Source: Takakia lepidozioides (taxonomy: Eukaryota > Plantae > Bryophyta). Taken from it: a stretch of 64,000 bases of DNA. Position numbers and translations under genes: made by a program. This document shows, one piece after another, positions 1 to 64,000 of the stretch. Each line of letters begins with the position of its first letter. The stretch's first letter is position 1. The notes beneath the pieces were generated by a model. The model saw only the letters and a list, made by a program, of their open reading frames with translations, was not told the origin of the DNA and did not search any database. The stretch lies in NCBI GenBank assembly GCA_030704615.1, contig CM060733.1, positions 74,152,001-74,216,000 of the forward strand, given 5' to 3'.

Positions 1-1990
1 AGCTATGGCCACGTACTTTACCATCCGCGACTTGTACTTTATGCGGGCCTTCGCCTCCGCAACTTTGAGATACAATTCCAGTGCCGGGAGGGTTAGTTTC
101 TTCTCCTCTGACTCCATGTAGAACCTCCGCGCATGTGCCAAATCCTGCTGAATTTTCGTCTGTCAAGAATGCGCAGATATGATTAGAAATCCTGGTCAAC
201 ACTTTTTCTTCTATTGGGGGAGGAGAGACAGATAAGCTGAACAAAACAGTCAGGAGCTTTACCCAAAATATGTAGTCCACCATGGCGTCCATGCTCAGCC
301 TATACCAGGTTCTGTCTGCCTTTGCCTCCGACTTGCGTAGCAGGTCGGCACTGAGCGAATTGGCAAACTCTTGCACCCCCTGCTTCCCAACATCCTTCAC
401 TCGGAAGAGCATATGGGACAAGTTGGTGGCAATGAAGGCATTCTCAGTCACCCTGCAATGCCACATTTCCATTAAACAATACAGAAATGAGAATTTGCAA
501 CAAATATGACGATTGGCAATGAAGTGACTGTTTCAAATTCAAAGTTCCAAATCAAGAGGCATTGTAACTTACGAGTTGATGTCTGCCATTGCCGCTTTGA
601 GAAGACTGCGATCTTTGGGCCCCGCAACCTTGAGCACAACACACTCCACGGCAAAATGCCAATCCAGATCGTTGGGGTGGGCTTGGGCTATGTACTCCAT
701 CCATGCCAGGAGGCGATGATTGCCGTCCCACACGTAAAACATCTTTCCGGACAAGTGCTGGAAAAGACGATCAGTAGCAATCAATCTCTCGAACTCCTCA
801 TTTTGCCTTTGCCAATGGGGACCCCATTTGTCCACCTCATCGGAAGTGTGGGCACGAGAAGCTCCGTGGTCATTCTCCATGGAAATGTAAAACGCGGCAG
901 ACCCCATTCGATATCCCTCCCGGAAAGAGAATTTCAGCTTGTCGATATCGCTTGGGAGGGCAGGTCTCACCACCTGCAATGAAACCAAGCGGCAAAGGGG
1001 AATCCGAAGCTTGGCCGGGTACACCATGCCCCCCAGGACCCTGCCAATGTTGCTGTGGGTTGCCTCCAACATCTTGGCAGCGGCCAACTTCATATCCGCC
1101 TCCGACATGACGTCTGTTGCAGGGGGGTTCTCCGGCAGCCCACCCGGACCGCCAAATCCAGCCTGTATGCTCCGGGTTTGGGGCCTGGGGATGTCCGGAA
1201 GGATGTCATCCTGGTCAGAAAGCTCCCTCTCGTCGTCTTCAACATGGTCAACCACCGCCGGAACCACCTCGAGCACTCTCCCTGTCTCTACTGCCCTCTC
1301 CCCGGCTTCACCTCGAACTTCCACAATCTGTGCTCTTTGTGATGTTCTTTCCCTTCCTCCAGTCTCCATCGTATGGGTAATTTGGTGGGCTGCTCCCACC
1401 CGCGATGGTGTAACCGGTATGTTACTGCCTCTTTGTGGTGTCTTGGAGGGATCCACCGTCTCTGTGCGTCCCTCGCTTACATGGGCATCTGTCATTTCGA
1501 CAACCCTGGCCTCTTCAGTGGCCTTTTCTATTGCCTCCTGGCTAGCCTTATGTCTCGCCTGTTCTTTTGCCCTCTCTTTTGCCCTCTCACGGGCCTTCTG
1601 TTTCTTACTGGGGGTAGCAGCAGGGGAGGCCTCTAGGACGACCACCTTTGATTGAGGCGAACTGACACCCTCGCGTGCCTCCCCCCTCCGCAGCCCGTGA
1701 CGGCTCTCTTGCCGGGGATTGCATGTGCTTGGCTTTCTTCTTCTTCTTTGCGTGGGCGGGCCCTACTGCATGTGCATCAACTTCCTCCATTGCCGGATCT
1801 GCTGTCCTCATCCGACGCCCTTCACCTGCCATGCCGCCTGCACCAACCTCCCCAATGCCTATTCTGTCGTACTCTCGCTGCAAGTCCTCCCGACCACCAA
1901 CAAAAGGATTTAGTTTGCCCTCCCGCCCCAAGTTGGGCGGTCCAAACATGCGATGAGTAGCGGCTTTTGGAGTGACTGCTCGAGCAGTTG
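1..1990 (-). CDS. Intron-containing gene with a ParB/Sulfiredoxin-like domain; 3' end runs off the window; probably a transposon accessory gene; one frameshift near 1650
   Basis: ORF 569-1645 has RLVSLQVVRP...DIDKLKFSFREGY...FYVWDGNHRLLAW. GT-AG introns at 453-572 and 160-262 splice in frame (DINS/VTENAFIATNLSHMLF...YIFW/TKIQQDLAH). The start codon is uncertain. Confidence 0.65.
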
Positions 1991-2340
1991 GAGCTGTCGA
2001 TGATACCACCAGCATGTTGGGCTCGTCGTCACTCTGTCATCCCCAACAATCGTGAGAGCCAACATCGCAACGAGCATCGCAACCACCATCGCAACAATAG
2101 TGGGAAAACAATGAAAACAAAACAAAACCAAGTACGGAGTGGCATGGAACAAGCATGAAAACAAACCCAAGCAATCCCTAAGAATCACATGCAAAAGCAG
2201 CCTTTTCCAGAGCTGCCGGCTTTGCACACGCATTGCAAACTATCTAAGGTTCACTCAACCAGTAACTTGTTGAAATCAACATGATAATTTAAGGACGATT
2301 TCGATAAGACGGGAAAAGAGGGTGAAATGTTTTGAAGGCA

Positions 2341-2560
2341 CTTCATCTGCCCAGACAATCTTCTCAACTCAGCATGGATTTCCTTAATTATGGTATGCAA
2401 CCTGTCATCTACAACGAAGGTGTGCACCCTGTTGCAAATCTCAATGCAGCAACGACCTGGCTCTAACCCCTCTGACCTTCATCATTCTTCTCACCAACTC
2501 CTGCTTTTGCAACGACCTGGCTCTTTTCTAACCCCTCTGACCTTGATCATTCATCTCACC
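2341..2560 (-). pseudogene. Fragment of a PPR E+/DYW junction
   Basis: Minus strand reads VRGVRKEPGR and IEICNRVHTFVVDDRLHTIIKEIHAELRRLSGQMK; similar to 33840-33930. Confidence 0.7.
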
Positions 2561-3099
2561 AACTCGTACTTTTGCAATGCAACCATGCACTTCCAGGGCT
2601 GCCAGGTTGAAGATGCCAAAACAAACAAAAAAAAGCAAGGAAGACCGCACATGTTACACAAAGCAAAGAGGAAGAGGCTTGCCTGAGAGTGCTTGACTTC
2701 AGTTGATGCGGGTTGTGAGCAAGACAATGGGATCTCCTGCTGGAGCTTCAGTTTGGCCATGCGAGAGGTTGGACGCCACCCGTAGTACAAAGGCTTCAGC
2801 TTCCGCCGCAGTCTGGGTGTGGGGTTTCTCTCAGGAGAGCCACGCCCTTCTCCACGCGGCATAAGTCCCAGCAAAAGAAAAAATCTCCCGAGGTATGCGT
2901 GAATGGAATTTCATCCAAGCGTCACATTAGGTGTCGAAGGCGTATCCGGGAAGCAAGCGCGGAATCCTTGTGGAACATCCGGTTCAAAACCGACGGCAGA
3001 GAACATTTAATGCGCAACTGCGCCATTAAATGTCGTTGGTATGGAGGTCGGCCACAGGCGCCGACAGGCCCACCCTCCCCCCGAGACTTCATCAGTCGC

Positions 3100-3900
3100 C
3101 CGCTGGATGGAAAAAACGGCGCCGAATTTCCATCTAGCGGATGAAGTAGGACGCAACGTGGCCCTCCCTCCGCCCGAGCCGTTTTCATCCACGAGACGCC
3201 GGATGGAAAAGTCCATCCTGCAGGTAATTTGGAGCGTGGCCGGATGGGAACCCGGCGCCGAATTTCCAACCTGCAGGTAATTCGGAGCGGGGCCGGTTGG
3301 AAATTCGGCGCCGAATTTCCAACCCGCAGGCAAAAAATTCCAAGTTTAGTGTGTAACCAGTCAAAAAAACGCGAAAAACTTGATGCAACGACTATAAATT
3401 GTTGAAGAAGGGCCGATACGGGCGTCTGTGGATGGAAATTCGGCACCATTTTTCCATCCGGTGGATGTTCTCTGTCGGCCATGTGTCAGGCTCTCCCCCC
3501 GAGACGACTTCATCCAACGGGCCTCGGATGGAAAATCGGCGCCGTTTTTCCATCCGGGGGATGTTCTCTGTCGGCGACGTGTCGGCCTCTCCCCCCGAGA
3601 CGACTTCATCCAACGGGCCTCGGATGGAAATTCGGCGCCGATTTTCCATCTGGGGGATGTTCTCTGTCGGCCAGTTGTCGGCCTCTCCCCCCGAGACGAC
3701 TTCATCCGTGCGGCCTCGGATGGAAATTCGGCGCCGTTTTTCCATCCGGGGGATGTTCTCTGTCGGCCAGGTGACGGACTCACCCCCCAAGACGACTTCG
3801 TCCGACCGGCCTCGGATGCAAATTCGGCGCCGTTTATCCGTCCGGGGGATCTTCTCTGGCAGGCACGTGGGGCCGTCACCCTCCAATTGGACGTCCTGTC
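3100..3900. repeat. Palindrome-bearing tandem array: five 96-bp units plus dispersed upstream copies of the core
   Basis: The core GATGGAAATTCGGCGCCGTTTTTCCATC recurs at 3431, 3527, 3623, 3719 and 3815. A perfect 30-bp palindrome GGTTGGAAATTCGGCGCCGAATTTCCAACC lies at 3295-3324. Confidence 0.92.
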
Positions 3901-4107
3901 GAAGTAAATTTTGCGCCTCATTCCTGGGTACGGTTATATTAAATGGTGCTCTTTTCCTTTGCCACTTGCCCGACCTTCGCTCGTGACCCACGCGTTTCAA
4001 ACCGAGATAGCAACAACACTTCTTCGCTCCGAGCTCCTCATCTTCCCCACACTCCCCCTTCCTTGCGCACCCTCTCTACTTCCTGGCAGCCCTTTCAGTA
4101 GTCCTCG

Positions 4108-4674
4108 ATGGCGTGCCGGGATCCCAGCAACTACCCAAACAAGCATCGCACCCCTTGGGACTTCTCGCCCAAGTCAGGGGATATTTTCATATACCTGCAG
4201 GATTGGATAGACCACTCTCAACAAAGGAGGGTGCACCTATCCGCGCTTGAGTACCTTCCTGGCTTCCACGATCAGCCTCGGGGGGACGGGCTTGCGCGGC
4301 TTTGGTGCCTGCGAATCGTTGATCTGCAGTATCCACCTACATGGAACATCCCCAAAAGCCACACGGCCTTCCTACATCATTGGAGGTGCTGCCAGTGGGC
4401 CTACGAGGATTGCATCGGGTGTACGTACATGCCAGAGAGGATTCCATCGCATACAGTGTATGGGGACATTCTCATAAGCTACGAGGATGAGTCCTATGGA
4501 CACAGTCTCTCCACATCAAAGATCTCGATTTACGATGGTGCATATATCGGAGGACATGACACCGTTGTCCACTACACCAAAGCAGAACGGGCTGCATCCA
4601 TTGTCTTCACCTACCGACACCCTGTCAGTCATGAGCTTGTTGAGAGGCCAATGGAGGTTCCAGCTTCTTGGTGA
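4108..4674 (+). CDS. Hypothetical 188-aa ORF, no recognised domain
   Basis: ATG-initiated open frame of ordinary complexity next to the repeat array; no other support. Confidence 0.3.
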   Translation: MACRDPSNYPNKHRTPWDFSPKSGDIFIYLQDWIDHSQQRRVHLSALEYLPGFHDQPRGDGLARLWCLRIVDLQYPPTWNIPKSHTAFLHHWRCCQWAYEDCIGCTYMPERIPSHTVYGDILISYEDESYGHSLSTSKISIYDGAYIGGHDTVVHYTKAERAASIVFTYRHPVSHELVERPMEVPASW

Positions 4675-4689
4675 GGATAGTGCAACACG

Positions 4690-6096
4690 GGAAAAAATTC
4701 CCAACTTACCTGAGCATCGGAACATTGGGGTCTTCCCCGTACACCCTTCGGATGGCAGCCCAATTTGCTTGTGCGTTGTCCGCCATGAAACCACGGAAAT
4801 TGAGAGGGGGCAATCCCGCCCTGGCCATCTCCTGCAGTGGATGTCGTAGACATGTGTAGCCATTGTCACCCACTGGTGATTTGTAATTCGCTTGATATGG
4901 TCGAACATGACCCAACTGTTTGACAAGTCCCCACTCGTCATCCGGTCGACCAGTTTGACGCCGATGCCAGGCCCACACGTGGACATTTTGAATACGAAAC
5001 AACGATCTGCCTCAGTCCCTTGTCCAGGAAACCTACTTCCATGAATGTAGTCATATCCACATCGTCGCTTCACCTCCAGAATGGAGTGCATATCCGAGCC
5101 ATGCCCAATTTTACAACGTGGTTTCGGACATTCGGTGAATAGACGTGGGGACACTGACTCTAGCAATGCCTCCATTTCCTTCTCATCGAGAGGAACTCTG
5201 TCGGAGCCGTCTTCCGACATAATTCTGGCCAATGCCATCTTATGGGCGGCCTGCAGCTGTATCTGTTTGGGTTTGGCACCAGGTCTCAACTTAACCTCCT
5301 CCTGAACGAGCTGCTCTGCCTCGTGGGCAGCCTCCCGCGAGTTCCTCCTCGCCAATTTGTGACAATGGGAACCAACGTGTATGCAAGCTCGTGTGAGGTC
5401 AGGGAAACGGTGCAACACATAGAACTGCTTGGTATTACAAACAGACATGCAATGTGGTGGTTCTTTGCAATGCGCACACTTAAATGTGGAGTTTGGAACC
5501 TTTTCCTGAGCTCAAAATGGTTGATGAGCTGTGCCTGTCCAATCCATCTCGTTCCTGTGACCTCTGGATTTAGAGTGGAAGCAAGTTGGGGAGAAACACC
5601 GCAACGTGCCTGCACAAACAACGTAGCGCACTCACACACCATCGAGCATCTTCATGCCGGTGATTTTGGTGATGCACCAAGGATGACCGTCATGTTTCCT
5701 ATCCATATCTATCAACATTCCGGACGCCCTGGAATAGTCCGTTCGAGGAGGGAACTCAAAGAACATATTACCGTCGACATCTGTGGGAAGGCATGTAATG
5801 GATTTAATTGCAAACTTGCTGTAGTCCAGCCCAGCCAGCTCCAAGCGGTGTCCCTCTATGTGAAGCCCTCGCAGAATTTCAAGAATGGATCGAACTGCTG
5901 TGTTCGTGCTGGGAATATGATTCCCTCGTCCGCTGATGTCCATTGAGGACTTGCCTGATCTCCAGTATGATCTCGGAACTTCTATGACCTCGTCGGAGTC
6001 GGACAGGTTGTGAACAACCCGGTTCTCACTGGTCTTCATTGATGGGTTCGGCTCTGGATTTACTTCGTTGCGGACTTCTCTCTTTGAGGTACCCAC
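4690..6096 (-). pseudogene. MULE/Mutator-like DDE transposase, N-terminal half, frameshifted and truncated
   Basis: Cys/His-rich GCM/WRKY-like region (VVCAGTLRC...CAHCKEPPHC...RACIHVGSHCH), followed by WVMFDHIKR and FRGFMADNAQANWAAIRRVYG, which fit the first and second catalytic Asp. Confidence 0.6.
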
Positions 6097-6111
6097 TCTC
6101 TGATTCGCGGA

Positions 6112-8012
6112 TTGTTTTGTGGAAGGCGCCAGGATAGAAGGCGCATTTGGCGGGCAAATGAAGTCCCCAACAGCCTTGTATATGACGTTGTCCGATGGTG
6201 GAACTCGCCATTCCCTGCCGTCGCCGAAATCATCGTGGACAAGGCACCTGGCGGAGAAGAGGATTCATGGCAAGCTGACAAGAATATTCGCACGCTCCCT
6301 CGTGGTCCTGCACGTTCAAGCCGAGGAGGTCCTCGTCGAGCACCGCAAGTCCCTGCACGTTCAGATTGCCATCTCCTTGAGCACAGGGCACGTGCCCGAG
6401 GAACATAACAAGCCATCTGTAGTAACGCAGTACACATACCCATTGTGGAGACAAGTGTCGGAGTCACAGTGGAGAATTGCAAGGACATTGTCGGCATTTC
6501 GAGGGAAGTGCTGCGCCATCCGGGTGGATACGAGAGCACGCTGTGGTGAGATAATTCGGAGGAACCCACACGGTGCTGTACCTGCACCTTGTTTCAGCGG
6601 CAGATATTTGACTCCCACATTCTCTCACGCCACAACGCAGACGTTTTGGTTCTATAGGCACGACATAATGACCTGTGTATTTGGCAAGCCCAAGTACGGG
6701 ATTCAGGGAATGCCGGAGCCTCCAGGCGTCTGGCTTGTTGCACTGGGTTGCAACCAGTGTTGGGCGGTTCTTGCATTTGTGAAGCAACCTTCGGTTCCGG
6801 TTCCAAAATTATTTCAAGAGACGGTTCCGGATCCGGTTCCGGTTTTTTTTTATTGAGCCGGTTCCGGTCCGGTTCCGGATCCAACTTTTAAACATGGGGG
6901 CGGTTCCGGTTACCGGTTAGTTGCTGATAAAAACCATCGGTTCCGGTTCTATTTTAAAAATATATTTGTTTAATTTAATTAGATTTAAAATATTTTATCA
7001 GTCCTGTAGATTAAATAGCAGTGTATTCACATATTTGAACTAAAATCCAATGATTTTGTTAGTTTTCACTAACACAAAAAAACAAACAAAAATACTCTAA
7101 ATAAACTGGTAGAAGAAAATGGGTAAAATTTTATGGGTTGAAAGTACTATTCAGCTATCTGGCAAGTATTGGCATCTTCAAACATTTTATTAATGAACTT
7201 AGCCAGGATATCATGGAGCTGGAGATTGAACCCAAGATCTCATGGCGCTGAAGCATTGAACATAGAATCTCATGGCCTTCAAGCATTGAACCCAGGATCT
7301 CAGGAGCTTAAGAGCATTAAATAAGTTTTTCCCTGGGCCCACCAGCCCCACCAAGGGGTCAAGAACCAAGAACCGGACTTAGAAGCGCTTTGGTGTACTA
7401 GAGACATTTAGGGCTACAGCCCACGGGTGGACCGGAACCGAACCGGAACCGCTTTGGAGCTGGAACCGCCGGTTCCCACACATTGTGGTCGTAGCTGGAA
7501 CCGCCGGTTCCGGTTCCCACACAATCCGCGGTTCCGGTTCCGGTTTCCGGTTCTACACAGGCGGGTCCGGTTCCGTCCGGTTCCACATAACCGGAACCAG
7601 AACGGCGGTTACCCGGGGCCCAGGCGGGTAACCGCCCAACACTGGTTGCAACCTCTCTCAGAATGAGGCGGATGCTCTTTCTGCAGCAGGATTTCGAATG
7701 GTGCAACGAACAGACGTCCCGGCCCACTTGTTTCCAATTCCTCAGACCCAGCCATTGCAGACTGCTCGGTCCAGTAGAGACGGATTGGACAATTCTGCAC
7801 ATCCCACAATGCGATTCGGAAGAGTGAAGAGACGACACCCTCCCAACAAGTTGAATGAGACTCGGATTGCCAATGCTCTTGGGATGGCTTGCACTATTTA
7901 GAGCTCCGTAGACGTACCCCCACCCGACCTTGGGCGTGTTTATCGGATGGCAACGGCCGGCTCAGCTGTACACCACGACGTATACACAATTACAATTGGA
8001 GTGGAGCCGACT
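6112..8012 (+). pseudogene. C-terminal part of the same MULE-like protein family, interrupted by a hAT MITE and cut by an LTR
   Basis: WRIART...KCCAIR...C...FWFY...C...PEPPGVWLVALG parallels WHIEGT...KCAAIR...C...FWFC...PPPPSVWPVKVG at 45900-46442. Confidence 0.55.
6755..7644. mobile_element. Non-autonomous hAT element (MITE), 890 bp
   Basis: Perfect 15-bp terminal inverted repeats (TIRs) CAGTGTTGGGCGGTT; 8-bp TSD GTTGCAAC at 6747-6754 and 7645-7652; subterminal CCGGTT/CCGGAA arrays; AT-rich core. Confidence 0.93.
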
Positions 8013-8847
8013 TGTCGCGGCACTTTGCCTTGAGGGCAGGGGGTCGGGACACAAGAGGGGCTGCCCCTGTGGTGGGGGTAGTGGAAGCGATAGGTATGGG
8101 GGGCTGAAGCACCCTTGAGTGCCCAAAGCACTCAAGGAGGCGGAGGCGCTCACTAGGTGGAGCCCCGCACACCAGTTTTGCGGTGGGGGTGGCTCCACAA
8201 GGGTGGTGGTAGCTTAGCGGGACTTAGTGGGGGTGGCATAGGACTCACCCTGGGATGAAGTCGAACACAAACCAAGTTCGGAATGGAAAACAAAGAAGAA
8301 ACTGTGGTTTTGGGTCCAAATGAATTATGTTCGCTCCCAAATTTGGCACGCACGTTGCACATGGCGCGGAGACCTCGTGGTGGGAGTCGTGGGGAGTCTT
8401 GGGACTCATCACGGTCCATAGGGGCCGTGGTGAGTGGGCCAAGACTCACCGCGACTCATCACCGGGAGTCGAGGGTGTTCGTGGTGGTTCGCCATAAAAT
8501 GGCATGGTTTTTGTGAAACCCCCGCGGACAGCTACAGAAGTATATATAGGGAGTAGTAACCCCGAACATGGTGCAAGCCCGTTGGTGACCAAAAGCTAGT
8601 GAGTAAGCGAGCGAGCCGGAAAGCGACCAAAGAGTGGGGAGTTGTTCCGGACTGCCAACTACCAAAGGGAATTCCGCTGGTTCTAAATCGTTGGAGGGTT
8701 CTTTGGGAGATCAAGGGGGGACCGTTATGTCCCGGTGAGCAGACGAAGCTCCAAGTTGGCCCGGCGGCCAGGTTGGGAGTTAGGCGCGCGCATCAAGCGA
8801 GTAACTATGACTTGAGGGGGGAGCTTACCGAAGTGAGTTGCGCGACA
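8013..8847 (+). repeat. 5' LTR of copy 1, with a ~105-bp foreign insert at ~8255-8359
   Basis: Ends are TGTCGCG...CGCGACA; matches the other LTR copies in the window apart from the insert. Confidence 0.93.
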
Positions 8848-8849
8848 CT

Positions 8850-8861
8850 TGGTATCAGAGC
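8850..8861 (+). promoter_or_regulatory. Primer-binding site (PBS) for initiator tRNA-Met
   Basis: TGGTATCAGAGC lies 2 bp after the LTR. The same PBS occurs on the minus strand at 24209-24220 and 29919-29930, with a one-base flank variant near 50745-50756. Confidence 0.92.
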
Positions 8862-11800
8862 TTAGAGTTCAGTACGCGATTGTCCTTGGGATTGGCCTCA
8901 TCATGGGGTCGGGCAAGCCAAAGCAAAAGCGGAACGGCCCAAAAGATGATGATCCTGGTGAGCCCGATGGGGGCGACGTGTCACCGAGGCGGCCGTTTGA
9001 GGAACCAATGCATGTTTCCGAAAACGAGGCCGCTCAAGAGCGGGAGGAGGAGGAATCCGGAGAGAATAGATGCCTCCCATGCCGGCAGCCTTTTGGGAAG
9101 GGTTGTTGGCGCATTTTTGGCGGGACGTTGAAAGACGTGTTGAAGGCGGCTAATACCACTTCAACTAAGGCAAAGTTTAAGGTGAAGCCGAAGGAACCCG
9201 ACACCTTCGAGGGCGTCCGAAATCGGAAGGCACTCAAAACTTGGCTCTTGGAGCTAGAGCAGTACTTCCGGGCGGCCAAGTTGAGTGATGAGGATCGGGT
9301 GGAAGTGGCTCCCACCTATTTGAGGGGCTATGCTCAACAATGGTGGCAAAAATGCCTTCACGACCGAGGTCCAAGCCCGGAAACCTTGAACTGGAGTGGG
9401 TTCAAGGAATTGATGAAGAGGCAATTTGTGCCCCTCAACGCGTCCTGGCTCGCCCGGGACAAGATGAGGAATTTGAAGCAAACAGATGACATTCGGGGAT
9501 ATGTCCAGGCTTTCAATGTGCTGTTGCTCGAAGTCGCGGACATGGCAGAACCATAAATAGTCTTCAACTTTGTGGCGGGACTAGCCCCATGGGCCAGGCG
9601 GAAGTTGGAGGAGAAGCCACCTAAGACTTTGAACGAGGCAATTGAGAGGGCTGAATGTTTCTCGGATGTCCCTAAGGGTGAAAGACAAGGCCGGACGGAG
9701 CTGAACCACAAGAAGACCCGGCGGGAAGGTGACTCCTTCCGACCGGAAAAGAAGTGGGATAGGCCACGCGGCGACAATGGCACGTGGAAATCGAAGGGAG
9801 GGCCTTCACAAGTCAAGGCGGCACCCGGTGCTTCGAAAGGAAAAGCGGGTGGAGTGGCTTATGGCGGATAGAAGGCGACCTTTGATGGAGTGTGTTTCAA
9901 TTGCGAGAAGCCCGGGCACATGGCCAAGAAGTGCACGAAGACCCGGCAATTGAACATGACTCGGGCGACCACAGAGCTGTCGGAAGATACCATCAGTCGC
10001 TTGGTGGAAGCGGTGGTCGCCAGGACTTGCAAGGTAGGCAACTATTCTTGTGAGTTGTATCAGGAAACTGGCGCCTTACGTAAATGGAGTCAGTTATTGT
10101 TCGTGGATGGGATAATATCCGGAACTAACGTGTCGTTGTTGGTGGACACAGGAGCGTTGCACTCCTTCATGACACCGGCAACAGCACAAAAGCTGGGACT
10201 CCCGACAAGTGACGTGAGGGCCTCTATTGAGGTGCGTTCTGCCAAAGGAGAACCGCAATTGGCGACAAGGTTGGCGTTTGATGTTCCTCTTCAACTGGGG
10301 AGTTGGGAGGGATGTGAGAACTTCACCATCTGCGAGATCGATGGAGTGGATCTCATTTTGGGGATGACCTTTTTGAGCAAATCCGGAGCGGTCATAGATG
10401 GCCGCAAGAGAGTAGTCACGCTGCCATGTGGGAATGGTGGCGAGGTCTTACGAGTGTCGGAAACGCCCAAACCCGTGGGAGGGGCGAATAAACCTCCTGT
10501 CAGCAAGGGAGTGGGCCGTGGAGGAGGCACAGGAGCCCCAGTTTTTGCTCTATATTAGAGAAGTGAAGGGAGAAGGCGATGGGGAGCCGAGCCCAGATTG
10601 GATCAAGGGGATTTTGGAGAAATACCAGGATGTGATGCCGGAGGATTTACCAAGCGGCTTGCCACCGCGAAGAGGAGTTGACCACAAGATTGAGGTGATA
10701 CCAGGATCAGAACCGCTTGCCAAGGCGCCCACAGGGAGTTGGTCGAGCTGAAGACTCAGCTCAAAGATCTAATGTCAAATGGGTACATCCGGCCGAGTAA
10801 GTCACCTTACGGAGCCCCGGTGCTATTCGCAGACAAGAAGGATGGGACGCTGCGGATGTGTGTCGATTACAGGGCTTTGAATAAGGTGACTATAAAAACC
10901 GGTACCCTTTGCCAAGGATCGACGACGACTTTTCGATCGGTTGGCAGGAGTGAAGTATTTCAGCCGGATCGATCTGCGCTCCGGCTATCATCAAATTTGA
11001 GTGGCGGAAGGAGATGAGGAGAAGACCGCGTGCAGGACAAGGTATGGTTCATATGAGTTCTTGGTGATGCCTTTTGGACTCACCAACGCTCCCGTGACCT
11101 TTAGCACGCTGATGAACAACCTTTTCTAGGAGTTGGATGACTTTGTGATTGTGTACATCGACGACATCTTGGTGTATTCGAAAACAAAGGAGGAGCACCT
11201 GGAGCACCTCAAAAGGGTGTTCCAGAAATTGCGGGAAGAGAAGCTGTATGCCAAAGCTTCAAAGTGCGAATTCGGGGTCACAAAAGTGGAGTTCCTGGGG
11301 CATGTGATTACACAGGATGGGATCAGAATTGATGACAGAAAAGTGAGGGCAATCTTGGACTGGGAGCCTCCGACTTTGGTCCCGGGAGTGCGATCCTTCC
11401 TAGGACTCACCTCCTATTACCGGAAGTATGTGAGAAATTTCGCCAAGATCGCGGGGCCGCTGTCAGACCTTCTGTATAAATCCAAAGTCTGGGCATGGAA
11501 CACCTTTTGTGGCCAAGCTTTTGCTGAATTGAAGCAGCGGATGGCGGAAGCTCCAGTCTTGAAAATCCTGGAGTTTGATCGTCCGTTCGAGATTCATACA
11601 GATGCGTCGGACTTCGCGATTGGGGGTGTACTGATGCAAGATGGACGTCCAGTGGCTTACGAAAGTATGAAACTGAATGAAGTGGAGCGACGGTGGCCGA
11701 CGCACGAGAAAGAGATGAAGGCGGTGGTGCACTGTTTTGAGCTTTGGCGCCACTATGTTGGTTCCAACCCAATGAAGGTGTTCACGGACAATGTCACGGT

Positions 11801-13830
11801 GAAGTATTTTGCCACGCAGCCCAAGTTGTCCCCAAAACAACTTAGGTGGCAAGATACTTTGGCGGTGTTCGACGTGGATATCCATTACAAACCGGGACGG
11901 GACAACGTGGTGGCCGATGCTTTAAGTAGAAAGCAGCAGCTCGTGTTGGTGTATAGGGGCGAGACGGCGCTCCAAAGGAAGATCCGGAAGGATGAGCTGG
12001 CGAAGTCCGTGATGCAGGACTTGAGGATGGGGGTTAATTCGCAGTTCCACTTGCAAAATGGACTGCTCCGGTATAAGCAAAAGCGTCTCTACGTGCCGAA
12101 GGGAGGATCAGAGATAGCCTCTTGAGAGAAATGCCATGATAGCCGCTTGCGGGCCACGGCGGAGCCAAGCGCACTGCGGCACTCTTGAAGAAAGAGTATT
12201 TTGGCCCAAACTGAGGGAGGAGGCAGAGGAGTATGTCAAGACATGCACCACATGCCAACAAAACCGGAGCGAGTACAAAAAGCAAGCGGGGCTGTTACAA
12301 CCCTTGCCGATTCCAGAGGGGACTTGGGAAAGCGTCTCGATGGATTTCATGACTGCTATGCCGCTGTCAAAAGGATTCGATGCAATCATGGTGGTGGTGG
12401 ATAGGTTCAGTAAAATGGGCCATTTCATCCCCACCAAGGAGACGACAACGGCGCAGGAAACAGGGCAACTTTACTTCGCCCACGTCTTAAAGCATCATGG
12501 AGTCCCAAAGGATATTGTCTCGGACCGCGATCCAAAGTTTACGAGTAAATTTTGGAGGGCACTTTGGAAGAAGATGGGGACGAGGCTGAAGATGAGCACC
12601 GCCTTCCGACCTACGACCGACGGCCAAACGGAAAGAGTGAATTCCATAGTGAAGCAGATCTTGCGGAATTACATGTCGGCAGACCAAACAAACTGGGTGG
12701 AACACTTAGACGCGGCACAGTTCTGTTATAATAACACAGAACACTCCGCAACGGGAGTTTCCCCTTTCATATTGGTCTATGGAAAAGCACCTCTGGTGCC
12801 GACAAGTTGGGCCGCCCAGGACGTTGAGGTACCGGCAGTAGCGGCGGTACTGGAAGAACGCGAGCGTTTGTTGAAGCTCGCAAAGTACAACATTGCCAAA
12901 GCTAGGAAACGGTATCAAAGGCAGGTGAATCGGAAGCGGAGGGAAGTGAAGTTTGAGGCAGGCACGGAGGTCTGGTTGAACATCAAGAATTTCCGACTAC
13001 CTCCGGAAGTGAGTCCAAAGTTCGTACCTCCGTATGCGGGACCCTTTCACATCCGGAAGGTTATGAATGAGGATGTGTATGAATTGGAGCTGCCGGCAAA
13101 CAGCAAGGTGCATCTTGTATTCCACGTCTCCCTTTTGAAGCCTTACTTCAAAGATGAAGCGCGTCCGAATCGGCATCAAGTGTTGCGTCCGCCACCTGTG
13201 CTGTTGGATCATGAAAATGAACCTGAGTACGAGGTGGAGGTAGTACTTAAGTCGAGGAGGTTCAAGAACCGAGAAACGGAGTATCTCATCAAATGGAAGG
13301 GCTATCATCATGTGGAGGCATCTTGGGTGCGTGCCTCAGAAATGGGAAACGCATCCGAGGCGGTTGCAGTTTTCGAAGGGCGACCTCAAAAGCGGAAGAA
13401 GCGTTGATGGGACATCAACCTTGGAGCGTGGGGGAGGAAATGCATGCTTAGCCCGGCTTAGCTAGCTTAGGAATCCGATTGCAAAAACTTGTATTGTACA
13501 AAAATTTGTTATAAAGGAAATGGGTTCCAAATGTTGTGCGACCTATTTTGTTTGGAATGGTGATGCATGGTGTGGTTGGCTAGTGTGTAGAATGCATGCT
13601 AGCTTACAAAAAGTAGGAGAGGTAAATTAGGTTAATTGTGTGTTTGCGCAGTGCCGAAATCGGGTGACTCCCATCCAAGGGGCAAGGAAACTTGTGTCTT
13701 CTTTAGGAGTTCACGTGCTAGTGCGCACCTGGCGCGTGCGCATACTATAATTGCGCTACCGAGGGGGTTGCTTTGTAGTGCGGGCTAACGCGGAAGCTAC
13801 GTGCTTCTGTTCACGTACTATAATCGTGAG

Positions 13831-13927
13831 TGTCGCGCACCTCACTTTGGTAAGCTCCCCCTCAAGTCATAGTTACTCGCTTTGATACGCGCGCCTGACT
13901 CCCAACCTGGCCGCCGGGCCAACTTGG
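13831..13927 (-). repeat. 97-bp chromovirus LTR end fragment fused to the gag of the DNMT element
   Basis: TGTCGCGCACCTCAC...CCAACTTGG; shares the TTTGAT/CCTGACT variants with the LTRs of copy 2. Confidence 0.88.
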
Positions 13928-13939
13928 TTTCATTCGCCA

Positions 13940-15289
13940 TTGTTGTGGGACGACATGGAGGAGATGTATGGAGCTACCAAGGGGCCTCGTAGGTACTCTG
14001 GAGCTGTGGGCACAATCGAGTTGGATGACTTTATCCAGGAGTTCGACAGCTGGTGTGATTTGCAGCAGATGCGCAATCCACAGCTATTCACCCCATTCAT
14101 GGCGTGGAAGGGACTGTTCCAGCATTTGGAAGGCCCGCCTATGGACGATTACCACGAGTTCAGGCGAGGACATGAAGCAGAAATTGAAGAGTGGAGGATG
14201 TATTGGTCACCTGACTACGTTTCCATTACTCGAGGAACAACACGACCAGTAGCGACATTAGTACCAATATCTCCCACTGCCAGCACTAGTAGTGGAACAA
14301 GTAGTGCCGGTACTTCTGCAGGTGGTACCAGTTCAAAAGGTGCTACTACTCCTCCTGCCATGACTACAACACATGTGCCTAGATTCAACCCGGTGGTGGA
14401 GTTCTTCTAGGAGTTGCGGAGGAACTACCAAGGTGTACGGACAGAGAAGCTGCGAAGTTTGCAAGACTTCCAGCGCAAACCCAATGAGAGCCTGCGAGAG
14501 GCATACACTCGTATGAGGCGCTTGATAAGTGTGACCCAAGGGGTAACTGAAGCTCAGGCAATCCAGTTCTGGTATGACATTTTGGACAAGGAGCTCAAGA
14601 GAAGGGTGCGGGATGCAACCCTGTTACAAGCAGCCCAACCCACATTAGCAGATGTGTTTCTGCTGGCTGAGCGGATTGAGCTCAACATGGTGGAGGAGCG
14701 AGTTGTCACCATTGGATTTGGCAAGGACATGCCTGCACGAGGCGCAACTGCCAGCCCACAGGCACAAGGTACTGCCCAGCAGCGTGGTCAGGGGGGCAAG
14801 GTTTCCCAACCCAAGTTCCATGGAGTTTACAGAGGACCTTAGGTGCAGAGGCCCGTGGCATCTTTTGCAGGCCAACAGCAACCAGGGGTGGTATGTTGGA
14901 CATGTGGAGGACCCCATGTCAAGAAAGATTGCCCAGAGAATGGCAGAAGGCCGGCACAAGCACAGCCTGCACAGTTGCAGTGTGGGCATTGTGACAAGTA
15001 TGGACATGGAGATGCCCAGTGTTATGACTTGCACCCTGAGTTGCGCCCAGGCCAGTTCCAAGGGAACAATGGTGGCCGGGGGCGAGGTGGACCAGCCCAG
15101 AGAGGACGAGGTGGTCGGGCACAAGGTGCAGGCCAAGGGCAAGCTCAACATGGCCAAGGACGCGGAGGTCAGGGTGTTGACCAAGGCATGGCCAATCGGC
15201 TTCAGCAGCTAGAGCAGAGGCTCGCTGCCATGGGCTATAGCTCAGGCGGTACCGGCTCCCAGGCGGGATGGTCCACCTCCTGCTCCTGA
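13940..15289 (+). pseudogene. Gag of the DNMT element, with two zinc knuckles
   Basis: Three ORFs in one frame separated by TAG at 14408 and 14840; FQRKPNESLREAYTRM; CWTCGGPHVKKDC; CGHCDKYGHGDAQC; RGG-rich tail. Confidence 0.85.
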
Positions 15290-15899
15290 GGGTAGAGATA
15301 TGGGAGGCATGGGCTTTATGTGCGGAGCAGCACTACCACTAGAGCAGGTGGAGTCTGCTGCAGCCGTGACTCGAGGAGCAGCACGAGTTCCTGAGCCACG
15401 AGGTGCAGAGGTGGAGTTTGATCCACAACGTGGGGAGGCAAGCCGTCAGGCGAGGCTTCCTCAGTCATTCACATTGGCGGAGACTGTGTCGACGCCATCC
15501 ATGGCACCTAGTTCTCGCCCGACTGTTACCGAGGCGAAGGTTACTATGCCATTGGGGAGAGCTACATGTGCAGCACTGACACCTGCTACCAAGGCTAGTG
15601 CAGCCGGTGTGTTATTGGGGGCAGCCACCTCTGTGTGTCAAGCCCCACTGTTCTTGGCAACCATGATTGCGACGCCGGGGGTAAGGGCAGCTGCAGTGTT
15701 CAGACTAGCAGCAACACTCTGTGAGAGTGGGGAGGTCACTTCATCTTCTGCGGAGTTAGTGGAAGGTGTAGTGGCAGAGGGATCCTCGGATTTGAGGGTC
15801 AAGACTGCCACGGCTGCGCCCTGGCAAGCTGCAACTGCCAGGTTGACGGAGCTGCCAGCTAGGCCAGCCTTTGAGCGCGCCATGGTGACACCTGGAGTT

Positions 15900-16270
15900 G
15901 TCTCGTTAGACAACCAGGATGGCATTTTCTCTTTGAGTGGACCGGCAGGCAAGAAGTACCGGCCACTGCGGGTCTTGTTGGACTCGAGAGCTCAGCCACT
16001 GATGTTGGGCAGGGCTGCTATTGTAGGTTTGGGCCTCATGGAGGCGGATATGGAGCCTTGTCCTTTCCAGATACAGACATCTCTGGGAGGATCAGAGCAG
16101 GCTCGGGGCATGACACGGCATCAGTGGCCATTAGACTGCAGCCGGATCACCCTACAGATGGCTCAGTGATGCGAGCCAAGGCCATTGTGACAAACGGGTC
16201 TCTTACGATGTCCTCGTTGGGGGGCAGTGTTATACCCATGGGCTTCACCCTGGACTTTTGGGAGGAGTCA
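15900..16270 (+). pseudogene. Aspartic protease of the DNMT element
   Basis: RVLLDSRAQPLMLG (a DSG-type motif with G replaced by R, Asp codon at 15981), followed after a frameshift by YDVLVGG. Confidence 0.75.
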
Positions 16271-16685
16271 GCATTCCTGGATGGCAGTCAGGGGATGGTC
16301 GTCGTGCACAGCTCCCTGTGACATTCATTGGGGGTATTGCGGCTGCCCAACGGGGCAAGATGCCAACACTAGCCGCCTTTACAGCTGCAGTTAGTTGGCC
16401 TGGAGAGTTGCTGGAAGGCAATGCCCATGCAGAGGATGTGCCACCTCCAGCAGAGCAGGATGACATGCATGGTATGGCGGAGTTGCCTGCCATAGTTGCT
16501 CACACTCCATTGTGGGGTACGAGCAAGGATTTGCAGCAGGTTGCTGATCGACGGGTGCAACAAGCCTGGGTAGAGGCTTTTGTACCGTCAGGAGAGGAGG
16601 AGAGTGCGGGTATTGCACCAGGACCACCTCAGTTGTCACCATTGGATACCACACCTATTGTGTGGCAGTATATGGATGAAGGCAC

Positions 16686-17620
16686 TTGTTTGGCGGGATC
16701 AGCACCGGATTGGTTGCTGTGCTAGAGGCAGGTATGCGGGTAAGGCGTTACCTGTATGTGGAGAGGGATGAGACTGCACGACGCGTCTCACTGTGCCATG
16801 TGGCTCAGTTGGTACAGCAGTACCCTGACTTGTTGCCTGTGTCTACAGTTCGTGGATACCAACAAGCCTTGCCAGCAGACATTTCCTTGTTGGGGGCGCA
16901 AGATTTGGAGCAGGTTGGCTCCATTGATCTGATAGTGGCAGGTTGGCCCTGCCAAGGGCATTCATCAGCCGGGCATGGCAATGGATTGCGAGACTCGATG
17001 ACGGGTCTGTTTTGGGAGATGGTGCGGGTTTTGCGCCACTTGCAGCTTCATCAAGCTGTATCTCCAGCATACATCTTGGAGAATGTGCCACTGATGGGTG
17101 ATTCTCAGGCCAGGGTGATGGCCAGTGTGCATCAAGTCCGGTCGTGGCTTGGGTCAGCAGTGCTGCTGGATGCAGCTGCAGTGGGATCACGGGCTCATCG
17201 TCCACGGCTTTGGTGGACTAACTTGATGCCACCCGCACTGCTCAAGCGTGCATTTGATGGGGTGCAGCGGCCAGCATACCTCACCGTGGATGGCATTTTG
17301 GACACAGGGATGCAGTCTCAACGTGTGAGACACGATGACCATTTGCCTTTGGCAGTGGTCAACAGGGTGGGTCAACCACGAGGAGCGTTACCTACACTGC
17401 TCAGCTTCCCAGGATCCCATGCTTTTCGGGATGGTGGACCTGGCCTCTTGTGGGATAGCCAGTTGCAACAGTTAGTGGAGCCTAATGCCGACGAGCGAGA
17501 GCGGGCTATGGGATTTTCCATTGGGACCACGGCGGTGCCTTCTCTTCTGAGGCATCACATCGTCAGGTGTTGGGGCAAGCAATGGATCTCAATTGCTTGA
17601 CCTGGATTATCAGCTTGGCT
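16686..17620 (+). pseudogene. C5 cytosine DNA methyltransferase domain, DNMT3-like motifs, inside the retrotransposon pol
   Basis: Motif I FGGISTG; motif II YLYVERD; motif IV DLIVAGWPCQGHS (Cys codon at 16950); motif VI YILENV (17079); motif VIII AHRPRLWWTNL; motif IX ERERAMGF; motif X VLGQAMD after a frameshift at ~17545. Confidence 0.93.
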
Positions 17621-18000
17621 ATGGCTGAGCAACATAGAGTGCGGAGTGCACTTCCCTTGACGGTCTCTCTGCCTACCGAGACGGTACAGGCAGTGAGTGG
17701 GGGCGAGCCGGTGAGGACCACGGGGTGTAGACATCCATGGCACACGTGGGAGGTGCTCGAGGTTCAGAGGGAGTTGGCAGCCAAGGCAGCTGTGATGGAT
17801 GAGGTTGGGGATTCTTCTCGGGATGAGGAGGTTCTCAATGATGAGATGATGGGGCAGGATGAGGCCTTGTCATTGACTGAGCAGGAAGGGAGTACTGCTC
17901 AAGAGGTTGCAGCATAGCAACCACGGACGCGTCCTCTACCTCTAAGCCCACTGGACTTAAGGTTGCAATTACGGAGGACAATTGGGAGCCTGACATTGGA

Positions 18001-21000
18001 TGTCGCGCACCTCACTCCGGTAAGCTCCCCTTCAAGTCCTAGTTACTCGCTTTGATGCGCGCGCCTGACTCCCAACCTGGCCCGCCCGGGCCAACTTGGA
18101 GCTTCGGCTGCTCACCGGGACATAACGGTCCCCCCGCTTCCCTAAACCCTCCACCTATTTGGGACTAGGAGAATTCCCTTTGGTAGATGGCAGTCCGGAA
18201 CAGCTCCCCACTCTTTGGTCGCTTTCCGGCTCGCTCGCTTACTCACTAGTTTTTGGTCACCAACGGGCTTGCACCGTTCTCGGGGTTACTACTCCCTATA
18301 TATACTTCTGTAGCTGTCCGCGGGGGTTTCACAACCAGCCATGCCATTTTATGGCGAACCACCACGAAAACCCTCGACTCCCGGTGGTGTCGCGGTGAGT
18401 CTTGGCCCACTCACCACGGCCCCTATGGACCGTGATGAGTCCCAAGACTCCCCACGACTCCCACCACGAGGTCTCCGCCCCCATGGTGAGTCCTATGCCA
18501 CCCCCACTAAGTCCCACTAAGCTACCACCACCCCTTGTGGAGCCACCCCCAGCCACCCCCACCGCAACCCGGTGTGCGGGGCTCCACCTAGTGAGCGCCT
18601 CCGCTTCCTGAGTGCCTTGGGCACTCAAGGGTGCTTCAGCCCCCCATACCTATCGCTATCGCTGCCCCCCCACCACAGGGGCAGCCCCTCATGTGTCCCG
18701 ACCCCCTGCCCTCAAGGCAAAGGGCCGCGACACACACCCCTACCAACAGGGAGTCGATGTCCTCATCGACTTGTCCATTTTGTAGAAACGAACATCCAAG
18801 TTGTGGCGTCCCACATCAAGGAGTTTGTTTCCGTACCATGGCGTCCCATGGCAAAGAACCAAACCCCACACTTGACTCTACTCTCCACTAGCTAGTTCGG
18901 CCGACTTCCTCCAAGTCCCGGCCAAGGGTGGAGCCTCTCCAGCTCCTCCCAGTGCACTCTTCTTGGCCTACTTCAAGGCCAAGGAACGATCCTCCCCGAG
19001 GATCGAATCGCCTTACTGCAACAACATTGCTTGCGATCGCTCATGATGCCGCTTTTGGCATCACCTTGAGCAAGGGTTCACCTGGAACCCTCTTTGACTA
19101 GGAAGATAACCTTGAACCAACCGTGCGCCCCAATCACTACAATTGGGTCCGCCTTGGAATGCTGGCCTGAGGTACGGGAACACGCCGAAGCCGCACTACG
19201 ACTTCGTCCCGAGGCTACACGATTATAGTACGTGAACGGAAGCACGTAGCTTCCGCGTTAGCCCGCACTACAAGGCAACCCCCTCGGTAGCGCAGTTATA
19301 GTACGCGCACGCGCCAGGTGCGCACTAGCACGTGAACTCCCAAAGAAGGCGCAAGTTTCCTTGCCCCTTGGATGGGAGTCACCGATTTCGGCACTGCGCA
19401 AACACACGATTAACCCAATTTACCTCTCCCACTTTTGTAAGCTAGCATGCATTCTACACACTAGCCAACCACACCATGCATCACCATTCCAAACACAATA
19501 GGACGCACAATATTTGGAACCCATTTCCTTTATAACAAATTTTGTACAATACAAGTTTTTGCAATCGGATTCCTGAGCTAGCTAAACCGGGCTAAGCATG
19601 CATTTCCTCCCCCACGCTCCAAGGTTGATGTCCCCATCAACGCTTCTTCCGCTTTTGAGGTCGCCCTTCGAAAGCTGCAACTGCCTCGGATGCGTTTCCC
19701 ATTTCTGAGGCACGCACCCAAGATGCCTCCACATGATGATAGCCCTTCCATTTGACGAGATACTCCGTTTCTCGGTTCTTGAACCTCCGACTTAAGTATT
19801 GCCTCCACCTCGTACTCAGGTTCATTTTCATGATCCAACAGCATAGGTGGCGGACGCAACACTTGATGCCGATTCGGACGTGCTTCATCTTTGAAGTAAG
19901 GCTTCAAAAGGGAGACATGGAATACTGGGTGCACCTTGCTGTTTGCCGGCAGCTCCAATTCATACACATCCTCATTCATAACCTCCGAATGCGAAAGGGC
20001 CCGCATACGGAGTACGAACTTCGGACTCACTTCCGGAGGTAGTCGAAAATTCTTGATGTTCAACCAGACCTCTGTGCCTGCCTCAAACTTCACTTCCCTC
20101 CGCTTCCGATTCGCCTGCCTTTCATACCGTTTCCTAGCTTTGGCAATGTTGTACTTTGCGAGCTTCAACAAACGCTCGCGTTCTTCCAGTACCGCCGCTA
20201 CTGCCGGTTCCTCAACGTCCTGGGCGGCCCAACTTGTCGGCACCAGAGGTGCTTTTCCATAGACCAACACAAAAGGGGAAACTCCCGTTGCGGAGTGTTC
20301 TGTGTTATTATAAGAACTCTGCCGCGTCTAAGTGTTCCATCCAGTCTGATTGGTCTGCCGACACGTAATTCCGCAAGAATTGCTTCACTACGGAATTCAC
20401 TCTTTCCGTTTGGCCGTCCGTCGTAGGTCGGAAGGCGGTGCTCATCTTCAGCCTCGTCCCCATCTTCTTCCAAAGTGCTCTCCAAATTTACTCGTAAACT
20501 TTGGATCGCGGTCCGAGACAATATCCTTCGGGACTCCATGATGCTTTAAGACGTGGGCGAAGTAAAGTCGCCCTGTCTCCTGCGCCGTTGCCGTCTCCTT
20601 GGTGGGGATGAAATGGCCATTTTACTGAACCTATCTACCACCACCATGATTGCATCGAATCCTTTTGACGGCATAGCAGTCATGAAATCCATCGAGACGC
20701 TTTCCCAAGTCCCCTCTGGAATCGGCAAGGGTTGTAACAGCCCCGCTTGCTTTTTGTACTCGCTCCGGTTTTGTTGGCATGTGGTGCATGTCTTGACATA
20801 CTCCTCTGCCTCCTCCCTCAGTTTGGGCCAGAAATACTCTTTCTTCAAGAGTGCCGCAGTGCGCTTGGCTCCACCGTGGCCCGCAAGCGGGCTATCATGG
20901 CATTCTCTCAAGAGACTATCCCTGATCCCTCCCTTTGGCACATAGAGACGTTTTTGCTTATACCGGAGCAGTCCGTTTTGCAAGTGGAACTGCGATTTAA

Positions 21001-24000
21001 CCCCCATTCTCAAGTCCTGCATCACGGACTTTGCCAGCTCATCCTTCCGGCAAGCCTTCCGGATCTTCCTTTGGAGCGCCGTCTCGCCCTTGTACACCAA
21101 CAAGAGCTGCTGCTTTCTACTTAAAGCATCGGCCACCACATTGTCCCGTCCCGGTTTGTACTGGATATCCACGTCGAACACTGCCAAAGTATCTTGCCAC
21201 CTAAGTTGTTTTGGGGACAACTTGGGCTGCGTGGCAAAATACTTCACCGTGACATTGTCCGTGAACACCTTCACTGGGTTGGAACCAACATAGTGGCGCC
21301 AGAGTTCAAGGCAATGCACCACCGCCTTCATCTCTTTTTCGTGCGTCGGCCACCGTCGCTCCACTTCATTCAGTTTCTTACTTACTTTCGTAAGCCACTG
21401 GACGTCCATCTTGCATAAGTACACCCCCAATCGCGAAGTCCGATGCATCTGTATGAATCTCAAACGGACGATCGAACTCCGGGATTTTCAAGACTGGAGC
21501 TTCCGTCATCCGCTGCTTCAATTCAGCAAAAGCTTGGCCACAAAATGTGTTCCATACCCAGACTTTGGATTTACACAGAAGGTCCGACAGCGGCCCCGCG
21601 ATCTTGGCGAAATTTCTCACATACTTCCGGTAATAGGAGGCGAGTCCTAGGAAGGATCGCACTCCCGGGACCGAAGTCGGAGGCTCCCAGTCCAAGATCG
21701 CCCTCACCTTTCTGTCATCCATTTTGATCCCATCCTGTGTAATCACATGCCCCAAGAACTCCACTTTTGTGACCCCGAATTCGCACTTTGAAGCTTTGGC
21801 ATACAGCTTCCCTTCTCGCAATTTTTGGAACACCCTTTTGAGGTGCTCCAGGTGCTCCTCCTTTGTTTTCGAGTACACCAAGATGTCGTCGATGTACACG
21901 ATCACAAGTCATCCAACCACTCCTGGAAAAGGCTGTTCATCAGCGTGCTAAATGTCGCTGGTGCATTGGTGAGCCCAAAAGGCATCACCAAGAACTCATA
22001 TGAACCATACCTTGTCCTGCACGCGGTCTTCTCCTCATCTCCTTCCGCCACCCGAATTTGGTGATAGCCGGAGCGCAAGTCGATCCGGCTGAAATACTTC
22101 GCTCCTGCCAACCGATCGAAGAGGTCGTCGATCCTTGGCAAAGGGTACCGGTTTTTGATAGTCACCTTATTCAGAGCCCTGTAATCGACACACATCCGCA
22201 GCGTCCCATCCTTCTTGTCTGCAAATAGCACCGGGGCTCCGTAAGGTGACTTACTCGGCCGGATGTACCCCTTTGACATTAGATCCTTGAGCTGAGTCTT
22301 CAGCTCGACCAACTCTCTGTGGCTCAACCGGTAGGCGGTTCCGTCCCGGTATCACCTCAATCTTGTGGTCAACTCCTCTTCGCGGTGGCAAGCCGCTTGG
22401 TAAATCCTCCGGCATCACATCCTGGTATTTCTCCAAAATCCCCTTGATCCAATCTGGGCTCGGCTCCCCATCGCCTTCTCCTTTCACTTCTCTAATGTAA
22501 AGCAAAAACTGGGGCTCGTGTGCCTCCTCCACGGCCCACTCCTTTGCTGACAGAAGGTTTATTCGCCCTCCCACGGATTTGGGCGTTTCCGACACTCGTA
22601 AAACCTCGCCACCATTCCCACATGGCAGCGTGACTACTCTCTTGCGGCCATCTATGACCGCTCCGGATTTGCTCAAAAAGGTCATCCCAAAATGAGATCC
22701 ACTCCATCGATCTCGCAGATAGTGAAGTTCTCACGTCCCTCCCACTCCCCAGTTGAAGAGGAACATCAAACGCCAACCTTGTCGCCAACTGAGGTTCTCC
22801 TTTGGCAGAGCGCACCTCAATAGAGGCCCCCACGTCACTTGTCGGGAGTCCCAACTTTCGCGCCGCCCGGCGTCATGAAGGAGTGCGACGCTCCTGTGTC
22901 CACCAACAACGACACGTTAGTTCCGGATATTATCCCATCCACGAACAATAACTGACTCCCTTTTCGCAGGGCGCCAGTTTCCTGATACAACTCACAAGAA
23001 TAGTTGCCTACCTTGCAAGTCCTGGCGACCACCGCTTCCACCAAGCGACTGATGGTATCTTCCGACAGCTCCGTGGTCGCCCGAGTCATGTTCAATTGCC
23101 GGGGCTTCGTGCACTTCTTGGCCATGTGCCCGGGCTCCCCGCAATTGAAACACACTCCATCAAAGGTCGCCTTCTGTCCGCCATAAGCCGCTCCACCCGC
23201 TTTTCCTTTCGAAGCACCGGGTGCCGCCTTGACGTGAAGGCCCTCCCTTCGATTTCCACGTGCCATTCGCCGCGTGGCCTATCCCACTTCTTTTCCGGTC
23301 GGAAGGAGTCACCTTCCCGCCGGGTCTTCTTGTGGTTCAGCTCCGTACGGCCTTGTCTTTCACCCCTAGGGACATCCGAGAAACATTCAGCCCTCTCAAT
23401 TGCCTCGTTCAAAGTCTTGGGTGGCTTCTCCTCCAACTTCCGCCTGGCCCATGGGGCCAGTCCCGCCACAAAGTTGAAGACCATTTCTGGTTCTGCCATG
23501 TCCGCGACTTCGAGCAACAGCACATTGAAAGCCTGGACATACCCCCGAATGTCATCTGTTTGCTTCAAATTCCTCATCTTGTCCCGGGCAAGCCAGGACG
23601 CGTTGAGGGGCACAAACTGTCTCTTCATCAATTCCTTGAACCCACTCCAGTTCAAGGTTTCCGGGCTTGGGCCTCGGTCGTGAAGGCGTTTCTGCCACCA
23701 TTGTTGAGCATAGCCCCTCAAATAGGTGGGAGCCACTTCCACCCGATCCTCGTCACTCAACTTGGCCGCCCGGAAGTACTGCTCTAGCTCCAGGAGCCAG
23801 GTGTTGAGTGCCTTCCGATTTCGAACGCCCTCGAAGGTGCCGGGTTCCTTAGGCTTCACCTTAAACTTTGCCTTAGTGGAAGTGGCATTAGCCGCCTTCA
23901 ACACGTCTTTCAACGTCCCGCCAAACTGCGCCAACAACCCTTCCCAAAAGGCTGCCGGCATGGGAGGCATCTCTTGGTTTGTCGGAGCTCTCAAGGATTC

Positions 24001-24939
24001 CTCGGGCTCCGACTCCTCGGATTCCTCCCGCTCTGAGCGGCCTCGTTTTCGGAAACATGCATCGCTTCCTCAAACGGCCGCCTCGGTGACACGTCGCCCC
24101 CATCGGGCTCACCGGGATCATCATCTTTTGGGCCGTTCCGCTTTCGCTTCGGCTTGCCCGACCCCATGATGAGGCCAATCCCAAGGACGATCGCGTACTG
24201 AACTCTAAGCTCTGATACCAAGTGTCGCGCACCTCACTTCGGTAAGCTCCCCTTCAAGTCATAGTTACTCGCTTTGATGCGCGCGCCTGACTCCCAACCT
24301 GGCCGCCGGGCCAACTTGGAGCTTCGGCTGCTCACCGGGACATAACGGTCCCCCTTCGCTTCCCTAAACCCTCCACCTATTTGGGACTAGGAGAATTCCC
24401 TTTGGTAGATGGCAGTCCGGAACAGCTCCCCACTCTTTGGTCGCTTCCGGCTCGCTCGCTTACTCACTAGTTTTTGGTCACCAACGGGCTTGCACCGTTC
24501 TCGGGGTTACTACTCCCTATATATACTTCTGTAGCTGTCCGCGGGGGTTTCACAACCAGCCATGCCATTTTATGGCGAACCACCACGAAAACCCTCGACT
24601 CCCGGTGGTGAGTCGCGGTGAGTCTTGGCCCACTCACCACGGCCCCTATGGACCGTGATGAGTCCCAAGACTCCCCACGACTCCCACCACGAGGTCTCCG
24701 CCCCCATGGTGAGTCCTATGCCACCCCACTAAGTCCCACTAAGCTACCACCACCCCTTGTGAGCCACCCCCACCGCAACCCGGTGTGCGGGGCTCCACCT
24801 AGTGAGCGCCTCCGCTTCCTTGAGTGCCTTGGGCACTCAAGGGTGCTCAGCCCCCCATACCTATCGCTGCCGCTGCCCCCCACAGGGGCAGCCCCTCATG
24901 TGTCCCGACCCCCTGCCCTCAAGGCAAAGGGCCGCGACA
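18001..24939 (-). mobile_element. Full-length Galadriel-like chromovirus copy 2, nested in the DNMT element
   Basis: LTRs at 24223-24939 and 18001-18732 share private variants; TSD TTGGA at 17996-18000 and 24940-24944; PBS 24209-24220; gag, protease, RT, RNase H, integrase and chromodomain all present but frameshifted. Confidence 0.97.
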
Positions 24940-24944
24940 TTGGA

Positions 24945-27845
24945 CCCATTGTCACCGGAGGAGAGAGACGACGTATACGGCGGTTCCTGAGGGCTTACAG
25001 GAATTGCTTTGCCTTCAGTTTGAAGGACTTGGGAGCACTGAAGGGTCAAGAAATCCGTATTGAGTTGGCCACTGACACGCCAATCTTTCGGAGACCCTAT
25101 AGATACAGTGACATGGAGAGGTCTTTGATTTAGATGAGGACTCAAGATCTCTGGGAGGCAGGTTTGGTGGAGCTCTCTGGTGGAGAGTATGCTTCAGCCA
25201 CAGTGATGCCAGCCAAGAAGGATGTCTATGGCAATTGGACGGAGAGACGTATGTGCGGTGATTACCGGCCTGTAAATCGTCAGACCAAGTCCGATAGGTA
25301 TGCCATGCCGACACCAGAGGAGATCTTTGATGCCATTGGGCATTCCAAGGTCCTTCGCACGTTGGATTTACGATCCGGATATCACCAGTTGCCGATCAAG
25401 GAGGCGGATAAGCAAAAGACGGCATTATGGGGGATCAATGAGCACGGGAAGGATTGCCTATACCAGTGGCGGTTCTTACCATTTGGGCTTAAAAACGCTC
25501 CCGCTGAGTTTCAAAGAGTCATGGACAGGATTCTAGCAGGGTGGAGTTTGCTCGGTGCTACATAGATGACATCATCATCTTTAGTGCTACGGTGGAGGAG
25601 CATGAGAGACACCTTCAGGGGGTATTTGAGCGCTTAAGGACGCACGGATTGAAGTTACATCCGGGCAAAGTGCAAGTTTTTTCCACAACCAATTGAGTAT
25701 CTGGGTCACATGATATCCTGGAGGATTGGGGGTACACAGACTAAGGTAGAGTCCATTGCACAGGTTCCACGCCCCACGGATGTGAGCCGAGTTTGAGCTT
25801 TCATGGGGTTAGCAAACTATTACAGACGGTTTGTTAAGGGATTTAGTGCCATTGCAAAGGCTCTAACCAAGCTGACCAAGGTGGACCAGGAGTGGCAGTG
25901 GGAAGATGAGCAAGAACAAGCTTTTCAAGAGCTCAAGGCGAGGGTTGACCTCGGCGCCCATCTTGAGACGACCTATCAGGGGGCGTCCTTTTCAGCTGCA
26001 TACAGATTGGAGCATGCTGGGGCTTGGAGCGGTGCTCACACAGGTGGATGATGAGGGAAGAGAGTTCGTAGTGGCTTATGCTAGCCGCTCGAACAATGCT
26101 GCAGAGTCTAAGTATAGCTCATATAGGGAGAATGCTTAGCTGCAGTGTGGGCCGTGGCACACTTCAGGTGCTATCTATACGGCAATCTCTTCACCCTTGT
26201 CACGGATCACCAACCACTCAAGTGGTTGATGGAGTCAGACAAGCTTACGGGAAGCTTGCACGGTGGGCACTCATCCTTCAAGAGTATGACTTTCAGGTGG
26301 TGCATCGACCGGGTTTGGTCAATCGCAATGCAGATGGGTTGAGTCGCAATCCATGCACGAGCCAACAGGATGACACTGGAGCTCTGTGGCATGGTGAGAC
26401 GGACGAGGAGATGGTGCCCGGATGGCATGCATCTGCATTTCTGTGTATCTTGGCAGCGGAAGGCCAGGTTGGACCTGCAACAGGGATGACTGTAGATCAA
26501 GTGTCTGAGGACCCTGAGGCCAGCAATGAGCAAGGTGGCGCCAAAGATATACATGAGGATTCAGTTGTGTTGGACTACCTCCGCACTGGAGACATTGCAG
26601 CCACTGTGACTACCAAGGAGAGGGATCGGATCCTACAACGAGCCAAGAGGTTCAAGTGGGAGGGGACACCTGCTCTGAGTGTGGGAGATGGTCGAGTGAG
26701 GATAGTGTGCCTCACCCAACACAGTGGGCACGGTTAGTGCGGCATGCCCACGAGGAGTTGGGGGCATTTTGGGGTGCGACGCACCAGAGCCTACTGCAGG
26801 GGCAATATTGGTGGCGTGGTATGCACACAGAGGTGCGACAATTTGTGGCTAGGTGCATGTGTGTGACAGGGTGCGTGCTTCATTCAACGCCCCTACTCCA
26901 CAATTGCACCCTCTTCCGATCATGGGATTGGGCTACAGGTGGAGTCTTGACTTCGCAGGGCCGTTGCCACTGACCATGCGTCAGAACAAATACGTGTTGG
27001 TGATGGTGGAGCACTTCTCCAAATGGATTGAGTTGGTTCCATTGCCTGATAAGGCTAGTGAGGGAGCTGCGTATGCATTCTTGGATTGTGTGCTTAGTCG
27101 ATTCGGTGCTCCAGCTGAGGTACTCACGGACCAAGGGAGAGAGTTCTTGGGGAGTTTCAGGCTTTGTGTGACAAGGCCTTGATAGACCACACACACCACT
27201 TCTCGGGATCATCCTGAGGCCGATGGCTTGGCAGAGAGAGTTGTTCAGACAGTAAAGAGGGGTTTGCGCAAGTATGGCTTGCAGGAGGGACACCTAGGAG
27301 ATTGGGACCTTCAGTTACCCTGGTTAGCCATGGGCTACAGGTTCAGCAAGCAAGCATCACTTGCCTCCTTCTCACCATACTTTCTTCTCTTTGGCCGAGA
27401 GCTGGATTTGCCTACATCCATTTGCAGAGAAGCTGCTACAGTTCTTAACCTTGACGATCCGGACGTGTGGGCACGTGCATGTGAGCAGCGTGCAGAGTTG
27501 TTCAAGAGAGTCATGCCCATGGCTTTCGAGAACCTTGCCATTGCACAACACCGTGATACGTTGAGGTATGCTACCATACGTGGTGGGGGCTATCGTCCTG
27601 GGGTTCGGAGATTCAACCCTGGTGACTATGTCTATCTGCAGCAGACTGCTCCTACGACCCTGGATGTGACTACAGGACGTGTTATTTTGAGGGTTCGAGA
27701 GGTCTTGCCCTCAGACGTCTTGGTCTTGGAGGGTCGGGATGGCATAACTTGGAAGGACCATGTGCGTAATTGTGCGCGCCATGTCACCTTCCGAATGTCG
27801 ATGGCAGGATTGACCCAAACCTGGCAGTGGTATCTGCAGGTTTGA
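24945..27845 (+). pseudogene. RT - RNase H - integrase of the DNMT element
   Basis: RMCGDYRPVN; LDLRSGYHQ; LPFGLKNAPAEFQ; YIDD at 25559; LHTDWS; NADGLSR; integrase WSLDFAGP / LTDQGREF / GLAERVV. Clearly a different family from the chromovirus. Confidence 0.93.
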
Positions 27846-27990
27846 GGTGCATGTTGTGTGGGTCTGCTAAAGAGCAGCCACCATGCTGGTGTGTGATCGA
27901 TGCTCTAGAGGTTGGCATATGGGATGCTTGACTCCACCTCTTGAGATGGTTCCGGATGGGGATTGGTTATGTCCACATTGCATTGGATAA
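27842..27990 (+). pseudogene. PHD finger (C4HC3) at the integrase C-terminus
   Basis: LRCMLCGSAK, a 1-bp frameshift, then AATMLVCDRCSRGWHMGCLTPPLEMVPDGDWLCPHCIG-stop. Absent from the ORF track. Confidence 0.9.
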
Positions 27991-28250
27991 TGGGAGTGGA
28001 TACAACCATGGAAGGCTAATAAGAAATGCAAGGTCAAGCTACTAGGAGACCTTGAACACACGAGATCTTGGCTCAAGTTCACAGATTGCAAGACGACGAC
28101 TAACGATGGGGCTACTCTTGTACCCGGCCTCTTGGTTGATAGAGTTTGAGCACGATAGGGACAATGATAGAGGACTTAGTACGGCTGTGGATATTACATC
28201 TTGTAGCTATCTGGAGTTAGAGGGACCTATCCACCAGCTAGGGGGGGCGA

Positions 28251-28663
28251 TGTGGCAGACTACTTTATTGTGCATATATGTGTGGTGTGGTTTGGACAGC
28301 GATGTAGTTGTGTAGCGATACGTATGCGCACGACAGCTGTCAAGTTAAATAAGCACAGTGTGAAACTAGCTAGAATAAAGCTAGTTATTTGTATTTTGGA
28401 TTTAGGTCAAGTGTTAAATCAGGTGTCAAGTTTAGTTTGACACCTGACCCATCTTATCTTCACGAGAGCGGCAGTCGCGCAGCTCATCTCTCTCGCTCCT
28501 GCATCGTTTAGGACTGAGTGTGCTTATGATGGGAGTATAGGTTGTTGTGGGGTGGAGTCCCCATAGCTTGGGGTGCCCCTGGCTCGACTTCTGTTTTAAG
28601 AGTGATAGCGATGGATTCATGTTGTTTCTGGTGTGAACAGTGTGTCTCTTAGCTTGTCAATCA
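28251..28663 (+). repeat. Putative 3' LTR of the DNMT element
   Basis: Starts TGTGGCAGAC directly after PPT AGGGGGGGCGA (28240-28250) and ends ...AATCA. Its first 86 bp are repeated at 28665-28750. The right boundary is inferred because the 5' LTR is missing. Confidence 0.7.
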
Positions 28664-28749
28664 TTGTGGCAGACTACTTTATTGTGCATATATGTGTGGT
28701 GTGGTTTGGACAGCGATGTAGTTGTGTAGCGATACGTATGCGCACGACA

Positions 28750-30658
28750 GACTGATGGTATCTTCCGACAGCTCTGTGGTTGCCCGAGTCATGTTCAATT
28801 GCCGGGGCTTCGTGCACTTCTTGGCCATGTACCCGGGCTCCCCGCAATTGAAACACACTCCATCAAAGGTCGCCTTCTGTCTGCCATAGGCCGCTCCACC
28901 CGCTTTTCCTTTTGAAGCACCGGGTGCCGCCTTGACTTGTGAAGGCCCTCCCTTCGATTTCCACGTGCCATTGTCGCCGCGTGGCCTATCCCACTTCTTT
29001 TCCGGTCGGAAGGCGTCACCTTCCCGCCGGGTCTTCTTGTGGTTCAGCTCCGTACGGCCTTGTCTTTCACCCCTAGGGACATCCGAGAAACATTCAGCCC
29101 TCTCAATTGCCTCGTTCAAAGTCTTAGGTGGCTTCTCCCTCCAACTTCCGCCTAGCCCATGGGGCCAGTCCCGCCACAAAGTTGAAGACCATTTCTGGTT
29201 CTGCCATGTCCGCGACTTCGAGCAACAGCACATTGAAAGCCTAGACATATCCCCGAATGTCATCTGTTTGCTTCAAATTCCTCATCTTGTCCCGGGCAAG
29301 CCAGGACGCGTTGAGGGGCACAAACTGCCTTTTCATCAATTCCTTGAACCCACTCCAATTCAAGGTTTCCGGGCTTGGACCTCGGTCGTGAAGGCGTTTC
29401 TGCCACCATTGTTGAGCATAGCCCCTCAAATAGGTGGGAGCCACTTCCACCCGGTCCTCGTCACTCAACTTGGCCGCCCGGAAGTACTGCTCTAGCTCCA
29501 CAAGCCAGGTGTTGAGTGCCTTCCGATTTCGGACGCCCTCGAAGGTGCCGGGTTCCTTAGGCTTCACCTTAAATTTTGCCTTAGTGGAAGTGGCATTAGC
29601 CGCCTTCAACACGTCTTTTCAACGTCCCGCCAAATTGCGCCAACAACCCTTCCCAAAAGGTTGCCGGCATGGGAGGCATCTGTTGGTCGGTCGGAGCTCT
29701 CAGGGATTCCTCGGGCTCCGACTCCTCAAATTCCTCCCGCTCTTGAGCAGCCTCGTTTTCGGAGACATGCATCGCTTCCTCAAACGGCCGCCTCGGTGAC
29801 ACGTCGCCCCCATTGGGCTCACCATGATCATCATCTTTTGGGCCGTTCCGCTTTCGCTTTGGCTTGCCCGACCCCATGATGAGGCCAATCCCAAGGACGA
29901 TCACGTACTGAACTCTAAGCTCTGATACCAAGTGTCGCGCACCTCACTTCGGTAAGCTCCCCTTCAGGTCATAGTTGCTAGCTTGATGCGCGCGCCTAAC
30001 TCCCAAACCTGGCCGCCGGACCAACTTGGAGCTTCGGCTGCTCATCGGGGGCATGACGGTCCCCCTTTGAACTCCCAAAGAACCCTCCACCGATTTGGAA
30101 CCAGCGGGAATTCCCTTTGGTAGTTGGCAGTCCGGAACAGCTCCCCACTCTTTGGTCGCTTTCCGGCTCGCTCGCTTACTCACTAGTTTTGGTCACCAAC
30201 GGGCTTGCACCGTTCTCCGGGTTACTACTCCCTATATATACTTCTGTAGCTGTCCGCGGGGGTTTCACAACCAGCCATGCCATTTTATGGCGAACCACCA
30301 TGAAAACCCTCGACTCCCGGTGATGAGTCGCGGTGAGTCTTGGCCCACTCACCACGGCCCCTATGGACCGTGATGAGTCCCAAGACTCCCCACGACTCCC
30401 ACCACGAGGTCTCCGCCCCCATGGTGAGTCCTATGCCACCCCACTAAGTCCCGCTAAGCTACCATCACCCCTTGTGGAGCCACCCCCACCGCAACCCGGT
30501 GTGCGCGGCTCCACCTAGTGAGCGCCTCCGCCTCCTTGAGTGCCTTGGGCACTCAAGGGTGCTTCAGCCCCCCATACCTATCGCTGCCGCTGCCCCCACC
30601 ACAGGGGCAGCCCCTCATGTGTCCCGACCCCTTGCCCTCAAGGCAAAGGGCCGCGACA
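28750..30658 (-). mobile_element. Chromovirus copy 3: 5' LTR (29933-30658), PBS and gag only
   Basis: Near-identical to copy 2 gag; stops abruptly at SEDTIS. Confidence 0.93.
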
Positions 30659-31459
30659 CTAAGTCTGTTCATGGCTACCGTGATGGGCAACTTTTTGATT
30701 TTTTTTTTTGATATTTTTTAAAGAAAGCCTCAGGCCCTTGAGGAGGGGGAAAATTTAACCCCCTTTCATTTATGGGCCATGAGACCTACAGGACGATCAA
30801 CGCCCAGACATACCGTCACGAACAATCCCACACACGGGGTAGGGCAGCGGGTTTGAACCCCGAACCACCAGGGCGACACACTGTGCACTTACCAGTTGAT
30901 GTGCTTTTTTTAAATCTTTTGCACTTTGATTTTTTTTTGTTTTTGTTTTTTTTAAATTCATTCTAGTGGTCAGAGTCTCCATTTTTCCAAAATAATACTC
31001 ATATATTATATATATAACCAGAAAAGCATGTGTCGACACGTGTAGTCACGTAGTGACTCATCCATATGATGATCTAGCAGGATGCATTAGAGTGAGAGTC
31101 ACGAAGTCATATGTCCGTCTAGCAATATGCACACGTCATTCCAGTGTAGGCATGACCGTGACTGGTAGTCATATCCGCCATGCCAATATTCGTGGTCAAA
31201 CATGTTTGACCTGTGTTGAGCAAAGTCCGGAGTCATGCAGTCTCATATGCGCCTTCCCCAGACCTGCATTATGACTTCAAAGGCATTTACGACTACAAAT
31301 GGCATTTATGCCACAAATCTGTCATGACTGCGTACCCATGGGAGTCATAAAAGCCGTAATCTGTTGTAGTGATACTTGCGCTATTCTTTGGCAATGGATA
31401 GCTGCAAATTGACCAATTGTTCTCCTTAGTTTGCATTCCCGTGTGAGACCAGTGCACTA

Positions 31460-31834
31460 CAATTCTTTTCAGACATGATAGCAAAACATAGACAACAACA
31501 CTAATGCTTATTGCAAAGAAACAGTGCGTTCCAGAGGCCATGCTCCCCACACGAAGTGCACAAGCAACACTCCTCTCTCTTCATCGTAATAATGCTTCCG
31601 TTTTTTTGGCGGCCACTTCTCTTCTTGGATATGAGGACTCCCGTTAGTTAGTGCAATTCTTTTTAGACAAGATAGCAAAACATAGAGAGCAGCACTAATG
31701 CTTATTGCAAAGAAACAGTGCGTTCCAGAGGCCATGCTCCCCACACAAAGTGCACATGCAGCACTCCTCTCTCTTCATCGTAATAATGCTTCTGTTCTTT
31801 TGGCGGCCACTCCTCTTCTTGGATATGAGGACTC
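31460..31834. repeat. Tandem duplication, period 194 bp
   Basis: 31460-31640 and 31654-31834 are near-identical; the minus strand gives KHYYDEERGVL(L/H)VHFVWGAWP twice. Confidence 0.88.
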
Positions 31835-32089
31835 ATGTTAGGGTTCGAGCCGCTACCCAGCCCAACTTGAGACTTAGGGGATGGGAAGGACAAAGAGGGT
31901 AGCGTGACAGCATGCGCACCTTGATGGTGCAATCTCCTCCCTGCGAGGATGAATCGCAGCAATTCCTCCATGCCCAGATCCCAGGGACAGGACGACGAAG
32001 GCCAGGCTTTTGCGAACAAGAGAGCAGGGAAACACGCGACCTGCTGTCACCAGTCTCCAGCCATTTACCGGTGGCTGTTACTGGTTAAA

Positions 32090-32191
32090 GAGAGAGAGAG
32101 AGAGAGAGAGAGAAGACTTTGGCCGAAGCCGGCGTAACTAAGAGCCACTTCACTTGTGGCTACTGCCCCTGTCGGGGGTGGGCCCTATCAT
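32090..32191 (-). mobile_element. Solo 3' tail of the Dualen-like LINE (extreme 5' truncation, or a SINE) with a (CT)n tail
   Basis: Matches 52031-52114; flanked by TGGTTAAA direct repeats at 32082-32089 and 32192-32199. Confidence 0.8.
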
Positions 32192-33577
32192 TGGTTAAAA
32201 ACATATTTTAACAAAATAAAAAAATAAAAAACTTTAATATTTTGATGCTCAACATTTCATATTTGGTTTTATCCAAAAATGCTTTTGTTTAAAAATGTAA
32301 GTATTTTCTTATCTCTAAGTTTCTGTTTTTTATTTTAGGTTATATAAATAAACAAATATATATAAGCCTATATGCCTCTCATTATAGGATAGTGATTTCA
32401 ATGCGCCTATGGGCCCCGCCAGTACGGCCCATGGGGTGAGCTCATGAACCCACCCCCCTTTCACCGGGTCTAGATTCTGAATTTTTTCTAAGTCCTAGTT
32501 CTTTAACGGCGGCGGACCTTCTAGCGGACTGGCCAGACCCTCCAAGAGACTGATTCCTCCAGCAGACTGACTCCAACTGGCGAGCGTACTGACCAACAGA
32601 CTGGCGATTGGCGAGCGGACTGACCAACGGACGAGCGCCTAACTCCAACCTGCAGACCCTCCTCAAACAAAATATATATTTACAATTAACACACATTACC
32701 GCCACAATATCACCTGCCAAGATTCGAACACCAAACCTCACGTTCATCACAAGTTGCTCTTTGCCACCACACTACCCGCTATTTTTTGCAAACCCTTGAA
32801 ATAATTAATTATTTATCTACATACTAGGGCTTTGCGCTGCTCCGCACTACTAGCGACGAATCCTGATAACTATGTTCAATTTTTCACAAAAAAGGGGTGG
32901 GTCATCCCCACGGTGTTACATGCAGAGATCCTGTGTTTTGTTTTTTTTTGGAAGAAAAATGACGGATCTGCATTTCAATGTTCAATTTTCACAAGCCGCA
33001 TCAATCAATAACAACATACCCAAATACCCTTACATTCACTATATGAACTTTCAAGCGTCCACCATGGGATTGGATCTTGGTGGGTTAAGGCTAGTTTTTG
33101 ACAATATTCATGCAAGTTTGTCAAGGGCTCCATCCAAAGCCACACCATGAGAAACAAACAAACATGTCCAAATTTAAGATGCTGAAAAAACTTGTGCACA
33201 GGGCTACCCCTCTCATCAAGCTCATTAAAATTCGTATTCACTTCCATCTTCAAGCTTTGGAGAAGCTCCGCCACCCAAACCCAGACTAGGACAACACTCT
33301 GATTTCCATCCACTGTCACTAGAATCAGTCAAAAAACACCCCTTCAGTCAAGTGCAATTGTGGGCTGACTTCCCAGCTATGCCGGGTAGACCCCACTATC
33401 AGGAAACGGTGGATGGTCTGAGTAGCTACACAGATCAATGAATGAAGCAAGACACTTGCATCTTGCACTCAATAGTACATGACGGTCAGTACTCTCAGGA
33501 AATGGTGGATGGTCTGAGTAGTTACATAGATCAATGAATGAAGCAAGACACTAGCATCTTTCCAAGAAAACATCCTT

Positions 33578-35160
33578 TCACCAGTAGTCACCACAAGAAC
33601 CAATCCCATCTTCAAAGTGGTGGAAAGTAGTTAGCGTCCCATACAACAAATGCTCGACCAACAATCTTTGAGATGAATTTGGTGGAGGTGTGGCAGTTCC
33701 ATTCTTGATGAGTCGTGCTGATCAGCCCAAAACCAATGGCCAGCTTCTCACTGTGGTGGTAAAGAGAAAATTCCTTTCCTCCACATCATGCAATAAAAAG
33801 CGTGTGTCGGGCACATACCTCGCCTCCTTCATCTACCAAGACAATCTTCTCAGCTCAGCATGGATTTCCTTAATTCTGGGATGCAACTTGTCATTTGGCT
33901 CCTTTCTAACCCCTCTGCCCTTCATCATTCTTCTCACCTTTGCAGTATCATCCCACCTGCCAGCTGCAGCATAGATGTTTGATATAGCAACACATAAGTC
34001 GCGACATCCTGTTCATCCCACTTGAGGATAGATGTTGCCACACATTCAGCCATCTCCACATTGCCATGGATTCTGCAGGCACCAAGCAAGGCCTTCCACA
34101 CCACAACATCTGGATTGATTGGCATTTTATTAATCAGGTCCACTGCCTCACGTAGTTGTCCCGCACGTCCACAAGGTCCACCATGCAACCAAAGTGCTTT
34201 ACTAGCGGGGTGACACCATGATCTTGACTCAGGGAATCGAAGTAGCGTCTTCCTTCATTTAGTAGGCCACATGAAGAGAGAACACATATAAAGATGATAC
34301 TGTCCGACTTCAAGCCGTTCTTTTGCATTCCTTCAAATAGTTGCAGGACCTCCCTATGACAACCATGCTGGGTATATCCTGCGATCATCGCATTCCATGA
34401 CACCACATTTCGTTTAGCCATATTGTCAAATACTCCCTTTGCATCCTCAATCCACCCACATTTCGCATACATGTCCACCAGGGTAGTGTCCAGAATGACA
34501 TTTGGTAGAATTCCAGTTTTGATGATGTCACCATGCACCTCTTTGCCCTTTTCCAGGGTTGCCAGGCTTGCACAAGCATTGCAAACGCACACAAACGTGA
34601 TGTGGTCGGGCTTCACCCTTCCCCCGTCATTTGCAAGGTCTCCAAGGCCTCCATCTCACGCCCTTGCTGTGCATACCCTGCAAGCATCGCGTTCCACAAC
34701 ATACCCATGTGATCAAAGATCGTTGAGGCATTCTGTTGAACACTTGGTGAGCATCCATGATACTGCACTTAAGCAAGAGACAAACATTCGTATCTGAATA
34801 TGCTGAAATGCCTTCTTTCCTGTTGTGAGGAAAAAACAGGGTGAAATGTGTTGAAGAAGGTTCTGGGCTACCAGGCTTGCACACGCACTGCAAACGCACA
34901 CAAATGTTATGTGGTCGAGCTTCACCCCTTCCCCCGTCATTTGCTGGTCTGCAAAGCCTCCATCCCGCGCCCCTGCTGTGCACAGCCTACAGGCATCGCA
35001 TTCCACAACACCACATCTCGTTCAGCCATAGTGTTGACGCATCCTCAATGCTCCCACATTTGGCATACATGTCCATGAGCGTATTGTTCAGAATCACATC
35101 TGGTACACTTCCAGCTTTGGTGATGCAACCATGCACCTCTTTGCCCTTTTCCAGGGCTGT
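33578..35160 (-). pseudogene. PLS-class PPR-DYW RNA editing factor pseudogene
   Basis: TTLVDMYAKCG...NVVSWNAMIAGY; VVWKALLGACRIHGN; HHSEKLAIGFGLI; FHHFEDGIGSCGDYW-stop. Many frameshifts, deletions and inserts. Confidence 0.92.
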
Positions 35161-36800
35161 CACCAGTGACTGGGGTCAGAAAAAAGTATTCATTCCACAG
35201 CTTCTCTTTATCTCTGTTACCTGTTTTTGGTTGCTTTCCTATTGTGAGGGAAAAACAGGTTGAAATGTGCTGAAGAAGGTGCCTTGATTAGCAGTGCCTG
35301 ATTTTATCAATTGTGCCGCTGCTGCTGCGACTTCCAGTTGACCATCTACCCATGGAGGTTTCTTGTAGCTATTGATCCACAGGGAATCACAGGTACTCTT
35401 GTGCTTGAAATCTCGCCCTCTTGGATGAATCTGGACCCACACTCTATCCTTGCTCCTTCAGCTATCCATGCCTCTGCACAAATCACGTGTATACATCCTT
35501 CTTACATCCTTGCCTTGCTGCTAGCAACTGACAATGACAGCCTAGACTTGTTCTAGGAAACACACAACTCAACTCATCACATTAGTTCCTATGCTAAATT
35601 CCGTCTGCTACTCTCTGAATTGCATCTGCTTCTCTTTGTAGTCCAACGGGCATTCACCTTTTTGTCTCCATTGTCCCACCATTGGCTGGGGTCGGAAAAG
35701 TGTTCATTCCAAAGCGTCTCCTCATCTCTGTTATCTGTTTCCTACTGCCACATCGGCAGTAACTTGTCAAAGTCACTCCAAACCATCACAGATCCACCCA
35801 ACGAGCTAACGCATAGAATTCAATATGCATCTCAGGGCCGAGTCTGATGAGAGGGCAAAACAGGCTGAAATAGGTTGAAGAAGAAGGTGCCCTCACCACA
35901 TTGTCCTTGACCTTGTGTCATGACCCAGGAGACCATCAACCCAAAATGATCTCTTGTGTGTGCTGCTTGTGTCTGTAGTCAGGTAATGTGCGATTGGTCT
36001 GTGACACGGTGCAACTAAGCGGGTCACAACCTCCTAAGACCAAGCTGACTCTCCCAAGAACCTTGTAAACATCAGGATGAATACCAAATCGTGGTACTAA
36101 CTTGCCCACATTTGCAGGATGGACAAACTTCTTCACATGTTACAGTCTCCAATGCCTCCATCCCACATCCATGGTCGGCAAACCCTCACAATGATGGTGG
36201 GCACAATTCCAGCTTTCAATGGCAGCATGGACCTCTCTAGAGCTTGAAATCCGGCTCTCTTGCATGAATCTGAACGTAACTTATTCATTCCAGAGCTTTT
36301 CCTTGTCTTTGTTATGTGTGAAAAAGGTTCTACATGTAGAATTTCCCTCTGAGATCGCTGTGTGAAACCCCTTTGCGCTCAAGGACGCGGGGGCATTGTC
36401 AAACCCTCCCCCGCGCACACCTCTCCCGGTTATTTTCCGGTTATTTCCGGGCATTCCGGGCAGCCTGGGCAGATTCCAAAGAAATTGACGACAACAGGTG
36501 GCTACGAAACGTGGCGACGATGATGTGGCACTATGGCACCCTATACTTGCTCTACGCTAAACTAGCTTCCGACCTTCGGTCGTCGCTAGAATTTCAGATG
36601 TTTTGTGGGCCCAACAGACTCGCTCCCCCCTCTCGCTGCCCTTGCGCGCGCCACGGGCGGCTCACCCAAGCATACTGACCCCGCCGGGTAGGGGGTGCCC
36701 CACCCGTCGCGACCCCCTCTCCCACATGCGGCCCCCGCCGCAATCACACATGCTCGCATTGAAATCGCTAATATCAAACAATGAGAAGCAGCCTATATAA

Positions 36801-38039
36801 GGGCCCGGCCGCACCTGCCGGTTTGCTAACCGAAGGCTAACTGGTCAGTTACGTGACTGGCCGAATAGCTAATTAATCGCCGGCCGCACATGCTAGTTAA
36901 GTTTAACTGGTGCAACGCGGTTTGTTAGCCGCGCTGCTGTCCGAACTGGTTTCCTGCCCGCACGATGGCATCGCCATTTTCTCTCTCCCCGTGTGCACAA
37001 ACTATGTCTGTGGCTCTGTCCAACCTATATCATTGTGAATCCAGGACCTTAAAATATGCAGGATCTTCATTCACATATGGCAGCCGTTTTCAAGCTAATG
37101 ATGAATGCCAGGGACCTCCAAACAAACATGGAAAATAGTAGGGTCCACTTTAACCAATCCAGCCAGGGCTTAGCAAACCGGCCTGATCTGTTGTATGATG
37201 ACTGTATGTTTGAGTTTGTGTTTTGTAAGACTTCAGCTCTCTTGAGCAGTATCAATGGCCACTAATTGCAGCCAAGGCCCCAGCAAGTGCTGGTAAAAGT
37301 TCATTAATCGTCAATAGCTGTGCATTCGCTTCGTAGAAAGGCTTTTGTATCTCCTTGACAAAAGAAGGAGGATTCAGCCCAGTCAGGGTGGCGGATTCCC
37401 CTTAAAGATCTCTGCGAGGTTACACATCACTGTTGCCTGGATGCTTACATCCCCCACATTAATGCATATTGCCATTAACAGAATAAATAAGTGTAAAACA
37501 GCCAGCGACAAAACCTTTACATGTAGTCAAGTTTTGCAAGGTGTAGCCAAGCTTCGTGTTGGTGCATGTCAAAGAGAAGAAATAGAATCAGATCAACCAT
37601 GCGGTCCAGAGTGCCTGCAAGGTTGGGTATGATTATGTGCCTTGAAGCTTCTTGTCGAGTTAGCTCTTGGTTCTTGACTGTGCCCGCATGCAATGTACAG
37701 ATTCATAATCCGAATGTATATCTGATAGACCAGCGGAAAAGTTGGATTGCTCCCAACCAACTATTTAATAAAGAATACGATGGCCCCTGCACTCTGATTC
37801 ATGATAGAACGAGTTCACGAGAATGCTTGCTCCACTGCCCGATTTTTAATTGTTGACCGAGGTTTAACACCTCCATGGAGGAGGTGTTAAATCTCGGCCT
37901 CTCCCCGTTACAGATTTTAATGTCAGTTAATCGCCGGTTAGCTAACGGGCGACGTTATCGGCAAGTGCGGCCGTCACCGTGTCATTAACACCAATTAGCT
38001 AACCTAATTGACTTCCTAACTGACAGGTGCGGCTGGGGC
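36801..38039. mobile_element. PIF/Harbinger-like non-autonomous element
   Basis: Imperfect ~22-bp TIRs with core GCCGCACCTG; TAA on both sides (36798-36800 and 38040-38042); subterminal GCTAAC/GTTAA motifs. Confidence 0.62.
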
Positions 38040-38657
38040 TAAGTAACCCTATATAAGCCTATGAATATTTACATGTGTAAAATTCATTTATGGGTCTTAT
38101 CCAATCAAGGTACATTCAAGCTAACATTTTAGTGGGGGAGGATTATCTGCCTCATGTAGGTATTAGGTATCTAGTGGAGGTATAGCAGGATTTTACTCAT
38201 TTTTGGCACCAATGGGTGGTCTCTCCCTTATAGGGAGGAGCCAATAAATAAATAAAAACACTGATATGTACCTAGCTAGCTCGCTATCTACTTCTCCGCC
38301 GTCGAAATGGTCCACCGCCACAAACTCATCCAAAAATCAACGCACACATCCATCCGCCCGACCGGACTAGCGATGCGGGCAAGGTTTGTGAGGAAGCAGC
38401 GATGGCGTGTGTGGGGGGAAGAGAGAGGCAGGGGTTGGCAGGGACGTAAGGGCCACTGTAGACGCATACACATCTGAAGCTTTGACATCTGACTAAAATT
38501 TGGTAGGTTTGGTTATCTCTCTTCTTCTCGCTCATTTGTGTGGCTTCGAGTACGTGCGATCAAACCCTAGTTTTTTTCCTGCCTAGTCTTTTTGCGTTTT
38601 CCAGGCTTTTGCTGTTGTATCTGTGAGTGTGCTTGTTTGGAACGTACGCAGTCAGCC

Positions 38658-40433
38658 ATGCCCTACGTACCTCCACATTTACGGGCGGGAGCCGCCAGTA
38701 ATGCAATAGAGGTGTTAGGAACCCGGGATAATGGCCGTAGTGGGAGCAGAGACTATGGAAGTGGTGGGAGAGACTACGGAGGCGGTGGCAGGGATTCTGG
38801 AGGCAGCAGAGACTACGGGGGAAGTTTTGGGGGCTCGCGGAGGGACTCACGCGATGTGGCCAATGGTGGTCATGGCAATGGTTCGAGTAGAGATAGTAGA
38901 GACGGAGGTTCATCTCTGAAAAAGGGAGAGGGGAGAGGTGTGGCATTGCCTGATGTGGTGTGGCCAAAATGGCAGCCATCAGAGCGCATTCGTCGTTTGC
39001 AAGAGGACCAGATTGGAGAGGTGAGGGCGCGGCTGAACGTGGATGTTGAGATAACACCAGGCACGCCTCCGGCGTCTGCCCCCATTGAATCTTTTGAAGA
39101 TATGTGTCTCCATGCCAGCATCATGAAAGACATCACCTTTCACGAGTATACTACTCCCCACCCCATCCAAGCACAGGCCCTGCCGGTGGCTCTGTCAGGA
39201 CGTGACCTGCTGGGGTGTGCCGAGACCGGCAGCGGGAAAACTGCAGCTTTTGCTCTTCCTATGATTCAGCATTGTCTGATGCAACCTCCTGTCCGACGTG
39301 GTGATGGGCCGCTGGCATTAGTCTTGGCACCAACCAGGGAGCTGGCCCAACAGATTGAGAAGGAGGTGAAGGCTTTCAGCCGATCAGCGGATGGCTTCAA
39401 AACTGCAATTGTAGTAGGGGGCACCAACATTGGTGAACAGCGTTCCGAGCTGAGAGGGGGAGTGGAGGTAGTGGTGGCGACACCAGGTCGCTTCATTGAC
39501 CATTTACAGCAGGGTAACAGTTCGCTGACCAGGGTGTCATATGTTGTGTTGGACGAAGCAGATCGAATGTTGGACATGGGGTTTGAACCCCAGATTAGAG
39601 AGGTAATGAGGAACCTTCCAAAGAAGCATCAAACACTGCTGTTCAGTGCGACTATGCCTGAGGAGATTGAAGCTCTTGCACAGGAGTATCTGAACCAACC
39701 TATAAGGGTGAAAGTTGGAAGAGTGAGCAGCCCTACTGCCAATGTTACCCAGACCCTGGAAAAAGTAACTGAGAAAGAAAAGATAGACAACTTGCTGGCG
39801 CTGCTGGTGGAGGAGGCAGCACAAACAGAGAAGGCTAGTCAACCATCTCCTCTCACCATCGTGTTTGTGGAGCGCAAGGCAAGGTGTGATGAGGTCACTG
39901 ATGCATTGGTGGAGCAGGGTCTCAAGGCTACAGCGCTGCATGGAGGCCGAAGCCAAAGTGAAAGGGAAGCTGCACTCCGCGATTTCAGGAAGGGAACCAC
40001 CAGCATTCTTGTGGCAACAGATGTTGCATCTCGAGGTCTTGATGTTACAGGTGTTGCGCATGTAGTCAATTTAGACCTTCCAAGGACAATGGAGGATTAT
40101 GTGCATCGAATTGGAAGAACAGGCCGTGCAGGTGCCTCAGGGCGTGCCACCTCATTCTATACAGATCGCGATGTTTTTCTGGTTGCCCAAATTCGAAGGG
40201 CAATCACAGAGGCAGAATCAGGGAACACTATGGCATTCGCAACTGGGAAGGCTGCAAGAAGGAAGGAAAGGGAGCAAGCAGCAGCATTCCGAGAGGGAAG
40301 GCTTGCTCCAGTGAGAGTGGCACAGATCGGGGCCACAACTGTGCGGGTGGACGACAAATATAAGCATATGTTGGCTCCATCAGTGGATACCAAGAAGGGT
40401 GAAGGAGCAGCAGATGATGCTTGGGAAGACTAA
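38658..40433 (+). CDS. DEAD-box ATP-dependent RNA helicase, DBP2/DDX5-like, 591 aa, intronless CDS
   Basis: Starts MPYVPPHLR; Q motif, AETGSGKT, PTRELA, TPGR, DEAD, SAT and HRIGRTGRAG all intact. A 5' UTR intron ending ...CGCAG at 38651 is possible. Confidence 0.96.
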   Translation: MPYVPPHLRAGAASNAIEVLGTRDNGRSGSRDYGSGGRDYGGGGRDSGGSRDYGGSFGGSRRDSRDVANGGHGNGSSRDSRDGGSSLKKGEGRGVALPDVVWPKWQPSERIRRLQEDQIGEVRARLNVDVEITPGTPPASAPIESFEDMCLHASIMKDITFHEYTTPHPIQAQALPVALSGRDLLGCAETGSGKTAAFALPMIQHCLMQPPVRRGDGPLALVLAPTRELAQQIEKEVKAFSRSADGFKTAIVVGGTNIGEQRSELRGGVEVVVATPGRFIDHLQQGNSSLTRVSYVVLDEADRMLDMGFEPQIREVMRNLPKKHQTLLFSATMPEEIEALAQEYLNQPIRVKVGRVSSPTANVTQTLEKVTEKEKIDNLLALLVEEAAQTEKASQPSPLTIVFVERKARCDEVTDALVEQGLKATALHGGRSQSEREAALRDFRKGTTSILVATDVASRGLDVTGVAHVVNLDLPRTMEDYVHRIGRTGRAGASGRATSFYTDRDVFLVAQIRRAITEAESGNTMAFATGKAARRKEREQAAAFREGRLAPVRVAQIGATTVRVDDKYKHMLAPSVDTKKGEGAADDAWED

Positions 40434-40829
40434 TCTGTGGTAGGCCAGATTACCTGCTATCTTTCTGAAGCAAACACTATGGAACCGCTCTCAGTCTATC
40501 TATTTCTTCTGAAAAGGAAGCAAAATGTCTGATCTTCTCTCTTCTTCCCTCACTCGCTGTAATTCCACAGTGAATGTTATTGTGATTTAGCCCTCCCTCT
40601 GCCTCTTGCGTCAGAAAGCTATTTTTCAAAGGAATATACAGCCATGGCGGCATTATGGAATGAAATATATATGCATCCATTCTTATCCCTTTATCCTTTC
40701 AATGATCATGGCTAGTAAACCCCACTCTAATCAAGTTTTCAGAGAGCAGTGAAAGCAAAAGAAGAATAGCATTAGCCACCAGATTATCTGCAACATGCGG
40801 CCAATTTTGTAGGATGTTTGTTTCTGGAT

Positions 40830-41700
40830 AGGTTTGAGTTTCATTTTTACATTTGGTTTGAACTGGTCCATTAGGTATCCTAAATAATCAGATGCTATTA
40901 AAAAAAGGAAGGGAGAAAGGGGACAACCCTGCCTTCCAGACCGCAGCGGTGGAAAGGAGTTGGAGAGGTGCCCATCGGGTAAGACCCTGCTTGAACCAGA
41001 GAACAGGAGGATTTTAATCCGTTCCAAGAACTCACTGTGGATGCCACATTTTCGAATGTCCTGTAACAAGAAATCCAAGTGTATCCTATCATCGAACATG
41101 AGTAAGGCCAGGGGCTGGTTAGAAGAGGAGGCAAAATGTAGAGCTTCGTTAGCTACGAATATTATGTTTTCTAGAATCATTCGCCTCTTGACAAAACCTG
41201 TTTGCTCCGGTCTAATCATAGAGGGCAAAACTTTCTGAAGCCTAATCTCTAGTGCCTTAGTGATAATTTATAGGCCACCTTTCATAAAATGGATGGGGTG
41301 GTAGTTAGCTATATTCTCTTGTTCTCTCTTTTTTGTATATAAGTGCTATTATACCTTGAGACATTTGTGATGGCATTATTTTCTTATTAAGGATAATGTT
41401 TGCCATGTGAAGGAAATCTTCAGAATTGTGATCCAAAGGGATTTATAGAATTCCGCCGAAATTCCGTCCATCCTTGGGATTTTAGATCTTTAAGACCTCA
41501 AAGGGCATCCTGGAAGACTTCCATCGAGAATTCAATGTTCAAGAAGGCTGATTGTCTCGAGTTAGAATTGGGGGATCTTACTGCAAACCAAGTCCCTAGC
41601 CTTGGTACCCTCCACTGTAAATAGCGCAGTGAAGAAGGATGCAGCTATGGCAGACATCTTCTTAGGTTGAGAGGGAGAGACATTCAAGTTATCCTTTAGG
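40830..41700 (-). mobile_element. Decayed L1-type LINE RT fragment
   Basis: IRPEQTGFVKRRMILENI and RQGCPLSPFLF. Confidence 0.8.
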
Positions 41701-41708
41701 TTAAGAAA

Positions 41709-42774
41709 AGAGAGAGAAGACTCCTGCCGAAGCCGGCATAACTAAGAGCCACTTCGCCTTGCAGCTACTGCCCCATTTCGCGGGGGTGGGCCCTATGAAG
41801 AAAGCAGGTGTCCAGGGGACACCGAGTAACCGAAGGGAAGATGGTACCAATGGTACCTAGGGTATTGTAGGATACCTATGGGTACCGAGAATACCTAGGG
41901 AGTTGGGGGAGGGTTGGATTCAAGTTGTCGTTTGTTGGTAATGATAGCTGTGAAAGAACGAAGCGTTGTGAGGTGTATGGCTTTAAAGCATTTACGATAG
42001 GGGTAATGGGAATTTTAAAGTTTTTATGGAGTGCAGAGATATTGGCATTGTGGATGTCCCCTCTAGTGTCAGCGGTGATGACAGTAAGTGGGCATGTTAC
42101 CTAGCCCCGTTGGCAGATAACAAGGATGAGCGGGGCATATTTCTGGCATTTTTCAAGAGTTGATGAGCTGGGATAGCGGTCATGACAGTATGTGAATTCG
42201 ATAAAGTGTATGGTGAGGGTTGGGGATGGGGCAGTGGCCGGAGGGGCGTTTATGGGAAGGCCATGGACTAGCAGAATGTTTGGGCATAGTCTGGCGGAAC
42301 ATGTACAAGATAAGTGGGGTCGACAAACACAGGGGCGTAGCCATGTTGGTACAGTATGGTCGGAAGTCTACCTTGGTAGGTGTCGGCATTAATAAGCGAG
42401 AACCATTAGTTTCAATGCGGCGTAGTAGGAGTTTATGAATATGTCAGACTGCGTGGTTATGCCTAGTAATACGAAGGCCGTAGATGACAGGGTGAGGACA
42501 CTGGCTAAGGAGGTGGGGCCAGGTATCACGGGTCGCGTGGATGTGGGAGTAGAGTGGGCAGTGCGGGGATGGGTAAAGGTGTGGCCAAAAAATGTGCTTA
42601 CCTGGTGGGCATATCTGAATTTGAGTGTTTGTCGTATTTGTACATCAGTTGCGGCTTGAGTGTGTCGAAAATGGTTTGACAGCTTATGATGGAGTACGGT
42701 GGAATGCGTCCATTTTTTATATGTATTTTGGTATGACTAATAGAAGCTGAGGCTTGTTTGTTGGCTTCTCGAGT
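41709..42774 (-). mobile_element. 3' fragment of the Dualen-like LINE (zinc finger, RLE region, structured tail)
   Basis: QIRQTLKFRYAHQ, HFIEFTYCHDRYP; tail at 41709-41796. Confidence 0.85.
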
Positions 42775-43640
42775 AGAGATAAGACTCCGGTCGGAGGACC
42801 GGCGTAAATAAGAGCCATTTCGCCTTGCGGCTACTGCTCCCTTTTGGGGGTAGGCCCTATAGAAAAAGCGGAGCATGTTTTTGTCGTTTGTCTAACGTGG
42901 AGGAATTGGGGTAGAGATCGTGGCAGATGTGAATTCAATAAAGTGGATAGTGAGGTTTGGGGATGGTGCATTGGGTGGCGTGACATGTATGGGCAGAACC
43001 TGTATAAGTAGAATATTCGGATATAATCTAGCAGGGCATGTGCAAAGTGAGTGGGGCCGGCAAGTGCATAGGAGTAGCCATGATGGTACAGTGTGATCAG
43101 GAGGTCTGCCTTGGTATGTACCAGCGTTGATGAGTGAGAACCAACGAGTTTATGATGCGACGTGGAGAAGTTTATGGATGTGCCAAACTGCATGGTTATG
43201 CCGAGTTATATGGAGTCCATGAATGACGGGGTGAGTACATTCGCTGAGGAGGTGGGGCCAGGGGATCACGGACCATGTGGGTGTGGGAGCAAAGTGGACA
43301 ATTTGGGGATGGGTATAGGCTTGACCAGAAGATATGTTTGCGTTGGTAGCCCATGTACTGTGCATATTTAAATTTGAGAATTTGACGTATTTGTGCATCA
43401 GTTGCAGATTTGGTGTGCCAGAAGTGGTTTGATAATTTGTGATTAATAATTTTGATAATTTAGAAGTGTGGATTGCGTCCATTTTGGGATGTGAATTTTG
43501 GTGTGACTAATAGAGGCCGAGGCTTGTTTATTAGCCTCCCGAGTAAGTACGGTTAAGATGTTGCATATTGGTCTAGGCTCAGGGGGGTCTGGAACGGGGT
43601 GTATGAGCCAGAATGGGTGGATGTGTGCAATGTGAATGGG
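42775..43640 (-). mobile_element. Second, diverged Dualen-like 3' fragment, head-to-tail with the first
   Basis: WPHLLSECTHPVIHGLHITRHNHAVWHIHKLL; tail variant at 42775-42862. Confidence 0.82.
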
Positions 43641-43739
43641 GTACGATGGGGGCCAAAGACACTAAAATCGTCCAAAAATACCTATATGAAATCATTGAGA
43701 TAGCTTTCTGATACTACTCTCTGAAACGTTGCAGGTGCG

Positions 43740-45880
43740 TCGCAAAGTCCAAATGGCATGACTTTATAGGCATAAGCTCCTCATTCAGTGATGAATGTGG
43801 TCTTCTCTCGGTCTTCCTCTGTCATCTGTACCTAATTGTACCCACTGAATCCATCCATGAATAAGTACATCCCGTGTCCTGTCACCGTGTCCAACACTAT
43901 CTCTGTGAAAAGTAGTGGAAACGGGTCCTCATTGGTTCCTGTATTCAGTTTGCGGTATCTTTGGCACTATTACAATGGGAGATAACCATTGAGGTGTCTC
44001 CACTCGATATATGAATCCTGCATCCAATAATTTCTTGATTTCTTCCCAAACCTTAGCTGCATAGTTGGGGTTCATTCTGTACTGTTCTGTCGAACAGGTT
44101 TAGTATCCACTTCCAGTTCAATTCGGTGCTGACAAATACTCTGAGGTATTCCCGTCAGATCCTTATAGCTCCAAGCGAATACATCTTGTATTCGGTGAAT
44201 AGTGCAATGGCTTCATGGAGAAATGATTCTTCCAGGCCTGCACTCACTCATATTATCTTTGGGTCTTCCTTTGTACCAAGATTCACTTGAATCAGTTGAG
44301 TTTCTTCCGTTACTATCCAGCCCGCAATTTTTTGTCCTATGGTAGCAATCATGGCTGGTACTTCACTGACGCTCATGGGGGGTCACTATATGTATTTTTT
44401 TTCATATCACGTGCGTACAAAGGTATATTTATATTAGGCTATATTTTTAGAATTTTGCAATTTTTTCCACCCTATCTTTAGGTAATATTGTAAAACCCTT
44501 TGTTTTCTAACACTCTATTTTTCTTTATAATTTTTTTTTGCAACAATTAATTAGACCATATTTTAAATTATCATTTTAAATAATTATAAAATTTCAAAGC
44601 ATGTACACAAACAAGTACATTCCATATAACATAAGTCAAATGCCAGACCCAAGAAAAAATTTAATTTTCATTAGCCACGAACTCATTCAAAACTGCAACA
44701 TCACTTGGATCTAAAGAGTATAAGTCTTGAGATGCTTCAAATGCCATAGTCACTGTTGAGATTATGGTATCAACATCAATCCACTGTGTATCACTAGAAT
44801 CATATTTGAACTTCAGGTGACCTCTACCTGATTTCGTCCTGATGGATTAGAGCTGGATGCAATATGAGAAACTTCACAAGGATGGATACATTATACTGTA
44901 GATAAAACCCTTTATTACATTAATTTTTTAAGTTAAATTCTGGATTTTTTGTGACATTTAAAAAAAAAAAAAAGGTGAAAGGATATTGCCTTACCATATT
45001 TTATAAGTAAAACTTTTCTAAAATTTACGTCAAAAAAATAAATTGCACCCTATATTTGTTCTCACGTGGTTTTGAAAATACGGGGAGTGACCCCCCCAAG
45101 CTGACGCTGATATCCTCCTCTCTTTCTTGATAGAAACGAGCTGGGTGTTGAGGCGTGTCCATGGTTAACTCTTCAGGGTCGTCCGTTTCTGGATTACTTG
45201 TTCTTACTAGTGGGTTTACCATGTGGCACCCCACCGTTGTGGCCTCCATGACCACTAGTTGACCAATAGGTTCTAGCTGTGGATGCGTTGCATACACCGT
45301 AGCTTCTTCTTCTTCCGACAATCCACTAGACCAATCATATTCCTCCACTAGGCAGGGTCGTTTCTCTCATGGAATCGAACCCCGTTGCTTAGTGGTAATA
45401 ATAACTCGTTCCGACCTTTTCTTGATTGTGAGGGTTTGACTTTCCCAATCGTGGTGAGATTGGGCTTGAGTCAACCACGGTCTTCCAAGGGGTAATGAAT
45501 ACCCTTCTGCCACATCTTCCATTCTGAGAATGGTCACTGAAACTTCGTATACCAGTCCTGCTACTTCCATTGCTAGGCATCTGATGATACCCAATGTTTG
45601 TATTTTCCGTTGATCTGCCATTCATACTGTGAATGGAACAGGTTCCATATGCCCCAAACCCAATGATTTCTTCATTTTTCAGTCATTATATTAACTCCCG
45701 AACCTCCGTCAATGCGTACATCAGTCACCAATTTCCATCGGATACGTACTTATAACACGTGTATTGCTTCGTCGTAGTCCTGGACTCGTGGTGCAGTTGT
45801 GGGTTTAATCGTGTAAACCTCTGATACTGGTATCATTTTTGGTGTAGTGGTCAAAGCCTCAATTGCCCTACGTCCTCTGT
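43740..45880 (-). mobile_element. Old non-chromovirus Ty3/Gypsy fragment (protease-RT)
   Basis: VRIDGGSGVNIM; FMDGFSGYN...EKTTFIT...YKVMPFGL. Many stops. Confidence 0.8.
44374..45100. mobile_element. hAT-like MITE inserted in the old Gypsy fragment
   Basis: 8-bp TSD CTGACGCT at 44366-44373 and 45101-45108; TIRs CATGGGGGGTCACT / AGTGACCCCCCCAAG; AT-rich core. Confidence 0.88.
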
Positions 45881-45899
45881 GCGGGGAAGCTGAGGTGCC

Positions 45900-46790
45900 T
45901 CAATCCCGCCTGCTTCCACTTTCCTCCAGCATAGCAATCTCTTGAGCAGTGAGACTTGTGCCCACCTTCACAGGCCACACGCTTGGTGGAGGAGGCTTCA
46001 TGACCACCGAAGGCCACACAGCCCCACGCACGCATCTACCACAGTCGTCAGCGCAGAACCAGAACTTGTGGTTCTTTGCCCTCTCCTTGTCCGTAAGGGC
46101 GAAACAAACTGAAGTCCGCTCTTTGCCTCTGGATATGAAAGATGCGCACTTTTCAAATGTGGTGCCCCTGATCGCTGCACATTTTACTCGTGATCCAGCA
46201 CTGGTGCCTTCTATATGCCAAACCTCGTCGAAGCACATGGACTCCACCCCATCCGGCAGCATGTTGTGTTCTTGAACCATTGCAGTCACAGTGCTTGATG
46301 TTGGGGTCTGGCATGGTGCCCAAGGCTCCTCTCCAGTGGAGGTTCCAAAAATCCATTGCGGATGCAAGGGAACACGTGGCGTGGAGAAGTTGTTCATGTC
46401 CGTCCTATGGGAATCTACATCCGAACCAGGAGGGGCATCCAATTTCGTTTGCAGGACCCGAATCTCTCTTCGCCTTCCAGATGCGGAACTCTAGACACAA
46501 GAGGGGTACCATCCGCACACATGCTCACCGCCCTAGCTATTTTACTTGGATCCCCTGATCTTGTTGCCACCCGCAACATCAACTCGCTCTTGTCGGGACC
46601 TTTGCCACCAACCCCACCCCTCAAGAATTCCCTGTATCTGGTTTGTTGCTGGAGAGCACGCGTGAGGTCATCGGCCGTCGCCACATACAAATCTCTTCCC
46701 TGTTTTCCAGACTGCTGCAATCAAGCATTATGCACTGTCTCCATAAGATTGCAAGATGGCATGTCCGCCATCTCCTCAATGGACATGTGC
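45900..46790 (-). pseudogene. MULE-like transposase, C-terminal exon
   Basis: After the acceptor ...CTGTAG the frame reads HMSIEEMADMPSCNLMETVHNA*LQQSGK (candidate third catalytic Glu), then a Cys-rich C-terminus. Confidence 0.55.
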
Positions 46791-46831
46791 TACAGAATGG
46801 GAAAACACGTTTCAAATAGGAGGACATGCAG

Positions 46832-49800
46832 ACGAAAGGGGAAACTCCCGTTGCGGAGTGTTCTGTGTTATTATAACAGAACTCTGCCGCGTCTAAGTGT
46901 TCCACCCAGTCTGTTTGGTCTACCGACACGTAATTCCGCAAGATCTGCTTCACTACAGAATCCACTCTTTCCGTTTGGCCGTCGGTCGTAGGTCGGAAGG
47001 CGGTGCTCATCTTCAGCCTCGTCCCCATCTTCTTCCAAAGTGCCCTCCAAAATTTACTCGTAAACTTTGGATCGCGGTCCGAGACAATATCCTTCGGGAC
47101 TCCATGATGCTTTAAGACGTGGGCGAAGTAAAGTCGCCCTGTTTCCTGCGCCGTTGCTGTCTCCTTGAAATGGCCCATTTTACTGAACCTATCCACCACC
47201 ACCATGATTGCATCGAATCCTTTTGACGGCGGCATAGCAGTCAAGAAATCCATCGAGACGCTTTCCCAAGTCCCCTCTGGAATCGGCAAGGGTTGTAACA
47301 GCCCCGCTTGCTTTTTGTACTCGCTCCGGTTTTGTTGGCATGTGGTGCATGTCTTGACATACTCCTCTGCCTCCTCCCTGAGTTTGGGCCAGAAATACTC
47401 TTTCTTCAAGAGTGCCGCAGTGCGCTTGGCTCCGCCGTGGCCCGCAAGCGGGCTATCATGGCATTCTCTCAAGAGGCTATCTCTGATCCCTCCCTTCGGC
47501 ACGTAGAGACGCTTTTGCTTATACCGGAGCAGTCCATTTCGCAAGTGGAATTGCGATTTAACCCCCATCCTCAAGTCCTGCATCACGGACTTTGCCAGCT
47601 CATCATTCCGGCAAGCCTTCCGGATCTTCCTTTGGAGCGCCGTCTCACCCCTGTACACCAACCAGAGCTGCTGCTTTCTACTTAAAGCATCGGCCACCAC
47701 GTTGTCCCGTCCCAGTTTGTACTGGATATCCACGTCGAACACCGCCAAAGTGTCTTGCTACCTAAGTTGTTTTGGGGACAACTTGGGCTGCGTGGCAAAA
47801 TACTTCACCGTGACATTGTCCGTGAACACCTTCACTGGGTTGGAACCAACATAGTGGCGCCAAAGCTCAAGACAATGCACCACCGCCTTCATCTCTTTCT
47901 CGTGCGTCGGCCACCGTCGCTCCACTTCATTCAGTTTCTTACTTTCGTAAGCCACTGGACGTCCATCTTGCATCAGTACACCCCCAATCGCGAAGTCCGA
48001 CGCATCTGTATGAATCTCGAACGGACGATCAAACTCCGGGATTTTCAAGACTGGAGCTTCCGCCATCCGCTACTTCAATTCAGCAAAAGCTTGGCCACAA
48101 AAAGTGTTCCATGCCCATACTTTGGATTTACACAGAAGGTCTGACAGCAGCCCCGCGATCTTGGCGAAATTTCTCACATACTTCCGGAAATAGGAGGCGA
48201 TTCCTAGGAAGGATCGCACTCCCGGGACCGAAGTCGGAGGCTCCCGGTCCAAGATTGCCCTCACCTTCCTGTCATCCATTCTGATCCCATCCTGTGTAAT
48301 CACATGCCCCAGGAACTCCACTTTTGTGACCCCGAATTCGCACTTTGAAGTTTTGGCATACAGCTTCCCTTCCCGCAATTTCTGGAACACCCTTTTGAGG
48401 TGCTCCAGGTGCTCCTCCTTTGTTTTCGAATACACCAAGATGTCGTCGATGTAAACGATCACAAAGTCATCCAACCACTCCTGGAAAGGCGCTGGCGCGT
48501 GCTAAAGTCGCGGAGCGTTGGTAAGTCCAAAAGGCATCACCAAGAACTCATATGAACCATAATTGTCATGCACGCGGTCTTCTCCTCATCTCCTTCCGCC
48601 ACTCGAATTTGATGATAGCCGGAGCGCAGATCGATCCGGCTGAAATACTTCGCTCCTACCAACCGATTGAAAAGGTCGTCGATCCTTGAAAAATGGTACC
48701 GGTTTTTGATAGTCACCTTATTCAAAGCCTTGTAATGGACACACATCCGCAGCATCCCATCCTTCTTGTCTGCGAATAGCACCGGGGCTCCGTAAGGTGA
48801 CTTACTTGGCCGGATGTACCCCTTTGACATTAGATCTTGAGCTGAGTCTTCAGCTCGACCAACTCTCTGTGGCTCAACCGGTAGGGCGCCCTTGGCAGGC
48901 GGTTCTGATCCCGGTATCACCTCAATCTTGGTCAACACCTCTTCGCGTGGCAAGCCATTGGTAAATCCTCCGGCATCACATCCTGGTATTTTCTCCAAAA
49001 TCCCCTTGATCCAATCTGGGCTCGGCTCCCATCGCCTTCTCCCATCACTTCTCTAATGTAGAGCAAAAACTGGGGCTCGTGTGCCTCCTCCACGGCCCAC
49101 TTGCTGACAGAAGGTTTATTCGCCCTCCCACGGGTTTGGGCGTTTCTGACACTCGTAAGACCTCGCCACCATTCCCACATGGCAGCGTGACTACTCTCTT
49201 GCGGCCATCTATGACCGCTCCGGATTTGCTCAAAAAGGTCATCCCCAAAATGAGATCCACTCCATCGATCTCGCAGATGGTGAAGTTCTCACGTCCCTCC
49301 CAACTCCCCAGTTGAAGAGGAACATCAAACGCCAACCTTGTCGCCAATTGCGGTTCTCCTTTGGCAGAACGCACCTTAATAGAGGCCCCACGTCACTTGT
49401 CGGGAGTCCCAGCTTTTGTGCCGTTGCCGGTGTCATGAAGGAGTGCGACGCTCCTGTGTCCACCAACAACGACACGTTAGTTCTAGATATTATCCCATCC
49501 ACGAACAATAACTGACTCCCATTACGTAAGGCGCCAGTTTCCTGATACAACTCACAAGAAAATTTGCCTACCTTGCAAGTCCTGGCGACCACCGCTTCCA
49601 CCAAGCGACTGATGGTATCTTCCGACAGCTCTGTGGTTGCCTGAGTCATGTTCAATTGCCGGGGCTTCGTGCACTTCTTGGCCATGTGCCCGGGCTCCCC
49701 GCAATTGAAACACACTCCATCAAAGGTCGCCTTCTGTCCGCCATAGGCCGCTCCGCCCGCTTTTCCTTTCGAAGCACCGGGTGCCGCCTTGACTTGTGAG

Positions 49801-51477
49801 GGCCCTCCCTTCGATTTCCACGTGCCATTGTCGTCACGTGGCCTATCCCACTTCTTTTCCGGTCGGAAGGAGTCACCTTCCCGCCGGGACTTCTTGTGGT
49901 TCAGCTCCGTACGGCCTTGTCTTTCACCCTTAGGGACATCCGAGAAACATTCAGCCCTCTCAATTGCCTCGTTCAAAGTCTTAGGTGGCTTCTCCTCCAA
50001 CTTCCGCCTGGCCCATGGGGCCAGGCCCCCCACAAAGTTGAAGACCATTTCTGGTTCTGCCATGTCCGCGACTTCGAGCAACAACACATTGAAAGCTTGG
50101 ACATATCCTCGAATGTCATCTGTTTGCTTCAAATTCCTCATCTTGTCCCGGGCAAGCCAGGACGCGTTGAGGGGCACAAATTGTCTCTTCATCAATTCCT
50201 TGAACCCATTCCAGTTCAAGGTTTCCGGGCTTGGGCCTCGGTCGTGAAGGCGTTTCTGCCACCATTGTTGAGCATAGCCCCTCAAATAGGTGGGAGCCAC
50301 TTCCACTCGATCCTCGTCACTCAACTTGGCCGCCCGGAAGTACTGCTCTAGCTCCAAGAGCCAGGTGTTGAGTGCCTTCCGATTTCGGACGCCCTCGAAG
50401 GTGCCGGGTTCCTTAGGCTTCACCTTAAACTTTGCCTTAGTGGAAGTGACATTAGCCGCCTTCAACACGTCTTTCAACGTCCCGCCAAATTGCGCCAACA
50501 ACCCTTCCCAAAAGGCTGCCGGCATGGGAGGCATCTGTTGGTCGGTCGGAGCTCTCAGGGATTCCTCAGGCTCCGACTCCTCAGATTCCTCCCGCTCTTG
50601 AGCTTCCTCAAACGGCCGCCTCGGTGACACGTCGCCCCCATCGGGCTCACCAGGATCACATCTTTTGGGCCGTTCCGCTTTCACTTTGGCTTGCCCGACC
50701 CCATGATGAGGCCAATCCCAAGGACGATCGCGTACGAACTCTATGCTCTGATACCAAGTGTCGCGCACTCACTTCGGTAAGCTCCCCCCTCAAGTCATAG
50801 TTACTCGCTTGATGCGCGCGCCTAACTCCCAACCTGGCCGCCGGGCCAACTTGGAGCTCCGGCTGCTCACCGGGACATAACGGTCCCCCTTTGATCTCCC
50901 AAAGAACCCTCCATCGATTTAGAACCAGCAGAATTCCCTTGGTTGTTGGCAGTCCGGAACAGCTCCCCACTCTTTGGTCGCTTTCCGGCTCGCTCGCTTA
51001 CTCACTAGTTTTTGGTCACCAACGGGCTGCACACGTTCTCGGGGTTACTACTCCTATATATACTTCTGTAGCTGTCCGCGGGGGTTTCACAAACAACCAT
51101 GCCATTTTATGGCGAACCACCACGAACACCCTCGACTCCCGTGATGAGTCCGCGGTGAGTCTTGGCCCACCCACCACGGCCCCTATGGACCGTGATGAGT
51201 CCCAAGACTCCCTACGACTCCCACCACGAGGTCCCGCCCCAGGTGAGTCCTATGCCACCCCCACAAGTCCGGCTAAGCTACCACCACCCCTCGTGGAGCC
51301 ACCCCCGCCGCAACCCGGTGTGCGGGGCTCCACCTAGTGAGCGCCTCCGCCTCCTTGAGTGCCTTGGGCACTCAAGGGTGCTTCAGCCCCCCATACCTAT
51401 CGCTGCCACTGCCCCCACCACAGGGGCAGCCCCTCTTGTGTCCCGACCCCTTGCCCTCAAGGCAAAGGGCCGCGACA
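46832..51477 (-). mobile_element. Chromovirus copy 4, inverted 5' part (5' LTR 50759-51477 to mid-integrase)
   Basis: Breaks at ATGVSPFV; flanked by TTCCA at 51478-51482. Confidence 0.95.
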
Positions 51478-52114
51478 TTCCATGCACATGTAATTCTCAA
51501 TCATGCACTTGTCCAACTAGACTTTGCCCAGATATTATACTGGTGCAGGGCTTATCCATGACTACCCTACCTCCTACCACACCATCCCCATCACTCACTA
51601 TCCATTTCATCGAATTCACATATTGTCATGACCGCTACCCACATGACTCTATCCTAGAAAAATGGCAAAAATATGCCCTACTCATCCTCGCTATTCGCCG
51701 ACGAGGATGGCGCACCGCCCCTCTAACCGTCATCACGGCGGGTACTAGAGGTGGCATACATAATGCCAGCATCAATGACTTGCATAAGAACTTTCAAATC
51801 CCTATCTCCCCTATTCACAAATGTTTCCAAGCCATCCACCTCACAGCCCTCCGCTCTCTCACAACTATTATCACAAATAAACAAAAACTAGAATCCAATC
51901 CCACAACATTACCCTAGACACCCCTGGGGCACCCTCCGGTGTCCCCCCCCAAGGGTACCCTCCTGTTTTTTGGCACCATAGCACACATACCCCTGGTTCC
52001 TAGGTGTCCAACCGGACACCTGTGTTTATTATAGGGCCCACCCCCGACATGGGGCAGTAGCCGCAAGGTGAAGTGCCTCGTAGTTACACCGGCTTCGGCC
52101 GGAGTCTTCTCTCT
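51478..52114 (+). mobile_element. Displaced 3' end of the Dualen-like LINE: restriction-like endonuclease and tail
   Basis: PCTCNSQSCTCPTRLCPDIILVQG...IHFIEFTYCHD...KWQKY, stop at 51917; structured tail at 52031-52114. Confidence 0.87.
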
Positions 52115-52149
52115 GTTTGCCTTTCGGTCCATCCCTGTAGTTGTTGGTT

Positions 52150-54382
52150 TTGGTCTATGGAAAAGCACCTCTGGTGCCGACAAGTTGGGCCACCCAGGAC
52201 GTCGAGGAACCGGCAGTGGCGGCGGTACTGGAAGAACGCGAGCGTTTGTTGAAGCTCGCAAAGTACAACATTGCCAAAGCTAGGAATCGGAAGCGGAGGG
52301 AAGTGAAGTTTGAGGCAGGTACGGAGGTCTGGTTGAACATCAAGAATTTCCGACTACCTCCGGAAGTGAGTCCAAAGTTCGTACCTCCGTATGCAGGACC
52401 CTTTCGCATCCGAAAGTTATGAATGAGGATGTGTATGAATTGGAGCTGCCATCGAACAGCAAGGTGCATCTAGTATTCCACGTCTCCCTTTTGAAGCCTT
52501 ACTTCAAAGATGAAGCGCGTCCGAATCGGCATCAAGTGTTGCGTCCGCCACCTGTGCTATTGGATCATGAAAATGAACCTGAATACGAGGTGGAGGCAGT
52601 ACTTAAGTCGAGGAGGTTCAAGAACCGAGAAATGGAGTATCTCGTCAAATGGAAGGGCTATCATCATGTGGAGGCATCTTGGGTGCGTGCCTCAGAAATG
52701 GAAAACGCATCCGAGGCGGTTGCAGTTTTTGAAGGGTGACCTCAAAAGCGAAAGAAGCGTTGATGGGGACATCAACCTTGGAGCGTGGGGGAGGAAATGC
52801 ATGCTTAGCCCGGCTTAGCTAGCTTAGGAATCCGATTGCAAAAACTTGTATTGTACAAAAATTTGTTATAAAGGAAATGGGTTCCAAATGTTGTGCGTCC
52901 TATTTTGTTTTGAATGTGGATGCATGGTGTGGTTGGCTAGTGTGTAGAATGCATGCTAGCTTACAAAAGTGGGAGAGGTAAATTGGGTTAATCGTGTGTT
53001 TGCGCAGTGCCAAAATCGGGTGACTCCCATCCAAGGGGCAAGGAAACTTGCGCCTTCTTTAGGAGTTCACGTGCTAGTGCGCACCTGGCGCGTGCGCATA
53101 CTATAACTGCGCTACCGAGGGGTTGCTTTGTAGTGCGGGCTAACGCGGAAGCTACGTGCTTCCGTTCACGTACTATAATCGTGTAGCCTCGGGACGAAGT
53201 CGTAGTGCGGCTTCGGCGTGTTCCCGTACCTCAGGCCAGCATTCCAAGGCGGACCCAATTGTAGTGATTGGGGCGTTCAAGGTTATCTTCCTAGTCAAAA
53301 GAGGTTCGAGGTGAACCCTTGCTCAAGGTGATGCCAAAAGCGGCATCATGAGCAGTCGCAAGCAATGTTGTTGCAGTAAGGCGATTCGATCCTCGGGGAG
53401 GATCGTTCCTTGGCCTTGAAGTAGGCCAAGAAGAGTGCACTGGGAGGAGCTGGAGAGGCTCCACCCTTGACCGGGACTTGGAGGAAGTCGGCCGAACTAG
53501 CTAGTGGAGAGTAGAGTCAAGTGAGGGGTTTGGTTTCTTTGCCATGGGACGCCATGGTACGGAAACAAACTCCTTGATGTGGGACGCCACAACTTGGATG
53601 TTCGTTTCCACAAAATGGACAAGCCGATTAGGACATCGACTCCCTATTGGTAGGGGTGTGTGTAGCGGCCCTTTGCCTTGAGGGCAGGGGGTCGGGACAC
53701 AAGATGGGCTGCCCCTGTGGTGGGCAGTGGCAGCGATAGGTATGGGGGGCTGAAGCACCCTTGAGTGCCCAAGGCACTCAAGGAGGCGGAGGCGCTCACT
53801 AGGTGGAGCCCCGCACATCGGGTTGCGGTGGGGGTGGCTCCACGAGGGGTGGTGGTAGCTTAGCCGGACTTAGTGGGGGTGACATAGGGCTCACCCTGGG
53901 GCGGAGACCTCGTGGTGGGAGTCGTAGGGAGTCTTGGGACTCATCACAGTCCATAGGGGCCGTGGTGGGTGGGCCAAGACTCACCGCGACTCATCACCGG
54001 GAGTCGAGGGTGTTCGTGGTGGTTCGCCATAAAATGGCATGGTTGTTTGTGAAACCCCCGCGGACAGCTACAGAAGTATATATAGGGAGTAGTAACCCTG
54101 AGAACGGTGCAAGCCCGTTGGTGACCAAAAACTAGTGAGTAAGCGAGCGAGCCGGAAAGCGACCAAAGAGTGGGGAGCTGTTCCGGACTGCCAACTACCA
54201 AGGGAATTCCGCTGGTTCTAAATCGTTGAAGGGTTCTTTGGGAGATCAAAGGGGGACCGTTATGTCCCGGTGAGCAGCCGGAGCTCCAAGTTGGCCCGGC
54301 GGCCAGGTTGGGAGTTAGGCGCGCGCATCAAGCAAGTAACTATGACTTGAGGGGGGAGCTTACCGAAGTGAGGTGCGCGACA
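52150..54382 (+). mobile_element. Chromovirus copy 4, 3' part (integrase end, chromodomain, PPT, 3' LTR 53661-54382)
   Basis: Resumes at LVYGKAP, exactly where the inverted part stops; followed by TGGAA at 54383-54387. Confidence 0.95.
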
Positions 54383-57300
54383 TGGAACTAGCCATGGTGG
54401 GACAATGTGATTGGGTGGGCGGCCTTGGTATGTGCCTGCGTTTAGGAGTGTGAACCATCTGGTTTCGGCGCGGCTAAGAAGTAGTTTGTGGATATGCCAG
54501 ACTGCTTGGTTGTGGCGAGTGATATGGAGGCCGTATATAATGGGATGTGTGTATTGGCTGAGTAAGTGTGGCCATGTGTCACATTCTTGATGGGTGTGTG
54601 AGCAGAGTGGGAAATATGGAGATGGAAAAAGACGTGGCCAAAAAATGTGCTTGCGCTGGTGGCCCATATACTGGGCGTATCTAAATTTAAGGGTTTGGCG
54701 GATTTGTGGGATATGGCATATGTCATGCGGCCACTCAACAAGGCGTTGCCCTCCGCCTACCTGGTCCCGCCACAATTCTATGTGCTGAACTTATGGAAAT
54801 TTATGAGGCCATATCAAGGCTGGACGCTTTCCCTCTCCCCTACTATATTTTCACTGACAGTCTTACTTCACTCTTCCTTATCAGGAACCACATCGCTCGC
54901 CCTTCATCCCACCACCATCACCTCGACCAGAATCTTATCATTGCCATTGTCCAACTAGCTCTATCCAAATCCCACCCCATCCACTTCCCACCCCATCCAC
55001 TTCCGCAAAGTCCGCTCGCACACCGGGATACATGGTAACAATGCTGCCGACATACTTGCTCAAGCTGGCGCTTCCAAACCTCATGTAATTGCATCTGATG
55101 ACCCTATTCACATCGCCCATACTCACCCATTTTGGTTCATACACCCCGTCCCAGACCCACCCGCACCCAGACCTGTTCACAATCTCCTTGTCACTCTCTC
55201 CCGGGAGGCTAACAAACAAGCTGCTACATCAATTAGCCACACTAAGGTCCACATTCAGAAGTGGACACAATCCACAGTGCTACACCATAAACTATCAAAC
55301 TACTTTTGGAATACCAAATTGGAGTGTACGAGAGATCCATCCGTGTAGTGAGAGTGGGAGAGGGGAAATCTAAGGGGTATGATTTGTAGGTACTTTTGGG
55401 GGATGGTGGGTGGGGCTGTGGTAGGGGCGGTATGCGGTGGGCGTGGCAGCGCTTTTAGCCATGCCTTATTAGGTTTGATATTGACGAGAGGGGAGGGGAT
55501 ATTTTTGTAATTGGGGGTGGATGGGTTAGTCCTGTGTGGGGGGGCAATGTTAGCTTTTATTTTGTGGGTTTGTGTGAGCAGTTTATGGAGAAACGCAATG
55601 CGCATGAAGGAATTCGGGCTCATTTCGGATGTCTCTCTGGAGTATCTCTTCCGCCTCCGCTCTCTTTTCATTGGGGTTGCTTAATCTTGCATTTAGTTTT
55701 TTGTGGTTTCTCTGCTTTCATTCTACAACTTTGCTTGCTATCTCGTAAGTGTCTCCAGGCAAGTAAGAAGCACGAGAAACAATGCTATGGATTCCCAACC
55801 CTAAAAGTTTGAAAATAGTTGAGACTTTCACTGTCAGAGTGGAAACCTGTGATGCAGGGGGAGTATTTATCGGAGGGGTGCGCTGAACGAGTAGAATAAG
55901 GGTTAAAGATGGTTCCTTCTGCTGGAGGTATTTGGGGAGAGGGGGGGGTGTGTGCATATTTGAGTTGGTTTGGTTCAATAGTGGCTAGCAGATGAGCACC
56001 AATAGGGAGGCGTAGGAGGGGGTGGGAGTCGTCGGGCCATTTTTGTTGGGTGAGTATAAGTATTGTGAGGGCACGTGGAGATGCCTGGGCGGCTAAACGC
56101 GCCCATTGGAGAGCTTCATGAGTCGGGGATCCGGGGGGGGTGAGCAAGGCCTCTATCAGACCAAGTATGTTGTGTAGCGGTGCCTGTGGGCCCGAAGATG
56201 CAGTCTCTGTGGTGTGGGCTGGCAAATGTGGTTAGTTCCATAAGGCATATAAGAGGGCTGGAGTAGTATGAGTGGGTGAGTTGGAATGAGTTAATAAGCA
56301 GTGTGAGAATGTCTTGAGGAAGGGTGTTGTGAGCGCATGCTTGTGCCAATCGATTGGGGAGCGGGGTTCTTTCGAGGGGGGTGTAGTGAGGGGAGAGAGT
56401 AGAGCCCATTGTATTTGTGGGAAAGAAATTTGAGGAGTCCTTGGTAAATGATACCTAAGCAACCAGGATCATTGAAGGCTTCTTTTATTTGTGTACCAAG
56501 TGTGCGGGCGTAGGAGATGATTAAGGGGCTTGAGTCGATGCCATAGCAGTCGGTGGGGAGCTAGGGCATTAGGGGTGCTAGTTGGCAGGCCACATCCACG
56601 CTTTGTGAGCTGAACAATATTTTTGTCAAGTTTTTGATGTCTGGTAAGGAAAAAGGTGAGGCATGGAATAAGTATTGGACTTGGGTTTTAAGAACGGATT
56701 GTATAATGGAGAGTTTAGGTCTGATGGCAATTGGAGATTTGAGGAGGGCCAAGCTTGTGTTGATTAGTTTGGATGTGGTAGAGGTTTTTTGGACATGCCA
56801 TGTGAGGGAGGGGACCGGCTGGATGCCTAGGTATGTGTATAGTTCGTCTGGCCCTAGGAAGGGGAATGGTTTGTTTTGATAGTGGACATAGAGTTTACAA
56901 TGGGAAGCAATGGCAGATTTGGTGAGCCGGCTGTGGTGTGTGGCAGCGGTGATGGCGCATTTGTGGAGGCTGAGTTCCATGCCTGACCATAGGTTGAAGC
57001 GATGTAATTTGGTGACTTATCGGTTTAGGTGTTGCGGTTTATGTGCAAGGATGGCAAAAATCATTGGCATATGCTGCTGCTGAGATATCACTGGAGGAGG
57101 TTTTGTAATGGTATCCCAACTTTCCACGAGCAAGCCATCTGAGGAGGGGTTCTAAAAAAATTATGAATAGGTATGGACTGAGGTTGTCATCTTGGATGGT
57201 GCCCCGTAGGATTGGGATAGGGGGAGTGGAGCCGTAGTAGGCCCCTGTATACTCCGTGGTACTATTCCTATAAATGTTGCCGATGAGCTGGATTGCGTCT

Positions 57301-60300
57301 ATGGGGTATCCAAGTCTGTCATGATGGCGAGTAGACGGCCATGGTCAAGGGAGCCAAAGGCATTTTTAAAGTCTATGTAGAGAAGGTAGATGTCTTGTTT
57401 TGTGAGTTTAGCATCTTCTAGTGCAGAGATGACATAATATGCAAGCATTGGAATCTAGGTTTGGGTGTAAACAGTTTGAAACAGTGGGTGTGTAGGATGA
57501 AGACGCTTGGGCCCGTATTTCTTTGTTGATGGCCGTGGGGTCGGTTATTAAGTGGCCTAGTCGATGTCTAAGGCAGTCTATAGGTGGGTTAAGTGAGGGG
57601 TTAAAGATGGCTTTATGTGCTTTTTTGGGGTGATCATGTAGTAGTTGGTTAAAGGAGGAAACAATTTTTTTATGATTGTCTGCGGATTTTTGTTTGGTGT
57701 GTTGTATGCGGCTTTCTTTGCGTCCGTGCCCAGCTTGGATAAGGCTGCGCTCCATTTGGGTATGGCTGAGGGGTCCGTAGGTGGGGGCATAAGAACATGA
57801 CATGAGGGTGCCAAGGTGTTTAAGCAGGTAATACGAGGGTCGGATCTCCAGTTGTTGTTTGGGTGGGTTGTAAGTGATTGGGGTATGATGGTGAGAGCAC
57901 GTCGGATCGTGTGGTAGGTGTTGAGGTGAGAGGTCCAGGCTCATTTTTGTGTGCATGTTAGGTAACCGCCGTTCTGTGTTGAGCGGGTGGTTTGTGGGAC
58001 TTGTGGAGGAGCGCAACACGTGGCAAAGACTCTTTTGGTCATTTCTTTCATAATGGTTGTGAGCCTAAGTTCGGCTTGTAGCCAAGTGTCTTCCGGGTAT
58101 AATGTTAGATTCTTGTGGGAAAGAATATTAGAGAGTTGTACTATGAGCGGTGTGGCTGTTGGGTGAAAGAGGCATTGAAAGGCGTCTATGTTACGCTGAG
58201 GCAACAGGACAGTATCCGGGATTGTAGGGGTGGGGTGTGTATAGATGGGATGGGTCGGAATGGGATGAGGGACGAGGGGAAGGTTACAGAGACAGGGTAG
58301 TGGTCAGAGTTACAAATACTATTGATGTGAATATGGCTGTTTAGGTGTTGTGGCATTGTATTCTGTGTTTTAAGGTAGAAACCATCCAGGAGGCTTAAGG
58401 AGGAGTAGTTAAGTCCACATTGCCTGGAGTAGTGGTAGTCGACGGGTATATATTGGAATTGATGTTGTTGGATGAACTTTGGCCATGCGTGGTCCAGGGG
58501 TGATGGGGGTTTGTGTGTGCCATTGTAGGTGTGGCCAAGTAAAGCTATGTCCCTGTTAAAGTCGCCAGCTAATATGAAATTGTGGTGTTGCGATGTTGGT
58601 TGGGTGACGGTATCTGAAATTGTATGTAGGATGTCCGGGATCAACGGAAGATCATCAATATGTGACGGCATGTATAGATGAATAAGAGTAATGGGGGGGG
58701 GGGAGCAGGCAAATGTAATTAAATTATTTGGAGGTGTGACCGTAAGGGGATAGGTATAAATATTTTGGCGGTGGTGCTGGAGGAGTGATGTGTGCAGAGG
58801 ATGCCTAGCGCGACACCTCCTCGGGAAAGGTGGTAAGGGGCGGATCGTCGGGAGAGGCATTGTGTGGCAGTTAGGGGGTTACCGTATAACATATGATATG
58901 CCGGAAGACTCTTGTTTAAGTAAGAGCTATTGAGGGTGTTGGTGTTAAGCTTGGTTTCTTGTAGGAGGATAATATGCGGGGAGACGGAGTCGGTAAGAAG
59001 GTGCATGAGACTTTGAATCCCACATTCCAAGTAATGATGCAGAGTGAGTGCGCATGTTGGGTAGGGGTCGCATGGGGGTGGTGAGGTGTTCCATTGGGTG
59101 AGGGGATGCCGGTAGAATTAGGGGTTTGAGGCGGAGGTGAGGGAGGAGGGGTGTGGTCTGGACGAGGGTTGATAGCCGGGAATTGGGGAGTGGGCTTGGA
59201 GGGTGGCCTTGAGAATGTTGTCTGACAGGAATGGGAATTTCTTCGAGGTAACGTGGAGGTCATGGGTGGGGTTGGAGAGGCGTTCACACCTAATTTTGTG
59301 GGCATCCCCGGGATTTGATTGGAGAAGTTGAAGCGATGCATGCAGTTCTGCCAAGTAGTGAGGAGGTGCTATATAGTTTTTGGGGTGGGCTGGTAGTTGT
59401 TGTAGCTTGTCTAAAAGTGCTCGGACTTGTGAGTCTATTGCGAGTCATGAAGTAGTCATTACATAATGTTGGTAGTGGGGAGATGGTAATGATTAGGGAG
59501 AATAGAACATGTGTTGTGGCGGGTATTGGGTGAGTTTGCAAGCAGCTTGGGCAAGTGCAGGGTGGTCACAGGTAGGAAGGCCAAAAGTGGCTATTGGGTA
59601 TGTGGTTGCGGGTTGGGTGATGGATGAGTTGGTGAGAAGGGGCATGAAGTGGTCAAATAAATGTTGATATGTTGGCATGAGTGACACAGTGTTGGTTTGA
59701 AAGTAAAGCATATATCTATCTTGGGGGTCTATAGGGAGGTCATTGATCATATTATTGATACTATCTGGTCCCGGGTTGGGATGAATGTTACCGCATCTCA
59801 TAAGTACGAGTAGTGTACAGGTTAATTTAATTTATTATGATGTGATGGGGGGGTGGTGGAGGGAGTGTTTGGATGTTAGGGGCTGTAGTTGGCACCGACC
59901 GTGGGGGCAGTGTGTTAGGAGAGAGATTTTGGGAGGTGGATTTATGTAGGTAAGTGTGATAGAGGGATATACAAAGAGTGCATCTAGGTTGGGTATGTCT
60001 GTATAGGCACTGACGTGGGTGAGAGTGGAGCTAGTGGCGGTGAAGTGTGGGGGTAGGTGAAGGGGTAGTATGTTTGTATATGGGGACCTACAGTGTGTCC
60101 TGCATGTATGGATGGTAAACCAAGGATGGCTGTGGGTGTGGTGTATTAGTATATTAGGGACGAGAAGGGGAGATAGATGGCTAGGATGGATGTAGTGGTG
60201 TGGGGGGGTGAGCGTGTAAGTCGTGGGACGTATGTCGTAAGTAGTTCAGCAGGATGGATGAAATCCCCTGAGTGGGATTTTAACGTGGATGGATGCGGGT

Positions 60301-60880
60301 CTTGGCGTATAGATGAAGTATCGGTTATGGATGACGGGGGGGGGGGGGGGGGGATGGGGGAGGGGGGGGCGGGGGTCATGGCCGGATTGAAATGCACCAC
60401 GTGTAGGGGACGGGGTGGTGGGGCAATCGGGGTACGAGCGGGCGGGGTGTCGCGAGTGGCGAGTGTTTGAAGGGGAGTTAGGTAGAAGAGGCTTGTGTAT
60501 GCCTTGCCAGGAGCTCCGCAATCGTGTGGAGAGACGATCATGGTGCCAAGAGTGAGCATGGCGAGTGTTTGTAATGAGTCGTGCGTCGCCATGGTGAGGT
60601 AATGTAGGAGGGGGCTGAGAGGTGTCCTAGGATTGAAATGGTAACAACAGTGAAGTCTTTGCATTGCTTAGAATGTAAGAAGAGTACAAAATTGGTGTGG
60701 GATAGAACCCACTGAAGAACAAAGGGGTCACATAGCGAGCAAGACAGTACAAGCCGTGGAGTAGAGGGTTGCAGGAACCCAGGGAGCTGCTTCATTTTAC
60801 TGCAGGTTTATGCAGTAGTCACCGGGAGGGTGCTTGGTGCGTGACTAGCTTGTTGCGGGTGTTGTGGTGGTGCAGTAAGC
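54383..60880 (-). mobile_element. Dualen/RandI-like LINE body (2A-like, APE, RT, RNase H, zinc finger), decayed; 5' limit approximate
   Basis: APE motifs ITWNV, LLQETK, LAGDFN, SDHYPV (58280-59050). RT motifs YIDFKNAFGS, GTIQDDNLSPYLF, AYAND (57060-57410). RNase H motifs YTDGS, CAEL, FTDS, GNNAAD. Also DTWPHLL and ITRHNQAV. Confidence 0.88.
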
Positions 60881-60949
60881 AGCATGGCCGGAGCCTTCAT
60901 CCCAGCTTTTCGCCCACCCACCTCATCCCTCCCATATCAAAAATCATGT

Positions 60950-62270
60950 TGTTTGCTCGGGGCTGAGCACCAAAGGGTACCACACATGCCTGCATTGTGG
61001 CGATGAACTTGATGCACATAGCTCCCGCCATCTTTGCAAGATGGTGTATCCCAATTACCACAAATTTCTTCCTATGAGCCATTCATGGAGGAAAAAAGAC
61101 ATATAATTGTTTGATGGCAAAGAGGAGGTACATTCCCCCCCTGTGACACCATCCGGGCAGTTTTGGGAAGACCGATGGAAGGAGGCCCATGCGGACACGG
61201 TCGGTGAAGTGGAGGTGCCCGGCATAAAGCGACTTTCAATCTTCTACGAGTTGCCATATTGGGCGGTTACATATATCCACAAAAACACCATCAATATCAT
61301 TATGCATGCATGTGATATTACACATTTTGTATGAGTTACATTGTCACTTTCACGCCCGCGATATTTGTGTAAGTATTTGTGGGTGGGGATATATTTAGGA
61401 CTTGATGATTCGCCATCTTCTAGATCCCATGCATATTGAGAAGAATGTTTGCTTGTCCTTTTTTCGGGTTCTTCATGGCACGCCGGCAAAGAAGGGAGTG
61501 GCTGCAAAAGGAGATTCTCTCAATGTTAGAAAGGAGCTTGAGGAGCAGGGTCGCATGCCCCATCTATGGGCCTTAGAAAATGGTGTGGACCCAAAGGGTG
61601 TTGTACGGTGGAAGTATGGGCGCGCACCTTGGCAATGGACAAAGGAGGAATACAAGAAAGTGATAGCCACCATAAGTGTTGTCCAAACACCAACTGGTTA
61701 TGGGTCATCCCTCTGTATGAAATTCAACGAAGACGGGGCCATGGTTTGAAGTCTCATGACTACCACAATATTTTGCAAGACATCTTTCCCATTGCAATAC
61801 GTGGGACATTGACTCCCGAGGTTTGCGAGACAATCTATAGATTAGGAGGCTTGTTCCGGTGGATTTGCTCCAAAGAGTTGGATGAAGCGGATTTTCCACG
61901 CATGAAAAAAGAGACGGCGGAGGTAATGTGTACATGTTGGAGATGCACCTTCCTCCCTCCTTCTTTGACATCCAAATGCACTTGGTAGTGCACTTAGTGG
62001 AAGAGGCTTTCATTGCCGGCCGAGTTCATTCTCGGTAGATGTACTTCCTTGAGCATTATATGAAGACTTTGAAAGCATTTGTAAGACAAATTGCGCACCC
62101 GGATGGTAGCATGGCGGAGGGAAAACGAGGTGGAAGATGATTCAGACGTGCCTTTTGCTGACCAAACCATTTATGACGATGACTCCGATGACCAAGAAGA
62201 CTTGCAGCTTGATGAGGACGAAGAAGCTCCGGATGCTGATGTTCAAGTTGATTAGACACGTAATCAAAGC
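60950..62270 (+). mobile_element. CACTA/En-Spm transposase (TnpD-like) pseudogene
   Basis: GLSTKGYHTCLHC; SIFYELPYW; intron; RHLLDPMHIEKNV; LKSHDYH; PPSFFDIQMHLVVHL; HPDGSMAEG. Confidence 0.92.
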
Positions 62271-64000
62271 TACATAATAATTCTCGCACAGAACTGTATT
62301 CATCCCTTCGATTGATTGTACATGTACATGCATGTAGCTTATTTCTATGATTGATCAACGGTCTTGCAATAATCTCTCCATCTCTTTCTCTTGTCCCAGG
62401 GTTATTTCTCTCGAGATCAAATCAAACTGTCATGGGCGCTCTAAAAGATTGCTCGCCCTTGGCAGATGCAAAAGAGCACCGGAAGTGCAGAGCATTTGAG
62501 GTTTTTCTTGATAGCCCGCATGTTGGAGGTAGTTTGATTTGAGTTACTACAGTCTGATCATGAACACGACAGCAAGGAGAACTGTGGGTCGCAAGGGTAG
62601 GGCATGTTCATCGAGTTATCTACAATAGTTGATCAATAAAGCAACGAAGGTGGGCATATTGAAAAAGAGTCTCCATTCTTCCTAGAAAGACGGTTTCTCA
62701 AAGCTCGATGTCCACTGCAAGACGTTGCACACTGGTATGTACGCAAACACCTGACATGCATGCGTGCCAAGATGTTGTCTTGGACGGATCGACTAGTGAA
62801 ACCCACCACAGGTCTACTAGATCTGTTCAAACTTCGAAAGGTTTGTCAGTTCAAAGCACACACCATTTCTGGGTGGGGAACATGTCATTCGAGATAAGAT
62901 CACCGAGGTTCTCTAGAAGTTATTTGACGTATCTAGATGTCAACATTGTCTCCTGACAGTGGATTCCTGCTACGTTTTGGAGGACGCATCACCTTATCGC
63001 TCTTTTGGGCTCGTCGCAGCATGTCACTGCTACGCCACCAGCACTGCGCACCACCGTAGCTCCCACCACCGTACCTTGCACCCTGTACGCTCGTCTGACC
63101 CCGCTCGTCTGGCCCCACCACTGCTGGATCGTACTTCTCTAGCGAGCGTGCCGGTTGTCGTCATTCTTCAAAGCTCCAAAAGTTTCCAAATCGTAGGTAG
63201 TTCTCGAATGTTCCAGAGCACACTGCCTCGTCGTTTTTCTTGAAGCGTCTAGAACTTTCCGCTATTTCTACGTCCTCCTACTGGGGGTCTCTGCGCAACT
63301 CTGGAAGAAATGGCCCATCATCCAGACGAGGCACCTGCCCTCATCATTCGGGCATTCCAGCAGCCCAGCCCACCTTTCATTGGCCGGGCCATTCGCCTTC
63401 GTCTTTCTGACCTTCAGGATCAACCCCTAGGAGGATTTGGGGACCCTTATTTATTTATTTATTATTCTAGCTCTGGTGCTTTGACACTACATAAGAAGGA
63501 GAAAAGAGTCATGAGGAAAAGGAAAATTTAAAGAAGCTCTCGTCCAGCGATTTAGACAGCAGACAGGAAGAGAACCATGTTTAGATATAGTGAATGTGTG
63601 GTTGGTAAGAGTCATCACCTCTGAAAGCTCCTATCCTCCCAAATTAGTAGGAGTTCGGGAATTGTTTGAGGAGAGAGAGGAGCCATGGGAGAGAGAAAAT
63701 AAATTTCGATTCAGCCAAGGTGCCAAAGCGTCAGCAGCCTAAGAACGAGGAGCCTATGTTATATATATGCGAATAATGATGCATATGAAGATCTGCTGCT
63801 CTGGCTGCGGGGGCCACGTGAGCTAGGCACCTAAGTGAATGTTTGTAATGAGGAGGACCTTGGAAGTCAGAGATTTCGGTTTTATTGGAAGTGCTCACCA
63901 TTTTATTGGGGGCGGAGTTGGATACGAAGACCAACCCAATTCTAAGGCAGCGATTATGTAATGGAGTCTAAAGTATCTGTGCGAACCTAGCTGAGCTACT

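Follow-up and report, generated by a model that had tools for sequence, protein, structure and literature searches.

The question raised by this locus is whether a land-plant Gypsy retrotransposon carries its own DNA cytosine methyltransferase (MTase), and how such an enzyme would be made and used. The window (the whole stretch of DNA analysed, 64,000 nucleotides) was examined by three-frame translation and Pfam, which gave the element order gag, protease (PR) region, C5-MTase, reverse transcriptase (RT), RNase H (RH), integrase (IN) and PHD finger. In unbroken frames, DNA_methylase (PF00145) was matched at 16680-17597 (E 1.6e-12) and Retrotrans_gag weakly at 14411-14839 (E 0.002, under the cut-off). 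Further Pfam matches in the window were RVT_1 (two, E 8.9e-14 and 1.5e-10), RT_RNaseH (E 6.6e-17), Integrase_H2C2 (3.3e-6), rve (3.3e-12) and PHD (27871-27987, E 5.8e-11). The location of the C5-MTase between protease and RT, claimed in an earlier note on this DNA, was confirmed by Pfam and by the alignment of relatives; the protease of this copy was identified through relatives only, which match Asp_protease_2, and its junction with the MTase is likewise supported by them. The features of the element were as follows (window coordinates):

13955-15289, plus strand: zinc-knuckle-bearing gag region, interrupted by stops (60-80% identity to the gag of relatives)
15950-16320, plus strand: aspartic protease region, frameshifted, catalytic motif changed in this copy (alignment to relatives matching Asp_protease_2)
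16683-17660, plus strand: DNMT3-type C5-MTase, its frame interrupted around motif I and motifs IX-X (PF00145; PDB matches)
17915-17923, plus strand: conserved ORF1 stop, UAG followed by CARYYA (27/27 related loci tested)
17996-18000, plus strand: left copy of the chromovirus target site duplication TTGGA (right copy at 24940-24944)
18001-24939, minus strand: nested chromovirus, foreign to the element (LTR pair; empty site in two runs)
24945-26340, plus strand: RT and RNase H, broken (Pfam)
26730-27790, plus strand: integrase, broken, with HHCC finger and D,D35E core residues kept (Pfam; intact relative)
27838-27987, plus strand: PHD finger at the integrase C-terminus, frameshifted, without the methyl-lysine cage Trp (Pfam; relatives)
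28240-28250, plus strand: polypurine tract right before B1 (kept in five aligned elements of four families)
28251-28335, plus strand: repeat B1 (TG...GACA), identical to B2
28332-28341, plus strand: palindromic B/A junction GACA-GC-TGTC, putative integrase cut site (equals the element ends of relatives)
28338-28664, plus strand: repeat A2, its partner A1 deleted here (by position, against L025 and L004)
28665-28749, plus strand: repeat B2 and true 3' end of the element (inserted in chromovirus gag-protease, 28750-30659)

The copy is dead, as had been stated: it is interrupted by stops and frame breaks, carries a nested insertion and has lost its 5' end, including the repeat A1 and the leader. 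A chromovirus LTR fragment (13829-13927) adjoins it on that side. Some of the frame breaks may be assembly errors, because about half of the gaps between adjacent chromovirus copies are of the homopolymer type (22/40 and 22/48). The 3' end had been placed at 28663; it was found at 28749, and the 3' region is B-A-B, not a single LTR. A reading of 28251-28750 as tandem LTRs was dropped after comparison of the repeats with those of relatives (L025 and L004). Within A2, at 28440-28495, the loose ends of other copies resemble the reverse complement, possibly reflecting a small inversion in the window copy.

The nested chromovirus (minus strand) is bounded by LTRs at 18001-18732 and 24223-24939 (95.9% identity, 5 substitutions in 737 columns), with TTGGA on either flank. 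The empty site was recovered as one contig in each of the runs X6 and X8, from two studies, with the MTase side directly before the RT side; the loose ends of these contigs lie at window 24936 and 24939. The two sides do not form one continuous ORF, since the conserved stop at 17915-17917 lies between MTase and RT. In run X1, 42,774 contigs fell on the part from RT to the 3' end, mostly 90-99% alike, and the MTase-element family is therefore multicopy, with depth not to be equated with copy number. At least five pieces of the chromovirus family, 90-97% alike, were seen in the window (8013-13927, 18001-24939, 28750-30659 and 46832-54382). The chromovirus is both invader and target of the MTase element, and both were therefore active around the same time. 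The land-plant host that had been proposed fits a neighbouring DEAD-box helicase, whose best matches are from Calypogeia, Ceratodon and Sphagnum, so that the host is likely a bryophyte. The helicase is a single ORF (38571-40433) and is CpG-depleted.

The MTase was found to be family-wide and not a one-off capture. When longer proteins were searched, 82 of 7990 candidates proved to be relatives, with Marchantia (17), Sphagnum (2), Closterium (2) and Calypogeia (1) as named hosts; the gene ids of the 17 Marchantia entries are spread over five chromosomes. Riccia and Klebsormidium were added by a query with an intact ORF2, for which no vascular-plant name occurred in the best 120 of 2374 matches (weak evidence of absence). 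The MTase lies after gag/protease or before RT in 42 of the 82 relatives, between RNase H and integrase in 22 (18 of these with a PHD) and immediately before integrase in 13, five being uninformative; the mapping of architectures covered 66/80 loci. The window falls with liverwort (Marchantia, Calypogeia) and Sphagnum sequences in the MTase tree, at a support of 0.997, and in the RT tree, at 0.939. Trees of MTase and RT-RH from 55 sequences have 16 supported splits in common and seven conflicting pairs; the capture of the MTase is therefore old, with some shuffling of modules. Near-duplicate or short rows were excluded from the trees (24 loci in one round, 37 in another). The MTase tree was built without host DNMT3, and viral and weak metagenome matches were too short to root it; the MTases found in a viral collection were all distant (29-46% identity).

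The Klebsormidium sequence P0128 places its MTase with the wider clade of the window (0.911) and its RT-RH with the second architecture (0.999), the outgroups being short and unstable; this suggests module exchange. Elements of the second architecture, with RT-RNase H-MTase-integrase-PHD as a single ORF, make up a separate clade in RT; they comprise most of P0041-P0076 and were seen at loci L040-L043, L048-L050, L052, L054, L056, L057 and L059. P0177, which is Gypsy-like, combines a PHD with a domain of the Dam family (PF05869).

How the enzyme would be made is indicated by a single in-frame stop, which occupies one shared position between MTase and RT in all 27 loci tested and splits Gag-PR-MTase from RT-RNase H-IN-PHD. 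These loci are the remainder of 31 that have both landmarks, after removal of L011 (with an insertion there) and of L028, L033 and L045 (duplicates of other loci); they are non-independent and represent about seven families. The stop is TAG in 20 and TAA in seven. It is followed by CAR in 25 of the 27 (CARYYA in full in six, CARYYC in 18), against a background of 67 in 13,065 stop triplets (0.5%). The window stop at 17915 reads UAG-CARYYA, and CARYYA is a known readthrough signal in plant viruses (PMC4132726). In L021 a single TAG divides an open frame of 1369 aa from one of 1047 aa; Klebsormidium P0128 and several other relatives have no stop between MTase and RT. Judged by this context, the ORF1 stop is likely leaky. 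Given the conserved stop, the MTase is likely produced in the amounts of Gag and for the most part lacking the PHD, and the idea of a reader plus writer like DNMT3 is weakened accordingly. A writer and a reader on one polyprotein had been claimed; the two are parted by the stop and would be joined only in a minor readthrough product.

The window MTase belongs to the DNMT3 family by its unpermuted motifs, catalytic Cys, Glu and Arg residues and DNMT3 fold. The motifs PCQ, ENV and RxR are all there, in agreement with the earlier description, and all 29 PDB sequence matches were DNMT3A/B/C. The catalytic Cys and Glu are invariant in 44/44 aligned MTases, and the RxR arginines almost so. The structure predicted for the intact MTase domain of L021 (pLDDT 94.8) was best matched by DNMT3A (E 3e-19, TM 0.71/0.83). 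The MTase is under purifying selection: between families, where dS could be estimated, dN/dS was 0.10-0.19, and the least saturated pair (L021-L020) gave 0.11 at a dS of 0.29. Inside a decayed family the ratio was 0.37-0.75, and RT and integrase behaved likewise.

Synonymous CpG in the MTase element was 0.41 of expected, with an excess of TpG and no loss of CWG, and in the neighbouring chromoviruses 0.65-0.72 of expected. CpG loss is non-diagnostic, since the host helicase is as depleted as the element (0.45) and 3/12 relatives show little or no depletion (0.88-1.00), although the catalytic motifs are intact in two of these three. As a trace of de novo methylation CpG depletion is thus only suggestive, and methylation of the element's own cDNA by the MTase is plausible. 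DIRS-Dnmt3 domains methylate CG de novo; with the KnitGypsy-Dnmt3 domain of Klebsormidium yeast DNA was not methylated, a result described by its authors as inconclusive (PMC5890265).

The PHD is carried on the integrase end, where chromoviruses have a chromodomain. The cage-Trp position is G, A or P in 75/75 relatives, and the finger resembles those of CHD4, PHF21A, KDM5 PHD1 and UHRF1, which are readers of unmodified H3.

The repeats of the family are permuted. The complete layout, A-coding-B-A-B, was found in L025; L010, L015, L019 and L051 end after a single B. The 5' end of the window copy is lost, and all data on ends and duplications come from one related family, in which 10/10 independent 5' ends start at the TGTCA of A, B never preceding it, and 4/4 loci having both ends show a 4-bp target duplication and TG...CA ends. 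Two complete direct terminal LTRs were absent (0/10 5' ends with B), and so was the mirror form A-B-A-coding-B (0/10), which is expected if both sites are cut equally. The B/A junction GACA-GY-TGTC is shared by four families, that of the window included, whose synonymous sites are near or at saturation; taken alone it is weak in the window, as 11/100 shuffles match, and GACA-NN-TGTC is also present by chance within the MTase gene of the family that provided the end data. A second-architecture element in L052 has the same GACAGCTGTC palindrome on its downstream side (L052:7580-7589), and its group may therefore have permuted ends as well.

Insertions end at the internal GACA/GY/TGTC; the priming sites point to other cDNA ends. 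The letters just 3' of A1 are complementary to A 164-179, about 26 nt past a TATA-like box; among nine loci the complementarity was 16 nt and exact in two, 9-10 nt in five and of no use in two. An RNA fold of this region is partly circular, its start having been picked from the complementarity. The arrangement resembles self-priming, which has been mentioned for Tf1/Tcn1 (PMC6317226). Together with the polypurine tract before B, a self-priming site after A would define the cDNA as BA-coding-BA. The A2/B2 seam is variable and retains primer-site letters in L022/L028, as expected of a ligation seam. The integrase of L021 is an intact DDE enzyme of the D,D35E type, and a scan of four L021 frames showed no tyrosine recombinase. 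These ends are most simply read as the product of internal cutting, either of circles or of linear cDNA. There are precedents in IS3/IS30 elements, which form circles with abutted ends, and in the foamy virus integrase, which cleaves two-LTR junctions.

That the element is a conserved bryophyte branch of a known kind of Gypsy is nearly certain; it probably belongs with KnitGypsy-Dnmt3. The working model, which we regard as probable by a modest measure, is that of a dead bryophyte Gypsy related to KnitGypsy-Dnmt3 with a leaky stop, an MTase that marks CG on its own cDNA and an integrase that cuts an internal palindrome. Readthrough would give a low level of Pol, and the MTase would be packaged at Gag level, in many copies. 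Priming from the self-priming site that follows A and from the purine tract that precedes B would yield an ordinary cDNA, BA-coding-BA, on which the MTase would methylate CG sites. Integrase would then use GACA/GY/TGTC within BA, so that A-coding-B would arise from a one-LTR circle or from linear cDNA cut twice, and from an end-joined two-LTR circle, cut singly, a copy-competent A-coding-B-A-B. The PHD would bind unmodified H3 tails and steer integration, not methylation. More tentatively, and with slightly less than even confidence, the family may be an ancient Gypsy of the green lineage, present in model bryophytes, that takes a leaky-stop, Gag-level DNMT3 into its particles and that integrates in a way not known for LTR elements, its DDE integrase opening circular cDNA at a palindrome pre-joined within the LTR.

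Other accounts of the repeats and of the enzyme were weighed against this model. Copying of the DIRS kind without internal cutting, in which the B-A block would be the template that restores the ends and integrase would act normally at A-start and B-end, is unlikely; it shares the layout of split-repeat DIRS elements (PMC5890265), is compatible with TG...CA ends and a 4-bp duplication, as found for any DDE product, and accounts for the missing A-B-A-coding-B forms, but a purine tract before B and a self-priming site after A point to ends at B-start and A-end, and the A2/B2 seam is variable and holds primer-site letters. From the window, a tangle of nested, gap-rich copies, it could be suspected that the layout arose when ordinary LTR elements inserted in tandem or recombined, or through misassembly; since it reappears, with perfect 4-bp duplications at the internal site, in loci that were assembled separately, is DIRS-like in Klebsormidium too (PMC5890265) and is replaced by the ordinary form in none of ten 5' ends, this explanation is largely refuted and keeps hardly any probability.

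As to the enzyme, a role other than cDNA methylation, be it nucleic-acid binding, RNA methylation or interference with host silencing, would agree with the inactivity of the Klebsormidium domain in yeast (PMC5890265), with expression at Gag level, which would fit a structural or decoy function, and with a CpG loss that is not universal. It is rendered rather improbable by the near-invariant RxR arginines and the Cys and Glu kept in 44/44 sequences, and by the related DIRS-Dnmt3 domains, which methylate CG de novo (PMC5890265). Guidance of the MTase to chromatin by the PHD, with methylation of the insertion site as by the ADD of DNMT3, was judged still less probable. The PHD does resemble readers of unmodified H3, and in the second architecture (22/82, 18 with PHD) both domains share an ORF; against this, the conserved stop parts them in the clade of the window, cleavage by the protease would likely separate them, and the PHD-bearing Gypsy-7a_cRei has been described without an MTase in the part of PMC9940879 consulted.

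The preferred model, CG marking of cDNA and internal cutting by a DDE integrase, was compared with known systems. The gag-PR-RT-RH-IN order, the DDE integrase, the TG...CA ends and the 4-6 bp duplication class (4/4 relatives with both ends) are those of Ty3/Gypsy; A-coding-B(-A-B) replaces the two full direct terminal LTRs. KnitGypsy-Dnmt3 of Klebsormidium nitens (PMC5890265) is likewise a Gypsy with a DNMT3-type MTase under purifying selection and a DIRS-like A-coding-B-A-B (complete in L025; B-A-B with A1 lost in the window). The order PR-MTase-RT-RH-IN was found in Klebsormidium KFL_009030040, whose link to the named family we infer. The bryophyte family differs in its host and in having the MTase in the Gag ORF, set apart from RT by the stop (27/27), and the PHD, 4-bp duplication, self-priming and integration route do not figure in the consulted part of the description of KnitGypsy-Dnmt3 (PMC5890265). 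SymbioDIRS-Dnmt3 and split-repeat DIRS share the DNMT3 domain and A-coding-B-A-B but have a tyrosine recombinase (PMC5890265), unlike the DDE integrase, TG...CA ends and 4-bp duplication found here. Chlamydomonas Gypsy-7a_cRei (PMC9940879) and REM1 are also Gypsy elements with a PHD, proposed to steer insertion; the former has near-ordinary LTRs and, in the text consulted, no described MTase. EpiLTRs (bioRxiv 10.64898/2026.05.21.726589) are LTR elements with a DNA methyltransferase and a chromatin reader, but their DNMT is sister to DNMT4 and is accompanied by a chromodomain and a Dam domain; the preprint itself sets them apart from streptophyte Gypsy-DNMT3. The host DNMT3 enzymes of non-flowering plants (PMC6453930) have the same unpermuted catalytic domain together with DUF3444, for which the element MTase gave no Pfam match. 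Troyka and Kuafuorterviruses were considered as split-LTR precedents and rejected, the consulted parts of their descriptions giving no match.

The novelty claimed at the outset was overstated, as the same domain order occurs in Klebsormidium and retrotransposon PHDs are already in print (PMC9940879, PMC6673714); what stands is that no land-plant report was found. Within its accessible text, the 2018 paper (PMC5890265) places Gypsy-Dnmt3 in Klebsormidium only and notes DIRS-like repeats with no mechanism, and later papers speak of 'streptophytes'. In a literature search, thin on subscription papers, neither a land-plant occurrence of the family nor its stop or its integration route was found described; PHD or methyltransferase is mentioned 0 times in the text of PMC6317226, consulted with regard to the REXdb lineages Phygy/Selgy, and PMC13468544 gave 0 matches for methyltransferase, PHD and Marchantia. 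The element is a bryophyte branch of a known kind, with two features, the stop and the permuted repeats, both missing from the earlier note, that likely alter how the family works.

What retrotransposon-encoded DNMTs do has been an open question since 2018, in part owing to known hosts that are difficult to handle; the many Marchantia copies would allow tests in a genetic model with methylation mutants. A leaky stop predicts the place and amount of enzyme made. Circles are normally dead ends for LTR elements, and permuted repeats would make them the productive intermediate. Such repeats would also account for the failure of two-LTR finders to detect the family and for the annotation of its ORF1 as a gene for a host-like methyltransferase.

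Elsewhere in the window a PPR gene fragment was seen at 34134-34655 (minus strand), and LINE RT/endonuclease-like fragments were recognized by eye at 40731-41267 and 56561-59368 (minus strand). A 96-bp tandem array (3430-3909) adjoins broken DNA-transposon-like ORFs (4100-6860, by eye), and a related piece lies at 45900-46490.

Follow-up and report, generated by a model that had tools for sequence, protein, structure and literature searches.

A C/A-rich 5′ region without a detected domain (59835–60850, minus strand; its 5′ edge is approximate, with a high-depth repeat starting near 60848) marks one end of the LINE analysed here within the window, i.e. the whole 64-kb stretch of DNA under study. 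It is followed on the same strand by a 2A-like ribosome-skipping motif (59766–59813; a hydrophobic run, then G-N-I-x-x-N-P-G-P) upstream of an APE endonuclease (58276–59035), which is spread over three frames and has all of the WN, ETK, GDFN, D and SDH motifs. The APE-RT linker with the start of the RT region (57441–58270) and the RT core and thumb (56400–57433; catalytic motif YAND) are frameshifted, and lie on the minus strand, as does an extra domain with a predicted PCIF1/CAPAM-like adenine methyltransferase fold located between RT and RNase H (55800–56400; frameshift near 56130). RNase H, placed between RT and RLE, has all catalytic positions; its first strand (YTDGS; 55321–55345) keeps the original minus orientation, and the remainder (AEL, FTDS, HTGIHGNNAAD) lies with a linker on the plus strand (54712–55320). 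The CCHC-type finger with an RHN motif (54383–54710, minus strand; two cysteines altered) is separated by a Ty3 element from the RLE (51478–51917, plus strand; PD...E...K..KY), which begins with TTCCA and runs up to the stop codon. The 3′ UTR (51918–52114, plus strand) ends with 85 conserved bases and a (CT)n tail.

With profiles derived from intact relatives, we detected the APE at 59035–58276 (best iE 4e-13), the RT at 57433–56615 (2e-29), RNase H (4e-13), the finger with RHN at 54710–54383 (1e-13) and the RLE at 51478–51917 (2e-23), the first, second and fourth on the minus strand. The reconstructed order is 2A-like peptide, APE, RT, methyltransferase-like domain, RNase H, CCHC finger, RLE and (CT)n tail. 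The first-pass annotation had given the interval 51478–60880 and the order APE, RT, RNase H, zinc finger, RHN motif and PD-(D/E)xK-type nuclease. All of the named pieces are there, with the 3′ end of the LINE at about 52114 inside the interval, and all were found by the profiles; the nuclease motif, by contrast, lacks a literal ExK and follows the R2 pattern, PD...E...K..KY. That annotation had overlooked the PCIF1-like domain (~56400–55950), the 2A-like peptide (59813–59766) and a probable second deletion near 56390, and was silent on both inversions. Weak Pfam matches to KptA_kDCL, PSII and DUF5426 were dismissed as chance.

Judging from the sequences, the APE and the RLE are parts of the same element. 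We assign them to one family because 44 of the 86 relatives of at least 1400 aa encode APE, RT, RNase H and finger/RLE in this order in one ORF, and because the window pieces are collinear with intact relatives. APE and RLE halves belonging to different families in other copies, a situation that would have contradicted the original proposal, were not seen. No unbroken APE-to-RLE copy or contig was seen in this genome either, the linkage being drawn from the reconstruction and from distant relatives.

Rearrangements and additional copies

A 5-bp duplication, TTCCA, flanks the LTRs of the Ty3 element (50759–51477 and 53661–54382), and upon excision of this element in silico, ...PPWLVP runs in frame into CTCN...; the in-frame join and the duplication both bear out the earlier suggestion that removal of an LTR element continues the sequence from ...HIVPPWLVP onward. 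The insert, which encodes a chromodomain, is itself split: the 3′ part with the 3′ LTR is on the plus strand (52144–54382), and the 5′ part with the 5′ LTR is on the minus strand (46832–51477), forming the left part of an inverted block (46832–52143). An intact Ty3 of the same family at 18000–24941 reveals the break, and it is because of this inversion that the RLE half is found on the plus strand. A second inversion (~54712–55320) placed most of RNase H on the plus strand. Among short-read contigs from four sequencing runs of one sample, from which the window itself may derive, 3–4 contigs per run join 54708 to 55318 on opposite strands, and other copies are therefore uninverted. The two inversion junctions of the main copy were not seen among the contigs listed, and may or may not have been made by the assembly.

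Compared with relative P0127, ~158 aa of the RT are gone at 57441/57433, so that the N-terminal subdomain deletion proposed near 57450 is real; 9–10 contigs per run carry other letters at this site. A second deletion, of at least 280 aa, probably occurred near 56390, ahead of the methyltransferase-like domain. Sequencing error was rejected as an explanation for the frameshifts: over 57621–58256, 56200–56592 and 56566–56930, short-read contigs agree with the window without gaps or differences, and the breaks in these three intervals are therefore real.

The four pieces noted previously in the 64 kb were recovered, namely, the main copy, 42779–41707, 43642–42775 and 32191–32100, the last three on the minus strand. 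Copies 2 (41707–42779) and 3 (42775–43642) are 5′-truncated, lie head to tail and run collinearly between the RNase H linker and the tail, with the finger joining the RLE directly. Copy 2 lacks both the Ty3 insert and the inversion, its RNase H linker, finger, RLE and tail being contiguous; in copy 3, the RLE is partly deleted and the finger (CPLC...H....C), degenerate in the main copy, is intact. The fourth piece (32100–32191) is reduced to the 3′-terminal 85 bases, to which a long (TC)n tail is attached. A (CT)n tail is present on all four pieces and on 140–150 contigs per run, and the element end at 52114 is followed by unlike flanks in 140–150 contigs per run. Hence, of the abundant family envisaged earlier, the many 3′ ends stand, but at this number the abundance is only modest. 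Summed contig depth, which gives no copy number, declines from the RT and 3′ part toward the 5′ end.

A search for homologues of the RLE piece returned none among 737 candidates of 255–2000 aa, a length limit that makes this weak evidence. Long target-site duplications are seen for Dualen-4b_cRei. In the window, we found none for the LINE: the longest shared word is 11 bases, in an unrelated place, and the inversion truncates the 3′ flank 30 bases beyond the tail. The conserved 3′ 85 bases gave folding z-scores of −1.3, +0.4, −0.9 and −0.4 and matched nothing in Rfam at E 1, so that a structured RNA or ribozyme there is not supported.

With pieces on both strands, two inversions, two deletions, a Ty3 insertion and no contig spanning the whole element, one might suspect that two distinct LINEs, one APE-type and one RLE-type, were united by chance through the rearrangements. 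However, an unbroken domain is recovered at every junction: the split in RNase H falls within its fold, and the Ty3 insert carries its matching duplication. In addition, the finger and RLE are collinear in copies 2 and 3, and the 44 single-ORF relatives share the order, making such a mosaic highly improbable. It might also be considered that the element comes from contaminating algal DNA or a chimeric assembly and not from a land-plant genome, given that the named relatives are all green algae and that the evidence on the host consists of one helicase and a PPR fragment, 15–20 kb away. The helicase is 82–89% identical to liverwort and moss proteins, pointing to a likely bryophyte-like land plant host. 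Moreover, the Ty3 element that breaks the LINE belongs to a family represented several times over the window, the helicase gene is ~1.3 kb away from copies 2 and 3, and the short-read contigs that match the LINE at 99–100% show a single, even depth of ~60 in run X1, leaving a foreign origin just as improbable as the mosaic. Overall, we are highly confident that the 51478–60880 stretch holds a Dualen/RandI-type LINE copy, now dead and rearranged, in a genome that is likely that of a bryophyte, with APE and RLE endonucleases and a predicted PCIF1-like fold that is likely inactive in this lineage.

Relationship to Dualen/RandI elements

The founding description of Dualen/RandI is reportedly that of Kojima and Fujiwara in 2005. 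The window RT is nested (SH-aLRT 94) in a 53-row group of dual-endonuclease elements which includes Haematococcus Josephin-APE-RT-RNH-RLE proteins, with seven other LINE RTs outside, in a quick IQ-TREE phylogeny of 60 of 138 rows (near-duplicates removed by hand; no named Repbase Dualen, R2, L1 or RTE rows). The Haematococcus rows are called Dualen by domain content, their accessions being absent from the PMC13405545 supplement. Because its RT nests among dual-endonuclease elements, those of Haematococcus included, the window copy is a Dualen/RandI member. A position inside L1/RTE, which had been raised as a potential objection, was not obtained, the RT grouping apart from the seven other LINE RTs (none a named L1 or RTE). 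Thus, the identity proposed in the first-pass annotation is supported by the single-ORF relatives, collinearity and RT nesting.

R2 elements have no APE, RNase H or methyltransferase domain and target rDNA. Their proteins (PDB 9NL2, 9NL3, 9DOU, 8GH6) are the nearest solved counterparts of the RT and finger/RLE: the RT of the closest intact relative matches R2 structures at E 2e-29 versus 5e-17 for L1 structures (similarity only), and among PDB entries, the finger/RLE profile matched R2 proteins alone (best E 2.4e-5).

Passages of PMC5029228, PMC9977147, PMC8226300 and PMC4640811 describe Dualen/RandI LINEs and name green algae and cryptophytes as hosts. Like these, the window element encodes both nucleases, APE and RLE, and arranges them with RT, RNase H and CCHC finger in an identical order; further resemblances are the microsatellite 3′ tail, the RT grouping with the Haematococcus elements of this build, and the 2A-like peptide ahead of the APE, shared with the closest relatives L001 and L007 and, according to a section of PMC13405545, with Haematococcus ORF2 proteins. 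By contrast, its host is likely a bryophyte, its tail is (CT)n rather than (ATT)n or (CTATTT)n, and L001 has, further upstream, a distinct 1276-codon frame that matches neither Pfam nor the other loci. Furthermore, the PCIF1-like domain is absent from the published domain lists in the Fig. 4B legend of PMC9977147 and for Dualen-1_GCr in PMC5029228. Another difference concerns the cysteine protease sought upstream of the APE: neither Josephin nor OTU was matched in the window (best E 6 and 1.8) or in L001 and L007, and the window copy may be 5′-truncated. Josephin was found in 23 and OTU in 2 of the 86 relatives. The cysteine protease of Dualen/RandI is accessory, not defining, and is of the C48 type in cryptophytes.

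Our literature search, which covered neither the founding Dualen paper nor Repbase, found no paper placing Dualen in land plants. The relevant part of a 2012 Repbase survey, mostly of flowering plants, gives only L1 and RTE LINEs for land plants (PMC3472496), and a passage of PMC4640811 reads Dualen as an intermediate in the RLE-to-APE endonuclease switch of LINE evolution.

A predicted PCIF1-like fold between RT and RNase H

The extra domain is present in 60 of the 63 relatives that have both RT and RNase H. Three of 15 loci with RT and a downstream RNase H (L048, L049 and L056) lack a match to it, and the closest relatives, L001–L008, L016 and P0127, all stop short of it. In the scans run, the domain matched Pfam PCIF1_WW (E 0.0017 in the window, as low as 7.7e-15 in relatives), not Dam, and no WW domain was matched. 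An Atlas look-up with the methyltransferase-like domain of one relative scored 0.85–0.88 to Dam- and PCIF1-labelled clusters, which are leads only. The domain profile matches zebrafish and human PCIF1, aligning FASPLN and NPPF of PCIF1 with FASPLN and NPEY.

Structural models of relatives P0261 and L011 have a PCIF1-type Rossmann fold (pLDDT 92.6), and the top six Foldseek hits are all CAPAM (TM-score 0.67–0.72; the relatives' models, not the broken domain of the window), so the domain is predicted to fold like the mRNA-cap methyltransferase PCIF1. Compared with the cap-specific adenosine N6-methyltransferase PCIF1/CAPAM (PDB 6IRV, 6IRW, 6IRX–6IS0), similarity extends to the predicted fold (TM-score ~0.7 over ~240 residues), FASPLN and the alignment of NPPF with NPEY. 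Conversely, only the catalytic core is matched, at ~19–20% identity, NPEY replaces NPPF, and the element domain is embedded in a retrotransposon polyprotein without a WW match, its motif being degenerate in many lineages and in the window copy.

A FASPLN-type motif occurs in 41 of 63 relatives and reads YSSPLI in the window copy (SYYSSPLI), where the catalytic [NDSH]PP[YFW] is also missing: HPP, within AHPP, has no aromatic residue after it. The catalytic-type [NDSH]Px[YFW] is found in 24/63 domains, 17 of them with NPEY, which recurs on distant branches of the RT tree; both motifs are kept in 23/63. We found no paper linking a PCIF1-like domain to LINEs. The adenine methyltransferases of DIRS and DAM-LTR elements, as presented in parts of PMC4738411 and bioRxiv 10.64898/2026.05.21.726589, likewise have the fold within a retroelement polyprotein and an often altered catalytic motif, but belong to tyrosine-recombinase or LTR elements, not LINEs; Dualen, RandI, PCIF1 and CAPAM do not occur in the text of the latter.

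A dead relic or an enzyme in some lineages

The domain could be a catalytically dead relic throughout Dualen, serving only binding or spacing, as proposed for DIRS, and we consider this a serious possibility, if somewhat short of an even chance. Thirty-nine of 63 domains lack [NDSH]Px[YFW], the Haematococcus proteins reading NVPA, and the median identity over 59 pairs (0.32) is close to that of the RT-side linker (0.31; 0.48 for RNase H). In addition, related DIRS domains are called likely inactive in a passage of PMC4738411, and retrotransposon DAMs tested heterologously gave negative results (bioRxiv 2026.05.21.726589). Yet the same NPEY persists in 17 domains and both motifs in 23, and in several NPEY pairs, the domain is conserved as much as RNase H or more, e.g. 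P0086/P0168 (0.50 vs 0.40) and P0185/P0180 (0.85 vs 0.74).

By analogy with LINE biology, the protein would bind its own RNA through the conserved 3′ end, one nuclease would nick the target, and the RT would copy the RNA from the nick (target-primed reverse transcription); RNase H would strip the RNA, the other nuclease likely cutting the second strand, and early stops in copying would yield 5′-truncated copies. The 2A-like peptide likely frees the enzyme part from the upstream sequence. The extra domain may be ancestral to the whole Dualen group. Where FASPLN and NPEY survive, it is predicted most likely to methylate adenine N6 in the element's own RNA, a tentative assignment; methylation of the new cDNA appears rather unlikely, and binding only is held with the same tentativeness as the RNA activity. 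In lineages without the motif, including that of the window, the domain would stay as a nucleic-acid- or SAM-binding scaffold.

The broadest reading, which we regard as unlikely though worth stating, is that Dualen ancestrally combined three enzyme classes, with a PCIF1-like adenine methyltransferase, the first in non-LTR retrotransposons, marking its own RNA or new cDNA; this activity would survive in the NPEY lineages and have been lost repeatedly, and a separate two-ORF, protease-free lineage would persist in bryophytes. A land-plant Dualen lineage would widen the known range of the group. The near-universal PCIF1-like domain, of which we found no description, would add a part to the Dualen architecture and make LINEs, alongside DIRS and LTR elements, carriers of adenine methyltransferases. 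Active Dualen is known in Chlamydomonas. Because some lineages keep NPEY and others are degenerate, the function of such domains is directly testable, in Chlamydomonas among others.

The main copy and its rearrangements

The main copy (~51478-60850) is a dead and rearranged member of the Dualen/RandI group of LINEs, which bears out the first-pass annotation of a Dualen/RandI-like element with both APE and RLE. Six-frame reading combined with profiles made from intact relatives located the APE (59035-58276, - strand), RT (57433-56615, -), RNase H (54706-55081, +), finger (54700-54377, -) and RLE (51504-51899, +); Pfam by itself gave only weak matches on the broken domain pieces. Stops and frameshifts are abundant throughout, and the RT motif reads YAND. 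This decay is real, because three long stretches are matched by short-read contigs without gap or difference; the contigs derive from four runs of a single sample, possibly the source of the window DNA. A 2A-like motif lies upstream of the APE in the main copy and in two relative loci, L001 and L007, and such motifs have been reported for Haematococcus ORF2 proteins, Dualen included (PMC13405545 and its bioRxiv form).

A chromodomain Ty3 element, with two LTRs that are 96.6% alike, is inserted between the finger and the RLE; TTCCA, in the sense of the LINE, stands on either side of the LTRs, and the LINE halves rejoin in frame. The RLE and the LINE 3' end are on the + strand because the segment 46832-52143 is inverted, as comparison with another, intact copy of this Ty3 (18000-24941) shows. 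A second inversion (~54712-55320) flipped the RNase H directly after its first strand. Each run has 3-4 contigs that link 54708 on one strand with 55318 on the other, and 12-15 that depart from the window at 54708 with letters resembling copies 2 and 3. These two 5'-truncated copies (41707-43642, -) extend from the linker of RNase H, over the finger and RLE, to the tail, with neither the Ty3 insertion nor the inversion. The start of copy 2 coincides precisely with the CT-rich tail of its neighbour, copy 3 (42775-42779), with the copies only ~72% alike, and the abutment possibly reflects either a target preference for CT repeats or a template jump.

Compared to the relative protein P0127, the RT is short of ~158 aa at 57441/57433. 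At this site, 9-10 contigs per run go on with other letters, and the loss is therefore likely confined to the main copy. A second deletion likely occurred near 56390: the gap between the RT and the next domain is ~48 aa in the main copy versus 331-752 aa in relatives, and L001 extends 200 aa further, with no counterpart in the window.

Relatives, abundance and genomic surroundings

A search with the RT piece yielded 126 proteins, and a search with the nearest of these yielded 78 long proteins. APE, RT, the extra domain described below, RNase H and finger/RLE occur in this order in a single ORF in 44 of the 86 proteins of at least 1400 aa, a set that includes near-duplicates and in which the remaining proteins are mostly cut off. 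In a quick IQ-TREE phylogeny of 60 RT rows, hand-picked from 138 plus the other LINE of the window, P0127 emerges as the sister of the window RT (support 96) within a seven-row clade of metagenome sequences (99), itself nested in a 53-row group (94) that takes in proteins of Haematococcus combining Josephin with APE, RT, RNase H and RLE. Seven other LINE RTs fall outside this group; the groups are author-defined, with no named R2, L1, RTE or Repbase Dualen among the rows. In comparisons with solved structures, the L001 RT is closer to R2 than to L1, and the finger/RLE profile matches R2 proteins only.

Josephin domains are present in 23 and OTU domains in 2 of the 86 relatives; neither was found in the window or in L001. 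The latter carries, directly 5' of its Dualen ORF, a separate frame (49-3879, +; 1276 codons) with no Pfam match and no counterpart in the other loci, a candidate ORF1 of its clade; by eye, it gives the impression of RNA-binding-like strands. Among LINE-like proteins, P0218 has an RT and RLE-like end fused to a 2OG-Fe(II) oxygenase (AlkB-like) domain, and P0217 an RT and RNase H fused to ubiquitin.

Runs X1, X2 and X4 contain 140, 150 and 146 contigs, respectively, that depart from the window at 52114 and carry a CT repeat and dissimilar flanks. The family comprises at least a hundred or so copies, mostly truncated, and far fewer than the Ty3 family; summed contig depth, which is not a copy number, declines toward the LINE 5' end. 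The 3'-terminal 85 bases also occur on their own, followed by a long TC tail and surrounded by AT-rich DNA (32100-32191), and may represent an extreme truncation or a SINE-like partner.

The chromodomain Ty3 family has at least four copies in the window (8013-13927, 18000-24941, 28750-30658 and 46832-54382), which are 92-96% alike and bear numerous frameshifts and deletions plus one inversion; the summed depth is very high. A transposase-like remnant in high-depth DNA adjoins the LINE 5' edge (61300-62000, +); it has no Pfam match and, by motif, is presumably CACTA-like. Immediately 3' of copy 2 lies a second, unrelated decayed LINE RT (40734-41507, -), a long branch outside the Dualen group in the RT tree. 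Short tandem arrays (3418-3909 and 31460-31841) have periods of ~96 and ~194 bases. Two host genes are embedded amid transposons, namely, an intact, intronless DEAD-box helicase frame (38658-40430, +; identity 82% to a liverwort protein, 83-89% to moss proteins, 78% to a lycophyte and ~65-77% to seed plants) and a broken PPR gene (34137-35260, -) that includes the fragment at 34137-34655. They point to a likely bryophyte host. A retrotransposon-like gag/pol remnant (13886-17914, +) contains a domain of the C5 cytosine methyltransferases (16680-17597; Pfam DNA_methylase, E 1.6e-12) and resembles the Gypsy-Dnmt3 elements known from a charophyte (PMC5890265), here in a likely bryophyte.

A PCIF1-like domain between RT and RNase H

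Judging from sequence profiles, an extra domain with a predicted PCIF1/CAPAM-like adenine methyltransferase fold is common to nearly all Dualens examined. Of the 63 proteins with both RT and RNase H, 60 have it between these two domains (the exceptions, P0213, P0216 and P0217, all lie outside the 53-row group), and it is present in 12 of the 15 loci with an RT and a downstream RNase H. Pfam PCIF1_WW matches the window at 56116-56454 (E 0.0017) and exceeds the curated cut-off in many relatives. The extra-domain profiles match human and zebrafish PCIF1 (E 7.7e-13; 1.3e-7 with the motifs aligned). Two relatives gave confident structure models (pLDDT 80.8 and 92.6), and Foldseek ranks CAPAM at the top, with RNA dimethyltransferases next.

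Among 63 extra domains, 41 carry a FASPL-type motif, 24 a [NDSH]Px[YFW] motif (NPEY in 17) and 23 both. Because NPEY turns up on distant branches, it is likely the ancestral state. Some NPEY pairs show the domain conserved to the same degree as RNase H, but over the full set of 59 pairs the median identity of the domain is close to the linker level. The window domain reads YSSPLI and HPP, the latter lacking the aromatic residue; the sequences of the closest relatives stop before the domain.

Proposed mechanism and significance

Established LINE biology supplies the likely steps, namely, target-primed reverse transcription, digestion of the RNA by RNase H and truncation at the 5' end, and these fit the depth gradient along the element. 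APE and RLE presumably divide the work; joint action of both nucleases has been proposed to create the long duplications of Dualen-4b_cRei (PMC9977147). For the NPEY lineages, the predicted activity of the extra domain that we favour is methylation of RNA from the element itself, because the nearest structures are RNA enzymes; for the window copy, we favour a non-catalytic relic.

The literature searched, which does not extend to Repbase or to the papers that founded Dualen and classified RandI, yielded no account of a bryophyte Dualen and none of a LINE with a PCIF1-like domain. The abstract of the founding paper reportedly names Arabidopsis sequence data among its sources, and land-plant Dualens may therefore already be on record there. 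In the publications covered, Dualen is recorded in green algae and cryptophytes (PMC8226300, PMC5029228, PMC12747079, PMC4640811, PMC3747384), and DIRS domains fall in the PCIF1 clade and are judged likely inactive (PMC4738411). A 2026 preprint on DAM retrotransposons deals in its text with DIRS and LTR elements, and its supplements might list LINEs (bioRxiv 10.64898/2026.05.21.726589). What takes this element beyond a routine record is its likely bryophyte host, together with the presence of a predicted PCIF1-like domain in nearly all Dualens examined.
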